IMG/VR virus record: IMGVR_UViG_3300036770_007547
Coordinates: 158,776-222,775 of that record
DNA: 64,000 bases
Reading direction: 5' to 3' (one strand)
The notes beneath the pieces are model-generated. The model ran no database searches. It had not been told where the DNA came from and worked only from the letters and a program-made list of their open reading frames with translations. The position numbers and the translations under genes are program-made. The number at the start of each line of letters is the position of its first letter. The first letter of the stretch is position 1. Shown piece after piece: positions 1-64,000 of this stretch.

Positions 1-1
1 G

Positions 2-2317
2 AATCAACAAATTTCAGTGGCAGCCAAATCCACACAAGGTCCAGTGGTCAGTGCTGGTACTGTGGTGCGCGAGGGACAGGCAGCTCGCGACGACGGGGCT
101 GGCATCGCAAATCCATCACCCACGGTGGCCTCGGCCGCCGGTCCCGGCATCAGCAACGCCCAACCGTTCCAACCCAATCCCACCGAAGGCATCAATGCAC
201 AGACGCGCCCCATCTCTGCCACGCAGCAGATACCACCGCCTACCGCGCCTGATCCCATACCCAGCCAATGGGAGGCCGAGGGATTTGATGACCCCACAGC
301 CACATCAGTTGATGCCAATCAAACACCGCAGAGACCAACCCCAACACAGCAGCGCGGCACCGGTAGTCCAAGCGACGATGCAGTGCAACCGGCCACGCCC
401 ACATCCACAGTGGATTCTGCCGGATCCAGTTTGGTCAGTCGGTTTGATCGTGCCATCGTACCACAAGACAATGTGCTAGACAAATATGCCAGTTACACCT
501 ATAGCCTCAGCATCTACATCATGAGTCCTCAAGCCTATTCACAAATGCTGAGTAGCAAGCGTAAAACACTGAATGGGTCCAACCTATTGATACAAAGCGG
601 TGGTGCTCCCATCACAGGACGCAATCAAGAATTTCCCCTGGACTTTTACATCGATGACATGGAAATGGAACAAGTCATGCCCGGACGCGGCACACACATG
701 GCTCACAATGTCACCAAAATGAAGTTTCGTATATTTGAGCCCAATGGCATTTCATTGCTGCCTAGGCTGTATGCCGCTGCCAAAAAATACGTGGCCAACA
801 CAGCCACCACTGGTCAGACCGATCCCGGAGAAAATCCCTCCACAGTGAAATCCAGCAATGCCAATCAAAACTATGCCGCGCAAAACTATCTCATGGTGAT
901 ACGTTTTTATGGCTACGATGATCAAGGCAACATCATAACCGATCCCACTAGCTACGATGCAGCGCAACGCACCGATGCCAATGCCATCGTGGAAAAGTTC
1001 ATACCATTCCAATTCACCAACATACGATTCAAGATCGCCAACAAGATCACCGAGTACGATTGTGAATGCGTGTGTCCGCAAAATCAAGTGGCCATGGGAC
1101 AAGGTCGCGGCGTGATCCCTTTCAACATCGAGCTCACGGCCACCACATTGAAAAATCTATTGGGAGCCACGGTGCTCAACAATTCGGCACAGGATCCCGG
1201 AGCCAACGCACGCGATCAAAACACCACTGCTGGTGCTCCCGAGAAAGCCAACTCAGCACCAAGTCCCACGTTGGTGACTGGCCTGGCCGAGGCATTGAAT
1301 CGATTCCAAGACGAATTGGTGGCCAAGGGTGTGTACACCAAACCGGATCGATACAAGTTCGTGATCAGTCATTCCGAACTGGCCGAGTCATCGGTGGTGC
1401 CGCCCGGTCCCGTCGACAAGAAACTCACACCCAACGTGACCCCAAACACCGCGGGACAAGCCAAAGACCCCGACCAACAAAGCGTGAACAACAATGCCAA
1501 AACATCGTCGAGCACGGCTGGACAAAGCATCATGCAGTTCCTCAACATGGCAGTGCAAAGAACCGAGTTCATAACCAATCAGCAAACCAAACTCAAGACC
1601 AAGGACGAAAATGGCAATCCCAAAGAGCTGCCAGCAGCATCGGCATCGTCGGCCATGGCCTGGTTTCGCGTGGGCGTGCAAGCCAAGCCCATTGGTGATG
1701 TCATAGATCCCAAGCGCGGTGACTATCCCTACGAGATCACATACGAGATCGCGCCGTTTGGAATCAATGACATGAAAAGCGAATATTTTCCGGGTGGAAA
1801 ATTCCGAGGCACACAAAAACGCTATGCCTATTGGTTTTCGGGAGAAAACACACAGATATTGGATTTTGAACAGGATTTCAACTATCTCTACTACATCACT
1901 GTGACCGGCAGCCAGAAAGATCCTTCACAAAACACTGCCAGTTATCGCGAAGTCGAGCGCAGGATCTATGCAGCAGCCAGCCCGGAATCCACGCAAGGTG
2001 CTGAAAATGGTGTGTTTGATCCCGTGGCCACTGCCGCTGACTATCTCTACAGTCCCAGTGACTTTGCCAAAACACGCATGACCATACTGGGAGATCCGGC
2101 TTGGATCGCCCAAGGCGAAGTATGGTCGGGCATACGTGGACTCACCAACAACAGTTCGTCATCGGGACAAGATGCCTACTTTGATGCATTCTTGTCGGAT
2201 GGCACCATAAATTTTGACAGCCAGGAAGCACTGTTTGAGCTCAGCTGGAATCTGCCCGAAGACTACAATCTGTACACCGGTCTCATGGGCATACAAGGTG
2301 ACAGGACCAATCGATAA
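2..2317 (+). CDS. Baseplate hub-like / tail-associated structural protein (open at the window edge, 5' partial)
   Basis: Frame is open from position 2. Low-complexity P/T/Q-rich N-terminus, then DNVLDKYASYTYSLSIY, FYIDDMEM, FEPNGISLL, FYGYD and TILGDPAWI segments that I recall from phage hub-like proteins. Lies upstream of the gp5-like and gp25 genes. Confidence 0.55.
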   Translation, partial: NQQISVAAKSTQGPVVSAGTVVREGQAARDDGAGIANPSPTVASAAGPGISNAQPFQPNPTEGINAQTRPISATQQIPPPTAPDPIPSQWEAEGFDDPTATSVDANQTPQRPTPTQQRGTGSPSDDAVQPATPTSTVDSAGSSLVSRFDRAIVPQDNVLDKYASYTYSLSIYIMSPQAYSQMLSSKRKTLNGSNLLIQSGGAPITGRNQEFPLDFYIDDMEMEQVMPGRGTHMAHNVTKMKFRIFEPNGISLLPRLYAAAKKYVANTATTGQTDPGENPSTVKSSNANQNYAAQNYLMVIRFYGYDDQGNIITDPTSYDAAQRTDANAIVEKFIPFQFTNIRFKIANKITEYDCECVCPQNQVAMGQGRGVIPFNIELTATTLKNLLGATVLNNSAQDPGANARDQNTTAGAPEKANSAPSPTLVTGLAEALNRFQDELVAKGVYTKPDRYKFVISHSELAESSVVPPGPVDKKLTPNVTPNTAGQAKDPDQQSVNNNAKTSSSTAGQSIMQFLNMAVQRTEFITNQQTKLKTKDENGNPKELPAASASSAMAWFRVGVQAKPIGDVIDPKRGDYPYEITYEIAPFGINDMKSEYFPGGKFRGTQKRYAYWFSGENTQILDFEQDFNYLYYITVTGSQKDPSQNTASYREVERRIYAAASPESTQGAENGVFDPVATAADYLYSPSDFAKTRMTILGDPAWIAQGEVWSGIRGLTNNSSSSGQDAYFDAFLSDGTINFDSQEALFELSWNLPEDYNLYTGLMGIQGDRTNR

Positions 2318-3777
2318 TGTCGGTCAATGAATTATTGATAGAGATAAGGAAACTGCAAGACCAAAAGCAGACACTGTCTGCCGAAGTCAATTCGGCCACC
2401 CAAGCTGCATTGGAGGCCTATGATCGTGTCAAGGCATCCTACAACGATCGCAACGATCCACCTTACAACGCCGACGGACAAAACTTCGCTGACAAGCAAG
2501 CCTACACCAATTATCTGCGCTCGCGTTACAACACGGCCATGTATCAACGACGGGTGTTGCAGAATCAACTCAATGATGTGACACGACAGATATCGCAGCT
2601 AGAACAACAGATCAACGAGACCCGTACCGATCAAGGCACCGGGGTCACTGCGTTGACTCTCAGAAACGGTGACGTGGTGGCAGTGTCCAGCCAAAGCCAG
2701 ATCGAAAATCTCCTGGATCAAGGTCGTATCAGTGAGGCTCAGGCCGAAACCGCGAGATCGGCATTGACCGAGTCCCAACGCGGCCAACCCGTGGCCAAGG
2801 CCCGCGCCGATCAAGGACCGGGCACAGTGTCAGCTGGCGAGATCGTGCTCGAAGATTCGCGAGCACGCGGAGAAAGTGCCACATATCAGGCTCCACCATT
2901 GCCGCAAGGATCGTCACAGCCCATAAACGAGGAAACGCTGGGAGAAAGCAATGCTGTTCCCAGCGTGTTGCCCCAGCCAACTCCGTTGTCTCCGCCAGCT
3001 GCATTGCCACCAGGCGGAGATCCTGATCTAGCGGCCCAGGCCAGACCCGAACCTTCGGTGACCACCAGCTCGGGTGTGGACAGCCTAGAAACTTACTTGC
3101 CATCAAGCACCACAGTCAACTACATTTACAAGGCCACGCTGTGTGTGAGCAAATTCAGCAAAGGGCGATTCACGCAGGATCTAGAAGGCGTGTTGTTGAC
3201 TTTTCCCGGACAAGACATCGGCAAAGACACCGGTACTTTCCAGACTTCGGCCACGGTCGACTCTGCAAGAGAGTCACAAACACCCAATGCCACGAACAAT
3301 CGTGCGGGCACTGGCACACAGGCCAATCCTCAGACCACCAGCGTGGGTTCCAGCAACGGTATCAGCTATCAAGGCACGCCCACGGGTACCACCCAAGGCG
3401 TGGTCAAACCAGCCGCTGTGGATGCGTCGCAGAGCGGCGATCCAACTGCCACTCGTGGATCGATCAACCCACGCACGCTGGCCCCAGCAGCCACAGCCAC
3501 ACCGCCCACCAGTGACAGCCAACCCGTGGGCTTACAAGCACCACCGGCGGTGGGCACCAACAGCGCCGATGTGTCTATACAGGTATTCTTGACCAACGGC
3601 AGCGTGAGAACCGCGACCACGGAAGCACAGATACAAGAACTTTTTATACAAGGTCAGATAACTGCCCTCGAGCGAACACAGGCCATAAATGGCCTGCAGA
3701 TCAAACAACGATCGGCGCAGAGTTCCAGCACAAACACAGTACCACAACGAATAGTAAAGGACGACAATGGCGGATAA
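2317..3777 (+). CDS. Structural hypothetical protein (coiled-coil N-terminus; internal segment resembling a hub C-terminus)
   Basis: 486 aa, TAATG-coupled to the upstream stop. Coiled-coil N-terminus, low-complexity T/Q/A/P, central YIYKATLCVSKFSKGRFTQDLEGVLL segment. Confidence 0.55.
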   Translation: MSVNELLIEIRKLQDQKQTLSAEVNSATQAALEAYDRVKASYNDRNDPPYNADGQNFADKQAYTNYLRSRYNTAMYQRRVLQNQLNDVTRQISQLEQQINETRTDQGTGVTALTLRNGDVVAVSSQSQIENLLDQGRISEAQAETARSALTESQRGQPVAKARADQGPGTVSAGEIVLEDSRARGESATYQAPPLPQGSSQPINEETLGESNAVPSVLPQPTPLSPPAALPPGGDPDLAAQARPEPSVTTSSGVDSLETYLPSSTTVNYIYKATLCVSKFSKGRFTQDLEGVLLTFPGQDIGKDTGTFQTSATVDSARESQTPNATNNRAGTGTQANPQTTSVGSSNGISYQGTPTGTTQGVVKPAAVDASQSGDPTATRGSINPRTLAPAATATPPTSDSQPVGLQAPPAVGTNSADVSIQVFLTNGSVRTATTEAQIQELFIQGQITALERTQAINGLQIKQRSAQSSSTNTVPQRIVKDDNGG

Positions 3778-6469
3778 CATCATTCGCACCAAAGGACGTG
3801 GTGCCAGTTACAAGTTTGACAAAGGCGGTGTTCCCGCCGAATTTGGTCCCTATATTGGTGTGATCAAAAACAACATCGATCCCACGAGATCGGGTCGTTT
3901 GCAGGTGTACATCGAACAATTGGGCGGCAACAATCCTGATGATCCCAGTCTGTGGAGAACCGTGAGCTATTGCCCGCCTTTCTATGGTGTGACTCCCAGG
4001 AACAACGCCACAGGCAGTGCTGGTACCGGTACCTACAAAGGCAATCAGCAGAGTTACGGCATGTGGTTCACTCCGCCCGACCTCGGCGTGCAAGTGATAT
4101 GCTTTTTCGTGGCCGGAGATCCCAATCAAGGCTATTGGTTGGCCTGTGTGCCTGATCCAGGTGTCACCCACATGATCCCGGCCATTGGTGCCAGCCGTAA
4201 CTATATCACCAAAAACAGTCAGCAAGAAACTGAGATATCTGCTGCCGATGCAAAACAAATGCCGGTGGTAGAAATCAATCAGGACAATCCGGGTCTTGAA
4301 GAGAGTCCAAGATTTTTTGATCAAGAAAAACCCATACACGATTATGTTTACACAGTGTTGTTGAACCAAGGGTTGTTGGGTGACTATATCCGTGGTCCCA
4401 TATCAAGCTCGGCACAACGCGAAAGTCCCAGCTCGGTGTTTGGGATGAGCAGTCCCGGACGACCCATCTACCAAGGTGTGAGCGGCATACAAAGCGAAGA
4501 AGAAGTGCTGGCCAAGGTGCAGTCGGGTGCCATCAAGATCGAAGATGTCAAGATTGAAGGACGACGTGGTGGACACAGCATCATCATGGACGATGGTGAT
4601 CTGCGCGGTCGCGACAATCTCATACGCATACGCACAGCCAAGGGACATCAGATCACCATGAGCGATGAAGCTGATTGTCTCTACATCATCGCAGCCAATG
4701 GTCAGACCTGGATCGAGCTGGGCAGCGAGGGAACTGTGGACGTGTATTCCACCAATTCAGTGAACGTGCGCAGCCAAGGTGAGATCAATCTCCATGCTGA
4801 CAAAAACATCAACATCAATGCCGGTGAAAATCTCAACATCCGTGCCAAAAACATGCAGGTTGAGACCAAAGAAACATTGAACATGTCGGCCAGCACCGAT
4901 TTCACTCTTTACAGCAAAACCAAACTGGGCGTCAAAAGCGATGGTGGCATCAACCTGGATGCCAAGACCGGTGGCTGGAAAGCATCGGGTGGTCTCAAAC
5001 TGCGCGGCAGCCGTATCGACCTCAATGGAGGCAGCGCACCGGAATCTGTGACTGCTCCCAAGGTGTTGGTGGAATACAAGTTGGACGACACCAAGTTTGT
5101 GGCCGGCACCGGATGGCAAAAACAAGAAGGCACACTGGAAACCATAGTTCCGCGTGCGCCCACACACGAACCTTATCCCTATCACAATCGCGGCGTGCCC
5201 GTGGAAGTTGACCTGTCAGCATCGGCAAGTTCGCCACCGTCGCCGAGTGTGAGCCAGGCCCTGGGCACAGCATCTTCACAGGTACCATCGACCACGATCA
5301 ATGCCGCAGATGTTCTCAGCACACCACCGGCCAGTGTTGGTATCGGCAGCTTGGACAAATCACAAGTGAGTGGGCTGTTGGCCCAATCCAAGGCCATCAC
5401 CAATCAAAACAGCAGTGTGTTCAGCATCGACAAAGGCATCGGCGAATATGGACTGCAACCCGTGCAACTGGAATCCGCGGGCTATCTCAAACCCGGCACC
5501 ATGCAACAGGCCTTGGCTGCAGTACCATCGGCACCCACAGCCGCTGACATAGCCGAAGCCAATCGTCTCACCGGACTGGGACTCAATTATACCCCACAAC
5601 AAGTGGCACAACAGCGCACGGTGCAGGAAATATTGTCTGCTCCCACGTCCTGGACTGGAAAGAGCGGAGTCAGCAGCTTCTCGTCGTTGTTGGGCGACAG
5701 CAATCTACAAAATCAAGTACAGCAAGGTCTATTGCAAAACAGCCTCTCTGGTCTGCAAACATCGGGCTTGGCCAAGGGCACAGAAAGTGCATCGGTGCTG
5801 GCACCATTGTTGGCAGTGGCATCAAAATTTGGAATAGCAAACACATCGTCGTTTGTGAAGGGTGTGGCCGCTCCAGACATCAACAGTGCCATGTCATCGT
5901 TGACTCGCAACTCTCAGTTTACCACTTCTTTTATCACAGACAAGTTGGGCGCATTCACATCTTTGAGTCGGCGAGCAGCATCGGTGACCAATACTGTGAA
6001 CCGAGCAGCGGTGGACTCAGCATTGACAGCCAGCCTAGGCGATCCAAAAATCCCGGCTCCCAGTTACAAACCACAGGTACGCAAGGAAGATCAGCCGTCT
6101 CAGTTCCAAGATCAACGCGACTCGTTCCAAGACAAAGTAGATGAAGCATCGATATTTTTCAGCGGAGTCAAGACTCAGCTAGATGCTCTCTATGATTCGG
6201 CACAGGCCCTTAGATCCAGCGACAACATCAGTGCATCCCAAGTCGACGCACTTGAAAGCCGTCTCACCTCAGTGCGCAATCTTTACAACAACAACCGGGA
6301 AAAATATCTGCAGCCCATACAAGACGCAGTGAATTCGGCCCCCATCGAACTCCGCGATGAATTCAACAGCCAATATCTCGGTTACACGCGGCAAATACGC
6401 ATATTACAGGGATTGGTGGCCAGCGTGCGCGAGATCATAGCTGAACTACGGGCAAGACAGACCACATAA
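3767..6469 (+). CDS. gp5/VgrG-like baseplate central spike with long C-terminal extension
   Basis: N-terminal OB-fold motifs (GVIKNNIDPTRSGRLQVYI, YGMWFTPPDLGVQVICFF), the GHSIIMDD/IRIRTAKGHQI segment, and beta-helix repeats (INLHADKNININAGENLNIRA). Directly upstream of gp25. Confidence 0.85.
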   Translation: MADNIIRTKGRGASYKFDKGGVPAEFGPYIGVIKNNIDPTRSGRLQVYIEQLGGNNPDDPSLWRTVSYCPPFYGVTPRNNATGSAGTGTYKGNQQSYGMWFTPPDLGVQVICFFVAGDPNQGYWLACVPDPGVTHMIPAIGASRNYITKNSQQETEISAADAKQMPVVEINQDNPGLEESPRFFDQEKPIHDYVYTVLLNQGLLGDYIRGPISSSAQRESPSSVFGMSSPGRPIYQGVSGIQSEEEVLAKVQSGAIKIEDVKIEGRRGGHSIIMDDGDLRGRDNLIRIRTAKGHQITMSDEADCLYIIAANGQTWIELGSEGTVDVYSTNSVNVRSQGEINLHADKNININAGENLNIRAKNMQVETKETLNMSASTDFTLYSKTKLGVKSDGGINLDAKTGGWKASGGLKLRGSRIDLNGGSAPESVTAPKVLVEYKLDDTKFVAGTGWQKQEGTLETIVPRAPTHEPYPYHNRGVPVEVDLSASASSPPSPSVSQALGTASSQVPSTTINAADVLSTPPASVGIGSLDKSQVSGLLAQSKAITNQNSSVFSIDKGIGEYGLQPVQLESAGYLKPGTMQQALAAVPSAPTAADIAEANRLTGLGLNYTPQQVAQQRTVQEILSAPTSWTGKSGVSSFSSLLGDSNLQNQVQQGLLQNSLSGLQTSGLAKGTESASVLAPLLAVASKFGIANTSSFVKGVAAPDINSAMSSLTRNSQFTTSFITDKLGAFTSLSRRAASVTNTVNRAAVDSALTASLGDPKIPAPSYKPQVRKEDQPSQFQDQRDSFQDKVDEASIFFSGVKTQLDALYDSAQALRSSDNISASQVDALESRLTSVRNLYNNNREKYLQPIQDAVNSAPIELRDEFNSQYLGYTRQIRILQGLVASVREIIAELRARQTT

Positions 6470-6476
6470 ATAGTGC

Positions 6477-6851
6477 ATGCCTACGTTTATCGGTTTCAAC
6501 ACCATCAATCAATACAAAAAATTCACGCTCACTGACTTTGACTTGGTCAAGAGAGATCTTTCCAACGCTTTGAACATACAGCAAGGTGAGATTCCCGGGA
6601 GACCGCAATACGGCACCACCATATGGAGCTACATTTTTGAAAACCAAAGTCCCGAGACCAATCAAGCCATACTGCAAGAATTGCAACGAGTGATCGAGCT
6701 TGATCCTCGCATCTTTGTCAGCAACGCTCGGGTATATCCTCAGCAAAATGGGGTGCTAATCGAACTCGAAGTCACAGTGGCACCCACGACCACACCACAA
6801 CTGTTGCAACTGTTTTTTGATCAGCAGACACGACAAGCCATCGCTATCTAA
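6477..6851 (+). CDS. gp25/GpW-like baseplate wedge subunit
   Basis: 124 aa with DLSNALNIQQGEIPGRPQYGTTIWSYIFE and IELDPRI, the typical gp25 pattern. Sits between the spike and wedge genes. Confidence 0.9.
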   Translation: MPTFIGFNTINQYKKFTLTDFDLVKRDLSNALNIQQGEIPGRPQYGTTIWSYIFENQSPETNQAILQELQRVIELDPRIFVSNARVYPQQNGVLIELEVTVAPTTTPQLLQLFFDQQTRQAIAI

Positions 6852-6900
6852 AACTGTGTAGTTTATAGCGTCGATAAATATCGGATACACAGGTAAAGAC

Positions 6901-9900
6901 ATGGCCAAGACCACAAGACAGACCGCGATATTTGGTGTAGAGGATTGGAAAAGACTCTACCAGACCTATCGCGAAGCCGATTTCCAGAGCTACGATTTCG
7001 AGACTCTGCGCAAGAGCTTCGTTGATTATCTGCGTTTGTACTATCCCGAAAGCTTCAACGACTACATCGAAAGCAGCGAATTCATTGCCTTGCTGGATGT
7101 GATGGCGTTCATGGGACAGGCCCTGGCCTTCCGCAACGATCTCAATGCACGTGAAAACTTCCTAGACACCGCCGAGCGCCGAGACAGCGTGGTGAGACTG
7201 GCCAATCTCGTGGGTTATACACCCAAGCGCAACGTGCCAGCCGAAGGCTACATCAAGATCATGAGTGTGAGCACCTCGGAAAGCATCACCGATTTCAACG
7301 GAGTCAATCTCAGCAACGTGACCATAGACTGGGATGATCCTGCCAACCCCAATTGGCTTGAACAGTTTACTACGGTGGTAAACGCGGCCCTGGTGGACAG
7401 TCAAAAGTACGGGCGTCCCGGAAATCGCCAAACCATACAGGGCGTGGACACCGATGAATACACCATCAATCTGGTCCCGGGATTCTTGCCAGTGATCCCT
7501 TATGTGTCCATCGTTGACGGTGTCAGCATGCCATTTGAAGTGGTCAGTGCCACCAGTACCGGAAAAAATTTCATTTACGAGCCTGCACCACAACCGTCAG
7601 GCGCATTCAACATGCTGTATCGCAACGACGGCCAAGGGTTTGGCAGCAACGACACTGGGTTCTTCTTTTTGTTCAAGCAAGGCGTGTTGCAAAATCAAGA
7701 CTTCAATCTCGCCGAAGCTTTGCCCAACCGAGTGGTCAACATCAACATCGAAGGTTGTAATCAAAACGATCATTGGCTGTTCAAGCTCGATGATGTGGGC
7801 AGCATTGAAAGCGAATGGCAGTACGTGGACAATGTTTTTGCTGGTGCCACCGAACAGCTGGCGCCGGATCAGCGCAAATTCTACACCATCACCAGCCGCA
7901 CCAATGATCAGATCTCGCTGAGATTCGGTGACGGTGTGTTCAGCAGCATACCCGTGGGTATCTTCCGTGCCTATGTGCGTGCATCAAATGGATTGGAATA
8001 CATCATCAATCCCGAAGAGATGCAAAACATACTGTTGCCCATCAGCTACATCAGTCGTCGTGGTCGCTTGGAAACCATTACATTCACTTGCAGCGTGATG
8101 TCGCCGGTCACAAATGCTCAAGCCCGCGAAAGCATCGCTGAAATCAAGCAGCGTGCCCCGGCCCGTTACTACACGCAGAATCGTATGGTCAACGGCGAGG
8201 ACTACAACAATTTTCCATTTACACAATTCAACTCGATCATCAAGAGCAAGGCTGTGGCTCGCAGTTCTATTGGAACCAGCCGCTACGTAGATCTCACCGA
8301 CATCACTGGCAAATATTCCAGCACCAATATATTTGGCAGTGATGGCATGATCTATCGAGAAAATACACTGCCTTCAGTGGAGTTTACCTGGCTCAATCGC
8401 AACGACATCGTTGACACCATCAAGAATTCTGTGGAACCGTTGATCAGCAGCCGAGGCATGCTGCAATTTTACTATCAGAATTTCCCAAGACCTTCTCTGT
8501 CTGTGCTCAATGCCGGGTGGCAGCAAAGCACCACATTGGTGAACGAGACCACGGGATTTTTCTATCAAGGCAACAGCACGAGACCGCTGCCTATAGGTCC
8601 TTACACCAGCAACAATGCGCAATACGTGACTGTGGGCAGTCTAGTAAAGTTTGTTCCGCCTTCGGGCTACTTCTTTGATGCCAACAATCGACTGCGTGCT
8701 GGAACACCCACACGTGCCGATGAAAAATTGGTGGTCTGGGCCACAGTGACCAACGTGGTGCTTGAAGGGACCAATCAAGGTCTGGGCAACCTACCCAATG
8801 GTGTAGGTCCAGTCACGCTCAACAACTTTGTGCCCACGGGCGCTCTAGCCGAATTGGTGATTCCCAAGTTCTCCATAGATCTTCCCGACAGCCTCGAGCA
8901 ACAGATGATCCAACAGATCGAACTGTATCGTAATTTTGCCATTGGATACGACAATCTCAACAGCACTTGGTATCTCATCATTTCCAGCAATCTCAACGAA
9001 AATGCTGTGTTCAGCCGTACCTATGCAAAAAACACCCAGGGTCTCAATCTAGATGCATCCTGGTTGGTGCAATTTACCACCGACGGTGTCACATACACTG
9101 TGAACAGTCGCAGCCTTGACTACAAATTTGCCTCGGTGTTGCAGACACGATTCTTCTACGCAGGATCCGGACAAGTCTATGACAACAAGACCGGCAGCGT
9201 GATCAACGATTTCGTCAATGTGCTCAAGGTCAATGCCCTGCCCGACAGCAATCTCCCATTGCCCACCGACATCGTCATGGACATCATTGGACAGCCGTTG
9301 CAAAGCGATGGTTTTGTCAACGACTACGAAGTGGTGATCAGCTACAAAGACAGTGACGCAGATGGTGTGGCCGACGATCCTGATTTCTTTGAAACCATAG
9401 TGGCTCCCAATGTCAGTCCGGCCAACAAACTGGTGTTCTTCCAGCAGGTCACTGACTTTGACAATCTCGAACGCTACCTGCCTTTGACTCCCGGCGAAGT
9501 CAACAGCGGATTTGACACTGTGCAAGACATTGAGCTGGTAAAGGCCGAGTTCATCAACGGGCAAATATTTTATGCACGCACCCAAAACACGTTCTGGGAA
9601 CTCAAGATCGAACTGATCAATGGATTGATCACACGCACTTTGGTACCTCGTTTGGATTTCCTGGCACGCATTGGGCGCGGCGATCTCGCTTTCCAATACC
9701 GCCACAACAGTCCATTGACCAATGTGATTGATCCCGGAACCACGAACATCATTGATCTTTACTTGGTCACCGACAGCTACTACACACAGTATCAAAACTA
9801 CATCAAAGACACCACTGGTTCCGTGCCCGAGCCAGCACCGCCCACCATCTCGGACCTTACTGCGGCCTACAACACACTCAACGAATACAAGATGGTGTCA

Positions 9901-10416
9901 GACAACATCGTTCTCAATTCAGTGACGTTCAAGCCTTTGTTTGGTGCCAAGGCAGCCACCGAGCTGCGCGGTATCATCAAAGTGGTGCGTGCCCAAAACA
10001 CCGTGGCTTCGGACAGTGAAATCAAGAGCCAGGTCATATCAAACATCAACAACTATTTCACCATCGACAAATGGGACTTTGGCGACAGCTTTTTCTTCTC
10101 GGAACTGGCAGCATATTTGCACGAGCGCCTGGGCTCCATCATCAGTTCAGTGGTGCTGGTGCCATTGAATCCGCTCAAAACTTTTGGAGACTTGTACGAA
10201 ATACGTTCAGCGCCCAACGAAATTTTCGTCAGCGCAGCCACAGTCAGCGATGTGGAAGTCATTGATGCTCTCACACAAACCAACATCCGTAGTCAGACCA
10301 GCGTGGCTGGTTTGTATCCGGTAAGTACATTGGGATCACCGTCACAGACGGTGGGTCAAGCTGGAACCACACCGTTGGTGACTGGTAACAGCGGAACAGA
10401 TTACGGGACTATTTGA
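6901..10416 (+). CDS. gp6-like baseplate wedge protein
   Basis: N-terminal YDFETLRKSFVDYL, SSEFIALLDVMA, ENFLDTAERRDSVVRLANLVGY; also APARYYTQNRMVNGEDY. Follows gp25. Confidence 0.85.
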   Translation: MAKTTRQTAIFGVEDWKRLYQTYREADFQSYDFETLRKSFVDYLRLYYPESFNDYIESSEFIALLDVMAFMGQALAFRNDLNARENFLDTAERRDSVVRLANLVGYTPKRNVPAEGYIKIMSVSTSESITDFNGVNLSNVTIDWDDPANPNWLEQFTTVVNAALVDSQKYGRPGNRQTIQGVDTDEYTINLVPGFLPVIPYVSIVDGVSMPFEVVSATSTGKNFIYEPAPQPSGAFNMLYRNDGQGFGSNDTGFFFLFKQGVLQNQDFNLAEALPNRVVNINIEGCNQNDHWLFKLDDVGSIESEWQYVDNVFAGATEQLAPDQRKFYTITSRTNDQISLRFGDGVFSSIPVGIFRAYVRASNGLEYIINPEEMQNILLPISYISRRGRLETITFTCSVMSPVTNAQARESIAEIKQRAPARYYTQNRMVNGEDYNNFPFTQFNSIIKSKAVARSSIGTSRYVDLTDITGKYSSTNIFGSDGMIYRENTLPSVEFTWLNRNDIVDTIKNSVEPLISSRGMLQFYYQNFPRPSLSVLNAGWQQSTTLVNETTGFFYQGNSTRPLPIGPYTSNNAQYVTVGSLVKFVPPSGYFFDANNRLRAGTPTRADEKLVVWATVTNVVLEGTNQGLGNLPNGVGPVTLNNFVPTGALAELVIPKFSIDLPDSLEQQMIQQIELYRNFAIGYDNLNSTWYLIISSNLNENAVFSRTYAKNTQGLNLDASWLVQFTTDGVTYTVNSRSLDYKFASVLQTRFFYAGSGQVYDNKTGSVINDFVNVLKVNALPDSNLPLPTDIVMDIIGQPLQSDGFVNDYEVVISYKDSDADGVADDPDFFETIVAPNVSPANKLVFFQQVTDFDNLERYLPLTPGEVNSGFDTVQDIELVKAEFINGQIFYARTQNTFWELKIELINGLITRTLVPRLDFLARIGRGDLAFQYRHNSPLTNVIDPGTTNIIDLYLVTDSYYTQYQNYIKDTTGSVPEPAPPTISDLTAAYNTLNEYKMVSDNIVLNSVTFKPLFGAKAATELRGIIKVVRAQNTVASDSEIKSQVISNINNYFTIDKWDFGDSFFFSELAAYLHERLGSIISSVVLVPLNPLKTFGDLYEIRSAPNEIFVSAATVSDVEVIDALTQTNIRSQTSVAGLYPVSTLGSPSQTVGQAGTTPLVTGNSGTDYGTI

Positions 10417-13400
10417 TGGCCAAGCGCAGGACCATAGACTTACTTCCTGAGATTTTCCAGACAGACACCAATCGTCAGTTCCTGTCGGCCACCTTGGATC
10501 AGATGATCCAAGAGCCCAGCGTACAACGAATACAAGGTTATGTGGGACGTCGCATCGGTCCAGGAGTGATACCCAGCGATCCATATGTCAACGAGCCCAC
10601 CAAATCTCGCACCGATTACCAGCTCGAGCCCGGTGTCATATTCCTCAAACCCGACACCTCCACTGCCACTGACACCATCACCTATCCCGGCATGTTGGAT
10701 GCTCTGCGATTGGACAACGGAATCACGGTTCGCCAGGATCGCATGTTCGAGAATCAGTACTACGCCTATGATCCCTTTGTAGATCTCGACAAGTTCAGCA
10801 ACTACAGCCAGTACTTTTGGTTGAGCGAAGGGCCCGATGCGGTCGATGTCAGCAGCACTGCCATCCCCATCACCGATGATTTCACAGTCACACGCGGCAG
10901 CAACGACTACACTTTTTCAGGAGTGGCCGGCGAAAATCCCATATTGACCCTGGCACGTGGCGGAACCTATAATTTTGCGGTAAATCAAAACGGTCACAAC
11001 TTTTGGATCCAAACAGCACCGGGAGTGAACGGTGTGAATCCCGACTTCCCCAATCTCAGTACTCGAGATGTGCTGGGCGTGATCAACAACGGCGAAGACA
11101 ACGGCACAGTGCAGTTCAACGTGCCCTACAAAGACGCACAGAATTTCTACTATGGTCTCAACACCATGGAGCCTGTGGATCTCTTGGGTCAGGGATTCAA
11201 GTTCAACGAGATCAACAACATCTATGTCAACGATTTCTTGGCCAAGCATCCCCAGGGCATCGACGGTATCACCGAACTCAACGGACTCACCATTGTTTTC
11301 CCCAGTCGCATCGGCGATGCCGATGATGGCGGTTGGCGCATAGACACACAGTTTGATCCACTGGTGCGTACCACGCCCGATCGTATTGGCACCTACTTCA
11401 GCTATGATCTAGTCACGAGAACCGTGGCCGATCGCACGTCAGAGACTCGCAGCTTTGACTTGGTCACACGCACCGTGCCCAATCAAGTGGTGCAAGAAGT
11501 GGGATTCGATGCCACAGTGCTACCGTTTGACGAGCAGCCATTTGGAGCCACCACCAATGTCGAGACCGGCGTACCTGATCCCTTGGATGGCACACCCGGC
11601 ACATTTGACTTTGATCCCGAGGACAGCAGCACCGATGATTGGGGCTTTGACGCTCCTGAAATCGAAGTCACTGCCGGTCCCACCGATCCCTTGGATGGCA
11701 CACCGGGCACGTTTGACGTCAGTGGATTTGAAGAGCCCCAGGTCCTGTCAGTATCGGGTCCACCCGATCCACTGGACGGTGCCGACGGTAGCTATGACAG
11801 CCTACCCTATGATCAAGACACCGACATCGTGTTGCGAGCACAGCGTTACAGCGTGTGGCAGATACAGTATGTCGAGGATGCCGACGGCGAATACTACATG
11901 ACACTGCGCAGCGTGGCACAGATACCCAATCTGTCGCGTTTCCGCATCAGCTACGGTGCCGAATACAGCAGCACCGAATGGTGGAAAGATGGTTCAGGAT
12001 TCTTGGATCGTGTTCCGCCCTTGAGTGCCGTGCTAGATGAGCTGTGGTATCAGGATTCCACCAATCCCGATATTTTTGGATTGATACGCTTGGTGGATGT
12101 GGCCGATGCCAACCCCATCAATGTCGACGACATAGTGGGGCAGACCAAATACACCAGTCCCAATGGTGTGATATTCACCAATGGACTCAAGATTAAGTTT
12201 CGAGGTCCCACCAATCCAGTTGAATATCAAAATCAAGAATTCTATGTAGAAGGTGTGGGCACTGGTCCAGGCAACGAACTCAAAGTGGGATTCGTTGATG
12301 GCGAAGCCTACTTTGGGCCGTTCCATGTGTTTGAGAATCGACGCATGACCGGTGCCGAACACAGCGACGAGGTGTTGCAGCAGTACATCTATGACACGCT
12401 GGAGGAAAGCATAGCCGCCGCTGGATCGGCTGGTCCGTTGTTGGCCACCCTAGGAACCGATCCCCAGCCCGGAGTGATCAAGAACAACGGCATCAAATTG
12501 ATACCGGTCACAGACATGGTCACTCCTGAGACTTACACTCTCAACGAACCCGTGCCCTACAGCGACTTTGGATTTGATGTTGGCAACTTTGATGCCACGC
12601 TGAATGCTCCGTTGTTGCCTGACTATATCACCATGAGTCGAGCAAGTCCGGATCAGAACCCCTGGAGTCGCAGCAATCGATGGTTCCACAAAGATGTGAT
12701 CGCTTACAGCGCCGAGCTCAACAATTCAGTACCAGTCTATGACAACGAGTATCGAGCGCAACGTCCCATTATCGAATTCCGTGCCGGACTCAAGCTCTGG
12801 AATTTTGGTTCGCAGTCACAGGGACAAGTCAATGTGATCGATTTCCTGGAAACTGATGCTCTCAGCAACATCAATGGGCAGATCGGTTATGGCTATGATG
12901 GATACGAATTCGTGGAAGGCACCCGTGTGGTGTTTGCGTCGGACCGAGATCGAGAAGTTCGCAATCGGATCTATCGTGTCACGTTTGTTGACAGCAACGA
13001 TGACGGCAATTCTCTGATAAGGCTGGTGGCCGAACCCAATGGCATAGCACAAGCCAATCAAACTTTGGTGTGTTTGAACGGTGTCCAACAACAAGGACAG
13101 GCATTCTGGTTTGACGGAAACAATTGGATACTGGGGCAACAAAAAACATCCATCAACCAGTCTCTGTTGTTTGATGTGTTTGATTCCGACGGTATCAGTT
13201 TTGGAAATCAAACTCGTTATCCCAGCAACACGTTTGTGGGCAATCGACTGTTTGGATATCGGCGCGACGAAACTGCCACAGTGGACTCGGTGCTGGGCTT
13301 TGGACTGACCTATCAAAACATCGAAAACATCGGCGACATCGTGTTTGAAAATTTCCTGTACACAGAAAATTTCCTCTACATCGAAGACAACGCCAGTATT

Positions 13401-16400
13401 GAAAAATCCGTGGGCGATGGCTATGTGCGGCAGTACCTAGATCGTGTGAGTTTCCTCAATCAGATCGGATGGCAACCTGCCCAGGCCGAAAGCCGCAGCC
13501 GCCAGGTGTTTAGATTCAATTTCACTGGTGCTGATCTCGTGTTGGATGTGCCGGTGTTGTTGGATTACACATATTCTTCCACGCAGATGTTCGTGGAAGG
13601 TGTGTTCTATGACACTGATCGATACACAGTATCGATACAAGGTGAAACCACACGCATCAGCTTTGTGGATGCACCTCCCGTGGGCAGCTTGATCGAACTC
13701 CAGGTCATCAGTGATTTTGCCAGCGAGTTGGCATACTATCAAATCCCAATCAATCTCGAAAACAACCCGCTCAATCTCGACAGCACTCGGTTTACCTTGG
13801 GCGGATTGCGCAATCACTACGACAGCATCGGGCAGAATCTCAGGGATCTAGAAGGACCGATCAACGGTGCCAACAACAGTCGCGACCTCGGCAACATACT
13901 TCGATATGGTACCAGCATCGTTCAGATGAGCGCACCCATGATACTCCCCGGCGTGTTTTTGCGCAAGCCCGAGTATGATGTGTTTGCATCCATCGAATAC
14001 AACAGCCGCGAGTACATCAAGTACAAGACACAGTTGCTGGATCTCGCAGCCAAAGGGGATTATGTCAATCTCACTCCCACTGAGATACTAGACAACGCAG
14101 TCGAAGAAATCACGCTGGGAAAGACCGAATCCTTCCCGTTCTACTGGAGTGACATGTTGCCGTCGGGCGATACCTTCACTCGTTTGCTTTATACAGTGTC
14201 GCCCATTACCACCAATGTGTTTGATACCACAAGAATTTTTGACTTGAACAGCTCCAACTTCCAAGGCGTTCTTGTGTTCTTGAACGGGCGCATACTCACA
14301 CGCAACTACGATTATCTAGTGCCCAACGATCGTGCAGTGGTCGAACTCTTGATCCCATTGGCCATCGGTGATGTCATTGAGATACGCGAGTATGACACCA
14401 CTTATGGCAGCTATGTACCAAACACGCCCACCAAGATGGGTTTGTATCCAGCCTTCAAGCCCGAGATATTCATAGACACCAGTTATGCCGAACCAACTGC
14501 TATGATACGCGGTCACGACGGTTCATTGACTGTGGCATTTGGTGATTTTCGTGACGATGTCTTGTTGCAGTTTGAAACCAGGATTTTCAACAACATCAAG
14601 ATCAATACTCCGGTTCCGCTAAAAGATGTTGATGTGATCCCCGGACAGTTCCGGGACACCGGATACAGCCTGGCCGAAATCAATTCTATATTGCTGCCTG
14701 ACTTTTTGTCATGGGTGGGGTACAACGGTCTCAATGCCAACGAACAAACATACATCGGCACCGATGAGTTTACCTACAATTACAGTCAATCCGGCAATCG
14801 ACTCACTGGTGAACCATTGCTGGGTGCCTGGCGAGGAATCTATGATTATTTCTTTGATACCTCGGCGCCCACCACACGTCCTTGGGAAATGCTGGGATTC
14901 AGCCAACGACCCGACTGGTGGGAATCGGTTTACGGCCCTGCGCCCTATACCTCGGGCAACTTGGTGTTGTGGCGAGATCTCGAACGAGGATACATCGCCG
15001 ATCCCAACGATCCAAGATTTGATGCTCGCTATGCCCGACCCGGTTTGACATCGGTGATACCAGCCGGCACCGAGGGACAACTCTTGAGTCCTTTGGGCAG
15101 CGTGGTTGGAAAATTTGACAAAAACAGTTTCCGACGCAGTTGGGTGTTTGGAGACAACGGCCCGGTGGAATATGCTTGGCGTACCAGCTCGAGCTGGCCG
15201 TTCGCTGTGATGCGCTTGCTGGCGCTCACCAAACCAGCCAAGTTTTTTGGACTGTTTGTGGATCGCGATCGTTATGCCTATGACAGCAATCTCGAACAGT
15301 ATCTTTGGAACGAAAGATATCGTCTCGATCCCGCAGACATAGCACCGTTGTACGGCAACGGAGTCAGTCGTGCCAGCTACATCAACTGGATCATTGACTA
15401 CAATCAACAGACTGGTGCAGACAGCACCACCAATCTCACAGTAGATCTCGCCAACTTGGATGTGAGATTGTGTTGGAGGTTGGCTGGATTCACATCCAAG
15501 ACTCTGCTCAAAGTGTTTACAGAGCGCTCCACTCCGCGCGGTGACAACCGTAGCTTGATGCTACCAGACGAAAGCTATCAACTGTTGCTGTATCAGAACG
15601 AAACCACCGAAGAAGTGGCCTACAGCAGCGTGATGGTACAGGTGTCCGATCAGGGCTGGACCGTGCTGGGCTACAATTTGCAAAAATCTTATTTTGAAAT
15701 TCTCACCAGCAATCCAGCCGGTACGTTCCGGACCATAGAAGCTGCCGGCACTACGGTGCGTGTGCCCGATGAATACACCGACATCGTGACACGAGTACCT
15801 TACGGATATACATTCACTAGTCGTGCTGCGGTGTGTGATTTCTTGTTGAGTTATGGTAGATTCTTGGGTGATCGAGGATTCCGATTCACCACCCAAGAAA
15901 ATGGCTATACCATGGATTGGTTCCAGATGGCCAACGAATTCTTGTACTGGAGCAACCAAGGATGGGGCACCGGCAGCGTGATCAATCTCAACCCTGGTGC
16001 CAACCTCCTGGAGTTCCAGCGCAGCGGCGAAGTAGTAGAAAGCGTCACTCCGTTCCGTCCCTACAGCATCGTACTGAATCAAGCACGACAGCCCATGGCA
16101 GCGTCTGACTTGGTGTTTGATCGCATCGAAGATCAATTCCGTATACGGAATCTCAGCGCAGTCAGCACCATAAACTTTGCCAATGTGCGACTGACCACTT
16201 ACGAGCACATGATCGTGCTCAACAACACCAGCATATTTGACGAATTGATCTACGATCCCAGCACCGGCAATCGTCAGAGTCGCATCCTGGTTTCGGGTTA
16301 CAAGAGCGCCGACTGGGACGGCACTGTGAATGCTCCTGGATTTGTGTTCAACATCAGCAACGTGCCCGAATGGCAGAGCAATCGCAAGTACACCAAAGGT

Positions 16401-19400
16401 GAGATCGTGCTGTTCAAAGACGAGTACTGGTCTGCTTCGACTATAATACAGCCCACCGAGACCTTTGACTACAGCAAATGGATCAAGAGCGACTATGCCG
16501 AGATCCAACGCGGGCTGTTGCCCAATGCTGCTTTGAGCAGCGACGAACTGTCCAACTCTTATGACATTTATTCAGCGAATCTAGAACAAGAAGTTGACTT
16601 GTTCAGCTACGGACTCATTGGATTCAGACCACGTGCTTACATGCAGTTCTTGGATCTCAATGATGTCAGCCAGGTCAATCTCTATCGACAGTTCCTTGAC
16701 AGCAAAGGCACACGCATCAGCACTGGTGTGTTCAACGAAGCTGACCTTGGTAAAGAAATAGCTCGCTACGACATCTATGAATACTGGGCCATGCTCCGCA
16801 ACAGCTACGGGGCCACTGCCAATCGCAGCTACTTTGAACTCTTGTTGAACGAAGGCAATCTGCAAAGCAATCCCAGCACCATACAAGTGGTACAGACAGT
16901 GGTCACTGACAGCGTGGCTGATCAGATAGTGACTGTGGATTCAATATGGAAAAGCAGCTACAAAATCACATCGCCGTCGATATTGCCCACCACGCTTTCT
17001 GCAGTTCGTCCCGACCAAGCACTGCCCAGCGCAGGATATGTCAATCTCGAAGACGTGGACATCACAGTGTTCAGCCTCGAAAACAATGTAGATCCTGACA
17101 TCATCAATCAAATCAACGTGGGCACCACGGTATGGGTAGCCAATGTCAATGTCTATGATTGGAACATCTATCGCACAGAAAAAGTAGATGCAGCAGTGAC
17201 ACGAGTGTCTGACAATCTAAACGGCACCAGCACAGTGACGTTTGATCGAGCTCACGATCTCGAGGTTGGCGACACACTGATCATCAAGTATTTCAACGAC
17301 GATGTCAATGGTTTCTATGTGGTACGAGGCACTCCGACATTGACCACTCTCACCATTGATTATGCATTTGATGGCAATGTTACCACGCTGACTGGAACCG
17401 GTCTTGGGCTGACCTTGTCAAGCTCGCGGGTGTCAGAACCCAGTCGTATCGCCCAGCTGCCCTATGCCACTCAGTTGTTTCCAGGAGTGCGAGCCTGGGT
17501 TGACACCAATCGTGACAATCGTTGGACAGTGTTGCAAAAGACCGAGCCCTTTACAGCGCAGGTGCCCCTCGCCCCCAGCGTGCCGGTGCGATACGAAAAC
17601 TTTGGAGCATCGATCAGCCAGGGACTTTACAATCTCAGTGCGTTGATCGGGGCTCCGGGATACAATCCTCTTGATCTAGCCGCAGCACCGGGTGCAGTCT
17701 ACAACTATGTTCGCAACGAAGAAGACGAATTCGAACAGCGCAGCGTCACCGAGCTCAATGCCATTGGTGTGCAAGGTTACGGAAACGCCATCGATGTGGG
17801 CAATCAGAACTGGGCCGTGGCCGGAGCCAGCGCCAGCAACAACAACATGGGCTATGTGACCACGGTGTATGTGGCACCTGGCACCGAAGATTTCCGACTC
17901 AAACAACTGTTGGTACCGCCCGATCAAGATTTTGGTGATCTAGAGTTTGGATACTCGGTGACCATGAGTCTCGACGAACAGTGGGTTTACATCGGTGCCC
18001 CGGGAAAAAACAAAGTTTATGCCTACACTCGAGTGGATCAACAGCCGCAGACTGTGAGCTACAACACCGACGGCGCTGCTAAAACGTTCAATTACAGCAA
18101 CCATCTCGTGGTCAACAGCAATGATCCTAGACAGATCGTTGTGTTGTACAATGACCAAGAGCTGGAGTACGCAACCAGTTGGACCGTGGACAGCAGCAAT
18201 GTGATCCTCACGTTCACACCACCGGCCGGACATGTTGTAACACTGAGCCGGCGAACCATACAACAGCTGGATCGAGCAGTATCTACCGATCTAATCCCCA
18301 CCAATATCGTGGGTTCGGGTTCGGGTGCTAGATTCACATGTGTGACCCAGCGTGGTGAATATCAAATCACTGCCACATCTGCAGGCATCGGATATGCAGT
18401 TGGTGATGTTCTCAGCATCGATCAAGACGACATCGACACCCGGGACGCACCAGCACCGGCCGCAGTGACCACAGCCTACACCGGAGGTAGTGGCACAACA
18501 GTGAATGTCACCAGCACCACCGGCATTGGCGTGGGCATGACCATCAGCGGCACAGGATTTGAAAGCGCACAGTATGTCACCGAAGTGGTGGACTCGACCA
18601 CCATCACGACAAATCTAGCCCCAGATAGCACACCGTCAGGCAATCTAGTGTTTAGCCACAATGCATTGTTGGTGATCACTGCCGTGGGACAAGAAACCTA
18701 TGAAGGTGACGGCAGCACAACAACATTCAGTATACTAGGTCGTTATACCACCACAACCGAAGTGTACGTGAACTCGGTGCAACAGACATTGGGCGTGGAC
18801 TACAACTTCAGCGACGACTATTCCAGCGTGATTTTTGTCACCGCACCGCTGTACGGTGATGCCATTGTGATCGACTTTGGCACACTAGAATCATTTACCA
18901 CCAACGGACACGGTGTGGCCGACCAAGCCAATTTCTCCATCGATGACTACTTGGCCACAGCCACTGACCTCTACAGTTTCTTGATCACAGTCAATGATCA
19001 AGTCTATCGGCCACATCTAGACTACGATCTCAACACAGACAGCTCGTTGGATCCTCCCGAACTGATATTCAACACTGTACCGGCCATAGGATCCAGTATC
19101 ACTGTGAGCACCGACAGCCATTTCAAATACGTGAACACTATCTCTGTGTCTGGTTTGGATGAGAACGCACGATTTGGTCACAGTGTGACCTGCAACACCA
19201 ATGGATCGGTGTTGATAGTCGGTGCGCCTAACCAAAGCGCTGATCAAGGGCGTGCCTACATATTCGATCGATCGGTACAGAGGTTCCTGGTCACCGATCC
19301 CACCGATCAAGTGTTTAGCACTGTGCGTGATCTAGAAGTTCCAGGCAACATCAGTGTCAGTGTCAATGGTAGATTTTTGTTGCCTGATACATTGAACATT

Positions 19401-22400
19401 GGCGGTCAGTTTTCGGTTGATGTGTCAAATCCTGCCAACCAAACCGTGACTTTGGATTACACACTCAATCTCGGTGACACAGTCGAGATCAACACCAATC
19501 AATTTGTGTTGGTAGAAACCGTGTCAGCCACACAATCAGCTGAAAAACCACAGTATGGATATCTAGTGGATCAGTGTATCAACGATTGCAGTCTTTACAT
19601 CAGTGCACCACGAGACAGCTACGAGATCAGCAATGGTGGCAGCGTTGAATTCTTGCGCAACCAAGCCCGCATATACGGTACCATCACCACAGATGTAGCC
19701 AATCCAGTTCTCACCATCGGCGATTACATACGCATCAACAATTATTTTGTGGAAGTCACTGGTGCCACAGTGAGCGATCTCGCCGATGACATCAATGCTG
19801 CTGCCATACCCAATGCAGTGGCCGCTGTCACACCGGATCTAGAATTTGCCGGCGATGGCGGTACCAAGATATTCAGCATAGGCAGCATTTATTCTGATGC
19901 CACCAGTTACACCACCGTGGTATATCTCGACGATGTTTTGCAAACCGAAGGCGTAGACTACACCTACGATGCCGACAACGAAAACATAGTGTTTGTGGTG
20001 GCTCCCATCATCACTTCGACTGTGCGTGTGGTGTCCGGGCGACTGACAATATCGGCCAAAAATATATCAGCAGCGCCCGAGTTAGACAAACTCAAGGTGT
20101 CACCGGGCACAGGATCTGTGTTCACAGATCTTGGAATAGAAACTTATGTGTATCAACAAACTGTGCGGCCACCGGTCAAGCAAGCATTTGCTGGATTCGG
20201 TGAAAGTATGTTTGTCAGCGACGACACCAGCACGCTGATCATTGGTGCTCCCAACGGTAGCACCATACTTGACACCAACTTTGATGATGGCAACACAGTG
20301 TTTGACAGCGACGGTACCAACTTTATCGATCCCATCGAGCAGAGTGGTGCTGTTTATTCCTACGATTTCTTGGACTCGGCTAACCCATCCATCACCAACC
20401 CAGGTCAACTGATTTTTGGGCAACAGTTCGTGATAGAAGGTCTACAGTCACTGGATCGTTTTGGAGCATCGGTGGACCTGACCACGGGCACACTGTTGAT
20501 CGGCGCCCCGGGCTACGATCTCGAGGACAGCGCATTGAGCGATTTTGGCCGTATAGCCCAGTTCCGCAACCTAGAAGATCAGCCGGCCTGGTTCCCGTTG
20601 AGACAGCAACAGCCCGTGGTCGATGTCAATCTCTTGAACACCATATTCATGTACGATCGTGCCAGTGGACAGCCCAGACAATACTTTGATTTCTTGGATC
20701 CCTTGCAAGGACGTTTGCTGGGTGCCGTGCAACAAAACATCGACTACATTGGTGCTGTGGATCCGGCTTTCTACAACCAAGGTGCTGTCAACAATCAAGG
20801 CAGCCGCTGGGGACAACAGCAAGTGGGACGGGTATGGTGGAACACTGCAAACGCTAGATTCATCGATCCCAACCAAGACGATATCATATATGCCAGCCGA
20901 CGCTGGGCCCAGCTCTTCCCGGGCAGCACAGTGGATGTTTATCAATGGGTAGTTAGTCCGGTGCCTCCCGCGCAGTATGCTGGAACCGGCACAGTGTTCA
21001 GCACACAGAGTTATGTGGTCAGCTCGTCTATCAACGAACAGGGATTCCTGCAGACACAGTACTACTTCTGGGTCACTGGTATCAGCACCATCGATCGAGA
21101 TGCCGGAAAGACCTTGAGCATCGACACTGTGCGACGCTACATTGAAAATCCAAGAGCCAGCGGCATCAGTTACATCGCTCCGTTGTCGGCATCGACCCTG
21201 GCCATCTACAACGGCAAAAACTATATTTCTGCCGAAGACACTGTGTTGCACGTCGAGTTCGACAAAGAACTCAACAACAGTGTGGTACACCAAGAATATC
21301 ATCTGATCGCTGAAGATCGCAGCGATGGCTTCTTGACACCGGTGTTGTACCGCAAGTTCCTGGACAGCATAAGCGGTGCCGACACGTTTGGTAATCAAGT
21401 TCCAGATCCTTTCTTGAGCCCCAGTGAAAGATACGGCATACAGTTCCGTCCGAGACAGAGCTTTTTTGCCAACCGCTTCCTGGCACTGAAAAACTATATC
21501 ACTCAGACCAACTCGGTGTTGGCACGAGTGCCCGTTGCCGAACAACGACGTTTTAGGCTGCTTGCCAGTTTTGATCCCACTCCGCCCGCTAGTTCGGGGC
21601 TGTGGAACCTAGAAGTGGCCACATACGATGAATTGCTGTATCAGGATCTACGCCAGGTATCCATGGGATATCGTTATCTAGTGGACACTGATCGCACCAA
21701 CAATGGTCTCTGGACCATATACGAAGTGGTACCGGGACTGACGCCCAGCGGCAAAGACCTGCAGATCAAGTTGGTGCAAAACTATGACACACGCAAATAC
21801 TGGACTCGAGTGCCCTGGTATCGTCCCGGTTACGATCCATTGAGTCGTATCTTTACCACTGTGCCCAATGTGGCCAGCCTGGATACCCTCACAGTGCCCG
21901 AAGGCACCAGCGTCAAAGTCGAAGCCAACCTCGATGCCAAGTGGGAGATCTATCTCCTAGAATCTGGCAGTTGGAACCGCGTGGCCGTGGAAGACGGTAC
22001 CATACAGATCAGCAACAGTCTATGGAACTATGGCATTGGAAACTTTGGTTTTGACCGTGAAGTGTTTGATGCACAGTACTTTGACCAGGCTCCGTTGATT
22101 GAAACACGCAATGTGATAGAAGGAATCAACCAAGAACTGTTCATAGACGATCTTGCCATCGAGCGCAATCGTCTCTTGATCATGATCTTCAATTTCATCC
22201 TCAGCGAGCAAGAAGCTCCCGAGTGGCTCACCAAGACCAGTCTCATCGACGTGGATCACATCGTGCGAGATCTCGTACCGTTCCAGAACTATCGCCGAGA
22301 CAATCAAGACTTTATCCAGGACTACATCGAAGAAGTCAAGCCCTATCACACACAGATCAAAGAATTCAATCTCAAGTATCAGGGCGCAGATGTCTATCAA

Positions 22401-25373
22401 GGCACCACCACAGACTTTGATGTACCGGCCTACTGGGATCAGACCGAACAGTTGTTCGTGAGTCCGGTGTTGGACAATACCGGAACACTGAGCCCCACCA
22501 GCAGCACTCCCAGCACCAGTGAGATATGGCAAACATCGCCTTGGGATCAATGGTATTCAAATTATCTACTCGGCATCGAAGAAGTCACTGTGCTGGATGG
22601 AGGATCTGGATACAACCTAGCCCCCGAGGTCATAGTCACCGGAGATTGCCAACGACAGGCTGTGATGCGTGCTCGCATCAACAGTGCTGGTCGAGTGGTC
22701 GATGTTGTTGTCCTGGATCCAGGCCAAGGATATCTCACCACAGCGACCATCACGTTCACGGGTGGCAATGGATCTGGCGCCAAAGCTGTGGCCTTGATGA
22801 ACAACAGCATGGTGCGAGGTATAACCACAAACATCAAGTACGATCGCTACGAATATCAGACATCGATACTGACATGGACCGCAGGCGTCACTTATGCACC
22901 GGGCAGCCGAGTTCGCTACGATGATCGTGTATGGACCAATTCTACCACAATCACCAGCTCTGAGTTTGATCCCACGCAGTGGACCTTGGTGGCAGCAGCT
23001 GATCTCAGTGGTGTGGATCGCACCATGGGATTCTATGTCCCAACCCCGACCACTCCGGGACTTGATCTTGCTCAGCTGATCACCGGAGTCGAGTATCCTG
23101 GCGTGCAAGTGGATGCTCCCGATTTCGATCAAGACACTGGTTTTGACCGTGGTAGATTTGACATCAATCCCTATGACAACATCAGCATCGACGAGACCGG
23201 ACAAACCACGTATGATGTGGCCATACTTGATGCCATCTATGAAAGCCAGTTTGATGATCCCTTCTTGGGCACACGCCCGTCGGACATCAACGTGGACGGC
23301 GGTGCATTCGTTGACACATACTCCAGTCATGCACCCGAAGAACTTGTGCCCGGCGCCAGTTTCGACACTCTAGACATGCGAGTGTATACCACTGCTGGTG
23401 ATGATTGGGCCCAGGACGGTCATGGATTCCCCATCGCCAGTCGCAATTTTATATTTGACAGCACCGAAGTCGAACTGTCGTTCTCGGGCGCTCTGCCATA
23501 CCCTGTGGGTGTAGCAGTCTACAACGCCACCAAGCGAGTCCAACTCAATCAAGGATTTGATTACACAGTTGATTGGGCCAACTTTACTGTGACCATACTT
23601 GACAACGCCGATGACAACAACATTTTGACCATCAATGTGTACGGTATTGGCGGTGGCAATCAGATACTCACCGAATCCTATCTTGGAACCGACAGTGGTG
23701 GCACACTGATATTCCCGGTCCAGACCAGCGTGATCGATGAACTTGTTGTGTTCGTCAACGGCGACAATGTCACTGATTTCACCTACGAGCAGTTCAATGT
23801 GGCTGACACCAAGATCATATTCAATGACAGCACTCTTTATGGTCCCAACGACCGCATCATAGTTTGTGCTCTTGGTGTATCTCCTTTGCGTGTTGGCACA
23901 TCCTGGAGCACACCAGTAACCGAATATGTGGTATCAGATGGCAGCATTGGATTCACACTCAGCGAGAGCATGTCTGGTACCAATCCAGCCAACCTCATAG
24001 TCAACAAAAACGGCGTGCGTGCCCGCCCACCACAGTCGGCCCGATACATCGGCGACAATACCACAGTCACTTACGATCTGCCACCGCCCGAAGGCTACAG
24101 CCAGATCGCTATGGCCGACAACGATGTCAGTGTTTATGTAGACAATCAACCATTGATACTGGGCGTGGATTTCGTGCTAGATCCACTAGACGACAGCACC
24201 CTATTGCGTACTGTGACCCTGACTGATGTGCCCGCAGCCGGTGCACAGATATTGATATCTGTGCGCACTGCCGCACAATACTGGGTGGTTGGAAACACCA
24301 TCACGTTCCAATCCCGACAAGGTCTGGTGCCCGTCGAGGGCGACATCATCAGCATAACTTCGTTCAACGACACTGCTTATCAAGACATACTCACACAGGT
24401 ATTTGTGGGCCCGGTAACACAGTCGTTTGGATTGGCACAGGCATTTGATGAGCGGCCATTCGACGAGGGCAACATCACCGATGATCCGGGATCTTATGAT
24501 TATTCATCGGGCAGTGATATATTGAGCAATCGATTCCCGTTGGGATTTGACATCACAGATTCCAATCGTTTGATAGTCACTTTGGACGGACGTTATCTGC
24601 AGCCCGATCGTGGTTACACCATCGACGGACAGGTTTTGGTGATTTCTGGACCCACCATCAACGCATCACAGACTGTTACTTGCACCAGCTTTACCATGAA
24701 GACTGTGCCCGCTCCGGTGGCATTCCGTATCTTCCAAGACATGCGTGGTGCACAACGGTTTTATCGCATAACCCCCAGTGCCAGCACCCGGCTCGCTCAG
24801 CCGCTCACAGCCACAGCTGATGTGATCTATGTGGACGATGTTACCAAACTCGATGACACCAATCCAGTTCGTGGTGTCCTAGGCACCATAACCATCAACG
24901 GTGAGCGCTTGCTGTATCGTTACAGAAATGTGGAAACCAACTCTGTGAGCGGACTGCGTCGAGGAACAGCTGGTACCGGAGCAGCCAATCATGCAGTTGA
25001 CAGCTGGGTCTATGACATAGGTCGGGGCAATCTGCTCCCGGCTTTCTATCAAGACACCATATTCCAGCAAGATTTCCTGGCCAACGGCACCAATCGAAGA
25101 TTTGTCACAGAAGGCATCAATCTCAATAGCCTGACTCCCGAGTTTTTCGACCAGGCCGTGCAGATTTATGTGGGCGGATTCTTGCAGACATCGGGCTACT
25201 ATTTCTTGAGCCAGAGTCCCATCGCAGTGGAATTTGATGTTGCGCCCCCAGCGGGCTATCAAGTCACTGTGATCGTGAGACAAGGACAAGAATTCTACGA
25301 ACCCGGACTAGAAAGCACCCTGCAAGATTCGGGATCTCTGGCCTCGGTGTTTTTGGCCAGCAATCGCACGTGA
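10416..25373 (+). CDS. Giant (~4,985 aa) baseplate/tail structural protein with FG-GAP repeats and FDxxxFD motifs
   Basis: Uninterrupted 15-kb ORF; ATG at 10416 overlaps the gp6 stop (TGATG). N-terminal RTIDLLPEIFQTDTNRQFL, seven FG/YG...GAP-type repeats, many acidic FD motifs, baseplate context. Confidence 0.8.
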   Translation: MAKRRTIDLLPEIFQTDTNRQFLSATLDQMIQEPSVQRIQGYVGRRIGPGVIPSDPYVNEPTKSRTDYQLEPGVIFLKPDTSTATDTITYPGMLDALRLDNGITVRQDRMFENQYYAYDPFVDLDKFSNYSQYFWLSEGPDAVDVSSTAIPITDDFTVTRGSNDYTFSGVAGENPILTLARGGTYNFAVNQNGHNFWIQTAPGVNGVNPDFPNLSTRDVLGVINNGEDNGTVQFNVPYKDAQNFYYGLNTMEPVDLLGQGFKFNEINNIYVNDFLAKHPQGIDGITELNGLTIVFPSRIGDADDGGWRIDTQFDPLVRTTPDRIGTYFSYDLVTRTVADRTSETRSFDLVTRTVPNQVVQEVGFDATVLPFDEQPFGATTNVETGVPDPLDGTPGTFDFDPEDSSTDDWGFDAPEIEVTAGPTDPLDGTPGTFDVSGFEEPQVLSVSGPPDPLDGADGSYDSLPYDQDTDIVLRAQRYSVWQIQYVEDADGEYYMTLRSVAQIPNLSRFRISYGAEYSSTEWWKDGSGFLDRVPPLSAVLDELWYQDSTNPDIFGLIRLVDVADANPINVDDIVGQTKYTSPNGVIFTNGLKIKFRGPTNPVEYQNQEFYVEGVGTGPGNELKVGFVDGEAYFGPFHVFENRRMTGAEHSDEVLQQYIYDTLEESIAAAGSAGPLLATLGTDPQPGVIKNNGIKLIPVTDMVTPETYTLNEPVPYSDFGFDVGNFDATLNAPLLPDYITMSRASPDQNPWSRSNRWFHKDVIAYSAELNNSVPVYDNEYRAQRPIIEFRAGLKLWNFGSQSQGQVNVIDFLETDALSNINGQIGYGYDGYEFVEGTRVVFASDRDREVRNRIYRVTFVDSNDDGNSLIRLVAEPNGIAQANQTLVCLNGVQQQGQAFWFDGNNWILGQQKTSINQSLLFDVFDSDGISFGNQTRYPSNTFVGNRLFGYRRDETATVDSVLGFGLTYQNIENIGDIVFENFLYTENFLYIEDNASIEKSVGDGYVRQYLDRVSFLNQIGWQPAQAESRSRQVFRFNFTGADLVLDVPVLLDYTYSSTQMFVEGVFYDTDRYTVSIQGETTRISFVDAPPVGSLIELQVISDFASELAYYQIPINLENNPLNLDSTRFTLGGLRNHYDSIGQNLRDLEGPINGANNSRDLGNILRYGTSIVQMSAPMILPGVFLRKPEYDVFASIEYNSREYIKYKTQLLDLAAKGDYVNLTPTEILDNAVEEITLGKTESFPFYWSDMLPSGDTFTRLLYTVSPITTNVFDTTRIFDLNSSNFQGVLVFLNGRILTRNYDYLVPNDRAVVELLIPLAIGDVIEIREYDTTYGSYVPNTPTKMGLYPAFKPEIFIDTSYAEPTAMIRGHDGSLTVAFGDFRDDVLLQFETRIFNNIKINTPVPLKDVDVIPGQFRDTGYSLAEINSILLPDFLSWVGYNGLNANEQTYIGTDEFTYNYSQSGNRLTGEPLLGAWRGIYDYFFDTSAPTTRPWEMLGFSQRPDWWESVYGPAPYTSGNLVLWRDLERGYIADPNDPRFDARYARPGLTSVIPAGTEGQLLSPLGSVVGKFDKNSFRRSWVFGDNGPVEYAWRTSSSWPFAVMRLLALTKPAKFFGLFVDRDRYAYDSNLEQYLWNERYRLDPADIAPLYGNGVSRASYINWIIDYNQQTGADSTTNLTVDLANLDVRLCWRLAGFTSKTLLKVFTERSTPRGDNRSLMLPDESYQLLLYQNETTEEVAYSSVMVQVSDQGWTVLGYNLQKSYFEILTSNPAGTFRTIEAAGTTVRVPDEYTDIVTRVPYGYTFTSRAAVCDFLLSYGRFLGDRGFRFTTQENGYTMDWFQMANEFLYWSNQGWGTGSVINLNPGANLLEFQRSGEVVESVTPFRPYSIVLNQARQPMAASDLVFDRIEDQFRIRNLSAVSTINFANVRLTTYEHMIVLNNTSIFDELIYDPSTGNRQSRILVSGYKSADWDGTVNAPGFVFNISNVPEWQSNRKYTKGEIVLFKDEYWSASTIIQPTETFDYSKWIKSDYAEIQRGLLPNAALSSDELSNSYDIYSANLEQEVDLFSYGLIGFRPRAYMQFLDLNDVSQVNLYRQFLDSKGTRISTGVFNEADLGKEIARYDIYEYWAMLRNSYGATANRSYFELLLNEGNLQSNPSTIQVVQTVVTDSVADQIVTVDSIWKSSYKITSPSILPTTLSAVRPDQALPSAGYVNLEDVDITVFSLENNVDPDIINQINVGTTVWVANVNVYDWNIYRTEKVDAAVTRVSDNLNGTSTVTFDRAHDLEVGDTLIIKYFNDDVNGFYVVRGTPTLTTLTIDYAFDGNVTTLTGTGLGLTLSSSRVSEPSRIAQLPYATQLFPGVRAWVDTNRDNRWTVLQKTEPFTAQVPLAPSVPVRYENFGASISQGLYNLSALIGAPGYNPLDLAAAPGAVYNYVRNEEDEFEQRSVTELNAIGVQGYGNAIDVGNQNWAVAGASASNNNMGYVTTVYVAPGTEDFRLKQLLVPPDQDFGDLEFGYSVTMSLDEQWVYIGAPGKNKVYAYTRVDQQPQTVSYNTDGAAKTFNYSNHLVVNSNDPRQIVVLYNDQELEYATSWTVDSSNVILTFTPPAGHVVTLSRRTIQQLDRAVSTDLIPTNIVGSGSGARFTCVTQRGEYQITATSAGIGYAVGDVLSIDQDDIDTRDAPAPAAVTTAYTGGSGTTVNVTSTTGIGVGMTISGTGFESAQYVTEVVDSTTITTNLAPDSTPSGNLVFSHNALLVITAVGQETYEGDGSTTTFSILGRYTTTTEVYVNSVQQTLGVDYNFSDDYSSVIFVTAPLYGDAIVIDFGTLESFTTNGHGVADQANFSIDDYLATATDLYSFLITVNDQVYRPHLDYDLNTDSSLDPPELIFNTVPAIGSSITVSTDSHFKYVNTISVSGLDENARFGHSVTCNTNGSVLIVGAPNQSADQGRAYIFDRSVQRFLVTDPTDQVFSTVRDLEVPGNISVSVNGRFLLPDTLNIGGQFSVDVSNPANQTVTLDYTLNLGDTVEINTNQFVLVETVSATQSAEKPQYGYLVDQCINDCSLYISAPRDSYEISNGGSVEFLRNQARIYGTITTDVANPVLTIGDYIRINNYFVEVTGATVSDLADDINAAAIPNAVAAVTPDLEFAGDGGTKIFSIGSIYSDATSYTTVVYLDDVLQTEGVDYTYDADNENIVFVVAPIITSTVRVVSGRLTISAKNISAAPELDKLKVSPGTGSVFTDLGIETYVYQQTVRPPVKQAFAGFGESMFVSDDTSTLIIGAPNGSTILDTNFDDGNTVFDSDGTNFIDPIEQSGAVYSYDFLDSANPSITNPGQLIFGQQFVIEGLQSLDRFGASVDLTTGTLLIGAPGYDLEDSALSDFGRIAQFRNLEDQPAWFPLRQQQPVVDVNLLNTIFMYDRASGQPRQYFDFLDPLQGRLLGAVQQNIDYIGAVDPAFYNQGAVNNQGSRWGQQQVGRVWWNTANARFIDPNQDDIIYASRRWAQLFPGSTVDVYQWVVSPVPPAQYAGTGTVFSTQSYVVSSSINEQGFLQTQYYFWVTGISTIDRDAGKTLSIDTVRRYIENPRASGISYIAPLSASTLAIYNGKNYISAEDTVLHVEFDKELNNSVVHQEYHLIAEDRSDGFLTPVLYRKFLDSISGADTFGNQVPDPFLSPSERYGIQFRPRQSFFANRFLALKNYITQTNSVLARVPVAEQRRFRLLASFDPTPPASSGLWNLEVATYDELLYQDLRQVSMGYRYLVDTDRTNNGLWTIYEVVPGLTPSGKDLQIKLVQNYDTRKYWTRVPWYRPGYDPLSRIFTTVPNVASLDTLTVPEGTSVKVEANLDAKWEIYLLESGSWNRVAVEDGTIQISNSLWNYGIGNFGFDREVFDAQYFDQAPLIETRNVIEGINQELFIDDLAIERNRLLIMIFNFILSEQEAPEWLTKTSLIDVDHIVRDLVPFQNYRRDNQDFIQDYIEEVKPYHTQIKEFNLKYQGADVYQGTTTDFDVPAYWDQTEQLFVSPVLDNTGTLSPTSSTPSTSEIWQTSPWDQWYSNYLLGIEEVTVLDGGSGYNLAPEVIVTGDCQRQAVMRARINSAGRVVDVVVLDPGQGYLTTATITFTGGNGSGAKAVALMNNSMVRGITTNIKYDRYEYQTSILTWTAGVTYAPGSRVRYDDRVWTNSTTITSSEFDPTQWTLVAAADLSGVDRTMGFYVPTPTTPGLDLAQLITGVEYPGVQVDAPDFDQDTGFDRGRFDINPYDNISIDETGQTTYDVAILDAIYESQFDDPFLGTRPSDINVDGGAFVDTYSSHAPEELVPGASFDTLDMRVYTTAGDDWAQDGHGFPIASRNFIFDSTEVELSFSGALPYPVGVAVYNATKRVQLNQGFDYTVDWANFTVTILDNADDNNILTINVYGIGGGNQILTESYLGTDSGGTLIFPVQTSVIDELVVFVNGDNVTDFTYEQFNVADTKIIFNDSTLYGPNDRIIVCALGVSPLRVGTSWSTPVTEYVVSDGSIGFTLSESMSGTNPANLIVNKNGVRARPPQSARYIGDNTTVTYDLPPPEGYSQIAMADNDVSVYVDNQPLILGVDFVLDPLDDSTLLRTVTLTDVPAAGAQILISVRTAAQYWVVGNTITFQSRQGLVPVEGDIISITSFNDTAYQDILTQVFVGPVTQSFGLAQAFDERPFDEGNITDDPGSYDYSSGSDILSNRFPLGFDITDSNRLIVTLDGRYLQPDRGYTIDGQVLVISGPTINASQTVTCTSFTMKTVPAPVAFRIFQDMRGAQRFYRITPSASTRLAQPLTATADVIYVDDVTKLDDTNPVRGVLGTITINGERLLYRYRNVETNSVSGLRRGTAGTGAANHAVDSWVYDIGRGNLLPAFYQDTIFQQDFLANGTNRRFVTEGINLNSLTPEFFDQAVQIYVGGFLQTSGYYFLSQSPIAVEFDVAPPAGYQVTVIVRQGQEFYEPGLESTLQDSGSLASVFLASNRT
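11577..11798 (+). repeat. Three imperfect coding repeats DPLDG(T/A)(P/D)G(T/S)(F/Y)D
   Basis: GATCCCTTGGATGGCACACC(C/G)GGCAC(A/G)TTTGAC at 11577 and 11685, with a diverged copy at 11766. Confidence 0.9.
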
Positions 25374-25380
25374 TAAATAG

Positions 25381-25551
25381 ATGATGCAAAATGAAACCAA
25401 AGATACCAAGCCCGAGCCGGTTGCCCAGCAATCTCAGCCAAAGACTGTGCGTCCCGGGCGCCCCGATGACTGGGGAGCCATACACATCGATGGCGTGGTA
25501 CGCATTTTCGATCCGAACACACAAGAAACCATAGTGAAGACACGCACATGA
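25381..25551 (+). CDS. Small hypothetical protein (56 aa), not in ORF track
   Basis: MMQNETK...RPDDWGAIHIDGVVRIFDPNTQETIVKTRT. Preceded by TAAATA; stop overlaps the next ATG (ATGA). Its IFDPN motif echoes the N-terminus of the next protein (LKIYDPNNREV). Confidence 0.7.
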   Translation: MMQNETKDTKPEPVAQQSQPKTVRPGRPDDWGAIHIDGVVRIFDPNTQETIVKTRT

Positions 25552-26150
25552 TTACCATGCCTGTATCAGTCGAGGGGTTTTTAAAGATATACGACCCCAA
25601 CAATCGCGAAGTCTTTGTAGACAAGCGCAATGCCATACATTACGAAAACATGAGTATCGCGCTGGCACAGAGCTTGGCCAATAAAAATCTCGGCTACATC
25701 TATGCCATGGCCTTTGGTAACGGCGGCAGTGCCGTGGATCAGACCGGCGTGATCACATATCTCCCGCCCAACACAGTGGGGCAGAACGCCAATCTCTACA
25801 ACCAGACATACCTCAAAGTGGTAGATGACAACAGCTCGGCCAACACCGATCCGAGTCGCAACAAACTCACTGTGTTGCACACAGCAGGAACAGTGTACAC
25901 GGACATTTTGGTAAGTTGTTTGCTTGATTACGGTGAACCCGCAGGACAGCAGGCATTTGATAATAGCACCAATTTCAATGGTGAATTCGTTTTTGACGAG
26001 TTGGGGTTGAAAGGCTGGGAAGGGTCGTCCAGTGAGCTTTTGTTGCTCACGCACGTGATTTTCCACCCGGTACAGAAGAGCTTAAACCGTCAGATACAGA
26101 TTGACTACACAGTGCGCATTCAAACTCTAACGAACTTGAGTGCGACATAA
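25548..26150 (+). CDS. Conserved tail/baseplate-associated hypothetical protein
   Basis: 200 aa with NAIHYENMS, FGNGG, FDELGL and THVIFHPVQKSLNRQIQIDYTVRI. Located in the structural operon. Confidence 0.65.
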   Translation: MITMPVSVEGFLKIYDPNNREVFVDKRNAIHYENMSIALAQSLANKNLGYIYAMAFGNGGSAVDQTGVITYLPPNTVGQNANLYNQTYLKVVDDNSSANTDPSRNKLTVLHTAGTVYTDILVSCLLDYGEPAGQQAFDNSTNFNGEFVFDELGLKGWEGSSSELLLLTHVIFHPVQKSLNRQIQIDYTVRIQTLTNLSAT

Positions 26151-26205
26151 ATATGTGTAGTTAAACTGATGGTAAATATCTTTTACAAGGTAAGGTGACA
26201 CAAGC

Positions 26206-27909
26206 ATGGCATATACGATTAACTTAACAGATGGCAGTATTTTTGCTACCATCGCCGACGGTACAATCAATACCAGCTCAAGCATGGTGCTTGTTGGTAA
26301 GAACTACGCTGGATACGGCGAGTTCCTCGACGAGAACTTTATACATCTGCTAGAGAATGGTGCTAACACCACTCCCCCTGGAGCTCCGCTCACTGGACAG
26401 TTGTGGTGGGACAAAACCAACAACGTGATGAAGGTCTATAACGGCACCACGTTCAAGGTTATTTCAGCGTCAACTGCTGCGGCCACACAGCCTACTTCAA
26501 ACGTGGCTGGTGACCTTTGGTTTGACACCGTCAATCAACAGCTCAAAGTCTACAACGGCGCCAACTTTATCCTGGTAGGACCAGCCAGCTCGGCCGGTGA
26601 GGGAACGTCAGGTGCGATCGTCACCACAATCACTGACAACCTCGCAGTCGATCACGTGGTGATCCAGCTGTATGTGCAGAACGTGTTGGTGGGTTTGATC
26701 AGCAAAGACCCCACATTTACACCGGTTCCCGCTATCTCGGGTTTTGCCACAGTGAGTCCTGGAATCCAGTTGTCGACCACTGTTTCCAGCGTGTTGTTCC
26801 GCGGAACTGCCACCAATAGCCAGACCTTGGACAGCCTAAACAGCACACAATTTTTGCGCAGCGACACCAACGATACCACGTCAGGCACCCTGGGCATTCT
26901 CAACGACACTGGTTTCACAGTGGGTCTAGACCAAGATGCCAAGATATCGGTCAACACCATTACTTCTGAAATCACATTACAGAACCAAACACAAGATGCC
27001 AACCTCAGCCTCAAGGTCAATGACGGTGGTGCAGTGACCACAGTGTTTTTTGCCAATGGCGCCACTGGTGAGGTCAGCATCCCCACCACAGTCACAGCCA
27101 CCGGCAACGTCACCGCACCTTACTTTATTGGTAACGTGATCGGTGGTATTTCGGGCAACATCGGTGCTCCAGGTAACACCACACAAGTGATCTACAATGA
27201 CACCGGGCTCCTGGCAGCTTCGTCGAGCTTCACGTTCAACAGCAGCACCAATGCTCTCACAGTGGCCGGCAATATTTCCGGCGGCAACCTTTATGCGTCT
27301 GGTGGTATCACCAGCACAGAGAGCTTGGTCAAAATCGGTGGCAACGGTGTTGGAAACATTGGTCAGAGCACCAACACGTTCAACACAGTGTTTTCGGCCA
27401 ATGGTGTGTTTACCGCAGCTTCGGTTGAATCCATCACCAAGACCGGTGCCAACGGTATCGGAAACATCGGATCTAGTACCAGCGTGTTCAACACAGTGTT
27501 CGCTAAAGCTACTTCAGCACAGTACGCTGACGTGGCCGAGCGTTTTGCTGCCGACGAAGTGTTGGAAGCTGGAACCGTGGTCGAGCTTGGTGGTCCAGCA
27601 GAGATCACTCGCTCCACCGAAGAACTCAGTGAAAGCGTGTTTGGCGTGATATCAACTCGTGCGGCCTATCTCATGAACTCGGCAGCAGGCGACGATGAAA
27701 CCCACCCACCAGTGGCTATGACAGGTCGAGTACCGGTCAAAGTCAAAGGCACGGTGCAAAAAGGTGATCGCTTGGTGTCAGCCGGCGAGGGTATGGCTCG
27801 AGCAGCTAAACGCGGCGAAGCCACACCGTTTAACACGATTGGTCGAGCTCTTGAAGACAAAACCACAAACGATATCGGAATGGTAGAGGCCATCGTTACT
27901 ATAAAATAA
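26206..27909 (+). CDS. Tail fibre/spike with C-terminal intramolecular chaperone (peptidase G2-like) domain
   Basis: N-terminal LVGKNYAGYGEFLDENFIHLLEN and GQLWWD. C-terminal AQYADVAERF...PVAMTGRVPVKV...KGDRLVS...IGRALE. G/N/T-rich shaft. Confidence 0.75.
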   Translation: MAYTINLTDGSIFATIADGTINTSSSMVLVGKNYAGYGEFLDENFIHLLENGANTTPPGAPLTGQLWWDKTNNVMKVYNGTTFKVISASTAAATQPTSNVAGDLWFDTVNQQLKVYNGANFILVGPASSAGEGTSGAIVTTITDNLAVDHVVIQLYVQNVLVGLISKDPTFTPVPAISGFATVSPGIQLSTTVSSVLFRGTATNSQTLDSLNSTQFLRSDTNDTTSGTLGILNDTGFTVGLDQDAKISVNTITSEITLQNQTQDANLSLKVNDGGAVTTVFFANGATGEVSIPTTVTATGNVTAPYFIGNVIGGISGNIGAPGNTTQVIYNDTGLLAASSSFTFNSSTNALTVAGNISGGNLYASGGITSTESLVKIGGNGVGNIGQSTNTFNTVFSANGVFTAASVESITKTGANGIGNIGSSTSVFNTVFAKATSAQYADVAERFAADEVLEAGTVVELGGPAEITRSTEELSESVFGVISTRAAYLMNSAAGDDETHPPVAMTGRVPVKVKGTVQKGDRLVSAGEGMARAAKRGEATPFNTIGRALEDKTTNDIGMVEAIVTIK

Positions 27910-27924
27910 TTAGGACAAAGTAGC

Positions 27925-28908
27925 ATGACTTATTCTAGCCAGCAGTTAATTGAAGCCGCAGACTACAACGGATTTGTGTCCACCAACGCACAGAACATGA
28001 ATGGGTTGTTGGGCACAGGTTCTAGTGATCGTGGTCTTGGACAGACCACATTGAGCACGGTAGCGGCCGAAGAACTAGTCACTGCTACACAATGGGCCAC
28101 TCTCGTGAACTCTGTAGACAATCTTGCAGCACATCAGGGCACCACGATAACTGCCAGATCCGCACCGGTAACTGGTAACACCATTGAAATCTTGGCCAAC
28201 CTAGGTACCGACATCACCAGTCTAGACACCAATCGTGGCTGGGCCAACGTGGTTGGTACCACCATCAACACTTTCAGTGGCACCACTTCAAAAACCACCG
28301 ACACTGGTTCCGGTACATCTGCTTGGACCATAACCTTTACACACACCATCACTTTTGCCAGTGCCAATGCTGCTAGATACTTTTTCAACGCTGGTGGTCG
28401 CATCAAATGGGAAACGTCCAAGACATCCACGGGGCAGCAAGCTGACACCGAGTGGAATGATCTAGCCAATACCCTGGTGGGCGACATTTACATCACAGGT
28501 GGTGTCACTACACAGAACATCGTTGGTACCAACTATACTGGCACCACCAAAGTTGGCGGAACCGGCACACCCAACGTGTTGTTGACTGGCACGGGATGGT
28601 ACGATCTCACCACCAGTGACACACTGATCTATCGCCAATATGCTGATACTGCCCCCTATACCGGTCAGTACATAGCCATCAATGCCAAAACAGCAGCATC
28701 GGGCACTCAATTGGTGTTGACCACTACTTGGGTGGATCCGGGCGGTGGCACCTTCAACACCAGCGTGATAACTGGCGGTACAGCCACCAGCAGTCCGTTT
28801 ACTACATTTGGTACTGCTCCAGCCACAGTGGTTACCGTGATTCCTGCTGGCACCACTTATATCACCAATACTTGGGGTACACCCAGCATAGCAGCCTCGG
28901 TGGCCTGA
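27925..28908 (+). CDS. T/G-rich virion structural protein (tail-fibre-associated)
   Basis: 327 aa, Thr/Gly-rich, with IEAADYN and ARYFFNAGGRI motifs. Last gene of the structural block. Confidence 0.55.
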   Translation: MTYSSQQLIEAADYNGFVSTNAQNMNGLLGTGSSDRGLGQTTLSTVAAEELVTATQWATLVNSVDNLAAHQGTTITARSAPVTGNTIEILANLGTDITSLDTNRGWANVVGTTINTFSGTTSKTTDTGSGTSAWTITFTHTITFASANAARYFFNAGGRIKWETSKTSTGQQADTEWNDLANTLVGDIYITGGVTTQNIVGTNYTGTTKVGGTGTPNVLLTGTGWYDLTTSDTLIYRQYADTAPYTGQYIAINAKTAASGTQLVLTTTWVDPGGGTFNTSVITGGTATSSPFTTFGTAPATVVTVIPAGTTYITNTWGTPSIAASVA

Positions 28909-28913
28909 TTGGC

Positions 28914-28943
28914 TTGACAATCTGCCCCGGCATCTAGTACAAT
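28914..28943 (+). promoter_or_regulatory. Sigma70-like promoter at the head of the glycan/radical SAM cluster
   Basis: TTGACA (28914-28919), 18-nt spacer, TACAAT (28938-28943); ATG at 28950. Confidence 0.75.
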
Positions 28944-28949
28944 AACTAG

Positions 28950-29255
28950 ATGAATCCCGAAGACATCGTTGCTTTATCCCGCAGCAGATTCGATCATGAA
29001 TCTGCTCGCCGGGTGCTCAAAGAAAAATATCAAGCCAAACTTGTGTTTGCACATGCCGGCGGTATGTGGCAAGCTGGTCCAGAATTGCAGACCACTTTGC
29101 TGACTTGTCCAGAACCCGAAGCCGTGATACTAGATCTCTATGAAACACCGGTAAAAATCAATGTCCAGGATCTTATGACCAAAAGCCAAGAGCGTTGGCA
29201 AGAACAAATGACGGCTTGGCTGATCGAACATCAAAATCTGAGTCGGCAACGATGA
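28950..29255 (+). CDS. Hypothetical protein
   Basis: 101-aa ORF after the promoter; stop overlaps the next ATG (ATGA). Confidence 0.75.
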   Translation: MNPEDIVALSRSRFDHESARRVLKEKYQAKLVFAHAGGMWQAGPELQTTLLTCPEPEAVILDLYETPVKINVQDLMTKSQERWQEQMTAWLIEHQNLSRQR

Positions 29256-30004
29256 ATCGTGGAGTAGTTATTTTCGCCACAGATTCAGACTCGATCAAAT
29301 ACACAGCCATGGCCCAGTGGAGCGCTGATCGTATACAACGACATCTCGGATTGCCAGTGACTGTGATCAATGGGCAAGACCTGTCACCGCAACAGCGTTG
29401 GTTTGACGATTTTGGCAGCAACGTGGATTGGTACAATTCGGATCGCAGCGATGCTTGGAATCTAAGTCCCTATGACGAGACCTTGGTGTTGGATGCCGAC
29501 TACGTGGTGTCCAGCGATTGTTTGATCAAGCTGTTTGAAACAAAGCAAGATTTTTTGGCCATGGGCGAGGCCTACGACGTGACCGGTCTACGAGAAAACA
29601 TCAACCAATTTGGCAGATACAACATGCCCATGGCCTGGGCCACAGTGATGTTTTTCCGTCGCAGTCGGCTGGCTCGGGCAGTGTTTGAAATGATGCAAAT
29701 GATACGCGAACACTGGCATCACTATCGCGATCTTTATGGGTTTCCGGGATCTTTGTTCCGCAACGACTACGCACTCAGTATCGCGCTCAATACCTTGCAC
29801 GGACATCAAGGGCGTTGGCCAGCCATACCTTGGAAGATGGCCAGCCTTGATCCCGAACACAAATTGACACAGCTCGATCAAGATCGTTTCGAAGTCATCT
29901 ATTCAAAACCCGATGGACGACGCAGCCGAATCATGATAGATGGACAGGATTTCCATGCCATGTGTAAACGCGACCTTGGAGCCATAGTCGATGCTGCGAT
30001 GTGA
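29252..30004 (+). CDS. GT-A-like glycosyltransferase
   Basis: Likely start ATG 29252 (MNRGVVIFA). ETLVLDADY DxD motif; FRNDYALSIAL. Confidence 0.6.
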   Translation: MNRGVVIFATDSDSIKYTAMAQWSADRIQRHLGLPVTVINGQDLSPQQRWFDDFGSNVDWYNSDRSDAWNLSPYDETLVLDADYVVSSDCLIKLFETKQDFLAMGEAYDVTGLRENINQFGRYNMPMAWATVMFFRRSRLARAVFEMMQMIREHWHHYRDLYGFPGSLFRNDYALSIALNTLHGHQGRWPAIPWKMASLDPEHKLTQLDQDRFEVIYSKPDGRRSRIMIDGQDFHAMCKRDLGAIVDAAM

Positions 30005-30719
30005 ACGTGGGTACCTCATTCCAGCCATTGGTCAGGAATACCTGATTTGCGCACAACGGTTGAAGCAGAGCCTGCTGGATTGGAATCCCGGAGCAGATGT
30101 CACTATAATCACTGCCGAAGATCTGCCACACGGTGACCAGGGTGGTCAAGCCAATGATTGGCAGATGTTCTATGTTTCGCCTTACCGCCAGACCATAAAA
30201 CTCGAATCCGACATGTTGTGCACCAGCCAATTCGATCACTGGTGGTCACTGTTTGAAAACCTAGATGTGGTCATCAGCCAAGGCTGCCGCGATTGGAAAG
30301 GGCAACACAGCCCGGTGCGACGATACCGAAGATTCTTGGACGCCAACCATCTACCAGATGTCTACAATGCCATCACCTATTGGCGTCTCAGCGACACTGC
30401 CCGCGATTTTTTCGATCTCACCCGAGTGATCTGGCAGAACTGGAAATCGATTTCTTCCAATTTGAAATTCGCTGACCAAGAACCCAGCACCGACTTTGTT
30501 TATGCTGTGGCAGCCGAGACCATGGGAAGACAGCGTGTGACTTTGCCAGTGGGCATCGGCCCCACGATCACGCACATGAAACCAGTGATAGGTGGTTCTT
30601 TGACCGGGCCTTGGACACGAGAAATGATGTGGGAAAAAGTCGATGGTGAGTTGCGTATAAACACCATAAGCCAACACGGCATGTTCCATTATCAGATCAA
30701 GGACTGGGATCCATCATGA
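29991..30719 (+). CDS. GT-A-like glycosyltransferase paralogue
   Basis: SPYRQTIKLESDML resembles SPYDETLVLDADY of the preceding ORF; DVYNAITYW, STDFVYAVAA. Confidence 0.55.
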   Translation: MLRCERGYLIPAIGQEYLICAQRLKQSLLDWNPGADVTIITAEDLPHGDQGGQANDWQMFYVSPYRQTIKLESDMLCTSQFDHWWSLFENLDVVISQGCRDWKGQHSPVRRYRRFLDANHLPDVYNAITYWRLSDTARDFFDLTRVIWQNWKSISSNLKFADQEPSTDFVYAVAAETMGRQRVTLPVGIGPTITHMKPVIGGSLTGPWTREMMWEKVDGELRINTISQHGMFHYQIKDWDPS

Positions 30720-31060
30720 AACAATACCCTGCATTGATCCAGGCCATGCAGCAACGCATGCCTTTGCCTGCACCGCCGCAGTATCGTCTCTATTACGACG
30801 ATCTAGGAAGGCCGATAACTTACACCACCGAAGATTTGCCCGGTAATTATGTGGTGCTCACTGTGGACGAGTATGCGTTTGCCAGCCCACATGTGCGTGT
30901 GAAAAACGGCAAGTTGATCACAGTGTCGCGGCGCCCGGCCGAGAAACTGATATCAGTGTCGGATCACGGACAAAGATGTCATCCCTGTGATGTCACAGTG
31001 ATAGTGTCTGAATCAATGCCAGCAAGATTATGGAGATTACAAGATGAATCCACGATATGA
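30716..31060 (+). CDS. Hypothetical protein
   Basis: 114-aa ORF overlapping its neighbours in the operon. Confidence 0.7.
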   Translation: MKQYPALIQAMQQRMPLPAPPQYRLYYDDLGRPITYTTEDLPGNYVVLTVDEYAFASPHVRVKNGKLITVSRRPAEKLISVSDHGQRCHPCDVTVIVSESMPARLWRLQDESTI

Positions 31061-31973
31061 CATCGCGGACCTAGATTGCATATTCCTCACCTACGACGAA
31101 CCACAACGCGAAGAATTTTGGGTGAAAATCAAAAACATGATCCCTTGGGCTCAACGAGTGGATGGTGTCAAGGGATCGGATGCTGCACACAAGGCCGCGG
31201 CCGATGCCAGCCAAACCGAACGGTTCGTCCTCATCGACGGGGACAACATACCCGACATGGAGTTTTTTAATTTGATACTAGAGTTCCCCACATTGGAACA
31301 TCAACAAGCAGTGTATCGATGGCGGGCCAGGAATCACATCAATGGATTGATGTACGGCAACGGGGGCATCAGTTCATGGACACGCGAATTCGCATGGAAC
31401 ATGCGCACACATGAAAACACCGACGGTCGAGAAGAAACACAGGTGGAATTTTGTTTCGATCCCCTTTACTGGTCCATGCATGATTGTTATTCGACCACAT
31501 ACCCCAACGGCAGTGCTTTCCAGGCCTGGCGTGCGGGGTTCCGAGAAGGTGTCAAGATGTGCTTGGATCAAGGACGCCGACCTACAGTCGCAGAATTCCG
31601 CGAACGAGTACACAGTCGAAATCTCGACAATCTCACTGTATGGCACAATGTGGGCGACGATGTCGAACATGGTATCTGGGCCATCATGGGCGCCAGGATG
31701 GGAACTTATCTGACCATGTTGGATGATTGGGACTATCGAGAGGTACAGAGCTTTGACGCTCTAGCCAAACTTTGGGAAGTGGAACAATACGTGGATCCCT
31801 ACGAAGCCGCCGATACCTATGCCAAAGGTTTGCGAACACGGTTGGATCTTCCCACGTGCAGACTTGACCCCGAACAAAGCCGATTCTTCAAGCATCATTA
31901 TCGCAGCAATTGGTCGAACCTGGGTGTGATGGTGCGCGAGATCGATGTCATACGTCGCCAGGAAGGATGGTAA
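31044..31973 (+). CDS. Glycosyltransferase-like protein (GT-A, DxD)
   Basis: CIFLTYDEP, RVDGVKGSDAAHKAAA, FVLIDGDN, NGLMYGNGG, AWRAGFREGVK. Confidence 0.55.
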   Translation: MNPRYDIADLDCIFLTYDEPQREEFWVKIKNMIPWAQRVDGVKGSDAAHKAAADASQTERFVLIDGDNIPDMEFFNLILEFPTLEHQQAVYRWRARNHINGLMYGNGGISSWTREFAWNMRTHENTDGREETQVEFCFDPLYWSMHDCYSTTYPNGSAFQAWRAGFREGVKMCLDQGRRPTVAEFRERVHSRNLDNLTVWHNVGDDVEHGIWAIMGARMGTYLTMLDDWDYREVQSFDALAKLWEVEQYVDPYEAADTYAKGLRTRLDLPTCRLDPEQSRFFKHHYRSNWSNLGVMVREIDVIRRQEGW

Positions 31974-33005
31974 TTGAACATAATCGGTCTCGATGATGGC
32001 TATCGATTCAAACTCGAAAGCATGCCACGTGGCGCACACAAGTCCCAACCCATAACACATCGTTGCAATCGACCCAGTCGTGTGGTCACTGTGGACTTCA
32101 ACGGCAACTGTCTGGTGTGTAGCTGTGATGGATGGTTACCGGTACCAGTGGGGCAGGTACAAGATTTCAGCACACTGGATTCGGTATGGGCTTCGTCGCG
32201 GGCACAGATGTTGCAACAAGACATAGACCAAGGAAGGTTCACCTGGTGCGCTGTGGAACACTGTGGCATCAAGCACAACGACATTGACCATGGCATGTAC
32301 GAACTCGCCATCAACATCGATGAAAGCTGCAACCTTTCCTGCGCCAGCTGCCGACGTGACACCATCATGCATACCACCGGTGCTGTGGTCGAGAAAAAAC
32401 AACAAGACATGCAGCGCATACTGGAATGGTTGGAGGATTTTGATCGACCTTTGCATGTGGTGACTTCGGGCAACGGAGATCCGTTGGCCAGCGTGGTCAT
32501 GCGTAAATTCCTGCAGAATTATCAACCTCGCCCGGCACAGTTTTGGACCATGTTCACCAACGGACTGTTGATCAAAAAACAGCTGGAACGACTGCCTGTG
32601 CTGGCAGCTATAAAAAATTTCCGCATCAGCGTGGATGCAGCCCGTGCCGACACATATGCTCGCGTGCGTCGCGGTGGACATTGGCCCACGCTCATGGAAA
32701 ACTTTGAATTCCTGCAAAATTTTGACGGCGACTTTGAAGTCACTGTGAATTTTTGTGTGCAACAAGCCAACTATCAAGAGATACCCGAGTTCATCGCACT
32801 GTGCCAAACGCATGGATTCAAGCCACACATACACGAACTCGATGACTGGGGCACCTGGGATCGATTCCACGAACACAATGTGTTGGACCTCCGTCATCCC
32901 GACCATGTGGCTTGTCGGAACATCGTGGAATCCAGCCTGGGTAAAAATCACAAACGTCGATGGTTTTTCAGCACAAGACTCTTGGAGCTATTGTCACTGA
33001 CATGA
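31974..33005 (+). CDS. Radical SAM protein with N-terminal twitch-like Cys domain
   Basis: CNLSCASC (CxxxCxxC); N-terminal C...GNCLVCSC...C...C; GNGDP in place of GGEP; FRISVDAA. Confidence 0.85.
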   Translation: MNIIGLDDGYRFKLESMPRGAHKSQPITHRCNRPSRVVTVDFNGNCLVCSCDGWLPVPVGQVQDFSTLDSVWASSRAQMLQQDIDQGRFTWCAVEHCGIKHNDIDHGMYELAINIDESCNLSCASCRRDTIMHTTGAVVEKKQQDMQRILEWLEDFDRPLHVVTSGNGDPLASVVMRKFLQNYQPRPAQFWTMFTNGLLIKKQLERLPVLAAIKNFRISVDAARADTYARVRRGGHWPTLMENFEFLQNFDGDFEVTVNFCVQQANYQEIPEFIALCQTHGFKPHIHELDDWGTWDRFHEHNVLDLRHPDHVACRNIVESSLGKNHKRRWFFSTRLLELLSLT

Positions 33006-34393
33006 CCAACAAAAGCCATTTCATGAACGCGGCCGAAGAGATGCAGAAGAAACTGGCGGCTGTGAGTCCCAGTCTTTGCCTGGCCAAATGGAAACAGACC
33101 AGCCTGCATCTCACCACAGGACACACCAACTCGTGCTATCATCCACCCCTGCATCGCATACCCATCGAGCCCTTGGCCCAGGATCCCGGTGCCTTGCACA
33201 ACACAGATCACAAGCGACAGCAGCGAGTGATGATGCTGAAGGGAGAACGTCCTGCAGAATGCCAGTACTGCTGGAACATGGAAGACCTGGGCCATCTCAG
33301 TGATCGTCATTATCGCAGTGGCGAACCCTGGGCAGCCATAGACTTTGATCGCATCGCCAACAGCCAAGGAGACGAACTTGATGTTATCCCCAGTTATGTT
33401 GAAGTCAATTTTAGCCATGCTTGCAATCTTAAATGCAGTTATTGTAGTCCGCAATTCTCATCGACTTGGGGCGACGAAGTGGCCAGACTGGGCGGCTATC
33501 CTACTAGCACTCCTCATAATGCACCTGAGTATTTTCATGGTGATCGCCGACCTATTCCGTTACGGGAGCATAATCCCTATGTAGAGGCCTTCTGGCAGTG
33601 GTGGCCAACACTGTATCCCCGCCTGCAACATTTCCGCATGACCGGAGGCGAACCGCTCATGGACCGGAACACCTACCGAGTGTTTGACTATGTGTTGGCC
33701 ATGCCCAAGCCTGACCTGCATCTCAATGTCACGTCGAATTTCAGCGTGGAACCAGGCCTGTGGGTCAAATATTTAGATTATGTTGAGCGCCTGTGTGCCA
33801 CCAACATCGAACATTTCATGCAGTACGTGAGCCTGGATTCGGGCATACGAGAACATGCTGAATACATACGTCATGGACTCAGCATGGGTAGGATTCATAC
33901 TTACGTGGATGAATACCTAGAACGTGTGCCGGGACGTAACAGTCTCACTTTCATCATCACCATGAACAATCTATCGGTGTTGGGACTGCAACGTCTGTTA
34001 GAATATATACTGGAGTTGAGACAGACACACAGCAAGACCTATCAAAAGATCTGGTTTGATACTCCCGTATTGCGTCAACCCGCATGGCAGAGCCTGCAGA
34101 TCTTGCCCGAGAGTTATGCTGCCACCCTGGAGCGCACTGCTGACTGGATGGAGCTGAACATGGAAACGCCGGATGACCCATTCCATGGATTCAAAGACTT
34201 CGAAGTGCAGCGCCTGCGCCGCGACATAGCCTGGATGCGCGAAGGTCAGCGACTGGACCATGACCAGGCCCAAGCCGACTTTTACAGATTCTTTGCCGAA
34301 CACGACCGCCGCCGCGGCACTGATTTTTTACAGACCTTTCCCGAAATGCGCGAGTGGTGGAAACACTGTGAACGTCTCTCCAATCAAACATAG
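33002..34393 (+). CDS. N-terminal twitch-domain radical SAM protein
   Basis: Likely start ATG 33002. CLAKW...SCYHP...CQYCW; CNLKCSYC; MTGGEPL. Confidence 0.9.
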   Translation: MTNKSHFMNAAEEMQKKLAAVSPSLCLAKWKQTSLHLTTGHTNSCYHPPLHRIPIEPLAQDPGALHNTDHKRQQRVMMLKGERPAECQYCWNMEDLGHLSDRHYRSGEPWAAIDFDRIANSQGDELDVIPSYVEVNFSHACNLKCSYCSPQFSSTWGDEVARLGGYPTSTPHNAPEYFHGDRRPIPLREHNPYVEAFWQWWPTLYPRLQHFRMTGGEPLMDRNTYRVFDYVLAMPKPDLHLNVTSNFSVEPGLWVKYLDYVERLCATNIEHFMQYVSLDSGIREHAEYIRHGLSMGRIHTYVDEYLERVPGRNSLTFIITMNNLSVLGLQRLLEYILELRQTHSKTYQKIWFDTPVLRQPAWQSLQILPESYAATLERTADWMELNMETPDDPFHGFKDFEVQRLRRDIAWMREGQRLDHDQAQADFYRFFAEHDRRRGTDFLQTFPEMREWWKHCERLSNQT

Positions 34394-35510
34394 ACTTTTT
34401 CTAGATGAGTTCAGCAACGTACAAAGCTGTCTACGGCCCTGGGCCCACCACACTTTCCATGACCTAGCTGCCAGCTATCACGGACCTGGGTGCTATGTAC
34501 TGAGTCGTCAACAGTTGGTGCAGAACATCGAACTGGTACGCAAGTTATGCGAGCTCGATGATCATGTCATGGTGTTGGAAAATTCTTCGGAAGGATCGGA
34601 GACACTCACTGGCCATTTCCGACAAATGGGCATCGAAGAATTGGTACGATCTCGACGCTTGCTGGTGATCGCGGGCGGAGACATGGATCACACATATCCA
34701 CATCTGCTTTATCAGCATTTTTTGTGTTGTGTGCTTGATTATCCGGAAAATCGTCTGGCGCAACAACGCACACAAGACATATTTGACCACAAGTCCCGGC
34801 CCTACGACTTCATGTTCCTGAACGGTCGTGGCCGCGGGCATCGACGCTATCTATGGCATCGATTCCAACAGTTGGGTCTGCTGGATCGTGCCTTGTGGAC
34901 CATGCTGGATGGCCGCCCCATATACCCCACTGGACTGACTTTGCACCACAGCGGACATGATCTCATGAGCGATGTCATACCCTTGCAGTGGTTGCCGACA
35001 AAGTATGAATATCATGAATTCCGAGACTCGCAAGTGATTCCTGGCCCGCCCAATCGCACCTTTGTCAAGCCCGAACTGTTCAAACACACCTGGGGCGACA
35101 TTTATCTGGAACCACAGGGCTATGTTGACACCTATTTCAGTGTGGTCACCGAAACTGTGTTTGAATCGCAACACAGTTTTTTCACTGAAAAGATAGCCAA
35201 GCCCTTGGCCCAGGGCCATCCCTGGATAGCAGTGGCCAATCCTGGATTCTACCGGGATTTGCGTGCCCTGGGATTCAGAACTTTTTCACATGTGATAGAC
35301 GAAAGTTTTGATGCCATCCAGGATCATCAGACTCGTCTAGAGCGCATAGTTGCCGTGGTGCAAGACATTTGCCGACAGGACCTTTCGGCTTTTGTGGATG
35401 CCTGCCAGGAGGTGTGTAAATACAATCAGCGCCATCTAGCAGCATTTTCACAATCACATCGCCGGAAATTGCCCCGACGATTTTTTGATTTCATAAAAAC
35501 CAATGAATGA
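34368..35510 (+). CDS. GT-B-like (GT10/exostosin-like C-terminus) putative glycosyltransferase
   Basis: Likely GTG start at 34368. YFSVVTET...FFTEKIAKP...PW...LRALGFRTF..VIDESFD motif, shared with two paralogues at 44.6-46.9 kb. Confidence 0.5.
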   Translation: MNVSPIKHRLFLDEFSNVQSCLRPWAHHTFHDLAASYHGPGCYVLSRQQLVQNIELVRKLCELDDHVMVLENSSEGSETLTGHFRQMGIEELVRSRRLLVIAGGDMDHTYPHLLYQHFLCCVLDYPENRLAQQRTQDIFDHKSRPYDFMFLNGRGRGHRRYLWHRFQQLGLLDRALWTMLDGRPIYPTGLTLHHSGHDLMSDVIPLQWLPTKYEYHEFRDSQVIPGPPNRTFVKPELFKHTWGDIYLEPQGYVDTYFSVVTETVFESQHSFFTEKIAKPLAQGHPWIAVANPGFYRDLRALGFRTFSHVIDESFDAIQDHQTRLERIVAVVQDICRQDLSAFVDACQEVCKYNQRHLAAFSQSHRRKLPRRFFDFIKTNE

Positions 35511-36840
35511 CATCGAGTATCGCCAACAAATCCTGGACAATATATCCGCCAGCTTTTGTGCAGCCAAATGGTACAACGCCACGATATGGTTGGGATCGGG
35601 CCAGACCACGTCGTGCCATCACCCGCCCGCTCATGCCATAGACATCACAGCCATCCATGACAATCCCAAGGCCTTACATAACACGTCCGCTAAAAAACAA
35701 GACCGCGCTGACATGCAGGCTGGTCGTAGACCCGCTGGTTGCGAGTATTGCTGGAAGATCGAAGACATGGGCAGAGACGCTGTGTCGGATCGTGTATACA
35801 AGAGCCGCATATACCCGATCCAGGCTATATATGATGCAAGCGAGATGGATCCGAATGTGGACGTCGATCTCCGCACGCTGGAGATTGCCTTTGACCGCAC
35901 TTGTCAGCTGGCTTGTTCTTACTGTAATCCTGCTTTTAGCTCTACCTGGGTTAAAGACATCCGGACTCATGGACCATATCTGGCCCTGGAATCTGATGGT
36001 CGAAACCATTTTACTCACGCTCATGATCATGCCCAGTTGTATCGCTTCGGTGAGGATAATCCATATATCAGCGCGTTTTTTCGGTGGTGGGAAACGGACC
36101 TCCACCGCACCTTGGACGAGCTGCGCATCACTGGTGGCGAACCGCTCATGTCGGGATATACATGGCAATTGCTGGAATGGTTCAAGGCGAATCAGGGTCG
36201 TTCCAAGACGCGTCTAGCCATCAACTCAAATCTCAGCATCACACGTCAGCGTCTCCGGGAATTCATTGAAGCCACGCAGTACATAGAAAATCTCGATGTT
36301 TACACCAGCAACGAAAGTGTTGGCGGCCAGGCCGAGTACATACGTGACGGACTTGACTATGATCTCTGGATGCACAATGTACAAGAACTCCTGGAACATC
36401 AACACATCCGCGCAGTACACAGCATGTGTACCATCAATGCACTTTGCTTGGACAGTCTGCCGGAATATCTGGACCAACTGATACAGCTGAAAAAACACTA
36501 CGGACGAGATCGAGTCAATTTCACTCTCAACATACTGAGATTTCCCAGCTTCCAATCACCGTTGGTGTTGCCCGATGACTTGCGAACATGCTATCGTGAT
36601 CGTTTGGTCCAGTTCATGGTCAAACACAAAGGATGTTCGTATCTGCACGAACACGAATGGCGGCATCTGCAACGACTGGTAGACTATCTAGACGTGGTCA
36701 AAACTCCGCACGCTGGCGCACGTGAACGATCGGTGTTGCAAAATGATTTCGCCAAGTTTTATCAACAGTATGATCAGCGACGCGGCAAATGCTTTGTCGA
36801 AACTTTTCCGGGAATGGCCCAATGGTACAGTCAACTATAG
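35503..36840 (+). CDS. N-terminal twitch-domain radical SAM protein
   Basis: CAAKW...SCHHP...CEYCW; CQLACSYC; ITGGEPL. Clear paralogue of 33002-34393. Confidence 0.9.
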   Translation: MNDIEYRQQILDNISASFCAAKWYNATIWLGSGQTTSCHHPPAHAIDITAIHDNPKALHNTSAKKQDRADMQAGRRPAGCEYCWKIEDMGRDAVSDRVYKSRIYPIQAIYDASEMDPNVDVDLRTLEIAFDRTCQLACSYCNPAFSSTWVKDIRTHGPYLALESDGRNHFTHAHDHAQLYRFGEDNPYISAFFRWWETDLHRTLDELRITGGEPLMSGYTWQLLEWFKANQGRSKTRLAINSNLSITRQRLREFIEATQYIENLDVYTSNESVGGQAEYIRDGLDYDLWMHNVQELLEHQHIRAVHSMCTINALCLDSLPEYLDQLIQLKKHYGRDRVNFTLNILRFPSFQSPLVLPDDLRTCYRDRLVQFMVKHKGCSYLHEHEWRHLQRLVDYLDVVKTPHAGARERSVLQNDFAKFYQQYDQRRGKCFVETFPGMAQWYSQL

Positions 36841-38528
36841 ATTTTTCACACATCGGGATTCTCCGAGATCGCGAGATATTGGCATCGATAAATCTCGACG
36901 AGTTTGAATATTCGGCCATGACATGGCCGGGTTGGATCGAACAAAAATTGCGCAGTCTCCATCGACCAGTTTTTGACGATCATCAGAGATTGGTGTTTTA
37001 TTATCACGAAGATTACTACACTGATCACAGTGTGGTAGGCAAAAAAATCAAGTGTCTACAGGAAAAGCTGAATCTAGTGGACATCTCGAATTTTTTCTGT
37101 GTGATCATCAGCAGCAATCCTGCACTGGATCAAGAGATCCAAGAGTTGAAACAGATCTCGACAGATCCAACGCCGTTGGGTCATGCCACTGTGGCTGGAT
37201 CTTACAATAGATCACAGCTGGAGTCCAAACGTCGTTACTCGTACTCCAGTCCCGAACCAGTTGGAGTCAGCCTGGACAGCCTCTCGCCCCGGCATCAATA
37301 TCTGCTGTCAGAGAGCCAGTATTTTTGCATGTATCCTTGGACGCATCTTCATGCTTGGCCCACCGGTGAAGTGTGGCCATGCTGCATGGCCGATTCCAAG
37401 CCGGGTCCCTTGGGCAATTCAAAGACCCAGGAGCTGAAGATGATCTGGAACGGCGATAAAATGAAACAACTGCGCCTCGACATGCTGAACGAAAAACCCA
37501 ACGATCTTTGTGTGCGCTGTTACGAAAAAGAACAGAGTGGATTTTTCAGCGGACGTCGCAGCGCCAACAAGCATCAGGGACACCACATCTCCAAGATAGA
37601 CAGCACCGGCATTGATGGGTCAGTGGAAGACTTCCAGATGGTGTATTGGGACATAAGATTCAGTAATCTTTGCAATCTCCGGTGTCGCACTTGTGGATAT
37701 ATCTTCAGCAGCCAATGGTGGAAAGATCAAAAGAAACTCATGGGCGAGTGGGGTGACAAATGGGCTCGGGAAACTCCGGTGTTGAACTATGCTGGACGGC
37801 ACGAAACTGACATGTGGGAACAGATGATGCCACATCTTGACTACGTAGAACAGATCTACTTTGCTGGCGGCGAACCCTTGCTCATGGAAGAACACTATCT
37901 CATATTAGACGAACTGGTCCGACGCGAGCGATTTGATGTGAGATTGATATACAACACCAATTTCACCGAAACCAGACTGAAAGATCGTTTGGTTTTCGAG
38001 TATTGGAAGAAATTTGATTCAGTGAGCGTGGGCGCCAGCCTTGATGCCATGGGCCCACGTGCAGAATACATCCGCAAAGGCACTGACTGGTACCAGATCG
38101 AATCCAATCGTGAAAAGATGTTGGAGATATGTCCCGACGTGGATTTCTATGTCAGTCCCACGCTCAGTATATTGAATGCATATCATATCTCAGAATTCCA
38201 TAGAGATTGGACCCAGCGTGGATTGATACAAGCGCAAGATCTCAATGTCAACATCTTGCAAGATCCCCTGCACTATCGAATCGATGTGGCCACACAGCCG
38301 ATGAAACTCGAACTCAGTGCCATGTGGAAAGATCACCTGGACTGGTTAGAACCACAGGACTCGCTCAAGCGAGCCACGAACGGATTCAAGAGTGCGATAT
38401 CTTTCTTGAACAACATCGATAACTCACACATGATTCCAGTGTTCTGGGCCAAGACCAACGAACTAGATGCCATACGCAACGAACGTTTGTTGGACCATGT
38501 TCCTGAATTGAAGGCATTACAAGCATGA
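36789..38528 (+). CDS. N-terminal twitch-domain radical SAM protein with extra ~170-aa N-terminal domain
   Basis: CMYPW...VWPCC...CVRC; CNLRCRTC; FAGGEPL. Start may be ATG 36822. Confidence 0.9.
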   Translation: MLCRNFSGNGPMVQSTIDFSHIGILRDREILASINLDEFEYSAMTWPGWIEQKLRSLHRPVFDDHQRLVFYYHEDYYTDHSVVGKKIKCLQEKLNLVDISNFFCVIISSNPALDQEIQELKQISTDPTPLGHATVAGSYNRSQLESKRRYSYSSPEPVGVSLDSLSPRHQYLLSESQYFCMYPWTHLHAWPTGEVWPCCMADSKPGPLGNSKTQELKMIWNGDKMKQLRLDMLNEKPNDLCVRCYEKEQSGFFSGRRSANKHQGHHISKIDSTGIDGSVEDFQMVYWDIRFSNLCNLRCRTCGYIFSSQWWKDQKKLMGEWGDKWARETPVLNYAGRHETDMWEQMMPHLDYVEQIYFAGGEPLLMEEHYLILDELVRRERFDVRLIYNTNFTETRLKDRLVFEYWKKFDSVSVGASLDAMGPRAEYIRKGTDWYQIESNREKMLEICPDVDFYVSPTLSILNAYHISEFHRDWTQRGLIQAQDLNVNILQDPLHYRIDVATQPMKLELSAMWKDHLDWLEPQDSLKRATNGFKSAISFLNNIDNSHMIPVFWAKTNELDAIRNERLLDHVPELKALQA

Positions 38529-39736
38529 TACCGCACGACAAATTTTGCGTGTTGCCCTGGATCAGTCTAGAGACTTCACCTGTGGGCACAGTGCGGCCTT
38601 GCTGTCTGGCCGAACACGAGATCGTGGATGATCTCGGCTGCAAATTCAATCTTGATCGCGCAAATCTCCATGAGATCCAACACAGCGCACACATGCGTCG
38701 ACTGCGACAACAGTTCCTGGACGGTGAGAAACCCACCACATGTCGCAAGTGCTGGAGCGAAGAAGACGCTGGTCGCACCAGCAAACGCATGCACACCTTG
38801 GATCGTCTCAAGCACATCGTCAAAGATGAAGAATGGACTGTGGATGCCCGGCCTTTGATGTTCCTTGATCTCAAGCTGGGCAACATCTGCAATCTCAAAT
38901 GCAGGATCTGCGGATCATGGAGCAGCTCTTCGTTTGCCACTGAAGAAATATCAAACATACCCGATCCGGCATTCCGCAAAAGCAGTGTCCACTATCAGAT
39001 GCTGAAGCAAGGCGCCTGGCCCCGAGAGAATCCCACATTCTGGGCGCAGATCGACGGATTACTAGATCAGATCCGCTACATCGAATTCACCGGCGGTGAA
39101 CCTTTCATGATCCAAGAACACTTTGACATGCTGCAAGGCATGGTGGATCGTGGCATCGCTCACAACGTAGAGATACACTACAATACCAATGGCACACAAT
39201 GGCCCGAGGGTGCCGAAGCGATATGGCAGCACTTCCGGACTGTGGAAATCGCATTCAGCATCGACGATCTTGATCAACGATTCGAATATCAAAGAACCAA
39301 TGCAGCGTGGACCGAAGTCGTGGCCAATCTAAGTCGTTTCCGCGAGCTGCGGTCACGGCACCGGAACATACAGTTACAGGTGTGTAGCACAGTCAACATC
39401 TTCAATGTATGGCACCTCGAAGGCCTGGCCGAATGGATCGACCAGCAGGATTTCGATTTCATTTACTGGAACATGTTACACGAAGCCCGACATTTCAGTA
39501 TATCAGCTCTGCCGCCCGGAGCCAAGATGTTGGCAGCCCAGAGATTGGACACAGCCACAGTCAGCGATTTCCATCGCAGAGAATTTGATTTGATCCGGGA
39601 TTTCATGATGGCCGGAGAAAGCATGCCCGTGGAAACCATCCGCGAACAGATCCGGAGACTGGATCAGCGACGCGACCAGGACTTGAGATCCACGATCTGG
39701 GAATTGGCCGAGGCCCTGGACTATGACCCGACCTGA
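38525..39736 (+). CDS. N-terminal twitch-domain radical SAM protein
   Basis: CVLPW...VRPCC...CRKC; CNLKCRIC; FTGGEPF. Confidence 0.9.
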   Translation: MIPHDKFCVLPWISLETSPVGTVRPCCLAEHEIVDDLGCKFNLDRANLHEIQHSAHMRRLRQQFLDGEKPTTCRKCWSEEDAGRTSKRMHTLDRLKHIVKDEEWTVDARPLMFLDLKLGNICNLKCRICGSWSSSSFATEEISNIPDPAFRKSSVHYQMLKQGAWPRENPTFWAQIDGLLDQIRYIEFTGGEPFMIQEHFDMLQGMVDRGIAHNVEIHYNTNGTQWPEGAEAIWQHFRTVEIAFSIDDLDQRFEYQRTNAAWTEVVANLSRFRELRSRHRNIQLQVCSTVNIFNVWHLEGLAEWIDQQDFDFIYWNMLHEARHFSISALPPGAKMLAAQRLDTATVSDFHRREFDLIRDFMMAGESMPVETIREQIRRLDQRRDQDLRSTIWELAEALDYDPT

Positions 39737-41018
39737 CTCTTTTTGTATGGCACCGTGGACTCACACTTATGTGAGCCCACAGACTGAGCGCAGGATGTGC
39801 TGTGCCAGCCGCGAGCCTGCGCAGAATTTCCAGCAGTACATAGACACAGCCGCAGGCACAGGCCAGTACATCCCCATCACCCTAGACGAACACTGGAACA
39901 GCGATCACATGCGCAGCGTGCGTCGCAGGATGATGGCCGGGGACACCTTGCCTGAATGCGAAGTATGCAACAATCAACTGCTCAACACCGCGGTCTATCG
40001 CGACTATTTCAATCAGCTGTTTGGTCACAAGTATGCGGAGGCCATAGCCAGAACAGACACAGACGGACGCACCGACATGCAGCCCGTGAGCTGGGATTAT
40101 AGATTTTCAAATCTCTGCAATTTCAAATGTAGGATGTGTGGCGACATGCTGAGTTCGAGCTGGGAAACCGAACAGCGCCAGCATGACATGATCGATTGGA
40201 GCAATCCCAAGAACGCTTGGATGCAACCCCACACACGCCAGGAAATAAGTAAGTTCCAAGACACTGTGATCGAGCGCGAGTTCGCTGCGGCAGTGGAACA
40301 ACATCGTGTGGAAGAAGTGTATTGGGTGGGTGGAGAACCGCTCATGTACGAGCAACACTGGCGCTACATGCAACGCATCATTGAACTGGGAGACGGTCCA
40401 CGTGTCTATGCTAGGTATAATACTAATCTTAGTCGTTGCCATTATCGCGGCGTGGATCTTTTTCGCGACATCCTCGATCATTTACGAGATTACCAGATCT
40501 GCGCCAGCCTTGACGGAACTGGAGCCACAGGAGAATACATCCGAACCGGACTGCGCTACGACCAATGGCTTGAAAACTTCCAACGAGGTGTGGACCACCG
40601 AAGACACAGCCGCCAATTTAGACTCGACTTCACGCTCACCCTACCCGGTTTATACGAAGTCGGAAATATACAGGAATTGGCAGACACACACCAAGTAGAA
40701 GTTTTGGCCAAAGTGGTATTCAGTTTCACTCCCGACATCGTCATGAGTCCGCTGTGCTTGCCAAGGTCGTTGCTGGAGCCGAGACTGCGGAGTCTCATGT
40801 CACAAACACACGGGGCCATGCGAGATGTGCTCGAACAATTGATAAAACGTCCCACGTTCCAGGAATCTTGGCCTGACACCTGGCAAATGGGTCTTGCTAA
40901 AGGCAAGGCTCGTGTGTTAAAATTAGAGTCCATACGCAACGACAGTTATACCATGGCCGATATTTTACGCAAGGATCCCGAAGTCCATGAATGGTGGCAA
41001 CAAATCCCAACGCATTGA
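39723..41018 (+). CDS. N-terminal twitch-domain radical SAM protein
   Basis: CMAPW...RMCC...CEVC; CNFKCRMC; WVGGEPL. Confidence 0.9.
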   Translation: MTRPDSFCMAPWTHTYVSPQTERRMCCASREPAQNFQQYIDTAAGTGQYIPITLDEHWNSDHMRSVRRRMMAGDTLPECEVCNNQLLNTAVYRDYFNQLFGHKYAEAIARTDTDGRTDMQPVSWDYRFSNLCNFKCRMCGDMLSSSWETEQRQHDMIDWSNPKNAWMQPHTRQEISKFQDTVIEREFAAAVEQHRVEEVYWVGGEPLMYEQHWRYMQRIIELGDGPRVYARYNTNLSRCHYRGVDLFRDILDHLRDYQICASLDGTGATGEYIRTGLRYDQWLENFQRGVDHRRHSRQFRLDFTLTLPGLYEVGNIQELADTHQVEVLAKVVFSFTPDIVMSPLCLPRSLLEPRLRSLMSQTHGAMRDVLEQLIKRPTFQESWPDTWQMGLAKGKARVLKLESIRNDSYTMADILRKDPEVHEWWQQIPTH

Positions 41019-42060
41019 AATCGATCTCACAGATCATCACGAACACATCATCACTCTCTACATCGATGTGGGAGACACCAGTCTCGGTCACAAATGGTTG
41101 TGCGCCCTAGAGCATTTGATCAGCGGTGAGTATCACCTAGAGAAAAACTACTGTTTCTTGGGATTTCCCGATGGTGCACGCGATGGCAACTACATCCTAG
41201 ATCAAGTCAATCACAGCATACAAGCCATCAACACCGCTGATTTGGGATATCGCATACAGGATCGGTTTGACATGGCCACCATGTTTGAACACCAACCAAG
41301 ACCACGCACCATGCGCCAGGAGCGCATGAATGACTTGCATAGATACTTTGAAGAATTACAGGGCGTGAGTGGTTCCATGAGTGTGTACTATCAAAGGGCC
41401 GATGCTGCCACGCGGTGGCACATCAGACAACTCAATCTCTTGTGTCACGAGTTCGAATCATGGGCATTGAGCTGGCGCAAACAGCTGGAAGCACCAGACT
41501 GGATCCGCCCCAGCCAGCTCATGTGTTGGTTGGGGGCTCCGAGATTCAAGCTCGAACCCCAAGACTTTGAACTGTTTGGGGTCGACACCATAAGTCGCCG
41601 CCTGGGCGGTGTGTATGTGGGTGTGAACAAAGCAGTTGGAAAGCATCACTGGGAAGTGTTCCACGACGAGGGCCGTGACAGCAGGATCGGTGAGTTGACC
41701 ACCACAGTGTTGAAGGGACAGACCGAGGCCGCCGGGGACTTTGACATCGAATGGGGCCGCTATGCCGGGGACCAACCTTGGCAACTGGCCGAGCTGGAGG
41801 CTTTCCGTGATTGGCTGAGAGACAACGGGTTTGATCCCGAAGACAAAAGTCTCACTATCGGTCATCCCTGTGTGGCGCAAGTGGATCTCCAGCGCAGCTT
41901 TGGTTCAGAACATTATCGCGACATTTGGCAGCAATTAAATACGCATCTAAACGTGGCAGAGATACGAACTCCAAATGCAAGAACCACGTACCAGTATCGT
42001 TGGAGCGACACTGGATATGCTCAAAAACAAATTGATGTGATCAGCAAGGAAATGTCATGA
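40987..42060 (+). CDS. Hypothetical protein
   Basis: 357-aa ORF with operon-style overlaps; no motif recognised. Confidence 0.75.
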   Translation: MNGGNKSQRIEIDLTDHHEHIITLYIDVGDTSLGHKWLCALEHLISGEYHLEKNYCFLGFPDGARDGNYILDQVNHSIQAINTADLGYRIQDRFDMATMFEHQPRPRTMRQERMNDLHRYFEELQGVSGSMSVYYQRADAATRWHIRQLNLLCHEFESWALSWRKQLEAPDWIRPSQLMCWLGAPRFKLEPQDFELFGVDTISRRLGGVYVGVNKAVGKHHWEVFHDEGRDSRIGELTTTVLKGQTEAAGDFDIEWGRYAGDQPWQLAELEAFRDWLRDNGFDPEDKSLTIGHPCVAQVDLQRSFGSEHYRDIWQQLNTHLNVAEIRTPNARTTYQYRWSDTGYAQKQIDVISKEMS

Positions 42061-42158
42061 CATGGTTGAAACGATTGATCGGATGGATCAAACTAGAAAT
42101 ACGTTATCGCAGGAAACTGCGCGAGTTACGCAAACGCGACCCTTTCATTTATAAATGA
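42057..42158 (+). CDS. 33-aa highly basic peptide (MTWLKRLIGWIKLEIRYRRKLRELRKRDPFIYK), not in ORF track
   Basis: ATGA overlap with both neighbours; fills the gap exactly. Confidence 0.7.
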   Translation: MTWLKRLIGWIKLEIRYRRKLRELRKRDPFIYK

Positions 42159-43642
42159 ACATACTAGGAATCAGTGCGGGTTTCCATGACGGTTCAGTGA
42201 GCCTGGTGTCCCCGAACGGCGACATATTGTTTGCTGCCCACAGCGAAAGATACAGCCGTGTCAAAAACGATGATGGTATATCACCAGACATGCTGGCCGA
42301 AATCGACGGTACACAAATTGGCACACTGGCCTTTTACGAACGACCTTGGATGCATGGTTTGCAGCGAGCAGTGAGTGGGCAGACTCCTTTGCCACCCTTG
42401 AGCCTATCAGGCACGTTGTCCCAACATCTCAATGGCTGGTATCTGAAAAATGCCGTGGAAGATCGTAGATGCTTCTCGCATCATCTCAGTCATGCCGCTG
42501 CGGGTTTCCAGACATCACCGTTTGATGACGCCACTGTGGTGGTGATAGATGCCATTGGAGAACTTGACACTGTTTCCATCTATCGTGCCTGTTACGATGA
42601 CCAGGGCCAGGCACAGTATCAACGACTGTGGCGGCAAAGGTATCCACACAGCATTGGATTATTCTACAGTGCCGTGACCAAAGCCGTGGGACTCAAGCCC
42701 ATGGAAGAAGAATATATAACCATGGGCATGGCTGCTTATGGCAGCGATCTCGGTGCCGCCTGGATGCGCGAGCATCTCGTCGAGGATCTACAACAAGTGA
42801 GATTCCACAAGAATCTGCACATTGGATTCGATGAATACGAGTTGCCATTCACCCACAACGAAGATATCGCGGCTTCGGCCCAGGCCCTGACCGAGCAGTT
42901 GATCATGTCAGTGATGCGACGTGCTCGCGATCTCACCGGTGGTGGCAATCTCGTTTACATGGGTGGTGTGGCCTTGAATTGCCTGGCCAATCGTTTGTTG
43001 GGAGACTATTTTGATGACATTTGGATCATGCCCAATCCCGGAGATGCTGGATCGAGTCTTGGTGCAGCCGCTCTTGCTTATGGTCAGCGCCTGCGCTGGC
43101 GTGACCCTTATCTTGGTCACACTATCACTGGCGATTATCCTGTTCGTGCCCTACTCGATGATCTTGCTGACGGGGGTATTGCTGCTGTGGCTAGCGGACC
43201 AGCTGAGTTTGGTCCTCGTGCCCTAGGCAACCGTAGTCTATTAGCAGATCCTCGCGGAGAGGATATCAAGGATAGAGTCAATGAAATTAAGCGACGTCAA
43301 AAATTTAGACCCTTTGCCCCGGTCATACTGGCCGAGATGGTCAATGACTACTTTGATATGCCACCTGTTTGGCACCGCAGCGATTACATGCAAGTGGTCG
43401 CCCGGTGCCGTCGCCCTGATCTTTTTCCTGCTATATGTCATGTTGATGGCACCAGCCGAGTACAGACAGTTCCAAAGAATTCGCGATCGGGCATCCGCCA
43501 ACTCCTAGAACAATGGTATGCCCAGACCGGCTGTCCCATGTTATTGAACACCAGTCTCAATGTGCGCGGGGAACCCATGATCAACACTCGAGACGATGCT
43601 GATAGATTCACTAGATTTTACGGCGTGCCCGTGAGATCATAG
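42155..43642 (+). CDS. Carbamoyltransferase (NodU/CmcH/TobZ family)
   Basis: HDGSV, ERYSRVK, HHLSHAA, DAIGE, GGVALNC, GDAGSSLGAA, EFGPRALGNRS, RPFAP, HVDGTSRVQTV, LLNTSLN. Confidence 0.95.
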   Translation: MNILGISAGFHDGSVSLVSPNGDILFAAHSERYSRVKNDDGISPDMLAEIDGTQIGTLAFYERPWMHGLQRAVSGQTPLPPLSLSGTLSQHLNGWYLKNAVEDRRCFSHHLSHAAAGFQTSPFDDATVVVIDAIGELDTVSIYRACYDDQGQAQYQRLWRQRYPHSIGLFYSAVTKAVGLKPMEEEYITMGMAAYGSDLGAAWMREHLVEDLQQVRFHKNLHIGFDEYELPFTHNEDIAASAQALTEQLIMSVMRRARDLTGGGNLVYMGGVALNCLANRLLGDYFDDIWIMPNPGDAGSSLGAAALAYGQRLRWRDPYLGHTITGDYPVRALLDDLADGGIAAVASGPAEFGPRALGNRSLLADPRGEDIKDRVNEIKRRQKFRPFAPVILAEMVNDYFDMPPVWHRSDYMQVVARCRRPDLFPAICHVDGTSRVQTVPKNSRSGIRQLLEQWYAQTGCPMLLNTSLNVRGEPMINTRDDADRFTRFYGVPVRS

Positions 43643-44659
43643 ATAGGTTTCCAGTGGCCCACGACGACGTATGTCCTGGGTCACACAAGAAATCCCGCCA
43701 TCCCAAAAGTATCGATGCCGCAAAGGAGCGATTATGGGTTCGATCCTGTGGCGTTGACAGAACTCAAACACTTCTTTGTTGTAGCTGGAAAATATCACAT
43801 GATGCTCGTCGAGCACCAGGCAGTTGACATCAAACACAGTTTCGCTGACAAATCCGGTCCAGTGCGAGAGATACTGATCCACATAAGCAGCAAAGGCCGG
43901 ATCATCGTGGCTGCCTTCCACCCACCATCTTCCATTGAACGAAGACTCTTTGAATTGTCCCACGGCCAAGCTGGCTTCGATGTTGCTGAGTGGTACACGG
44001 CAAACTTCCCAGCCCGGGAACGTGTCTCGATAATTGATGTCAGCATCGTGTTTGCTTGACAATATCACTCCGGGTCGCAATATGGCAAACACAGCATCTC
44101 CGTGACCGTTGGTCTGACAACGGCGCACACGGAACCTTGAATCCAATGCATGCTGTTGTATCCACTCCATCTGCTGACTGGTCATGTATTCGCTGTTGTC
44201 AAACAGCACATCGGTGCCAACTCGAACTATGCAGCTGGCCACAGCGCCCGCCATCACAGCATCACGTGCCTGCAACACCGAGCCCGGTTGTAAACGCTGA
44301 TATTCGGTGATGATTCCGTTGTACTCGTAGTCATCGTTGAATCGCAACAAACGCTCGCCCAGGGTTATCTGTGTGTCTCTGGGGGTTATGGGTGGAGTAG
44401 GTGGACGCATGCCACGCGACAGCATGTCCTGGAAACTGAGAACTCCGGTGGGTTCAGGTCTGCGCACCCGGGCACCGAATCTTTGTATGACTCGAGCCAG
44501 ATTGTCCAGGTCTTCTTCGGTCTCTTCCATGATACGCTGTAGTTGTTTGCGTACCCGGCGGTCCGGTATCGAAGAAAAATGTTTTTTGCTATAGACGCGC
44601 CCCACTATCACTTCTTCCAAGGGCTGCCAACTGGTGTAAGATTGTACGGTCAATTCCAT
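43637..44659 (-). CDS. Amidinotransferase (glycine/inosamine-phosphate amidinotransferase-like)
   Basis: SWQPLEEVIVGR, PRD, HGD, FDVNCL and C-terminal GGISCVTQD (candidate catalytic Cys): pentein fold. Confidence 0.88.
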   Translation of the reverse strand: MELTVQSYTSWQPLEEVIVGRVYSKKHFSSIPDRRVRKQLQRIMEETEEDLDNLARVIQRFGARVRRPEPTGVLSFQDMLSRGMRPPTPPITPRDTQITLGERLLRFNDDYEYNGIITEYQRLQPGSVLQARDAVMAGAVASCIVRVGTDVLFDNSEYMTSQQMEWIQQHALDSRFRVRRCQTNGHGDAVFAILRPGVILSSKHDADINYRDTFPGWEVCRVPLSNIEASLAVGQFKESSFNGRWWVEGSHDDPAFAAYVDQYLSHWTGFVSETVFDVNCLVLDEHHVIFSSYNKEVFEFCQRHRIEPIIAPLRHRYFWDGGISCVTQDIRRRGPLETYL

Positions 44660-45840
44660 GTCAGGCTTTCAAGTAAGCTATTTAAACGCGGAGTGAGATC
44701 TCCGGTGAATAATCTCTGATTGTGTTCGAGATCAGGCCAACAGCGTTGATACCAATCGCGTAGATTTTTTTGTTGCATGATACCTTGTATGGCATCAAAC
44801 ACCTTCTCCCAGCGACGGTTGTTGTCAAGTTCTTGATCGTAGCTGTTGTCGATCACAGAATCAAACGTGCGGTAACCTAGACCTCTCAAGGCAGACAAGG
44901 TACCAGCAGCACCAAATATCACGAAAGGCTGTGCATGCTTGATGGGCTTGAAGGTTTTTTCTGTGACAAAGGCTCCCCGAGATCCGTCTGCGTCAAAGTG
45001 TGTCTCGAGTACGACCTGGAAGTAGCTGTTGGTGTAGTGTTCGCGCACATGGTGTGTGTGATCATTGTGCGCCTGATGATCCAAGGCATCGGCCCGGTAA
45101 GGACCGTTTTCCATGAATAGCTCGAGGCTTTGCTTCAGCCCCGGACGATACCAGAAACGTATGGGGTTGTCGGTAAAAGGTTCGTCTAGGGCCACTTGGG
45201 TGTTGTAGCTCCATATGGCTCGTTGCAACCATCCACGGCGCTGCATTTCGGTCATGGTAGTGGCCCGCCACCATTTGTGTGTGCGTACCAAGCTGGTGAA
45301 CGCATGCGGTCTTTTTCTTTTGTTGTCCGGAGCCACAGCCGGATGTTGTTGATTGCGCAAACGGAACAACAGCTCGTCGTCGGCAAAGTAACGACAGTTT
45401 TGCATGGTACTGGCCTCGGTGTTGGCCGATATCAATATCACACTTTCTGGTGGCAATGAATTGTTGAGGCATTGTTGATCCAGGCTCTGTCTTATACGGC
45501 CGGGATTGTCGCCTTCGCTGTAGAATATCAGTATCTTCACACGACACTGTTGACATAGCTGTTTCACTGCCTGGGGCACGAGATCGAGATGCTGTGTGTC
45601 ATGATCGAAAAATGTGAGAGCTATGGGATAGAACGCCTGATGTCTGACTTGATCATGAGTGATGGCTCTTACTGCTATGCCATGCACACGGCAATATTCA
45701 TAAAACATCACCGGCTCGCTCCAAGGCCAATGCTGGCTGAATTGATGCCACTCGGGTGTGTATGGTCGGGCCTGCCATCGTGCGATGTTTGGTGCTGGCC
45801 TTGCTTGATCCCAGACATGATCAAAAACAAAATCAATCAT
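44650..45840 (-). CDS. GT-B-like (GT10/exostosin-like) putative glycosyltransferase
   Basis: Likely start ATG 45840 (MIDFVFD). YFQVVLET...FVTEKTFKP...PF...LRGLGYRTF..VIDNSYD. Confidence 0.5.
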   Translation of the reverse strand: MIDFVFDHVWDQARPAPNIARWQARPYTPEWHQFSQHWPWSEPVMFYEYCRVHGIAVRAITHDQVRHQAFYPIALTFFDHDTQHLDLVPQAVKQLCQQCRVKILIFYSEGDNPGRIRQSLDQQCLNNSLPPESVILISANTEASTMQNCRYFADDELLFRLRNQQHPAVAPDNKRKRPHAFTSLVRTHKWWRATTMTEMQRRGWLQRAIWSYNTQVALDEPFTDNPIRFWYRPGLKQSLELFMENGPYRADALDHQAHNDHTHHVREHYTNSYFQVVLETHFDADGSRGAFVTEKTFKPIKHAQPFVIFGAAGTLSALRGLGYRTFDSVIDNSYDQELDNNRRWEKVFDAIQGIMQQKNLRDWYQRCWPDLEHNQRLFTGDLTPRLNSLLESLTWN

Positions 45841-46939
45841 TGAAATCTCGTCGCATTTTTTCCAGCATGCATGAAACTTCGTCCCATAACACACGTTCAA
45901 AGCCGCCACCATAAAAATGTCGATGATTGTGTTCGATCACTGGCAAGCAGCGTTGGTACATGTCGTTGAGTTGTTGATGATCCAGGCTGTCCATCCAACA
46001 CAACAGTTGCGATATCTTTGATAACCTCACAGCATCGTCGACTTCGCTGTCATAGCTTTCGTCCCAGACGTCATGAAAGGTGTGGAATCCATATCTGCGA
46101 AGATATTCGAGACTGCCAGCACAGCTTACCATCACAAACGGCATCTTGAGGCAGATGGGTTTGAATGTTTTTTCAGTGAGATGCTGTCGTGTGCCGCTGA
46201 ACACAGTTTCTGTGATCACGTAGGCTAGACTACTCGCAGTCTCGTGGAATTGTGTGAGACAATAGCTTTTCATGGGATGCCCGGTTTCCCCGGAAAAATT
46301 CCAGGGCAGTTGGGCTTGTCGTACCAGCTCACGTGCCTGGTCCCCGCCCAGGGCATGTGCTAGATCCAGCACAGACTGGCCCTCTACGGGACATTGATCC
46401 GGAAAGCTGATACAGGCATTGTGGACGTTGTGTTCCAACAGTTTCAGCAAAAGTCGCACTCGATGTTCGCGGCGTCCCCCGACTATGCGATTGGCACTGA
46501 AAAAACTGTGAGTTATATCCCGCTTGTTGGGGTCGGTGATCAACCATGTGCGGTCGTAGCCACGGAACCAATCCAAAGCAGCCCATCCGTGGAAAAAATA
46601 ATAGTAGTCTTTGAGGCGGTATCTTTCACACAGTTCACGCACATTGTCGCTTTGGTATTCGCTGTGTATCATGGCTCGATGCCTGGGACCTATCCTGTGA
46701 TTGAGATCACGATTGCGGATCTGTAGATCATCAAACAGCGGAGCATGCATGTCCAAATATATTGGCTCTTGATCGTGAAAGTAAGTATAATTTAGTTCAA
46801 AGCCATTGGCTGCGACCTTGACGAGATTTTCGGGTCGTGAGCTACCAAACGGATCGCAATAAAACATGCGTGTGGCGGGAACATGTTTCTGTATATAGGG
46901 CCAGAACAGGTAATGATAGATTTCATCGATCTTGATCAT
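45833..46939 (-). CDS. GT-B-like (GT10/exostosin-like) putative glycosyltransferase
   Basis: AYVITET...HLTEKTFKP...PF...LRRYGFHTF..VWDESYD. Confidence 0.5.
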   Translation of the reverse strand: MIKIDEIYHYLFWPYIQKHVPATRMFYCDPFGSSRPENLVKVAANGFELNYTYFHDQEPIYLDMHAPLFDDLQIRNRDLNHRIGPRHRAMIHSEYQSDNVRELCERYRLKDYYYFFHGWAALDWFRGYDRTWLITDPNKRDITHSFFSANRIVGGRREHRVRLLLKLLEHNVHNACISFPDQCPVEGQSVLDLAHALGGDQARELVRQAQLPWNFSGETGHPMKSYCLTQFHETASSLAYVITETVFSGTRQHLTEKTFKPICLKMPFVMVSCAGSLEYLRRYGFHTFHDVWDESYDSEVDDAVRLSKISQLLCWMDSLDHQQLNDMYQRCLPVIEHNHRHFYGGGFERVLWDEVSCMLEKMRRDFND

Positions 46940-48533
46940 GTTTGACGTTTTTTACATCAGTGAACCCACGGGATTGTTCCCACACGAAAAACCAGCGCGG
47001 GATCTAGAACATGCCAGACAGCAGTCTCGCACCCGATATTTATGGGTGGTCCATGGTGCCAATGATTATAGCACGTTTGACTGGTACTGGGAGCCACCGC
47101 CTGGACAGAAACACCAAGCACATGTGTGGCCCAGTCAACATCAAGCCAATGGAGGCACATGGTTGATACCACGCGAAGGTTATCAAGACATCAATCGCGA
47201 TCATGCAACCATAACACGCTGCAAGTCTGTGCCCAGGCTACACATCAAGCATTCATCCAGTGCCGATGTCGGTGATGTCAACACACGCTATATTGGTTCT
47301 TATCTGGGCACCTTGCGACGAGCCTTGTCTCACGTGACATGGACCTGGTGCTGGGTCACTGCCGATGTGTGTGACTATCAACATTTTGATTTCACTTGGC
47401 ATCCCAGTGAATGGCAAGATCACATGTTGTCTGTGTTTGCCAGTGGTTCTCAAAAGTTCGGAGACACATTCTATGTGCATGTGCCCACGTTCTTGGAAAA
47501 AAGCCAGAACCTAGCTCTGTTGGAGTGGTTCGACACCTTGAATTTCATACAAGATCCCTGTGTTCCTCGACATGCTGTGCCACGCATCAAGTATCACAGC
47601 GATTCCGTGGTACCGGCAGTGCTCGCACATGATTTTTCACAGCCAATCGCGGAATTCTATTGCCAACAACCGGCCACCAAGCTCGTGGATCTCAATCTTT
47701 GGCGCGATGAAACCAAAGCAGTGACTCTGTTGCGCACCGGGGGGACCAGTGTGTTGGTGCCACGTGAAGCCAAAAATCATCTGCGCACACAGATGTATGA
47801 CTATCCTGTGATAGATCGAGGCCAGGACCTAGAACCTTCAGAGGCATTGGACATCGTGTACATCTCCAACGGAGAACCCGACGCTGATCGAAACTGGGCC
47901 AGCCTGATGTTGCGCAAACAAGGACAGCCCAACCGCTTGGTGCGGGTGGATCGAGTGCCAGGTCGTGCTGCTGCCTATCATGCTGCTGCTCGAGCCAGTG
48001 AGACGCCGTGGTTCTTTGCTGTGTTTGCCAAGCTGGATGTGCTGGCCGACTTTGATTGGTCGTGGCAGCCGGATCGCCTGCAACAGCCCAAGCACTATAT
48101 CTTCCATGCACTCAATCCCGTGAACATGCTGGAATACGGGCACCAGGCCATGATCGCCTACAATCGTGATCTAGTGTTGGCCAATCCCGGTCGTGGTCTG
48201 GACTTTACCTTGGATGACGCACACGAAGTGGTGCCCATACTGTCGGGCGTGGCACGCTACAACACCGATGCCTGGACTGCTTGGCGTACTGCTTTCCGAG
48301 AAGTGATCAAACTGCAGGCCAGCCTGCCCGATGTCGAAAACGAATATCGCTTGCGCCAATGGTTGACCAAGGGACAAGGTCCCTATGGCGAATGGTCAGT
48401 GTACGGTGCCGAGGATGGCGTGGCCTACTACCAAGAAGTTGCGGGAGATTTTGATGAACTGCGCAAGAGCTACGAGTGGTCCTGGTTGGCCAGTTACTTG
48501 TTCTTCAAACGTGGGATTTCACCGACTCGGTGA
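46938..48533 (+). CDS. Multi-domain glycosyltransferase-like protein
   Basis: ATG 46938 (MFDVFY). C-terminal domain (DIVYISNGEP...AAYHAAARAS...AWRTAFREVIK) resembles 31044-31973. Confidence 0.5.
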   Translation: MFDVFYISEPTGLFPHEKPARDLEHARQQSRTRYLWVVHGANDYSTFDWYWEPPPGQKHQAHVWPSQHQANGGTWLIPREGYQDINRDHATITRCKSVPRLHIKHSSSADVGDVNTRYIGSYLGTLRRALSHVTWTWCWVTADVCDYQHFDFTWHPSEWQDHMLSVFASGSQKFGDTFYVHVPTFLEKSQNLALLEWFDTLNFIQDPCVPRHAVPRIKYHSDSVVPAVLAHDFSQPIAEFYCQQPATKLVDLNLWRDETKAVTLLRTGGTSVLVPREAKNHLRTQMYDYPVIDRGQDLEPSEALDIVYISNGEPDADRNWASLMLRKQGQPNRLVRVDRVPGRAAAYHAAARASETPWFFAVFAKLDVLADFDWSWQPDRLQQPKHYIFHALNPVNMLEYGHQAMIAYNRDLVLANPGRGLDFTLDDAHEVVPILSGVARYNTDAWTAWRTAFREVIKLQASLPDVENEYRLRQWLTKGQGPYGEWSVYGAEDGVAYYQEVAGDFDELRKSYEWSWLASYLFFKRGISPTR

Positions 48534-49587
48534 TGTATTCGACTTCGAGGTCAGTGAGCTCGGGATAAAAAGGCAAGCTCAATACACGACGGCTCAGCGC
48601 ACTGGCCGAACTCAGGAATCCCGGCCCCGGAAACTGATGGAACTCGGGTATTTCGTGCAACGGAGTACGATAATGCACACGGGCCTCGATGTGGGCCTGC
48701 AAAAGCGATTGCTCCAAGTCATCGCGATGATCCACATCGATCACAAACTTGTGCAAGGCATGTTCGTGTAAATTGTGTTCGGTGATCAAACAGCGCATGG
48801 ATCCTCGGAACTCTTTGATCCAATGTTCGGCGATCTTGGCCCGGCGTTGTTGCCATTGGTCCAGATACCTAGTCTTGACCATGAGATGCGCGGCATCTAT
48901 TTCACTGATGCGACTGTTTGTACCCCAAGTGCGATGACGGTTGTATTTGCCATTGTCGCGCCAAGCCCGTGCATAGTCGGCCAGTCTGGGATCGTTGGTG
49001 ACCACGGCACCACCGTTTCCGTATGCACTGAGATTTTTCATGGGATCAAAACTGATGGCAGCACCAGATCCGATCCTGCCACAATCGTCACTGATCCAAT
49101 GCTGGGCAGCATCTTCTATCACAGCGATGTGAGTGAATTTTTGCCAATCTCGCACCGAACCATGGTGTGTGATTGGATGTCCATAAAGCCCGACCAGACA
49201 CATGGCATTGATGCTGGAACGATCTGGAAGTTTTCTGAGATCCATGATACCGTCTGAATCCACATCGCACAATATCACATCCCAGCCCGCTCGCAGCCAG
49301 GCATTGATGGTGGCCACATATGTCATGGAAGGCACAGCCACCGTGGGTTGGGCGTCGGTTGTTTCGTGTCGCAAGAATTCAGCGATGATTTCCAGGGCTT
49401 GTGTGCCTGAATGACAGGTTATGGCCCATTTGCATCGATTTTTTCGTGCCAGCCAGTGTTCAAACTCTTCGGTCCAGTTTCCACTCATGACCTGCCCAGA
49501 TCTCAACACCTCATCGGTGACATCCAGGATTTCCTGGCGCAAGTTGTTGTACTGTTTCTTGATTCCAGTGAACGGGATTTTGATCAT
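48505..49587 (-). CDS. DegT/DnrJ/EryC1/StrS PLP-dependent sugar aminotransferase
   Basis: CHSGTQAL, IEDAAQ, SFDPMKNLSAYGNGG (PLP lysine), NSRISEIDAA, LSLPFYP. Confidence 0.93.
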   Translation of the reverse strand: MIKIPFTGIKKQYNNLRQEILDVTDEVLRSGQVMSGNWTEEFEHWLARKNRCKWAITCHSGTQALEIIAEFLRHETTDAQPTVAVPSMTYVATINAWLRAGWDVILCDVDSDGIMDLRKLPDRSSINAMCLVGLYGHPITHHGSVRDWQKFTHIAVIEDAAQHWISDDCGRIGSGAAISFDPMKNLSAYGNGGAVVTNDPRLADYARAWRDNGKYNRHRTWGTNSRISEIDAAHLMVKTRYLDQWQQRRAKIAEHWIKEFRGSMRCLITEHNLHEHALHKFVIDVDHRDDLEQSLLQAHIEARVHYRTPLHEIPEFHQFPGPGFLSSASALSRRVLSLPFYPELTDLEVEYITESVKSHV

Positions 49588-49593
49588 GATCGG

Positions 49594-50580
49594 TCACAAT
49601 GCCAGTCGTTGACGCCAGTAATCGCTGTTGATGATCCAGTTGTGATAGATTTGGAATCCTTGGTCAATGTCGACTTTGGGATTGAAATCCAGTAGTTGCT
49701 GTGCTAGAGTGATGTCGAGTCTTCCGCGACTGGGAAAATCCTGATCACGATCGCGCACTTCGATGTCACCACGGCCCACTAGTTTTTGTGCCAGTTGAGC
49801 TGCTTCTAGCAGTGTCCATGCATGACTCTTGGTTATGTTGAAGGTGTGATTGTTGGCTTGATCTCTCAGGCACGCAGCCACGATGCCATCGGCAGCATCA
49901 TCCACGTAGGTAAAATCCAAGCGCTCGTTGGCACCGTTGACGCGTATGGTTTCTCCGCGCATGGCAGTGATCAAGAAACGACTGATCACGCGATCCTCCA
50001 CGTCCAAGGGTCCGTATACTGCACTGGGACGGATCACCACATGCGCCATTCCATACTTGCGGGTGTAATCTCGCACCAACCATTCGCCGGCCAGCTTCAT
50101 GATGCCGTATTGACCTTGTGGACGGCATTCGGCATCTTCGGTCACTGCATCACGGAAGTCGCCATAGACCATGCTGGATGATATGTAAACAAACTTTTTC
50201 ACGCCCGACAGTCTCGCTGCTTCCAAGAGATTCAAAAGACCTTCCATCATGGTACGCGAGCCCAGCGCCGGCGCAGCATTCACCACTTTCTGTCTCGGGA
50301 AACTGGCCATGTGTATCACAGTGTCGGGCTGTTCTTGGCGAAACACATAATCCACATTGTGTGACACAGAGATATCGCCCACATACAATGGTGTATCGGG
50401 TGCGATGCGTTTTTCTCTTTCTTGGAACAGATACTGCATCTCATCTTCGGGTATGATACCGTAGTTGGTTTTGTTGTCCATGACCGTGGTCCAATGTCCC
50501 AGTGCTTGCAGACGATTCACCACATTGTGACCGATGAGACCAAGCCCACCTGTAACTAAGATTTTTCTTGATTGTTCCAT
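49594..50580 (-). CDS. NAD-dependent NDP-sugar epimerase/dehydratase (extended SDR)
   Basis: VTGGLGLIG (GxxGxxG), SSSMVYG, YGIMK (YxxxK), RPSAVYGP, DFTYVDD. Confidence 0.93.
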   Translation of the reverse strand: MEQSRKILVTGGLGLIGHNVVNRLQALGHWTTVMDNKTNYGIIPEDEMQYLFQEREKRIAPDTPLYVGDISVSHNVDYVFRQEQPDTVIHMASFPRQKVVNAAPALGSRTMMEGLLNLLEAARLSGVKKFVYISSSMVYGDFRDAVTEDAECRPQGQYGIMKLAGEWLVRDYTRKYGMAHVVIRPSAVYGPLDVEDRVISRFLITAMRGETIRVNGANERLDFTYVDDAADGIVAACLRDQANNHTFNITKSHAWTLLEAAQLAQKLVGRGDIEVRDRDQDFPSRGRLDITLAQQLLDFNPKVDIDQGFQIYHNWIINSDYWRQRLAL

Positions 50581-50807
50581 CTCAAGTAGTACTCCGTGAC
50601 TTTTCGTGGATCTGAAATTTCGCCTCGTATGGCCACATCATATCCCCAGTAATTTTCATCGGGTTGTGTATGATAGGTGAGATTGTGCGCATGCTCCATG
50701 ACCCATCGTCCTTGCTCGGTCTGTTGCCACTGGTATATGGGTTGTGCCGCATAGATGTCTACATCATCTACATCGCCCAGATTGAAGCGATAGAAAGTGA
50801 TCTTCAC
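50556..50807 (-). CDS. Hypothetical protein
   Basis: 83-aa ORF overlapping both neighbours in the - strand operon. Confidence 0.7.
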   Translation of the reverse strand: MKITFYRFNLGDVDDVDIYAAQPIYQWQQTEQGRWVMEHAHNLTYHTQPDENYWGYDVAIRGEISDPRKVTEYYLRWNNQEKS

Positions 50808-51487
50808 GATTGTACGAAATCAGAAACCATGGGAAAGATACGTGAAATGGCCTCTGCACAGGCCCGAGCCACTTCTTGATGCTCTCGTTGTGTGCCATTG
50901 GCACTCCTGAGCTCGATGAAATGTGCCCATGATCTCAGGGTACCATTCATGTAGATCCTGCTTTCGATCAATCCCTCGGGCAACACGGCACGAGCCTGTT
51001 CCTTGGCGATGCCTTTGGTGATGGCCCATTCGTAGTTGCGTCGAGCCAGTTCGATCACTTCGAGTTGTTTTATGTGCCAGGTCTTGGCCAGCTCTTGCGC
51101 TTCGATATCGGAATCATCGATGCTGATGCTGTTTTGCCGATTCTTTTGATCCTGCATGCGTAGCTCGCGCACTGTGAAATCTAGATCACGTGTGGGGTCG
51201 GCATACCTTTGGCTGAACTCTTGGAACGAGAAACTGCGATGTCTCAGTATCTGCCGTGCGATGTCTCGAGTGGTAGTGATTTCCATGCAGGCCGACACCA
51301 TTTCTAACGGACTCCAATGCTGATGTTTTACCAGGTAGCGTATGAGACGTTCCGAGGTCTCGGTGTTGAACTGATTGGCTGGATTGGAAACACGGGCACA
51401 GTACGCGATGAGTTCTTGTGCATCCGAGATGCCTTGATCTGCAAATTCAGTGCAAGGCTGTGAATAAGAAACCAGGCGTACTTTCAT
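50804..51487 (-). CDS. thyX: FAD-dependent thymidylate synthase
   Basis: AYCARVSNP, HWSPLE, RHRSFSFQEFSQRY (ThyX motif RHRx7SxR), EQARAVLP, QREH. Confidence 0.96.
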   Translation of the reverse strand: MKVRLVSYSQPCTEFADQGISDAQELIAYCARVSNPANQFNTETSERLIRYLVKHQHWSPLEMVSACMEITTTRDIARQILRHRSFSFQEFSQRYADPTRDLDFTVRELRMQDQKNRQNSISIDDSDIEAQELAKTWHIKQLEVIELARRNYEWAITKGIAKEQARAVLPEGLIESRIYMNGTLRSWAHFIELRSANGTQREHQEVARACAEAISRIFPMVSDFVQS

Positions 51488-51789
51488 GCAATACCTTTGA
51501 GTAGTTTGTCGGTTTCGGGTTGCAAAATACCGGCCACAGTCTCGATGTCCAGCACGAACTCCATGCTCACGATGTCTTCCTCATTGGACCGTATGAACGT
51601 GTTGACCATTTGCTCGATGACATCTTCATCAAAGCCCTGTTCTCGGAGACGCTTTAGATTGATGGTTCGTTGGCGCCGTTCGCGTGTACGGAACACCACC
51701 TTTTTCACACAATCTATCGGTACATGCTGCTTGTCGACTTGGTCAACTATGGATTCCCAATTTTTTAGGAAGTCGTTAGTGAGCAGCAT
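51484..51789 (-). CDS. Hypothetical protein
   Basis: Likely start ATG 51789 (MLLTNDF); ATGA-coupled to thyX. Confidence 0.65.
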   Translation of the reverse strand: MLLTNDFLKNWESIVDQVDKQHVPIDCVKKVVFRTRERRQRTINLKRLREQGFDEDVIEQMVNTFIRSNEEDIVSMEFVLDIETVAGILQPETDKLLKGIA

Positions 51790-52471
51790 CCGCCACCACC
51801 TGTTTCTTGGGGCGACCCCGAGTGGTTTTCTTGGCGGTGGCTGGCTCACCCAGCATCTCCCGAGCTTCCTTCAGCAATCTGGCACTCTCGGCCATGAGTC
51901 CTTTGGCTTCGTTTTCCATGCGTTGAGCTTGTTGCAAGAGATTCTGTGCGAGGCTTTGATCATCCAAGGCCATGGAAGCATCACTGCCTGCGATGGTTTT
52001 GGAACCTTGTCGGACTTGATCGGTGGGAGCGCCGATCTCTCGACCATAATCGTCACGTGGACGCACCTTGCCGGTCATGCCACGATTGTTGTCTAGGTCA
52101 GCCATTTCGCGAATGGCATCTTCGCCCAGCTTCATTTTACGGATGATCTCGTTCATCTCTTCGAGGTTGACATGACTACTGGGGTTGGGTGTGACCACGA
52201 TCTGTTTGGTTTGTACTTTTTTCAGCATGCCCTCGGCATGGAGAGTCTGTAGCATGGGTCTGCCATCATTGAACAGTTCGCGAAACAGTGCATCACCGAG
52301 GTTTTCCGCAGTCTGTGCTGGTGCACTTTCGATCACTCGCATCAAGGCATCGTGCATGGCCACTGGTAGAACATCGGGATATACTACCAAGCACATGTGC
52401 TCTTCGGCTGGAATCTCTCGGAACACGATGGCCACCTTTCGGTCTCCGTGTTTGCCCACGTGTTTGATCAT
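51776..52471 (-). CDS. Hypothetical protein (coiled-coil C-terminus)
   Basis: 231 aa; overlaps the upstream ORF by ATGA. Confidence 0.7.
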   Translation of the reverse strand: MIKHVGKHGDRKVAIVFREIPAEEHMCLVVYPDVLPVAMHDALMRVIESAPAQTAENLGDALFRELFNDGRPMLQTLHAEGMLKKVQTKQIVVTPNPSSHVNLEEMNEIIRKMKLGEDAIREMADLDNNRGMTGKVRPRDDYGREIGAPTDQVRQGSKTIAGSDASMALDDQSLAQNLLQQAQRMENEAKGLMAESARLLKEAREMLGEPATAKKTTRGRPKKQVVADAAH

Positions 52472-52701
52472 GATGCTTCTCCTTGTTCGGGTTGTGATTC
52501 GGGTCCGGGTTCTTCGCCGGCAGCCTGTTGTGACTGTGCCTGGTTCAAAACACCAGCCAGGAAAGTGTCCAGGCGTTGGTAAGCTTCACCCACAGCAGTC
52601 ATTTCAGATGCACGGAAGGCACCCCGTGTACATGCCAGTTCAATGATGTTTTTGAGGCTGGCAAGATCGTTGATGTTGAATTCAGAGCGTTGATTTTCCA
52701 T
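52468..52701 (-). CDS. Hypothetical protein
   Basis: 77 aa; TAAATA motif 5 nt upstream of the ATG. Confidence 0.7.
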   Translation of the reverse strand: MENQRSEFNINDLASLKNIIELACTRGAFRASEMTAVGEAYQRLDTFLAGVLNQAQSQQAAGEEPGPESQPEQGEAS

Positions 52702-52721
52702 GCAATTATTTACTACAAAGA

Positions 52722-52751
52722 AAACCCTGGATCAAATAAAATCCAGGGTTT
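52722..52751 (-). terminator. Putative intrinsic terminator after the VWA gene
   Basis: 11-bp inverted repeat AAACCCTGGAT/ATCCAGGGTTT with 8-nt loop, followed by a T-rich tract on the - strand. Confidence 0.7.
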
Positions 52752-52770
52752 GACAGTGATTCTGGAGAAA

Positions 52771-54048
52771 TTACTTGTCTTCGCCGTACAAAGCCCACTG
52801 ACCAAATGGTGGGTGTGGGTCGCGATCACCGTGGATGATCCATACAGTGTCGCAGTAGTTGGGATCGCCCCACGAACCAAACGGATAGCCATCTGTGAAA
52901 ACCACCAAGCGCCGGGGTTCAATCTCTTCGCGTTTGAGATACTCAAAGATGCAATCAAAATCGGTACCACCACCGCCCTTGAGTTCGTAGTTGGCAACAT
53001 CTTCGAGATTTTCGCTGGTGTAGATGCATACATTGTAAACTTCGGTGTCGAACGACGCCATGATGATGCGATAGCTGGAAAATTGTTCCATGATACCAGC
53101 CACTTCGGAGATAAAGTCTCGAGCCTGGGAGTCGGAGATCGAACCCGACATGTCATTCATGATCACGATATCGATCATGTCATCGTTGCGCATGCCCGGC
53201 ATCACCGCATCCATGTCCCAACCTTTGCGGCTGGTCTTCATCCAAGAATAGTCGCTCTTGATAGTGGATTCTAATTGCATGCGGAGCAGTTCACGCCAGT
53301 TCATCTTGGGCTCGGTGAGGTCCTGGATCAGTCGTCGCACACCCAAGGGCAAGTTGCCGGCATCGGATACCTGGGCGGCATTGAGCATGGCTTCTTTGAT
53401 CTCGTCTCGGATCTGATCTCGTTCTTCTTTGCTGAGCCGAGCTGGTCCTTTACCTTTGCCGTCTTGATCACCATCGCTGTTGCCGCCATCTTCGTCACCG
53501 TCCATGTGCTCGTCGATCATGCGATCGATCAATTGGTCAAGATCGATCTTTTCGGCATTTTCATAGATGTCGTCATAGATTTCTTCACTGCTCATGCCCT
53601 CGTATTTGGAGTCATAAAGGCAGGGCACCGAAGTGATGAATTCGCCCACTCGGTGTTTCTTGAGATCGGCATTGACTGCAAAGTCATTGGCGATGTTCCA
53701 CAGTTGTGGATCACGACTGCCGCGTCGTCCAAAATGGTCGTAGACACAATGCAGGACTTCGTGTCCAAACAAGAACTCAATCTCTTTGGGCCGTAGCATC
53801 TTGATGAATCGACTGTTGTAATAGAAATGGCGCCCATCAGTGGCGGCAGTGGCACACCATTCGTCGGCGTTGACCAGTTTGAGTCGCGTGGCTAGATTAC
53901 CAAAAAACGAAGCTCGAAGCAACATACCAATCCGGGCAGTGACCAACATCTCGCGCACTTCTCGATCCAACTTGGCATCCATGGGACCAATTAGATTGGC
54001 AAATTTTTTGGCATCATCTTTGTTCTGGGTACTGGTTGCAGTAGTCAT
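52771..54048 (-). CDS. Metallopeptidase-like + VWA domain protein (DUF2201-like), likely partner of the AAA ATPase
   Basis: TAATDG, GHEVLH (HExxH), acidic linker, DMSGS (MIDAS DxSxS), GGGGTDF, VVFTDG. Confidence 0.85.
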   Translation of the reverse strand: MTTATSTQNKDDAKKFANLIGPMDAKLDREVREMLVTARIGMLLRASFFGNLATRLKLVNADEWCATAATDGRHFYYNSRFIKMLRPKEIEFLFGHEVLHCVYDHFGRRGSRDPQLWNIANDFAVNADLKKHRVGEFITSVPCLYDSKYEGMSSEEIYDDIYENAEKIDLDQLIDRMIDEHMDGDEDGGNSDGDQDGKGKGPARLSKEERDQIRDEIKEAMLNAAQVSDAGNLPLGVRRLIQDLTEPKMNWRELLRMQLESTIKSDYSWMKTSRKGWDMDAVMPGMRNDDMIDIVIMNDMSGSISDSQARDFISEVAGIMEQFSSYRIIMASFDTEVYNVCIYTSENLEDVANYELKGGGGTDFDCIFEYLKREEIEPRRLVVFTDGYPFGSWGDPNYCDTVWIIHGDRDPHPPFGQWALYGEDK

Positions 54049-54072
54049 TCGCGCTCCTTCATTGTATTCTAT

Positions 54073-54101
54073 ATTATACGATAATCATGATTTCTGGTCA
54101 A
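54073..54101 (-). promoter_or_regulatory. Sigma70-like promoter for the VWA gene
   Basis: - strand TTGACC (54101-54096), 17-nt spacer, TATAAT (54078-54073); GAAGGAG RBS before ATG 54048. Confidence 0.8.
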
Positions 54102-54462
54102 CCGGATGCGCCAGCTGGAAAAAAGCCAGTTCTGCGTCGGTGGCCACGTAGATACGCAGATCATCGTAGCCGTTGGTCCATGACCAGTGTGGGTTGCAAT
54201 GATCAGGACGCTCAGTTAGTATGCTCTGTGCGATTCGGAAAGGTTGTGTTTTTATCCCGGGAAAGACAGTGACCCACTTCTGCATCTTGCTGTAATCGCG
54301 AATCTCGGCACTCCAGCCATAGGTGTCAAAGAACCATTTCAGTGCATCGTTGAATTGCAGTGGACCGTGATTCACGGCCATACGGTTGGAGAACTTGATG
54401 CAGTATTCAAACAAGTCTCGGTAGGTATAGCGACCATCCAATCGTATGATTTCGTATTTCAT
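54085..54462 (-). CDS. Hypothetical protein
   Basis: 125 aa; TAAATA 6 nt upstream. Confidence 0.65.
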
Positions 54463-54740
54463 CGTTGGTATTTAAGACTGAACATGATGGCATCACGACT
54501 GTCACGGAAATGGAAGTCCACGACCCAGAGGTTGCTTTGGGTGTCGGGTGTGTTGGCAGTGACGAACTGCCATTTGCGACGATCACCAGGCGGGCCAAAA
54601 TCTCGGGCAACATTTCGCAGTAGATCCTGTACCTGTTGATGCGAGTAAGGTACGAATTCGTACTGGACCACGGTGGTGGGAGGGACGGGATCTGACATAG
54701 CCCTATGTCCGCTCACGCGATAGATCCCGTCCCGGTTCAA
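54459..54740 (-). CDS. Hypothetical protein
   Basis: 93-aa ORF overlapping the next gene; start uncertain. Confidence 0.55.
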
Positions 54741-54742
54741 CC

Positions 54743-55831
54743 TTAATTGTTGGCTTGAAGGATGTACTTGCCGTATTTCTGATGGAACTCATCAAAGTGC
54801 TTGAGCTTGGTGGGCTGGAATGGTAGACCATATGTGGTCAGCGCGATCCTGGCACCCATGACAACGATCTCGGTCTCAAAATTGTCCATCATGAACTTGA
54901 AGAAGTTATCGGCCATGGCATGGAACTCTTTGTCCGGAGACTTGTTTTCGATGGCTGCCTTGAGTTCGTAGCACAACGAAGTCACGAGACTGTACATGGC
55001 CGAAACTTCTTTGACTTTGAGCTCTTTTTCTTTGCCGGCTAGAATGGCTTCGGGCTTGGGCAGTTTACTTGAAATCTTGCGGTGAGCCATGAACTTGACT
55101 GCGAGACCCTCGCCCACAGTACCAGCGATGAGATCGGTGGCAGTGACATCATCGAGGTCCTCGTCTTTGAGCAGTTCGCTGACAAAATGCCACGAGCGTG
55201 GGGTAGCGAACGCACGGCTGGCGCTCTTGCTGTCAAAGTCGTAGAGATCTTGTTTGGCGAACGTGATATAACCCACCACATCCTTGTGCTCGTTGTTGAG
55301 CACTGCCCACTCATGCCATGCGGCAAAGTCGGGACGCATTTCCACATGCACGAAACGGTTGCTCAGCGGAGTGGGCATGCGATAAGTGACACCTTTGTCG
55401 CTCTCGCGATTGCCCGCGGCGATCATCACCACATTGTCGGGTAGCACATACCGACCAACACGACGATTCAGCACCAACTGATAGGCCGCAGCCTGCACCG
55501 CCGGTGGTGCCGAATTCATCTCGTCCATGAATAACACAACGATGGGATACTGGCTGGCCAATTCCTCATCGGGCAGATCGATGGGCGGTGCCCAATCCAT
55601 TTTACCGGCGTCTTTGTTGTAGAACGGAATACCACGGATGTCAGTGGGATCCATCTGACCCAGACGGAGATCGATCATGAGCCCGCCCAATTCTTGAGCG
55701 ATCTCGGCCACCACTTCACTCTTGCCGATGCCGGGAGGGCCCCAGAGAAAAATCGGACGTTTCACAGCGAAACATTTTTGGATGGTTTTGCGAGCACCAA
55801 TCGCGGTAACGGTGCGATGTTCTACGGACAT
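54743..55831 (-). CDS. MoxR/dynein-related AAA+ ATPase
   Basis: Walker A GPPGIGKS, Walker B VLFMDE, AAGNR, PLSNRF, ATPRSW. Confidence 0.9.
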
Positions 55832-55868
55832 AGGGCTATTCCTCTTGGTTGATTGCTACAGTCACTAA

Positions 55869-55973
55869 ATTATACAATATCTCGATATATTGGTCAACTA
55901 CGAAAGTCAATGAATTTGTGGGCCTTGTTGTTTACTGTTCTAGTATTGTATGAAAATGGGATTTTCTGGTCAA
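55869..55973 (-). promoter_or_regulatory. Two tandem sigma70-like promoters upstream of the AAA gene
   Basis: TTGACC(55973-55968)-N17-TACAAT(55950-55945) and TTGACC(55897-55892)-N17-TATAAT(55874-55869). Confidence 0.75.
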
Positions 55974-56000
55974 CCTCGAGCATTGTAGCGTAAATACCAC

Positions 56001-56234
56001 ATGATTTCGGCCAAACAACATCTCAAAGACAGCAACATGACCTACTGGTATCACTTCCGTCACAGCATGGCCAATGGTGGAAGATTGCTGTGGCTGGCCA
56101 TCAGCAGTTTCGTGCATGCTGTGTTTCCGCAGATAGCGCCACAACATGCCGCTCGCGGCATCATCCGCATCTACAATCGCATGCGTGAATACCGCCACCT
56201 CAGGCGATTGATGAAGTCAGTAGACTCGACTTGA
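56001..56234 (+). CDS. Small hypothetical protein (DUF6356-like)
   Basis: HLKDSNMTYWYH..H...SSFVHAVFP pattern; TAAATA 4 nt upstream. Confidence 0.6.
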   Translation: MISAKQHLKDSNMTYWYHFRHSMANGGRLLWLAISSFVHAVFPQIAPQHAARGIIRIYNRMREYRHLRRLMKSVDST

Positions 56235-56906
56235 TGTGCCGGGCCGGGCTCGTGAGTTTTCGGGCAAATCTTCAAACACCGTGACGCTGGGTGCAATCAC
56301 TGTTCCGTTGCCAATCTTCATGTGTCGACCGTCTTGATGTCGATTGACGATGGTGCTTTTGACTCCCACAAAGCAATCTTCCCCCACTTCGCATCCGCCA
56401 GTCACGCAGGCACCGATTTGTATCAATGATCGAGATCCCACCACGACGTCGTGGCTGATGTAGGCCTGATCCTTGACTGTGACATGATCATGTATCACAG
56501 CACCGTGATTGATCTGGGCTCGTGATCCTATGATGACGTTGTGTCCCAATCGCGCTCGTGGACTGATCTGTGCCGAAGGATGTGCCACAGTGGCACCCAC
56601 CAATCTATGGTCCTGCATGATGCCTATCAGTCCCAGTCGTTTGTTGCGTGTGCGTCGACTTATCGGATGCTGCCCCGGTACCCAGGTGGTACCCACTAGG
56701 TATTCACAATCGGCTCTTTCATCCAGGGCTTCGTCGAGCGTGATATCTTCTAGACCCAAGTCATTGGGGATACCATCGGGATCGTACACACCTCTTATGG
56801 GACGTTGTGTGGCCGATACAAGTTCTACTAGATGTGGAAGGCTGGCGGCCCATCCCAAGATCACGATGGGTCGGCGATTGTAGGTCAAGTCAAGTGTGAA
56901 TCTCAT
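56217..56906 (-). CDS. NeuD/PglD-like sugar acyltransferase (hexapeptide beta-helix)
   Basis: N-terminal IVILG Rossmann-like segment, ATVAHPSAQIS, hexapeptide repeats ([LIV]G.....I), IGHD-like ISHD motif. Confidence 0.8.
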   Translation of the reverse strand: MRFTLDLTYNRRPIVILGWAASLPHLVELVSATQRPIRGVYDPDGIPNDLGLEDITLDEALDERADCEYLVGTTWVPGQHPISRRTRNKRLGLIGIMQDHRLVGATVAHPSAQISPRARLGHNVIIGSRAQINHGAVIHDHVTVKDQAYISHDVVVGSRSLIQIGACVTGGCEVGEDCFVGVKSTIVNRHQDGRHMKIGNGTVIAPSVTVFEDLPENSRARPGTSSRVY

Positions 56907-56939
56907 GTTGGATATTTATTGGTTGATGACATGGTCATG

Positions 56940-56964
56940 AAAAAGCCCGCCGAAGCGGGCTTTT
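56940..56964 (-). terminator. Intrinsic terminator downstream of tmRNA (possibly bidirectional)
   Basis: - strand AAAAGCCCGC-TTCG-GCGGGCTTTTT. Confidence 0.9.
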
Positions 56965-57278
56965 GGTGGGTTTGATAACAAGGCCTGTCCTGCCCCGTCT
57001 AGCCTTAGGCGGCTAGAGCAAACACCTCATCGTTGGCATTTGTAGGTTTCGCTTCTACGGCCGGGAAATCCCAACCCTAAGGGCTTCTGCCTTGCCCCGC
57101 TGTCCACTCTGCTACTCCTTGCACTGTCGAAACTATTTCGGGCCCATCAGAAGCATACTAGCAACACCGACCATAAAGGTTCTCTTTACGATGTTTACAG
57201 TCTAATATGCTTCTGGTGGACCCGGCCGGTACCGCCCCGGCGTCCAGAACACATTTTGCATCGCTTCATACAGCGATA
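56965..57278 (-). ncRNA. ssrA: Circularly permuted (two-piece) tmRNA; tag ANDEVFALAA*
   Basis: - strand order: acceptor piece ending GCCGG-GGCGGTA-CCGGC-CGGGTCC-A-CCA (57214), 68-nt intervening segment with 12-bp stem, then coding piece starting GGGCCCGAAATAGTTTCGAC (57145). G3:U70 pair; tag ORF 57037-57005. Outer ends approximate. Confidence 0.92.
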
Positions 57279-57285
57279 ATACTAT

Positions 57286-58293
57286 TTACTTGATCTGTGA
57301 CCAAACTTTTTGACGAATATCATCCTGCAGTTTTGTGGGAAGATGCACATAGTCGAGTTCAGCACTCAGCTTGGCACCGTTCTTGAAAGCCCAATCAAAG
57401 AACTTGATGACTTCTTGGCTTTCTTTCTTGTTCACAGGTTCTTTGTACATAAGGATGAAGCTGGCAGTGGTGATGGGCCATGAGTCTTTGCCGGGTTGAT
57501 TGACAATGCTGAGTCCCATACCAGGAACTGAGAACCAATCGGCACCTGCTGCGGCCGCTGCGAATGTAGCATCATCAGGCCGGACGAACTTGCCATCTTT
57601 GTTCTGAAGTTGGAAGTAAGGGATGCTGTTCTTCTTAGCATAGGCATATTCTACATAACCGATGCTACCTTTGATACGACCAACATTTGCTGCCACGCCT
57701 TCATTGCCCTTACCGCCAACAGACGACGCTGCGGGCCACTTGACAGCAGCACCTTTGCCTACCTTTTCAGCCCAGAGCTTTGAAGCTTCGGTGAGGTAAT
57801 CGGTAAAGTTGAAGGTTGTGCCTGAACCGTCTGCACGATGGACTACTGTGATATTGAGATCGGGCAGTTTCTTGCCAGGGTTCAGTGCAGCGATCTTGGG
57901 ATCGTTCCAGTTAACGATCCAGCCCATGAACATCTCTGCCAGCACTTCGCCAGTTACTTTGAGTTCACCCTGCTTAAAACCATCAAGGTTGAACACGGGC
58001 ACAGTGCCGCCAATGATCGCGGGGAACTGCACCATGCCATCCTTGTCTAAGTCTACACCTTTGACGGGTGCATCGCTGGCACCAAATGTAACTGTCTTGG
58101 CACGGATCTGACGCAGGCCGCCACTTGAACCAATACTCTGATAGTTGAGGCTGACACCGGTTTCTTTCTTGTAGGCTTCAGCCCACTTGGCGTATACAGG
58201 ATAGGGAAATGTTGCGCCTGCACCTGTGATAGTCTGTGCTTGCGCTGATACAACAAATAGTGCCGCCAGCATGGAAATTACAAATTGTTTCAC
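57286..58293 (-). CDS. pstS: Phosphate ABC transporter substrate-binding protein
   Basis: GTG start 58293 with AAGGAG RBS; signal peptide; ITGAGATFPYP, YQSIGSSGG, FGASD, RADGSGTT, GKGNEGV, GYVEYAY. Confidence 0.96.
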   Translation of the reverse strand: MKQFVISMLAALFVVSAQAQTITGAGATFPYPVYAKWAEAYKKETGVSLNYQSIGSSGGLRQIRAKTVTFGASDAPVKGVDLDKDGMVQFPAIIGGTVPVFNLDGFKQGELKVTGEVLAEMFMGWIVNWNDPKIAALNPGKKLPDLNITVVHRADGSGTTFNFTDYLTEASKLWAEKVGKGAAVKWPAASSVGGKGNEGVAANVGRIKGSIGYVEYAYAKKNSIPYFQLQNKDGKFVRPDDATFAAAAAGADWFSVPGMGLSIVNQPGKDSWPITTASFILMYKEPVNKKESQEVIKFFDWAFKNGAKLSAELDYVHLPTKLQDDIRQKVWSQIK

Positions 58294-58329
58294 TGTGGTC
58301 TCCTTGTGAGTGTGATAGTGATTGTGTGC

Positions 58330-58378
58330 TTTATACACCAACCTATTTAATTACGTTGATATTACAATCTTGTTACAA
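58330..58378 (-). promoter_or_regulatory. Putative Pho box array plus -10 element upstream of pstS
   Basis: - strand TTGTAAC-N4-TTGTAAT-N4-ACGTAAT (11-nt period, 58378-58350), then TATAAA at 58335-58330. Confidence 0.65.
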
Positions 58379-58384
58379 CTATCA

Positions 58385-58558
58385 TCAATGCGGTATCTGT
58401 CGGGGAAGATAGGGCACTGACCTAGGACCGTGTAATTGTTGCAGTAGCAGTCGAGCCTCTTCTGCGGTCTCGGCTGCCACTCTGGCCTTGGTCTCGATGC
58501 TGCCAGGACCGGGAGGTCGGATCACGGCCTCCCACAATCGTAACTTAGAACTGGACAT
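58385..58558 (-). CDS. Small hypothetical protein
   Basis: Likely start ATG 58558 (MSSSKLRLWEA); 57 aa. Confidence 0.55.
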   Translation of the reverse strand: MSSSKLRLWEAVIRPPGPGSIETKARVAAETAEEARLLLQQLHGPRSVPYLPRQIPH

Positions 58559-58940
58559 TGAACCTGCGACCGCGATATTCAAAGGTCACTGTCTCACCTA
58601 TTTGTTGGGTGATGGGCACGGAACGGCAGACCTGGCGTTGTTCGTACCCGGCTTGATCTTGACCGATGCGACTGCCCACGCTGGCTCCCACCACTGCACC
58701 CAGCACCGTGGCCACATCCTTGCCGGTGCCCTTGCCCACCTGGTTGCCCACGATGCCACCAGTGACACCACCGATCACGGTGCCCACACCCGAGTTGTCT
58801 ACTCGAACTTGTTCGATGTGGCACTGTTGTTGCAACGTGGTGGTATAACGCGGTTGGATGTCAACCACCCGAGCCACATCGTCTGCGGCTAAAGCTGTTG
58901 TTGATGCCAGAGTGGCCAAACACAAAAACAATTTTTTCAT
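58545..58940 (-). CDS. Secreted glycine-zipper 2TM domain protein
   Basis: MKKLFLCLA signal peptide; GTVIGGVTGGIVGNQVGKGTGKDVATVLGAVVGASVG; AAAGGA RBS. Confidence 0.85.
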   Translation of the reverse strand: MKKLFLCLATLASTTALAADDVARVVDIQPRYTTTLQQQCHIEQVRVDNSGVGTVIGGVTGGIVGNQVGKGTGKDVATVLGAVVGASVGSRIGQDQAGYEQRQVCRSVPITQQIGETVTFEYRGRRFNVQF

Positions 58941-59072
58941 GATGTATCCTTTGGAATCCCGCGACTGCCAGGGCGTGTGGGTCCCGCGGGTAGACGTTGA
59001 GCCTTTCACTGCAACAACCTTGCCAGAGCATCTGGGAGCGGCTCTGGGGGTTTACCCCTGCACAGCATACGG

Positions 59073-59330
59073 TTACTTATCTTGGTTTTCGCGCAGATGC
59101 GGCGGTTTTTCACGGCGATCTATGTTGGGATTTTTCAACAGATAGTCGCGACCAACTTTGTGTTCCTCGATCTCGCGCAGAGCTGTGACCACGGGTCCCG
59201 TGGCCTCCGCCACTTGTGGCAACCATCCCGAGTTCAACTCACGTGCTCGCCGGGCACCGATCAAGATCAGATCATATCTACTGCCCACGGCTGCGACTGC
59301 TGCTTCGCTGGTGATGCCTTTGGTCATCAT
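59073..59330 (-). CDS. rpoZ: RNA polymerase omega subunit homologue
   Basis: SRYDLILIGARRAREL and PVVTALREIEEHKV match the omega pattern; AGGAG RBS. Confidence 0.85.
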   Translation of the reverse strand: MMTKGITSEAAVAAVGSRYDLILIGARRARELNSGWLPQVAEATGPVVTALREIEEHKVGRDYLLKNPNIDRREKPPHLRENQDK

Positions 59331-59348
59331 GGTCTCCTATAAAACTAC

Positions 59349-59377
59349 AGTATACACTTGAGAGTGTTAGATGTCAA
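59349..59377 (-). promoter_or_regulatory. Sigma70-like promoter for rpoZ
   Basis: TTGACA(59377-59372)-N17-TATACT(59354-59349). Confidence 0.85.
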
Positions 59378-60114
59378 CACTGGATGCCCAGTCTGGAAAG
59401 ATATTCCAGGATCTGATCCACTATCAAGGCTTTGCCGGTGGCATCGGGATGATATCCATTTTCGGTGTTGTATCCGGATTTTGTGGCAAAATCATGCAGT
59501 CCCGGACCCGGGGTCAATTCCAACATGCGGTCTTCGCGACCTTGCAGCAATTTCTGGAATCTCGTGTCATCGAGGTCGTGGTGTTCGGTGAGCATGAACG
59601 CATAAACATAGCCGCGATTTTCTAGATAGTTGAACAAAAAGTCCAGTGCCGAATATCCAAGTCCGGGCACAATGTCCAGCCCCACTTGCCGTTCTATGGC
59701 TCGGTGCTGGCGACTTTCACGATGTAGGTATGTGTGTGCGCACAGATCATGGTTCCAGGGCACCCTGGGACTCGCGGCTGGATTGTCAAATTCGCAGGGC
59801 ACATCCAGTCGCATGGCGATGCTGATGTTGAACATTATCAGAGTGTTGTGCCTGGGATACTGGTAACGCTCCAGCACCGATCTCAAGGATTCGGCGATCA
59901 AGATGTTGCCGTGACTGGCTGCAGCCATGTTCACCAAACTCTGCACATGCAACCGTTGCGCCAACATTCCGGCCCAACTGGCCGGCTGAGACACCGATCC
60001 CTGCCCTTGATCGATGAACGAACATCCGCCCATGCTGTTGCTCGTGGGTGGACACCCGCCCACACCATCTTGTGTAAAGCTGTTGCCTCCGATCAAGAGA
60101 TTTTCGATGCGCAT
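59374..60114 (-). CDS. SGNH/GDSL-like hydrolase
   Basis: Likely start ATG 60114 (MRIENL). IGGNSFT (block I-like), NMAAASHGN, C-terminal NGYHP (block V-like). Confidence 0.55.
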   Translation of the reverse strand: MRIENLLIGGNSFTQDGVGGCPPTSNSMGGCSFIDQGQGSVSQPASWAGMLAQRLHVQSLVNMAAASHGNILIAESLRSVLERYQYPRHNTLIMFNISIAMRLDVPCEFDNPAASPRVPWNHDLCAHTYLHRESRQHRAIERQVGLDIVPGLGYSALDFLFNYLENRGYVYAFMLTEHHDLDDTRFQKLLQGREDRMLELTPGPGLHDFATKSGYNTENGYHPDATGKALIVDQILEYLSRLGIQC

Positions 60115-60142
60115 GCGATTAGTTATCGCAGATAAATACTTG

Positions 60143-60868
60143 ATGCTTGAATTGCTGGTGGTACTCGTGAGTACCCATATAACAATAGCATCAGTCACCA
60201 TCTATCTGCATCGTTGCCAAGCCCATAGATCAGTAGAATTGCATCCCATCGTGAGCCATTTCATGCGATTCTGGCTGTGGCTCACGACTGGCATGGTGAC
60301 CCGAGAGTGGGTGGCCATACATCGCAAACATCATCAGGCCTGCGAAACCGCGCAAGATCCACACAGCCCACAAGTGCATGGCATCCTCAAGGTGCTGTTT
60401 GCTGGTGCTTGGTTGTATGCCGACGCTACCAAAAATCGCCGGATGATCGAGCAGTACGGACGAGGCACACCCGACGACTGGATCGAGCGCAATGTCTACA
60501 GCCGGCACAGCAGCCTCGGCTTCCTGTTGCTGTTGATCGTGGAAGTGGCCCTGTTCCACGGTTGGGGTCTGGTAATGTGGCTGGTTCAGATGTTCTGGAT
60601 TCCGTTCTGGGCCGCAGGTGTCATCAACGGATTGGGACACTGGTGGGGCTATCGCAACACTGACACCCGAGATTGCAGTCGCAACATCTTTCCCTGGGGC
60701 ATCATTGTGGGCGGCGAGGAATTACACAACAATCATCACGATGCACCGGCATCGGCTCGACTCAGTCAGAAATGGTGGGAGTTTGACATCGGCTATTTGT
60801 ACATACAGATCTTGAGCCGTGCCGGACTGGCACGGATACGTGTGATAGATCAACCCGTGGTGCCGTAA
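60143..60868 (+). CDS. Membrane fatty-acid (delta-9-like) desaturase
   Basis: Three His boxes (HRCQAH, HRKHH, HNNHH); EFDIG; hydrophobic segments. Confidence 0.92.
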   Translation: MLELLVVLVSTHITIASVTIYLHRCQAHRSVELHPIVSHFMRFWLWLTTGMVTREWVAIHRKHHQACETAQDPHSPQVHGILKVLFAGAWLYADATKNRRMIEQYGRGTPDDWIERNVYSRHSSLGFLLLLIVEVALFHGWGLVMWLVQMFWIPFWAAGVINGLGHWWGYRNTDTRDCSRNIFPWGIIVGGEELHNNHHDAPASARLSQKWWEFDIGYLYIQILSRAGLARIRVIDQPVVP

Positions 60869-61323
60869 CGACCTATGCGGTCCGCGGCATACGAAGCCGC
60901 GAATGCCTGGGGCTTGACAAAGGGTACCACGTTGCAAACTCCTCGAATATAACCGATGGCCTGGGAGATCACGCAGCTAGAACCAGCCAGCTCGGAAGGA
61001 TTGATGTCGAGATGTACCTGTATGTCTCGATCCAGTATACGAGGCGCCAGTGCCAAGTACATTTCACTCACACGATACACTTCGTTCATGAGTCTCATGC
61101 TGGGTCGATCGGCCCGCTGATCGAAATCGCGTTCGCGAGTGATGTCTCCAAATATGCGGCAACCACGACAGCCATCGATGTGAACCACCACAGCCACTGT
61201 GTATTCGGCCCACCATTCTCGTCTTATTTTGAAGCGCACGCTGTCGGCACCGAGATAGATGCGTGTGTTCGGTCCCGTGGAATTGATGTAATCAACGACT
61301 TGATCTAGGTCAATGCGTGCCAT
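60850..61323 (-). CDS. YkuK-like ribonuclease H-fold protein
   Basis: Likely start ATG 61323 with AAGGAG RBS. IYLGADS, RLMNEV, VHLDIN, KPQAFAASYAAD. Confidence 0.75.
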   Translation of the reverse strand: MARIDLDQVVDYINSTGPNTRIYLGADSVRFKIRREWWAEYTVAVVVHIDGCRGCRIFGDITRERDFDQRADRPSMRLMNEVYRVSEMYLALAPRILDRDIQVHLDINPSELAGSSCVISQAIGYIRGVCNVVPFVKPQAFAASYAADRIGRYGTTG

Positions 61324-61368
61324 ATCTTCTCCTTTGATATTTATAACCGGCATTGTTGCATTTGTATG

Positions 61369-61449
61369 TGGTGCCCCTGCTCGGATTCGAACCGAGAACT
61401 TCACCACTCCTTTTGAGAGAGCTGCCTTTACCAATTTGGCCACAGGGGC
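61369..61449 (-). tRNA. trnL: tRNA-Leu(CAA)
   Basis: GCCCCTG/CAGGGGC acceptor, CT-CAA-AA loop, TTCGAAT, encoded CCA. Confidence 0.88.
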
Positions 61450-61470
61450 GGGAATCAATTAAATATTTCC

Positions 61471-62358
61471 ATGAACAAGCTAACGATGGATCGCACCATG
61501 GTAGATGTGTACATCACCAACGTGTGCAATCTTACCTGTGAGGACTGCCGGAGTTTCAACAACTACCGGTTCAAAGGACACATCCAGTACGATCATGCCG
61601 TGCACCAGGCCTGGGCCTCGCGCTTGGATATTCCTGATTTTGGTGTGCTGGGTGGGGAACCCTGTCTCCATCCCGATCTATTTGATTGGTTACATGGACT
61701 GCGTGAATGCTGGCCGCGATCTCGGGGACTATTGATCACCAACGGTACACACATGTCCCGGGTCAAGAATCTCCATGAAACCTTGGCCGAGCTTGATTAC
61801 GAAGTTCAGATATCTATACACAGTCCTCGCATGCGGGGATTCGTGGCCGATCAGATTCTCCAAACTTTCGGCATCTGTGAAGTGGTACCGCCACGCATCG
61901 ACGACGACTGGAAACACAACACAAATTTTTATCTCATGTCTAGCCTAGGTGTCAAACTAGAGATACAGAACACCTGGAACTTTCAAACATCACCATTTGC
62001 TGGTCCGGGATTCCAGTTGCATCGCAGCGACCCATATCGAGCTCATGCCAATTGCAACATAAAACACTGCACGCATTTTATTGCAGGGAAATTTTACAAA
62101 TGTGCCGTGGTGGGCTTGATGCCTGAATTTTTGAAACAACAAGGAAAACCCGTGCCAGAAATCCTGGAATCCTACCAGCCGTTGACATTGGAAAATCTCA
62201 GTCAGGCCAAGCTGGATGAGCTGCTTGATCCCATACCACAATGCCAGGTTTGTCCGGAAAACTATACCAAACAACACATCATGGCCGATTTCAAACAACC
62301 ACAGATACTAAAACGCTACGAAAAGTATCAACCGTCGCTTTCCTGCCAGCAACCATGA
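61471..62358 (+). CDS. Radical SAM protein with C-terminal Cys-rich domain
   Basis: CNLTCEDC, LGGEPCL, ITNGT; C-terminal C..HCTH...YKC...CQVC. Confidence 0.88.
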   Translation: MNKLTMDRTMVDVYITNVCNLTCEDCRSFNNYRFKGHIQYDHAVHQAWASRLDIPDFGVLGGEPCLHPDLFDWLHGLRECWPRSRGLLITNGTHMSRVKNLHETLAELDYEVQISIHSPRMRGFVADQILQTFGICEVVPPRIDDDWKHNTNFYLMSSLGVKLEIQNTWNFQTSPFAGPGFQLHRSDPYRAHANCNIKHCTHFIAGKFYKCAVVGLMPEFLKQQGKPVPEILESYQPLTLENLSQAKLDELLDPIPQCQVCPENYTKQHIMADFKQPQILKRYEKYQPSLSCQQP

Positions 62359-62789
62359 GGGAATGATTCTATCATCCATGAAGCTAAAGGTGTAACAAAT
62401 TTGAATCGCAATTCACCATCCCACCCTATGTCTCGACTGGGAAATGCTGTGTCTACTGGACCAAACCCATTGTTGTCATGATGGAATCGAGCACGATAGC
62501 GTATCAATGGCCATATGTTGATGTCGTTGAATTTCAGCTCTTCGATGTGATATGACTGATTCACGACTAGATCTGCTGCCTCGGGGCTTGGTTGATCATC
62601 TATGTGAAGGCGTTTACCGCTGAGCGCCAACGCGAAGTCGTGTGTTTGGCGTTGGTCGCTGTGTTCCCAATCCACCACATGCAATTGATGTGTCACAGGC
62701 GAACTCAAAATCTCGACACCGTTGATGTTCAGACAAAATTTGCTGGGAATACAGGTCTTGAACTTTATGCTGATTTTGATTTTATTCAC
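62328..62789 (-). CDS. Hypothetical protein
   Basis: 153 aa, GTG start; TAAATA 4 nt upstream. Confidence 0.6.
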   Translation of the reverse strand: MNKIKISIKFKTCIPSKFCLNINGVEILSSPVTHQLHVVDWEHSDQRQTHDFALALSGKRLHIDDQPSPEAADLVVNQSYHIEELKFNDINIWPLIRYRARFHHDNNGFGPVDTAFPSRDIGWDGELRFKFVTPLASWMIESFPHGCWQESDG

Positions 62790-62883
62790 GCGATATTTAT
62801 AAAGTCATGTGCTACACAGGTTGGAACTTACAGAAGAAATCGTCGAGTGACCCATCGGTGCAGGACAGGTATCGACGATATCG

Positions 62884-62957
62884 TGGTCTCGGTGGGAGGA
62901 ATCGAACCTCCGCCACATGCTCCCAAAGCACGCATGATACCATTTCACCACACCGAG
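62884..62957 (-). tRNA. trnP: tRNA-Pro(TGG)
   Basis: CTCGGTG/CACCGAG acceptor, TT-TGG-GA loop, TTCGATT, CCA. Confidence 0.9.
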
Positions 62958-63016
62958 TCTCGGGGCCGGGGATCGAAGATTTGAGCTTCGGGCTCACTTG
63001 GCAAATCCCCAATGAT

Positions 63017-63105
63017 TGGAGGAGGGATGGTAGAATCGAACTCCAACCGCTCTCGCAGTCCATCTGTTTTCAAGACAGTGCTGGGCCCAGCCCAGATAAC
63101 CCTCC
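63017..63105 (-). tRNA. trnS: Atypical tRNA-Ser(TGA)
   Basis: CT-TGA-AA loop, long variable arm, TTCGATT, CCA. Folds best with an 8-nt acceptor strand, 6-bp D-stem, 4-bp T-stem with one bulge and U73. Confidence 0.75.
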
Positions 63106-63217
63106 AGTGATTGACCGGTTACCGGATCCGGTTCGGGCTTTTGGTCCCCGAGGCTCGTAAACTCACCCACCCTTGATGTCGTGCCTGCGCAGAGGACCGG
63201 CCGGGCATCGCCGTGTG

Positions 63218-63292
63218 TGGTGCTGATGAGAGGAATCGAACCTCCGACTTACGCCTTACCAAGGCGTTACTCTACCCCTGAGTTACATCAGC
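63218..63292 (-). tRNA. trnT: tRNA-Thr(GGT)
   Basis: GCTGATG/CATCAGC acceptor, TT-GGT-AA loop, CCA. Confidence 0.93.
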
Positions 63293-63401
63293 TGGGATCA
63301 GTCGCACCAGGTCTCATAGGCATTGACCAACATCACGCATTCTAGGACTTCGCCGGTGACGATCAGTGCCAAAGCAGACAAGGCCAGTGCTGCAAGATAT
63401 A

Positions 63402-63479
63402 TGGTGGCAGTGGAGGGATTCGAGCCCCCGATCTTCCGCGTATGAAGCGGCTGCATTGGACCAGCTATGCTACACTGCC
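63402..63479 (-). tRNA. trnM: tRNA-Met(CAT), elongator-type (Ile2 not excluded)
   Basis: GGCAGTG/CACTGCC acceptor, TT-CAT-AC loop, CTCGAAT T-loop, CCA. Confidence 0.85.
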
Positions 63480-63558
63480 TGGATTGATTTGTGTTCATCA
63501 TGTATTATATGACACTAGCATGGAAATGTGTTTGCACTTTCATACATGAGCTTATTAC

Positions 63559-63633
63559 TGGCCCGACCGGCAGGAATCGAACCCGCATCGTACGCTTTAG
63601 AAGAGCGTTGCCTTTCCGTTAGACTACGGTCGG
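63559..63633 (-). tRNA. trnR: tRNA-Arg(TCT)
   Basis: CCGACCG/CGGTCGG acceptor, CT-TCT-AA loop, CCA. Confidence 0.9.
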
Positions 63634-63642
63634 TAATTGTAT

Positions 63643-63717
63643 TGGTGGGTGCGGGGAGTTTCGAAATCCCGACTCTCTGGTTAAAAGCCAGATACTCTTC
63701 CTCTGAGTTACGCACCC
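63643..63717 (-). tRNA. trnK: tRNA-Lys(TTT)
   Basis: GGGTGCG/CGCACCC acceptor, CT-TTT-AA loop, CCA. Confidence 0.9.
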
Positions 63718-63723
63718 CGGATT

Positions 63724-63799
63724 TGGTAGCCACAGCTGGGTTCGAACCAGCGACCACCGCGTTATCAACACGGTGCTCTACCTGCTGAGCTATGTGGCT
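63724..63799 (-). tRNA. trnI: tRNA-Ile(GAT)
   Basis: AGCCACA/TGTGGCT acceptor, TT-GAT-AA loop, TTCGAAC, CCA. Confidence 0.92.
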
Positions 63800-63802
63800 A
63801 GA

Positions 63803-64000
63803 TCACATGGTAGGGCCGTTGCCGTTGCGAAAACCTACCTCACCTCCTTCGGCTTCGATCCTCTTTATCACATCTTCAAAAAGAATGGGCGCGAAATTGG
63901 GAGTTTGTTCTACACACACGCAATGGTAACGGACATCGATCTTATCGCCGTAGGCGATTTCTCCGGTCTTGGTCACACCACGAGCTCGCATCACACGATT
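63803..64000 (-). CDS. C-terminal fragment, possibly of a calcineurin-like phosphoesterase (truncated by the window edge)
   Basis: DVRYHCVCVEQTPNFAPILFE resembles C-termini of phage metallophosphoesterases as I recall them; no catalytic motifs fall inside the window. Confidence 0.45.
   Translation of the reverse strand, partial: NRVMRARGVTKTGEIAYGDKIDVRYHCVCVEQTPNFAPILFEDVIKRIEAEGGEVGFRNGNGPTM

What the first reader, a model, noticed from the sequence alone, without database searches (positions are those of the whole stretch)
56965..57288. Phage-encoded circularly permuted (two-piece) tmRNA
Seen: the acceptor piece (T-loop GGCGGUA, G3:U70, ACCA) precedes the coding piece. The 68-nt intervening segment is closed by a 12-bp stem (57150-57161/57202-57213). 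Tag ANDEVFALAA* with a hairpin over the stop, a UUCG terminator, and TAAATA just upstream. Known: permuted tmRNAs occur in Alphaproteobacteria (GGCRGUA T-loop), some Betaproteobacteria and some cyanobacteria. Inference: an alpha-like scaffold with a beta-like tag. If the host is Burkholderiales-like, as PstS suggests, the phage tmRNA differs in architecture from the host's and may alter ribosome rescue or resist anti-tmRNA defences.
Basis: partly seen in the sequence, partly recalled or inferred. Interest (0 to 1): 0.68.

Follow-up and report, generated by a model that had tools for sequence, protein, structure and literature searches.

The report
Two-piece tmRNA gene in a jumbo phage
A large phage from a subsurface metagenome carries an intact, circularly permuted (two-piece) tmRNA gene for ribosome rescue. 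It belongs to a large, previously uncharted phage-borne branch of a known RNA family, so it is a real but not unprecedented kind of phage gene.

Summary
ARAGORN calls a permuted tmRNA with tag ANDEVFALAA*. Rfam scores are tmRNA_permuted 123.5 bits, beta_tmRNA 116.1 bits and alpha_tmRNA 63.5 bits (partial). The window is the end of a 222,775-bp IMG/VR virus record, about 64% complete, with a Rak2/CBB/Phosso-like baseplate.

Phage-encoded two-piece tmRNAs are already published, so the kind is known. New here:

- The gene belongs to a phage-borne branch: at least 98 IMG/VR loci with the same tag core, in three or more unrelated phage lineages.
- That branch lies outside a 99/99-supported clade of bacterial beta-type two-piece tmRNAs.
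- The tag was not found in about 900 sampled Burkholderiales genomes, nor in any bacterial-looking metagenome contig.
- Across 16 phage copies, 27 pairs are 99.3% paired, 16 show compensatory changes and G3:U70 is invariant. The tag peptide survives 8 synonymous changes against the closest relative.
- "Alpha-like scaffold" holds only for the elbow (T-loop GGCGGUA with D-loop AAAUAG). This variant covaries perfectly and recurs in the phage family. The rest is beta-like.

SmpB is not encoded in the held DNA, nor in five other phage genomes with permuted tmRNAs. Host, expression and processing remain untested.

The parts
57283..57288 (-). TAAATA box 7 nt upstream of the first paired base. It overlaps the TAA stop of the upstream PstS-like gene. 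Candidate -10 or late-promoter-like element.
   Evidence: Sequence. TAAATA sits at the same distance before the RNA in the T4-like phage copies L134, L137 and L142. Not tested functionally.
57276..57303 (-). Alternative sigma-70-like promoter: TGGTCA, 16-nt spacer, TATTAT.
   Evidence: Consensus scan, 9 of 12 matches. A start about 7 nt downstream would cut helix P2a, so this candidate is the less likely.
57214..57275 (-). Acceptor piece: P2 5' strands, T-arm (57225-57241) with T-loop GGCGGUA, acceptor 3' strand CGGGUCC, A73, encoded CCA.
   Evidence: Rfam alignments, ARAGORN, covariation in T-arm, acceptor stem and P2.
57146..57213 (-). Intervening segment of 68 nt, removed on maturation. A 12-bp closing stem stacks under the acceptor stem, with an inner 9-bp hairpin.
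   Evidence: Fold z=-5.1. The closing stem is kept with compensatory changes in relatives although sequence and length vary from 7 to 458 nt.
56940..57145 (-). Coding piece: acceptor 5' strand GGGCCCG (57145-57139), D-loop analogue AAAUAG (57138-57133), P2 3' strands, hairpins, tag frame, 3' hairpins and terminator.
57059..57076 (-). Extra hairpin GGUUGGG-AUUU-CCCGGCC upstream of the tag. It makes the G1-to-tag distance 108 nt instead of 84-86 nt.
   Evidence: Fold. The same insertion is in L138 and L187, where one pair changes from G-C to A-U. Bacterial copies have 84-86 nt.
57005..57037 (-). Tag reading frame GCC AAC GAU GAG GUG UUU GCU CUA GCC GCC UAA = ANDEVFALAA*.
   Evidence: ARAGORN. 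The same peptide is kept through 8 synonymous changes in L187.
56999..57016 (-). Hairpin CUAGCC / GGCUAG with the UAA stop codon in its loop.
   Evidence: Folds. GCTAG follows the stop in most phage relatives.
56940..56964 (-). Intrinsic terminator: 10-bp stem, UUCG loop, U-tract.
   Evidence: Folds. A 28-nt stretch including this terminator is identical in L202, L205 and L210.
57286..58341 (-). Upstream neighbour: PstS-like periplasmic phosphate-binding protein, an auxiliary metabolic gene.
   Evidence: Pfam PBP_like_2, E=9.6e-34. A 70.5% identical homologue lies 1.7 kb from the tmRNA in the 260-kb viral contig L230.
56217..56906 (-). Downstream neighbour: hexapeptide-repeat acyltransferase.
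   Evidence: Pfam Hexapep, E=4.8e-16.
61369..63799 (-). Cluster of 7 tRNA genes (Leu-CAA, Pro-UGG, Thr-GGU, Met-CAU, Arg-UCU, Lys-UUU, Ile-GAU) on the same strand, 4 kb upstream. It is part of the phage's translation gene set.
   Evidence: ARAGORN and Rfam.

Best explanation
This is a functional ssrA gene of a jumbo phage, encoding a two-piece tmRNA. Shown: the gene is transcribed from the minus strand as a unit of about 335 nt, in the order acceptor piece, 68-nt intervening hairpin, coding piece, terminator. Inferred from what is known of two-piece tmRNAs (Caulobacter; Keiler et al. 2000, as summarised in PMC11915505): host tRNA-processing enzymes cut the precursor. RNase P cuts at G1 (57145), and 3' trimming proceeds to the encoded CCA (57214). 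This would leave a 62-nt acceptor piece and a coding piece of about 205 nt, held together by the acceptor stem and the P2 helices. Inferred: host AlaRS charges it through G3:U70 and A73, and host SmpB and EF-Tu deliver it to ribosomes stalled on broken mRNAs. No SmpB or AlaRS gene lies in the 222 kb held. Translation would then resume at GCC 57037 and add ANDEVFALAA, whose ALAA end sends the product to host ClpXP-type proteases. For the phage this would keep ribosomes and amino acids available while mRNAs are being degraded and host ssrA transcription may have stopped. The gene is one copy of a phage-borne lineage of beta-type permuted tmRNAs that has diverged from the bacterial lineage and occurs in unrelated phage groups.
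For: Identity. Selection on structure: 16 phage copies, 27 pairs in P2, T-arm, acceptor stem and intervening-segment stem; 99.3% of cells paired; 16 pairs with compensatory changes; 0 of 500 shuffles as high; slid controls 43-50% paired; G3:U70 kept in 16 of 16 while three other acceptor pairs change on both sides. Tertiary covariation of the elbow: T-loop position 2 U with D-loop GG in 143 unique sequences, G with AG in 14, no exception apart from 3 copies with a longer loop. Selection on the peptide: window against L187, a relative also recovered by a motif outside the tag, shows 8 differences in the 30 coding nt, all synonymous. Other relatives keep AND-x-x-[FY]-[AL]-[LM]-AA. The gene has its own terminator, and no ORF of 80 aa or more lies within the RNA itself: only the 3' end of the PstS-like ORF reaches into the promoter region upstream of it. 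Phage context: baseplate wedge, hub and virion proteins; even 50-54% G+C with no break at the gene; a single copy in the record; no integrase. Lineage: a 99/99-supported branch separates all bacterial beta two-piece tmRNAs from the phage copies. The phage copies occur in complete T4-like (165 kb) and T5-like (99 kb) genomes and in jumbo contigs of 194-260 kb. Precedents: PMC9004378, PMC7162821.
Against: No RNA data exist: all runs holding the locus are DNA, so transcription, cleavage into two pieces, charging and tagging are untested. The host is unknown, so compatibility with its SmpB and AlaRS is assumed. The T-loop is non-canonical, and the RNA scores far below bacterial members on RF01850 (116 bits against 206-313). 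The record is only about 64% complete, so a phage SmpB cannot be excluded. The 5' end and the promoter are uncertain.
Confidence: 0.7

Rival explanations
1. Take-over or decoy. The phage RNA competes with the host tmRNA for SmpB and stalled ribosomes, to change what is tagged or how tagged proteins are handled, or to blunt a host response that depends on trans-translation. Supplementing rescue would not be its main role.
For: Phage copies differ systematically from the bacterial beta two-piece set: position 5 of the tag, U instead of C before the resume codon, and diverse tRNA-like domains. Cultured phages carry this type in hosts not expected to have it. A phage tRNA-like-domain-only molecule (DS6A) inhibits tmRNA in E. 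coli (PMC4131195, PMC11915505).
Against: The full tag frame, with stop codon and ALAA end, is kept under peptide-level selection, which a mere SmpB sponge would not need. Within the wider phage family the tag varies at positions 4-8, so there is no single phage-specific tag. Nothing shows altered adaptor or protease recognition.
Confidence: 0.15
2. Host-derived copy. The phages captured ssrA from a still unsampled bacterial lineage whose own tmRNA has the ANDEVFALAA tag. On this view the 'phage lineage' only mirrors that host group.
For: The same tag occurs in three unrelated phage lineages, which a shared host group would explain. The genome searches were samples: 120 rows and two sets of 401 genomes.
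Against: None of 111 bacterial tmRNAs recovered with an open codon at that position has V. The V-tag was found in 0 of 401 and 0 of 401 genomes. All 15 metagenome contigs with the tag have 0.35-0.47 G+C, and none matches bacterial ssrA neighbourhoods, whereas the four high-G+C R-tag 'viral' contigs (0.61-0.62) and the one-piece L160 (0.47) do. The tRNA-like domains of the phage copies are far more diverse than those of all bacterial copies. The phage copies lie outside the bacterial clade.
Confidence: 0.1
3. Passenger or integration relic. The gene is a leftover of integration into a host ssrA (an attP-like copy) and has no role in the phage.
For: tmRNA genes are common integration sites, and ssrA fragments occur in prophages (PMC4383910, PMC9004378). 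Four high-G+C 'viral' contigs in the scan (L135, L147, L150, L154) do carry host ssrA flanks matching Rhodocyclaceae-type neighbourhoods, and the one-piece L160 matches a Parasutterella locus.
Against: The gene is full length with its own terminator. No tyrosine integrase lies in the 222 kb. It has diverged deeply from bacterial copies while keeping every pair. It is conserved in lytic-type T4-like, T5-like and jumbo phages.
Confidence: 0.03

Closest known systems
Bacterial betaproteobacterial two-piece tmRNA (Rfam RF01850; Azonexus/Dechloromonas, Thauera, Accumulibacter, Propionivibrio and other Rhodocyclaceae)
   Same: Same permuted gene order and same P2 core (GUUCUGGAC ... UUUCGACAG). Same 10-residue tag type ANDE-x-F-A-x-AA, with the 3' motif CCUUGUuAyCAAA and a UUCG terminator. 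It is the best-scoring Rfam subtype.
   Different: The window scores 116 bits against 206-313 for bacterial members. T-loop GGCGGUA, not UUCGAYU. Acceptor GGGCCCG, not GGGGGUG. G1-to-tag 108 nt, not 84-86. V, not R or Q, at tag position 5. U, not C, before the resume codon. It lies outside the 99/99 bacterial clade.
Alphaproteobacterial two-piece tmRNA (Rfam RF01849; Caulobacter type)
   Same: T-loop GGCRGUA and D-loop GAAAUAG, that is, the same variant elbow. Permuted order.
   Different: Only 63.5 bits, over model positions 40-271. The P2 helices, the tag (alpha type is ANDN...ALAA, longer) and the 3' domain do not match.
Phage-encoded two-piece tmRNAs of marine myophages (Methylophilales phage Melnitz, Pelagibacter phage Mosig; Buchholz et al. 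2022, PMC9004378)
   Same: A complete permuted ssrA in a large lytic-type myophage, not matched to the host's own tmRNA lineage. That paper's survey already counted 53 unique two-piece tmRNA structures among phages.
   Different: Those are alpha-type and lie behind a glutamine riboswitch. This one is beta-type. No riboswitch was detected in the window at Rfam gathering thresholds. It sits next to a PstS-like gene in a Rak2/Phosso-like jumbo phage.
Cultured phages with permuted tmRNAs scoring best on RF01850: Stenotrophomonas phage Marzo (Menderavirus) and Synechococcus phage BUCT-ZZ01 (Kyanoviridae)
   Same: Same Rfam subtype at about 95 bits, no SmpB gene, tmRNA near tRNA genes. BUCT-ZZ01 groups with the phage copies in the tree.
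   Different: Different tags (VAANDDSYTVRIAA, ANDETFSMALAA), canonical T-loops, unrelated phage lineages.
Sinorhizobium phage Phosso (469 kb), nearest cultured relative by baseplate wedge (37% identity)
   Same: Jumbo myophage of the same broad structural lineage. It has a permuted tmRNA with T-loop GGCGGUA and D-loop GAAAUAG, and no SmpB.
   Different: Alpha-type overall (RF01849, 108 bits), tag ANDNVSTKVALAA, and a very long intervening segment of about 440 nt that ARAGORN misses.
tmRNAs of huge phages (Al-Shayeb et al. 2020, PMC7162821) and one-piece mycobacteriophage/phage G tmRNAs (PMC4131195)
   Same: Part of the translation-related gene load of very large phages, proposed to keep ribosomes working during infection.
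   Different: Some huge phages also encode SmpB, which is absent from the DNA held here. The mycobacteriophage genes are one-piece.

Membership tests
Two-piece (circularly permuted) tmRNA | Gene order: 3' acceptor strand, T-arm and CCA lie upstream of the 5' acceptor strand and the tag frame. | tested here: met
   ARAGORN permuted call. RF04321 full-length match 1-213 at 123.5 bits, gathering 47. Coordinates read.
Two-piece (circularly permuted) tmRNA | tRNA-Ala-like acceptor: 7-bp stem with G3:U70, discriminator A, CCA. | tested here: met
   GGGCCCG pairs with CGGGUCC, followed by ACCA. G3:U70 is invariant in 16 of 16 phage relatives while neighbouring pairs covary.
Two-piece (circularly permuted) tmRNA | T-arm and a D-loop analogue forming the elbow. 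| tested here: met
   5-bp T-stem with compensatory changes. Variant T-loop GGCGGUA paired with variant D-loop AAAUAG. Perfect covariation across 160 unique sequences.
Two-piece (circularly permuted) tmRNA | Tag reading frame: Ala resume codon, short peptide with a hydrophobic xAA end, in-frame stop. | tested here: met
   ANDEVFALAA* at 57037-57005. Peptide conserved through synonymous changes.
Two-piece (circularly permuted) tmRNA | The precursor is cleaved into two RNAs that stay base-paired. | not testable with these tools
   Only DNA runs hold the locus. The stem closing the intervening segment is conserved, which fits processing but does not show it.
Two-piece (circularly permuted) tmRNA | Works with SmpB. 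| tested here: inconclusive
   No PF01668 match in the 222 kb held, nor in the five other phage genomes with permuted tmRNAs that were searched: two complete IMG/VR records and three deposited genomes. Use of host SmpB is assumed. The record is about 64% complete.
Bacterial beta two-piece lineage (RF01850 as found in Rhodocyclaceae) | Score over the family threshold. | tested here: met
   116.1 bits against 84, though bacterial members score 206-313 bits.
Bacterial beta two-piece lineage (RF01850 as found in Rhodocyclaceae) | Uniform tRNA-like domain: T-loop UUCGAYU, acceptor GGGGGUG, G1-to-tag 84-86 nt, tag ANDE[RQ]FA[LIVM]AA. | tested here: not met
   The window has GGCGGUA, GGGCCCG, 108 nt and V at tag position 5. 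The bacterial figures come from 99 genomes.
Bacterial beta two-piece lineage (RF01850 as found in Rhodocyclaceae) | Falls inside the bacterial clade in a tree. | tested here: not met
   The bacterial copies are on one side of a 99/99 branch, and the window and the other V-tag phage copies are on the other. Long branches make the deep order unsure.
Alphaproteobacterial two-piece tmRNA (RF01849) | T-loop GGCRGUA with D-loop GAAAUAG. | tested here: met
   Identical to the Rfam alpha consensus shown.
Alphaproteobacterial two-piece tmRNA (RF01849) | Alpha-type P2 helices, 5' hairpin, ANDN...-type tag and 3' domain. | tested here: not met
   63.5 bits, with only model positions 40-271 matched. The P2 and tag sequences follow the beta consensus.

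The most novel reading that the evidence does not exclude
Beta-type permuted tmRNA genes form a self-standing phage lineage. On this reading it is old and more diverse than its bacterial sister group, and it has moved between unrelated phage families (T4-like, T5-like, Rak2/Phosso-like jumbo). It would work with host SmpB and AlaRS even in hosts whose own tmRNA is one-piece or of another type. It has repeatedly switched its elbow to the G55/A18 'alpha' configuration, and some copies carry protein genes (an SNase-like nuclease) in the intervening segment. That would make it a mobile ribosome-rescue cassette of phages rather than a series of recent host captures.
Probability: 0.35. Interest if true: 0.55.

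Novelty: new member of a known kind. Interest (0 to 1): 0.4.

Why it matters
Phage tmRNAs are annotated routinely but almost never studied. Here a set of about a hundred natural variants shows which parts of a two-piece tmRNA tolerate change: the acceptor pairs 4-6, the T-stem, and the length and content of the intervening segment, from 7 to 458 nt. It also shows which parts do not: G3:U70, the coupled pair between T-loop and D-loop, and the AND...AA tag frame. The set gives a natural covariation test of the elbow contact. It also warns that the subtype of a phage tmRNA is not a safe predictor of the host. If the RNA works with a host SmpB of another lineage, it would be a handy tool for studying the specificity of trans-translation.

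Tried and rejected
- blastn of the window's tmRNA against 50,697 isolated phage genomes found no match. Relatives appeared only through queries from other family members.
- RF00023 (one-piece tmRNA) does not match at the locus, only weakly at tRNAs.
- A T-arm pattern scan of IMG/VR gave 7 loci. Of these, L006 and L010 are alpha-type and L007 and L012 one-piece tmRNAs; in the other three (L008, L009, L011) neither ARAGORN nor Rfam found a tmRNA. None was a close relative.
- Sequencing runs: the locus is held at 0.98 of its words only in one subsurface metagenome, which is probably its source. Lagoon and lake runs hold small shares. No run is RNA.
- Laying contigs at 80% likeness mostly collected other organisms' pstS and tRNA-like fragments. 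It gave no information on expression or processing.
- Sharkady and Williams 2004 (PMC516066) is not held. The defining features of the beta lineage were therefore taken from Rfam alignments and from 99 bacterial genes analysed here.
- The string ANDEVFALAA occurs in no held paper, nor in the supplements of two tmRNA papers.
Protein word searches were not used for the host because they return no taxonomy.
- I first read the V-tag as a phage-specific signature and then weakened this. Relatives found by a motif outside the tag carry ANDEVYALAA, ANDSVYALAA, ANDEQFALAA, ANDNAFLMAA and ANDEHFLMAA.
- An alpha/beta recombinant origin was considered and rejected. Only the two interacting loops are alpha-like, and the same change recurs in 14 phage copies.
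Full report
**1. The observation**

The feature exists exactly as described, on the minus strand.

- ARAGORN reports a permuted tmRNA at 56914-57306(-) with tag ANDEVFALAA*.
- Rfam reports tmRNA_permuted (RF04321) at 57005-57275, 123.5 bits against a gathering score of 47.
- Rfam also reports beta_tmRNA (RF01850) at 56938-57328, 116.1 bits against 84.
- The alpha model (RF01849) reaches only 63.5 bits over model positions 40-271. The one-piece model does not match here.

Reading the RNA strand gives this layout:

| Element | Sequence or size | Window coordinates |
|---|---|---|
| P2a 5' strand | CGCUG | starts at 57275 |
| T-stem | GCCGG / CCGGC | 57241-57237 / 57229-57225 |
| T-loop | GGCGGUA | 57236-57230 |
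| Acceptor 3' strand | CGGGUCC | 57224-57218 |
| Discriminator and CCA | ACCA | 57217-57214 |
| Intervening segment | 68 nt | 57213-57146 |
| Acceptor 5' strand | GGGCCCG (G3:U70) | 57145-57139 |
| Tag frame | ANDEVFALAA* | 57037-57005 |
| Hairpin with the stop codon in its loop | CUAGCC / GGCUAG | 57016-56999 |
| Terminator | UUCG loop | 56964-56940 |

The intervening segment alone folds into the 12-bp closing stem plus an inner hairpin (-23.7 kcal/mol, z=-5.1). The whole 341-nt unit folds with z=-4.65. TAAATA lies at 57288-57283.

**2. Context**

The window is bases 158776-222775 of a 222,775-bp linear IMG/VR virus record that CheckV rates 64% complete.

- It encodes a baseplate wedge (phrog_10646, E=1.6e-285), a baseplate hub/tail lysozyme and virion proteins.
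- The wedge protein is 37% identical to that of Sinorhizobium phage Phosso (469 kb). It is about 34% identical to those of the CBB/Rak2-like jumbo phages of 350-380 kb. A full genome of roughly 350 kb is therefore plausible.
- G+C is an even 50-54% with no break at the gene.
- The tmRNA fills the gap between a PstS-like gene (57286-58341) and a hexapeptide acyltransferase (56217-56906).
- Seven tRNA genes lie 4 kb upstream on the same strand.
- The record holds one tmRNA, no SmpB, no tyrosine integrase and no AlaRS.
- The DNA is held almost completely in one subsurface metagenome. Small shares occur in lagoon and lake-water runs. No RNA run holds it, and laying contigs added nothing on expression.

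**3. What is already known**

Phage-encoded tmRNAs, including two-piece ones, are published.

- Buchholz et al. 2022 (PMC9004378) described a two-piece ssrA in the OM43 myophage Melnitz. Among 18,146 phage genomes they counted 402 with tmRNAs and 133 unique structures, 53 of them two-piece.
- Al-Shayeb et al. 2020 (PMC7162821) list tmRNAs and SmpB among the translation genes of huge phages.
- The 2025 tmRNA database holds 79 bacteriophage sequences. It also explains that RF04321 merges the alpha, beta and cyanobacterial permuted models (PMC11915505).

The kind of thing is therefore known, and standard annotation tools find it.

**4. Relatives in bacteria**

A scan of one genome per species used the tag pattern with the fifth codon left open. 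Most were Rhodocyclaceae: Azonexus, Thauera, Accumulibacter, Propionivibrio, Methyloversatilis and others.

- 99 of the tmRNAs are permuted. Their tags are ANDERFALAA (64), ANDERFAIAA, ANDERFAVAA, ANDERFAMAA and ANDEQFAIAA. None is ANDEVFALAA.
- These bacterial genes are very uniform: T-loop UUCGAUU (86) or UUCGACU (11); acceptor GGGGGUG (91 of 99); discriminator-to-G1 6-51 nt; G1-to-tag 84-86 nt.
- They score 206-313 bits on RF01850.
- Only 4 of 151 genomes sampled from the order of the Azonexus genome carry the permuted type at all.

**5. Relatives in phages**

The same tag pattern found 28 IMG/VR loci, and 20 of 24 ARAGORN calls have exactly ANDEVFALAA.

- The four viral-contig copies with bacterial-type R-tags (L135, L150, L154, and the one-piece L160), plus L147, whose R-type tag was read directly because ARAGORN made no call there, behave as host DNA. 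L135, L147, L150 and L154 have 61-62% G+C and flanks matching Rhodocyclaceae-type bacterial ssrA neighbourhoods at 66-90% protein identity. L160 has 47% G+C and flanks 99-100% identical to a Parasutterella locus. So these five are host DNA.
- All V-tag loci have 34-47% G+C and no such flanks.
- An any-codon pattern for NDEVFAxAA* found 98 IMG/VR loci. 64 of the 75 new ones parsed as permuted tmRNAs, with G+C 0.31-0.46 and intervening segments of 31-458 nt.
- The metagenome scan gave only 15 contigs, all of this low-G+C, phage-like kind.
- The V-tag was not found in 401 genomes sampled from the order, nor in 401 from the family of the Azonexus genome.
- Carriers include a complete 165-kb genome whose terminase is 50% identical to those of T4-like cyanomyophages. 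Another is a complete 99-kb genome whose terminase is 49.5% identical to those of T5-like Vibrio phages. Others are contigs of 148-260 kb. At least three unrelated phage lineages are therefore involved.

**6. The closest copies**

- L187/L189 (194-kb contig) share the T-stem GCCGG, a GGCAGUA T-loop, the extra hairpin before the tag and the terminator type. They lie beside homologues of window-genome genes that are 38-49% identical in protein.
- L230 (260-kb contig) has the most similar P2 region, and a PstS homologue 70.5% identical lies 1.7 kb away.
- L261 has the same acceptor stem, GGGCCCG. L260 has the same elbow, GGCGGUA with AAAUAG.
- A 28-nt stretch including the terminator is identical in L202, L205 and L210.

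**7. Evidence that the RNA is under selection**

In an alignment of 16 distinct phage copies (A1), I tested 27 pairs of P2, T-arm, acceptor stem and the stem closing the intervening segment.

- 99.3% of cells are paired, and 16 pairs show changes on both sides.
- All five measures exceed every one of 500 shuffles. Sliding the partners drops pairing to 43-50% (RNAalifold agrees).
- G3:U70 is kept in all 16, while acceptor pairs 4-6 change on both sides in 6-9 sequences each.
- The tag peptide is identical between the window and L187 despite 8 nucleotide differences in 30 coding positions, all synonymous. L187 was also recovered by a motif outside the tag, so this pair was not chosen for its peptide.
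- Relatives found by that outside motif carry ANDEVYALAA, ANDSVYALAA, ANDEQFALAA, ANDNAFLMAA and ANDEHFLMAA. The tag evolves as a peptide of the form AND-x-x-[FY]-[AL]-[LM]-AA. V at position 5 is common in the phage family but not universal.

**8. The 'alpha-like' feature**

The Rfam alpha consensus has T-loop GGCgGUA and, after the acceptor strand, GAAAuAGGAUCGAC. The beta consensus has UUCGAUU and uaCUGGUUUCGAC. The window has GGCGGUA and GAAAUAGUUUCGAC, so the two loops that meet in the elbow are alpha-like. The flanking helices and everything else are beta-like.

Over 160 unique sequences:

| T-loop position 2 | D-loop dinucleotide | Unique sequences |
|---|---|---|
| U | GG | 143 |
| U | GT (loop 1-2 nt longer, so the register shifts) | 3 |
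| G | AG | 14 |

All 14 G/AG cases are phage copies, and none of 94 bacterial ones has it. This is the signature of one tertiary contact, the analogue of tRNA G18-U55, kept by a double change. It is not the signature of recombination between alpha and beta genes. Phosso, the nearest cultured phage, has a fully alpha-type tmRNA with the same elbow.

**9. Phylogeny**

Trees were built from the acceptor piece plus the coding piece, with the intervening segment removed.

- In the quick 125-row tree, the smallest well-supported set holding the window has 22 rows: 19 V-tag viral contigs, the two cultured phages BUCT-ZZ01 and Marzo, and the window (SH-aLRT 99).
- In the careful 54-row tree, the 28 sampled bacterial beta two-piece tmRNAs sit on one side of a 99/99-supported branch. 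Three host-derived 'viral' contigs sit with them, as does Stenotrophomonas phage Marzo on a long branch. The window, L138, L153, the T5-like group with Synechococcus phage BUCT-ZZ01, and the T4-like group lie on the other side as deep branches.
- Holding all phage rows together is not rejected (p-AU 0.27).
- Long branches and a single alpha outgroup make the deep order and the root unsure. Hence neither the direction of transfer nor single versus multiple origin is settled.

**10. Host**

The subtype does not name the host.

- Marzo infects Stenotrophomonas and BUCT-ZZ01 infects Synechococcus elongatus. Both carry permuted tmRNAs scoring best on RF01850, at about 95 bits, with tags unlike the bacterial beta set.
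- The window's 51% G+C is well below the 0.61-0.62 G+C measured at the four Rhodocyclaceae-like host-derived ssrA loci. Most family members have 31-46%.
- None of the five other phage genomes with permuted tmRNAs that I searched encodes SmpB: two complete IMG/VR records and the deposited genomes of Phosso, BUCT-ZZ01 and Marzo. These RNAs presumably rely on the host protein.

**11. Mechanism proposed**

Shown: a complete permuted ssrA under purifying selection on helices, elbow, G3:U70 and tag peptide, in a phage.

Inferred from the established biology of two-piece tmRNAs:

1. The gene is transcribed as one precursor. The promoter is perhaps the TAAATA box 7 nt before P2a, which recurs at that distance in the T4-like copies. 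The sigma-70-like alternative would start inside P2a.
2. RNase P cuts at G1, and the 3' end is trimmed to the encoded CCA. This releases the 68-nt hairpin.
3. Host AlaRS charges the RNA, and host SmpB and EF-Tu deliver it to stalled ribosomes.
4. Translation resumes at GCC and adds ANDEVFALAA, and ClpXP-type proteases degrade the product.

The benefit to a large phage would be recycling of ribosomes and amino acids while mRNAs are being destroyed.

Rivals:

- A competitor or decoy role.
- Capture from an unsampled host lineage.
- An integration relic.

**12. Verdict**

The finding is real and correctly described. It is a new, divergent member of a known kind. The added value is the large phage-borne branch and the elbow covariation. 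Interest is moderate.

Noticed in passing
L235:4523-4963 (+); same ORF in L196 and L251 (IMG/VR contigs): In three viral contigs, the intervening segment of the permuted tmRNA gene is 455 nt long and holds a 146-aa ORF. The ORF matches Pfam SNase (staphylococcal nuclease homologue) at E=2.6e-12. A protein gene therefore sits inside the part of the tmRNA precursor that is cut out.
   Followed up: partly
L210:10736-10852 (-) and L205 (172-kb and 166-kb viral contigs): The 117-nt intervening segment begins with AAGGAG, 6 nt, then ATG, and opens a 55-codon frame that runs into the coding piece. It may be a small translated ORF in the precursor.
   Followed up: no
window 10413-25373 (+): A single ORF of 4986 aa lies directly after the baseplate wedge gene. 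It has only weak Pfam hits (FG-GAP repeat, CBM_5_12). It is probably a giant tail-fibre or host-recognition protein.
   Followed up: partly
window 42155-56906: A block of auxiliary genes lies on either side of the tmRNA region: carbamoyltransferase (42155-43642), DegT-type aminotransferase (48505-49587), NAD-dependent epimerase/dehydratase (49594-50580) and hexapeptide acyltransferase (56217-56906). Together they look like a sugar-modification pathway. The PstS-like gene lies at 57286-58341.
   Followed up: no
window 52771-55831 (-): A MoxR-type AAA+ ATPase (54743-55831) lies near a DUF2201 putative metallopeptidase with a VWA-like domain (52771-54048). This is a recurrent gene pair of unknown role in phages.
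   Followed up: no
window 61369-63799 (-): Seven tRNA genes lie at the very end of the contig. The record breaks off in or just after this cluster, so more tRNAs may lie in the missing part.
   Followed up: no
L161 (Synechococcus phage BUCT-ZZ01, ON615601.1): The permuted tmRNA (L161:1473-1891, tag ANDETFSMALAA) is not annotated in the record, and a 'hypothetical protein' CDS (L161:1395-1589) overlaps it. ARAGORN also finds a tRNA with a CUA anticodon (amber-reading) at L161:351-426.
   Followed up: no
L166:1458-2147 (-) (Sinorhizobium phage Phosso, PV764938.1): An alpha-type permuted tmRNA has an intervening segment of about 440 nt. Rfam finds it (RF01849 108 bits, RF04321 113 bits) but ARAGORN does not.
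   Followed up: partly
L135, L147, L150, L154, L160 (IMG/VR contigs): These 'viral' contigs carry bacterial-type tmRNAs. L135, L147, L150 and L154 have 61-62% G+C and flanks 66-90% identical in protein to Rhodocyclaceae-type ssrA neighbourhoods. L160 has 47% G+C and flanks 99-100% identical to a Parasutterella locus. They are most likely prophage ends or host DNA, not phage-encoded tmRNAs.
   Followed up: partly
window 57290-58251, run X4 record 17: A 10-kb lagoon-metagenome contig matches the PstS-like gene at about 91% identity. The match ends at the gene's 3' end, just before the tmRNA. A relative therefore has the same PstS but a different or very divergent downstream region.
   Followed up: no

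What the first reader, a model, noticed from the sequence alone, without database searches (positions are those of the whole stretch)
59073..59377. Phage-encoded RNA polymerase omega homologue under a strong sigma70 promoter
Seen: an 85-aa omega-like ORF with TTGACA-N17-TATACT and an AGGAG RBS. Known: omega chaperones beta-prime and forms ppGpp site 1 in proteobacterial RNAP. Inference: swapping host omega could make RNAP insensitive to the stringent response or favour the phage late sigma, which fits with the tmRNA, tRNA and pstS starvation toolkit.
Basis: partly seen in the sequence, partly recalled or inferred. Interest (0 to 1): 0.6.

Follow-up and report, generated by a model that had tools for sequence, protein, structure and literature searches.

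The report
Jumbo-phage copy of RNA polymerase omega
An uncultured ~350-kb jumbo phage, like many of its relatives, carries its own conserved copy of omega, the smallest subunit of bacterial RNA polymerase, behind a near-perfect host-type promoter; I found no report of this in cultured phages or in the papers searched, and it offers a new way to study what omega does.

Summary
Window 59073-59330 (-) encodes an 85-aa (more likely 84-aa) protein that passes Pfam RNA_pol_Rpb6 and the NCBI rpoZ equivalog model. It folds like solved omega chains and is predicted to dock on the canonical omega site of E. coli beta' (score 0.77, best control 0.00). TTGACA-N17-TATACT and AGGAG lie directly upstream.

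The contig is a real jumbo myovirus, a fragment estimated 64% complete; related genomes are 351-355 kb. Its nearest cultured relatives are the CBB/Rak2-like phages.

The gene is not a stray host fragment. 46 of 48 non-redundant viral-contig omegas form one clade apart from 65 bacterial omegas. Close pairs show dN/dS of 0.0-0.2. Two complete 353-355 kb phage genomes carry it. None of five related phage records showed beta, beta' or a sigma-70 region 2 domain.

The ppGpp-blinding idea is only weakly supported. Nearly all close relatives keep the N-terminal MAR motif. Only this copy has MMTKG/MTKG there, and it still has a basic residue. No late sigma was found.

Best reading: an early-expressed phage omega that loads onto host core RNA polymerase. 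What that achieves (assembly, processivity, sigma-70 preference or altered ppGpp site 1) is inferred, not shown. I found no report of a phage-encoded omega.

The parts
59073..59330 (-). omega (rpoZ-like) coding sequence, 85 aa from the first ATG; the second ATG at 59327 is the likelier start (84 aa); stop TAA at 59075-59073
   Evidence: SD spacing compared with relatives
59372..59377 (-). -35 hexamer TTGACA; it overlaps the stop codon of the upstream gene (59374-60201)
59349..59354 (-). -10 hexamer TATACT, 17 nt after the -35
59334..59338 (-). Shine-Dalgarno AGGAG
   Evidence: conserved GGA(G) at 5-8 nt in relatives
58545..58940 (-). downstream gene: glycine-zipper (Rick_17kDa_Anti) lipoprotein-like protein, probably co-transcribed with omega because no terminator lies between them
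57286..58341 (-). pstS, phosphate-binding protein, next gene downstream on the same strand (the real start is probably internal to this ORF)
   Evidence: NF008171, 399.5 bits
56914..57328 (-). permuted (two-piece) betaproteobacterial-type tmRNA, tag ANDEVFALAA; a clue to the host
   Evidence: RF01850, 116 bits; RF04321, 123.5 bits

Best explanation
The gene encodes a real omega subunit that belongs to the phage, not to a host fragment.

Shown:
- It has omega sequence and omega fold.
- It belongs to a phage-specific omega clade under purifying selection, present in complete ~354-kb jumbo phage genomes.
- Those genomes show no beta or beta' of their own.
- It has its own near-consensus sigma-70 promoter, one of a class of such promoters in these genomes.

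Inferred:
- The unmodified host sigma-70 holoenzyme transcribes it early in infection, probably together with the downstream lipoprotein gene and pstS.
- The protein then occupies the canonical omega site on host beta' (regions around residues 362-488, 613-619, 905-912 and the C-terminal tail in E. coli numbering).
- This keeps the host core enzyme, on which the phage depends entirely, loaded with omega, either by supplementing or by gradually replacing host omega.

The most likely pay-off is what omega is known or proposed to do in cells: help beta' fold and the core assemble, stabilise elongating RNA polymerase against termination, and favour the housekeeping sigma. All of these would suit a 350-kb genome with many consensus sigma-70 promoters, very long genes and a slow-growing subsurface host.

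In this copy the altered N-terminus may also change ppGpp site 1. That would be a lineage-specific extra, not the reason the clade keeps omega.
For: Identity. AF2 model pLDDT 76, with all top 50 Foldseek PDB hits being omega chains at TM 0.62-0.66 by the model's length and 0.62-0.77 by the target's over the first 27 hits (the E. coli, Vibrio and Xanthomonas chains), falling to about 0.5 for the mycobacterial and clostridial omega chains ranked lower.

Predicted docking on E. coli beta' 340-940 plus 1130-1407: ipSAE 0.77 in three runs, best of 3 controls 0.00, runs agree in at least 88% of contacts, partner pLDDT at least 75. In the tool's calibration this mark was reached by 51 of 78 solved complexes and 2 of 108 mismatched pairs. 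The interface is the canonical omega site.

Phage origin.

Clade: 46 of 48 non-redundant viral-contig omegas lie on one side of a branch, away from 65 bacterial omegas (SH-aLRT 91; 0 of 500 label shuffles as clustered). The best cellular match in 301 sampled genomes of the class is 47% identity and 38.9 bits. Metagenomic relatives score about 100-114 bits.

Selection: dN/dS is 0.00-0.19 in the ten pairs with dS 0.11-0.44. Omega is about 64% identical between G000 and G004, while the median over 86 shared ORFs is 43%.

Complete genomes with one omega each: G004 (354,680 bp) and G005 (353,233 bp); also a 351,563-bp contig.

No beta, beta' or Sigma70_r2 in five records.

Promoter class and its conservation upstream of omega. 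No terminator after omega.

Known omega roles: ppGpp site 1 (PMC7676912); stabilising elongating RNAP and processivity (preprint PMC13192885).
Against: - No experiment and no RNA data: no RNA run holds the region. Expression, timing and binding are all inferred.
- The docking pass may reflect the model's memory of solved RNAP structures, and it used E. coli beta', not the unknown host's.
- Cells already make omega, and E. coli rpoZ deletions are viable, so the benefit of an extra copy is not obvious.
- Prevalence in the lineage is unknown. Only 2 of 12 UvsX-selected larger fragments showed omega.
- The cultured relatives (CBB/Rak2-like phages, 93 records) lack it, so it is dispensable for this type of phage.
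- Residues at the predicted contacts are barely more conserved than the others (0.70 vs 0.66).
Confidence: 0.55

Rival explanations
1. One reading: the phage omega replaces host omega in order to remove or weaken ppGpp site 1, so that RNA polymerase ignores the stringent response.
For: - This copy alone has MMTKG/MTKG in place of MAR. Omega residues 2-5 coordinate the ppGpp phosphates (PMC7676912).
- The N-terminus is the most variable part of the conserved half in the phage clade: 16 of 46 non-redundant sequences depart from MAR, in about 9 separate lineages by my reading of the tree, against 1 of 65 bacterial sequences.
- Some omega-bearing relatives carry small SpoT-like HD_4 hydrolase genes within a few kb (L009, L060/L061, L063). 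MazG is present in G004, G005 and G307. These phages may therefore manipulate alarmones.
- The stringent response can restrict phages (PMC13483052 abstract).
Against: - 110 of the 120 nearest homologues and 30 of 46 non-redundant clade members keep MAR. The clade is therefore not kept for site-1 loss.
- This copy still has a small residue followed by a basic one (T-K after Met removal from the likelier start).
- The model places the N-terminus in the site-1 pocket.
[quoted passage not shown] Site 2, at DksA and the beta' secondary-channel rim, would be unaffected.
- No HD_4 or MazG gene was found in this (incomplete) record.
Confidence: 0.17
2. The phage omega is a marked subunit. Its phage-specific surface or tail recruits a phage regulator to the polymerase, or blocks a host one. 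In this subclade the tail carries a conserved motif, roughly P-x-N-I/L-D-R-R-E-K/R-P-P.
For: - The tail residues D71, R72, E74 and P76 are at least 90% conserved in 53 aligned sequences. This holds even though the tail is modelled with low confidence (pLDDT 48-57), lies outside the predicted beta' interface, and is absent from the short Burkholderiales-type omegas.
- There are clade-wide substitutions relative to bacterial omegas, such as TS(E/Q) for TVED and RAREL for RARQ(I/L/M).
- Precedent: the RcGTA activator GafA works by binding omega directly (PMC9638019).
Against: - No candidate partner was identified.
- The tail differs between subclades: lysine-rich tails in G004-like phages, none in some others.
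- This rests on conservation alone.
Confidence: 0.13
3. The omega-like protein is a subunit of an unrecognised, very divergent phage-encoded multisubunit RNA polymerase, analogous to RPB6 homologues in large eukaryotic viruses.
For: Some jumbo phages (phiKZ-like, AR9) encode multisubunit polymerases that are hard to detect by sequence (my own knowledge).
Against: - No match to RNA_pol_Rpb1_2 or RNA_pol_Rpb2_6 in two complete and three partial genomes. The one hit was 12.7 bits, below the cut-off.
- The protein is 38-41% identical to E. coli and Vibrio omega and is predicted to fit E. coli beta'.
- The genomes are full of host-type sigma-70 promoters.
- The known phage multisubunit polymerases lack omega (my own knowledge).
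Confidence: 0.03
4. The gene is a passenger: host DNA picked up recently, or a chimeric assembly, with no function for the phage.
For: It lies in an accessory region rich in host-like genes (tmRNA, pstS, desaturase, lipoprotein). Cultured relatives lack it.
Against: - The phage omegas form a clade well separated from cellular omegas.
- Selection is purifying.
- The gene has its own conserved promoter.
- It occurs in independent assemblies from many samples, including complete genomes.
- GC is uniform.
- None of 62 viral loci has the gmk-rpoZ-spoT host context.
Confidence: 0.03

Closest known systems
Cellular RNA polymerase omega (RpoZ; Pfam PF01192, TIGR00690), especially the short 66-67-aa omegas of Burkholderiales
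   Same: Same family by HMM and same fold. The conserved core motifs are kept (G-N/S-R-F/Y-D-L, R-A-R, V-T-A-L-R-E-I-E-E). The gap pattern matches Comamonadaceae/Burkholderiales-type omegas. It is predicted to use the same beta' site.
   Different: It is encoded by a virus, outside the gmk-rpoZ-spoT context, and has its own consensus promoter. It is at most 47% identical to any of 301 sampled cellular genomes. It belongs to a separate clade. The N-terminus is variable; here it is MMTKG rather than MAR. The subclade has its own conserved C-terminal tail.
Phage-encoded sigma factors that replace a host RNAP accessory subunit on the host core (T4 gp55, SPO1 gp28/gp33-34; my own knowledge)
   Same: A phage homologue of a dissociable host RNAP component, used on the host core enzyme.
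   Different: Sigma gives promoter specificity, and omega does not. No phage omega has been described in the papers I could search.
Non-homologous phage proteins that bind or modify host RNAP (T7 Gp2, T4 AsiA/Alt/ModA, Xp10 P7, Thermus phage gp39; e.g. PMC3950348 and PMC6624301, seen)
   Same: An early phage product that acts on host RNA polymerase.
   Different: Those proteins are inhibitors or appropriators unrelated to RNAP subunits. This one is a true subunit homologue, expected to fit the normal subunit site.
GafA-omega control of the Rhodobacter gene transfer agent (PMC9638019)
   Same: A phage-derived element whose transcription depends on omega, showing that omega can act as a regulatory docking surface.
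   Different: There, host omega is bound by an element-encoded activator. Here the virus encodes the omega itself.
RPB6/omega homologues of large eukaryotic DNA viruses (my own knowledge; not tested here)
   Same: A virus-encoded member of the RPB6/omega superfamily.
   Different: Those viruses encode the whole polymerase. These phages show no beta or beta'.

Membership tests
RNA polymerase omega (RpoZ / RNA_pol_Rpb6) | Sequence match to the family models above their curated cut-offs | tested here: met
   PF01192: 41.5 bits against a cut-off of 26. TIGR00690 equivalog: 39.7 bits against 23.6. All 21 PDB sequence matches are omega chains.
RNA polymerase omega (RpoZ / RNA_pol_Rpb6) | Omega fold (helical bundle, as in solved RNAP structures) | tested here: met
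   AF2 model mean pLDDT 76.4 with helices at 8-15, 18-33 and 46-55. The top 50 Foldseek PDB hits are all omega chains; TM by target length is 0.62-0.77 over the first 27 hits and falls to about 0.5 for the lowest-ranked mycobacterial chains.
RNA polymerase omega (RpoZ / RNA_pol_Rpb6) | Binds beta' at the canonical site (conserved regions D and G and the C-terminal tail) | tested here: inconclusive
   In silico only: ipSAE 0.77 against a best control of 0.00, with contacts at beta' 362-364, 417-418, 438, 474-488, 613-619, 905-912 and 1360-1368. The tool warns that a pass for a family with solved complexes may come from memory. No biochemistry was possible.
RNA polymerase omega (RpoZ / RNA_pol_Rpb6) | Usual proteobacterial gene context gmk-rpoZ-spoT | tested here: not met
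   In the window omega lies between a DUF6071-like gene and a glycine-zipper lipoprotein gene. None of 62 viral loci has gmk or a full-length spoT nearby. This context marks host copies; it does not define the protein family.
Proteobacterial omega that contributes to ppGpp site 1 | N-terminal M-A-R-(V/I)-T; residues 2-5 coordinate the ppGpp phosphates (PMC7676912) | tested here: not met
   The window copy starts MMTKGITS, or MTKGITS from the second ATG. MAR is present in 64 of 65 bacterial omegas, 30 of 46 non-redundant viral-contig omegas and 110 of the 120 nearest homologues. ppGpp binding itself cannot be tested here.
Early genes of T4-like or jumbo myoviruses driven by host sigma-70 | Near-consensus -35/-10 promoter directly upstream, belonging to a genome-wide class | tested here: met
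   An 11/12 site lies 18 nt before the ATG. There are 21 such sites in G000 (shuffles 1-3) and 61 in G004 (shuffles 11-17), including a 12/12 site 21 nt before the G004 omega. Early timing itself was not tested.

The most novel reading that the evidence does not exclude
A widespread lineage of environmental jumbo phages re-equips host RNA polymerase with a virus-tuned omega. The conserved core holds it on beta'. The lineage-specific N-termini (here MTKG instead of MAR) retune or abolish ppGpp site 1, and the lineage-specific tails recruit phage factors. Omega would then be a previously unrecognised point of viral control over bacterial transcription, acting together with the alarmone hydrolases (SpoT-like HD, MazG) found in some members.
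Probability: 0.25. Interest if true: 0.8.

Novelty: new variant of a known kind. Interest (0 to 1): 0.62.

Why it matters
Omega is the least understood subunit of bacterial RNA polymerase. It is dispensable in the laboratory, and its role is still debated: assembly chaperone, ppGpp site, sigma competition or, most recently, elongation stability.

A virus that depends wholly on the host enzyme yet keeps its own omega under purifying selection, behind a consensus promoter, across a large and diverse phage lineage, is independent evidence that omega occupancy or omega identity limits transcription under some natural conditions.

The phage clade also provides a ready-made series of natural variants for testing what omega does: MAR kept or lost, and different tails. 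For phage biology it adds a core RNAP subunit to the list of host machinery copied by jumbo phages, alongside tRNAs, tmRNA and translation factors. It also points to a host-takeover route not seen in cultured phages.

Tried and rejected
- Host contamination or a prophage flank at a tmRNA site. Rejected: GC is uniform, virion and replication genes run along the record, no gmk/spoT context exists, and the same neighbourhood genes (Metallophos, RNaseH_like) recur beside omega in other viral contigs.
- Omega matches in the cultured-phage collection. All six are 39.7% identical over the same 59 residues, and the two annotated ones sit in Salmonella chromosome records. They look like host contamination, not phage omegas.
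- The 55% match in a 'Polynucleobacter' MAG. It sits on a 1.8-kb contig and clusters inside the phage clade. The MAG's real omega is 38% identical. This is probably a mis-binned phage fragment.
- A phage multisubunit RNAP, a sigma factor or DksA/TraR. None was found. PHROG scans of 30 proteins found no sigma; this is a limited sample.
- A SpoT-like hydrolase or MazG in this record. None was found, but the record is only 64% complete.
- An intrinsic terminator or special RNA structure after omega. None: fold z-score -0.12.
- Expression evidence. No RNA run holds the region.
- Contact residues more conserved than the rest. Not clearly (0.70 vs 0.66).
- Prevalence in the lineage. A UvsX-based sample returned mostly fragments, so no rate can be given.
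- The careful tree search did not finish in time. The quick IQ-TREE tree is what I report.
- 'Moraphages' (PMC12619734) are a different, Bacteroidota-infecting lineage, and that paper does not mention omega.

Full report
**1. What is in the sequence**

On the minus strand an ORF runs from 59330 to 59073. It is 85 aa long, starts ATG-ATG and ends TAA. Directly upstream lie TTGACA (59377-59372), a 17-nt spacer, TATACT (59354-59349) and AGGAG (59338-59334).

AGGAG sits 3 nt before the first ATG and 6 nt before the second. Relatives have the GGA(G) core 5-8 nt before their start. The second ATG (59327) is therefore the likelier start, giving 84 aa that begin MTKG.

No terminator-like hairpin or unusually stable structure follows the stop codon. 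The promoter probably also serves the downstream glycine-zipper lipoprotein gene (58940-58545) and pstS.

**2. It is an omega**

- The protein passes Pfam RNA_pol_Rpb6 (41.5 bits, cut-off 26).
- It passes the NCBI equivalog model TIGR00690 rpoZ (39.7 bits, cut-off 23.6).
- All 21 sequence matches in the PDB are omega chains. Residues 6-65 align to E. coli omega residues 4-65.
- An AlphaFold2 model built on 53 homologues has mean pLDDT 76. Its 50 best Foldseek PDB matches are all omega chains, at 23-45% identity (38-41% to the E. coli and Vibrio chains).

**3. It belongs to a phage**

The window is the last 64 kb of a 222,775-bp IMG/VR virus record from a subsurface metagenome. CheckV estimates it 64% complete.

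The record carries a T4-type baseplate wedge (phrog_10646, E 1.6e-285), a baseplate hub, virion proteins, prohead proteases, head-closure protein, UvsX, UvsY, dNMP kinase and a 4986-aa ORF whose G004 homologue is 31% identical over 1,800 residues. GC is flat at 0.48-0.54 through the omega region.

The closest cultured phages by the wedge protein, at 34-37% identity, are the ~350-kb CBB/Rak2-like jumbo myoviruses (Pectobacterium CBB, Yersinia fHe-Yen9-04, Serratia BF, Erwinia pEa_SNUABM phages, Xanthomonas XaC1) and Sinorhizobium phage Phosso.

The permuted betaproteobacterial-type tmRNA next door (RF01850, 116 bits; tag ANDEVFALAA) points to a betaproteobacterial host.

**4. It is one of many phage omegas**

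- A scan of IMG/VR found 62 viral loci with a relative at 34-71% identity.
- The 5.8-billion-protein search found 266 clusters. The best are 60-81% identical and lie mostly on short metagenomic contigs, but also on contigs of 347,675 and 351,563 bp.
- Two records that CheckV rates 100% and 99% complete, G004 (354,680 bp) and G005 (353,233 bp), each carry one omega.
- G000 shares 86 of 234 crudely called ORFs with G004, in syntenic blocks, at a median 43% identity. Omega is about 64% identical between them.
- Many loci share neighbours with the window. A 202-aa Metallophos gene is 64-89% identical (49% in one locus) over the 42-64 residues that align, because the window's copy is cut by the contig end. 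An RNaseH_like gene (PF04308) is another shared neighbour.
- No locus has gmk or a full-length spoT beside omega.

**5. The phage omegas are a clade of their own, under constraint**

In 301 genomes sampled across the class that holds both Burkholderiales and Gammaproteobacteria, the best match is 47% identical at 38.9 bits. That sample included one unpublished genome, G044. It contributes only to the tally, and no sequence from it was used.

A quick maximum-likelihood tree placed 46 of the 48 viral-contig sequences on one side of a branch from all 65 bacterial ones (SH-aLRT 91; 0 of 500 label shuffles as clustered). The tree used 48 viral and 65 bacterial non-redundant omegas over 90 columns, and the careful search did not finish. 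The window groups with L002-L004 (support 98). L062/L063 fall on the bacterial side on a long branch and may be a separate acquisition.

The gap pattern of the phage proteins matches the short Burkholderiales-type omegas. Some phage copies reach 61% identity to such an omega. This fits an old capture from that kind of host, but the tree does not resolve a donor.

Nei-Gojobori estimates for the ten pairs with dS 0.11-0.44 give dN/dS of 0.00-0.19. The window against its nearest relatives is saturated at synonymous sites.

**6. Expression signals are conserved too**

Within 70 nt upstream of omega, 11 of 47 non-redundant viral loci have a match of at least 10/12 to TTGACA-N16-18-TATAAT. Four of these are perfect. 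Only 3 of 2000 random 70-mers of this genome score that well.

Such sites form a genome-wide class. G000 has 21 with at least 11/12 (shuffles 1-3), 19 of them on the minus strand, which carries most of the called genes. G004 has 61 (shuffles 11-17), many of them perfect and clustered in regions of small ORFs. One is a 12/12 site 21 nt before the G004 omega.

By analogy with T4 early promoters (my own knowledge), this marks omega as a gene read by the unmodified host sigma-70 holoenzyme, hence probably early. No RNA data exist to test this.

**7. Which polymerase does it serve?**

- No RNA_pol_Rpb1_2, RNA_pol_Rpb2_6 or Sigma70_r2 domain was found in G000, the two complete genomes or two further relatives.
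- No DksA/TraR domain was found either.
- The partner must therefore be host beta'.
- A complex prediction used E. coli beta' residues 340-940 and 1130-1407. It gave ipSAE 0.77 in three runs, against 0.00 for the best of three controls. The runs agree in at least 88% of contacts, and partner pLDDT is at least 75.
- In the tool's calibration this mark was reached by 51 of 78 solved complexes and 2 of 108 mismatched pairs.
- The contacts are beta' 362-364, 417-418, 438, 474-488, 613-619, 905-912 and 1360-1368. On omega they are residues 3, 5-12, 17-33 (in part), 44-51 and 64.
- That is the canonical omega site and includes the beta' residues of ppGpp site 1 (R362, R417, K615, I619; PMC7676912).
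- The tool's caveat applies: for a family with many solved complexes a pass shows likeness, not proof that this copy binds.

**8. The ppGpp question**

Residues 2-5 of E. coli omega help coordinate ppGpp at site 1 (PMC7676912).

| Set | Sequences starting MAR | Source |
|---|---|---|
| Bacterial omegas | 64 of 65 | |
| Nearest metagenomic homologues of the window's protein | 110 of 120 | |
| Non-redundant viral-contig omegas | 30 of 46 | |

The window's MMTKG/MTKG is unique among them. Other phage sublineages show MPRQ, MT(Q/S)RL, MKGR, MTLAL and longer variants. By my reading of the tree that makes about nine separate departures from MAR.

Two conclusions follow:
- The clade as a whole is not kept in order to destroy site 1.
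- The N-terminus is far less constrained in phages than in bacteria, and this particular copy may bind ppGpp differently.

After Met removal from the likelier start, the N-terminus would be T-K-G-I-T, against A-R-V-T in E. coli. A small and then a basic residue are kept, but a glycine is inserted. The sequence alone cannot settle the effect.

In passing, small SpoT-like HD_4 genes lie a few kb from omega in L009, L060/L061 and L063. MazG is present in G004, G005 and G307. Neither was found in this incomplete record.

**9. Best explanation and its rivals**

Most likely (0.55): an early phage omega that loads onto host core RNAP and secures the functions omega has in cells. These are beta' folding and core assembly, stability of elongating RNAP against termination (preprint PMC13192885), and preference for the housekeeping sigma (a traditional view named in that abstract).

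This fits a 350-kb genome that has no polymerase of its own, dozens of consensus sigma-70 promoters, very long genes and a probably slow-growing subsurface host.

Rivals:
- ppGpp blinding as the selected function (0.17).
- A marked subunit whose conserved tail recruits a phage factor (0.13). D71, R72, E74 and P76 are at least 90% conserved in 53 sequences although they lie outside the predicted interface. GafA-omega is a precedent.
- A subunit of a hidden phage polymerase (0.03).
- A functionless passenger gene (0.03).

**10. Novelty**

IMG's pipeline already labels some of these proteins 'DNA-directed RNA polymerase subunit omega'. Five full-text searches and three papers that I searched or read in outline gave no description of a phage-encoded omega.

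The 50,697-record cultured-phage collection holds only six matches, and all look like enterobacterial rpoZ contamination.

I file it as a new variant of a known kind: a real omega, but virus-encoded, forming its own clade, with its own promoter, a variable N-terminus and lineage-specific tails.

**Limits**

Everything about expression, binding and function is inferred. The host is unknown. The tree rests on 90 columns. Prevalence in the lineage is not established: omega was seen in 2 of 12 UvsX-selected larger fragments. Read laying was not used because no RNA run holds the region.

Noticed in passing
window 56914-57328 (-): Phage-encoded two-piece (permuted) tmRNA of the betaproteobacterial type (RF01850 116 bits; RF04321 123.5 bits; tag ANDEVFALAA). 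It overlaps the 5' end of the longest pstS ORF, so the real pstS start is probably further in. It is a good clue to the host.
   Followed up: partly
window 57286-58341 (-): Full-length pstS (NF008171 equivalog, 399.5 bits, cut-off 339) with a signal-peptide-like N-terminus. It does not appear in the gene list returned for the source contig, although the ORF is intact.
   Followed up: partly
window 61369-63799 (-): Seven tRNA genes (Leu-CAA, Pro-TGG, Thr-GGT, Met-CAT, Arg-TCT, Lys-TTT, Ile-GAT). tRNA-Leu overlaps the 5' end of the longest ORF of the RNaseH_like gene.
   Followed up: no
window 63803-63994 (-), cut by the contig end: A fragment of a ~202-aa calcineurin-like phosphoesterase (Metallophos). 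The aligned 42-64 residues are mostly 64-89% identical to genes lying within a few kb of omega, on the same strand, in most related viral loci. This is a conserved companion of omega with unknown role.
   Followed up: partly
L009:8494-9084, L060:10597-11109, L061:6633-7145, L063:1996-2490 (possibly L030:7115-7561; weak at G005:C1:135490-135711): Small stand-alone SpoT-like HD_4 domain proteins (148-196 aa), candidate small alarmone hydrolases, lie 2-5 kb from omega in some related phages. Because rpoZ and spoT share an operon in bacteria, omega and the HD domain may have been captured together.
   Followed up: partly
G004:C1:87754-87909; G005:C1:217454-217660 and 163568-163717; G307:C1:140016-140228 and 45943-46167: MazG-domain genes occur in the complete omega-bearing relatives. 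None was found in this 64%-complete record.
   Followed up: no
L171:9071-13772 (351,563-bp contig); also L172, L173: Directly downstream of omega, a close relative carries porin, OmpA, CsgF, CsgG and FecR-like genes, a cluster of outer-membrane and secretion proteins unusual for a phage. There is also a faint Phage_T7_kinase hit at the locus end.
   Followed up: no
whole record G000 and G004: A class of near-consensus sigma-70 promoters: 21 sites with at least 11/12 in G000 (shuffles 1-3) and 61 in G004 (shuffles 11-17), many of them perfect TTGACA-N17-TATAAT, nearly all on the same strand as the nearest called gene and often 20-50 nt upstream of an ORF.
   Followed up: partly
window 10413-25373 (+): A single 4986-aa ORF directly after the baseplate wedge gene. 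Its homologue in G004 is 31% identical over 1800 residues. It is probably a giant tail or baseplate-associated protein.
   Followed up: no
window 32960-38528 (+), 42155-43642 (+), 61471-62358 (+): Several radical-SAM-like proteins and a Nol-like carbamoyltransferase (phrog_1601, E 5e-91). Thy1, sugar epimerase and aminotransferase genes lie at about window 49600-51500. Together these suggest a sizeable modification or biosynthesis cluster.
   Followed up: no
window 60014-60868 (+) and 60850-61458 (-): A fatty-acid desaturase gene lies on the opposite strand, and an RNaseH_like (PF04308) gene sits nearby. In L024, L032 and L046 the RNaseH_like gene lies immediately upstream of omega at 52-55% identity.
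   Followed up: partly
L064 (CALKUJ010000329.1, 1.8 kb, in a 'Polynucleobacter' MAG): This contig carries a phage-clade omega, while the MAG's own omega is on another contig (38% identical). It is probably a phage fragment mis-binned into the MAG.
   Followed up: partly
phage collection records OR845831.1, OR851528.1, MG065691.1, MG065686.1: Records filed as phages (two of 1.6-1.7 kb, plus Campylobacter phages A11a and A18a) contain an omega match that covers the same query residues at the same identity (39.7%) as the annotated rpoZ genes of two Salmonella chromosome records filed in the same collection. This looks like host DNA or contamination in those records.
   Followed up: no
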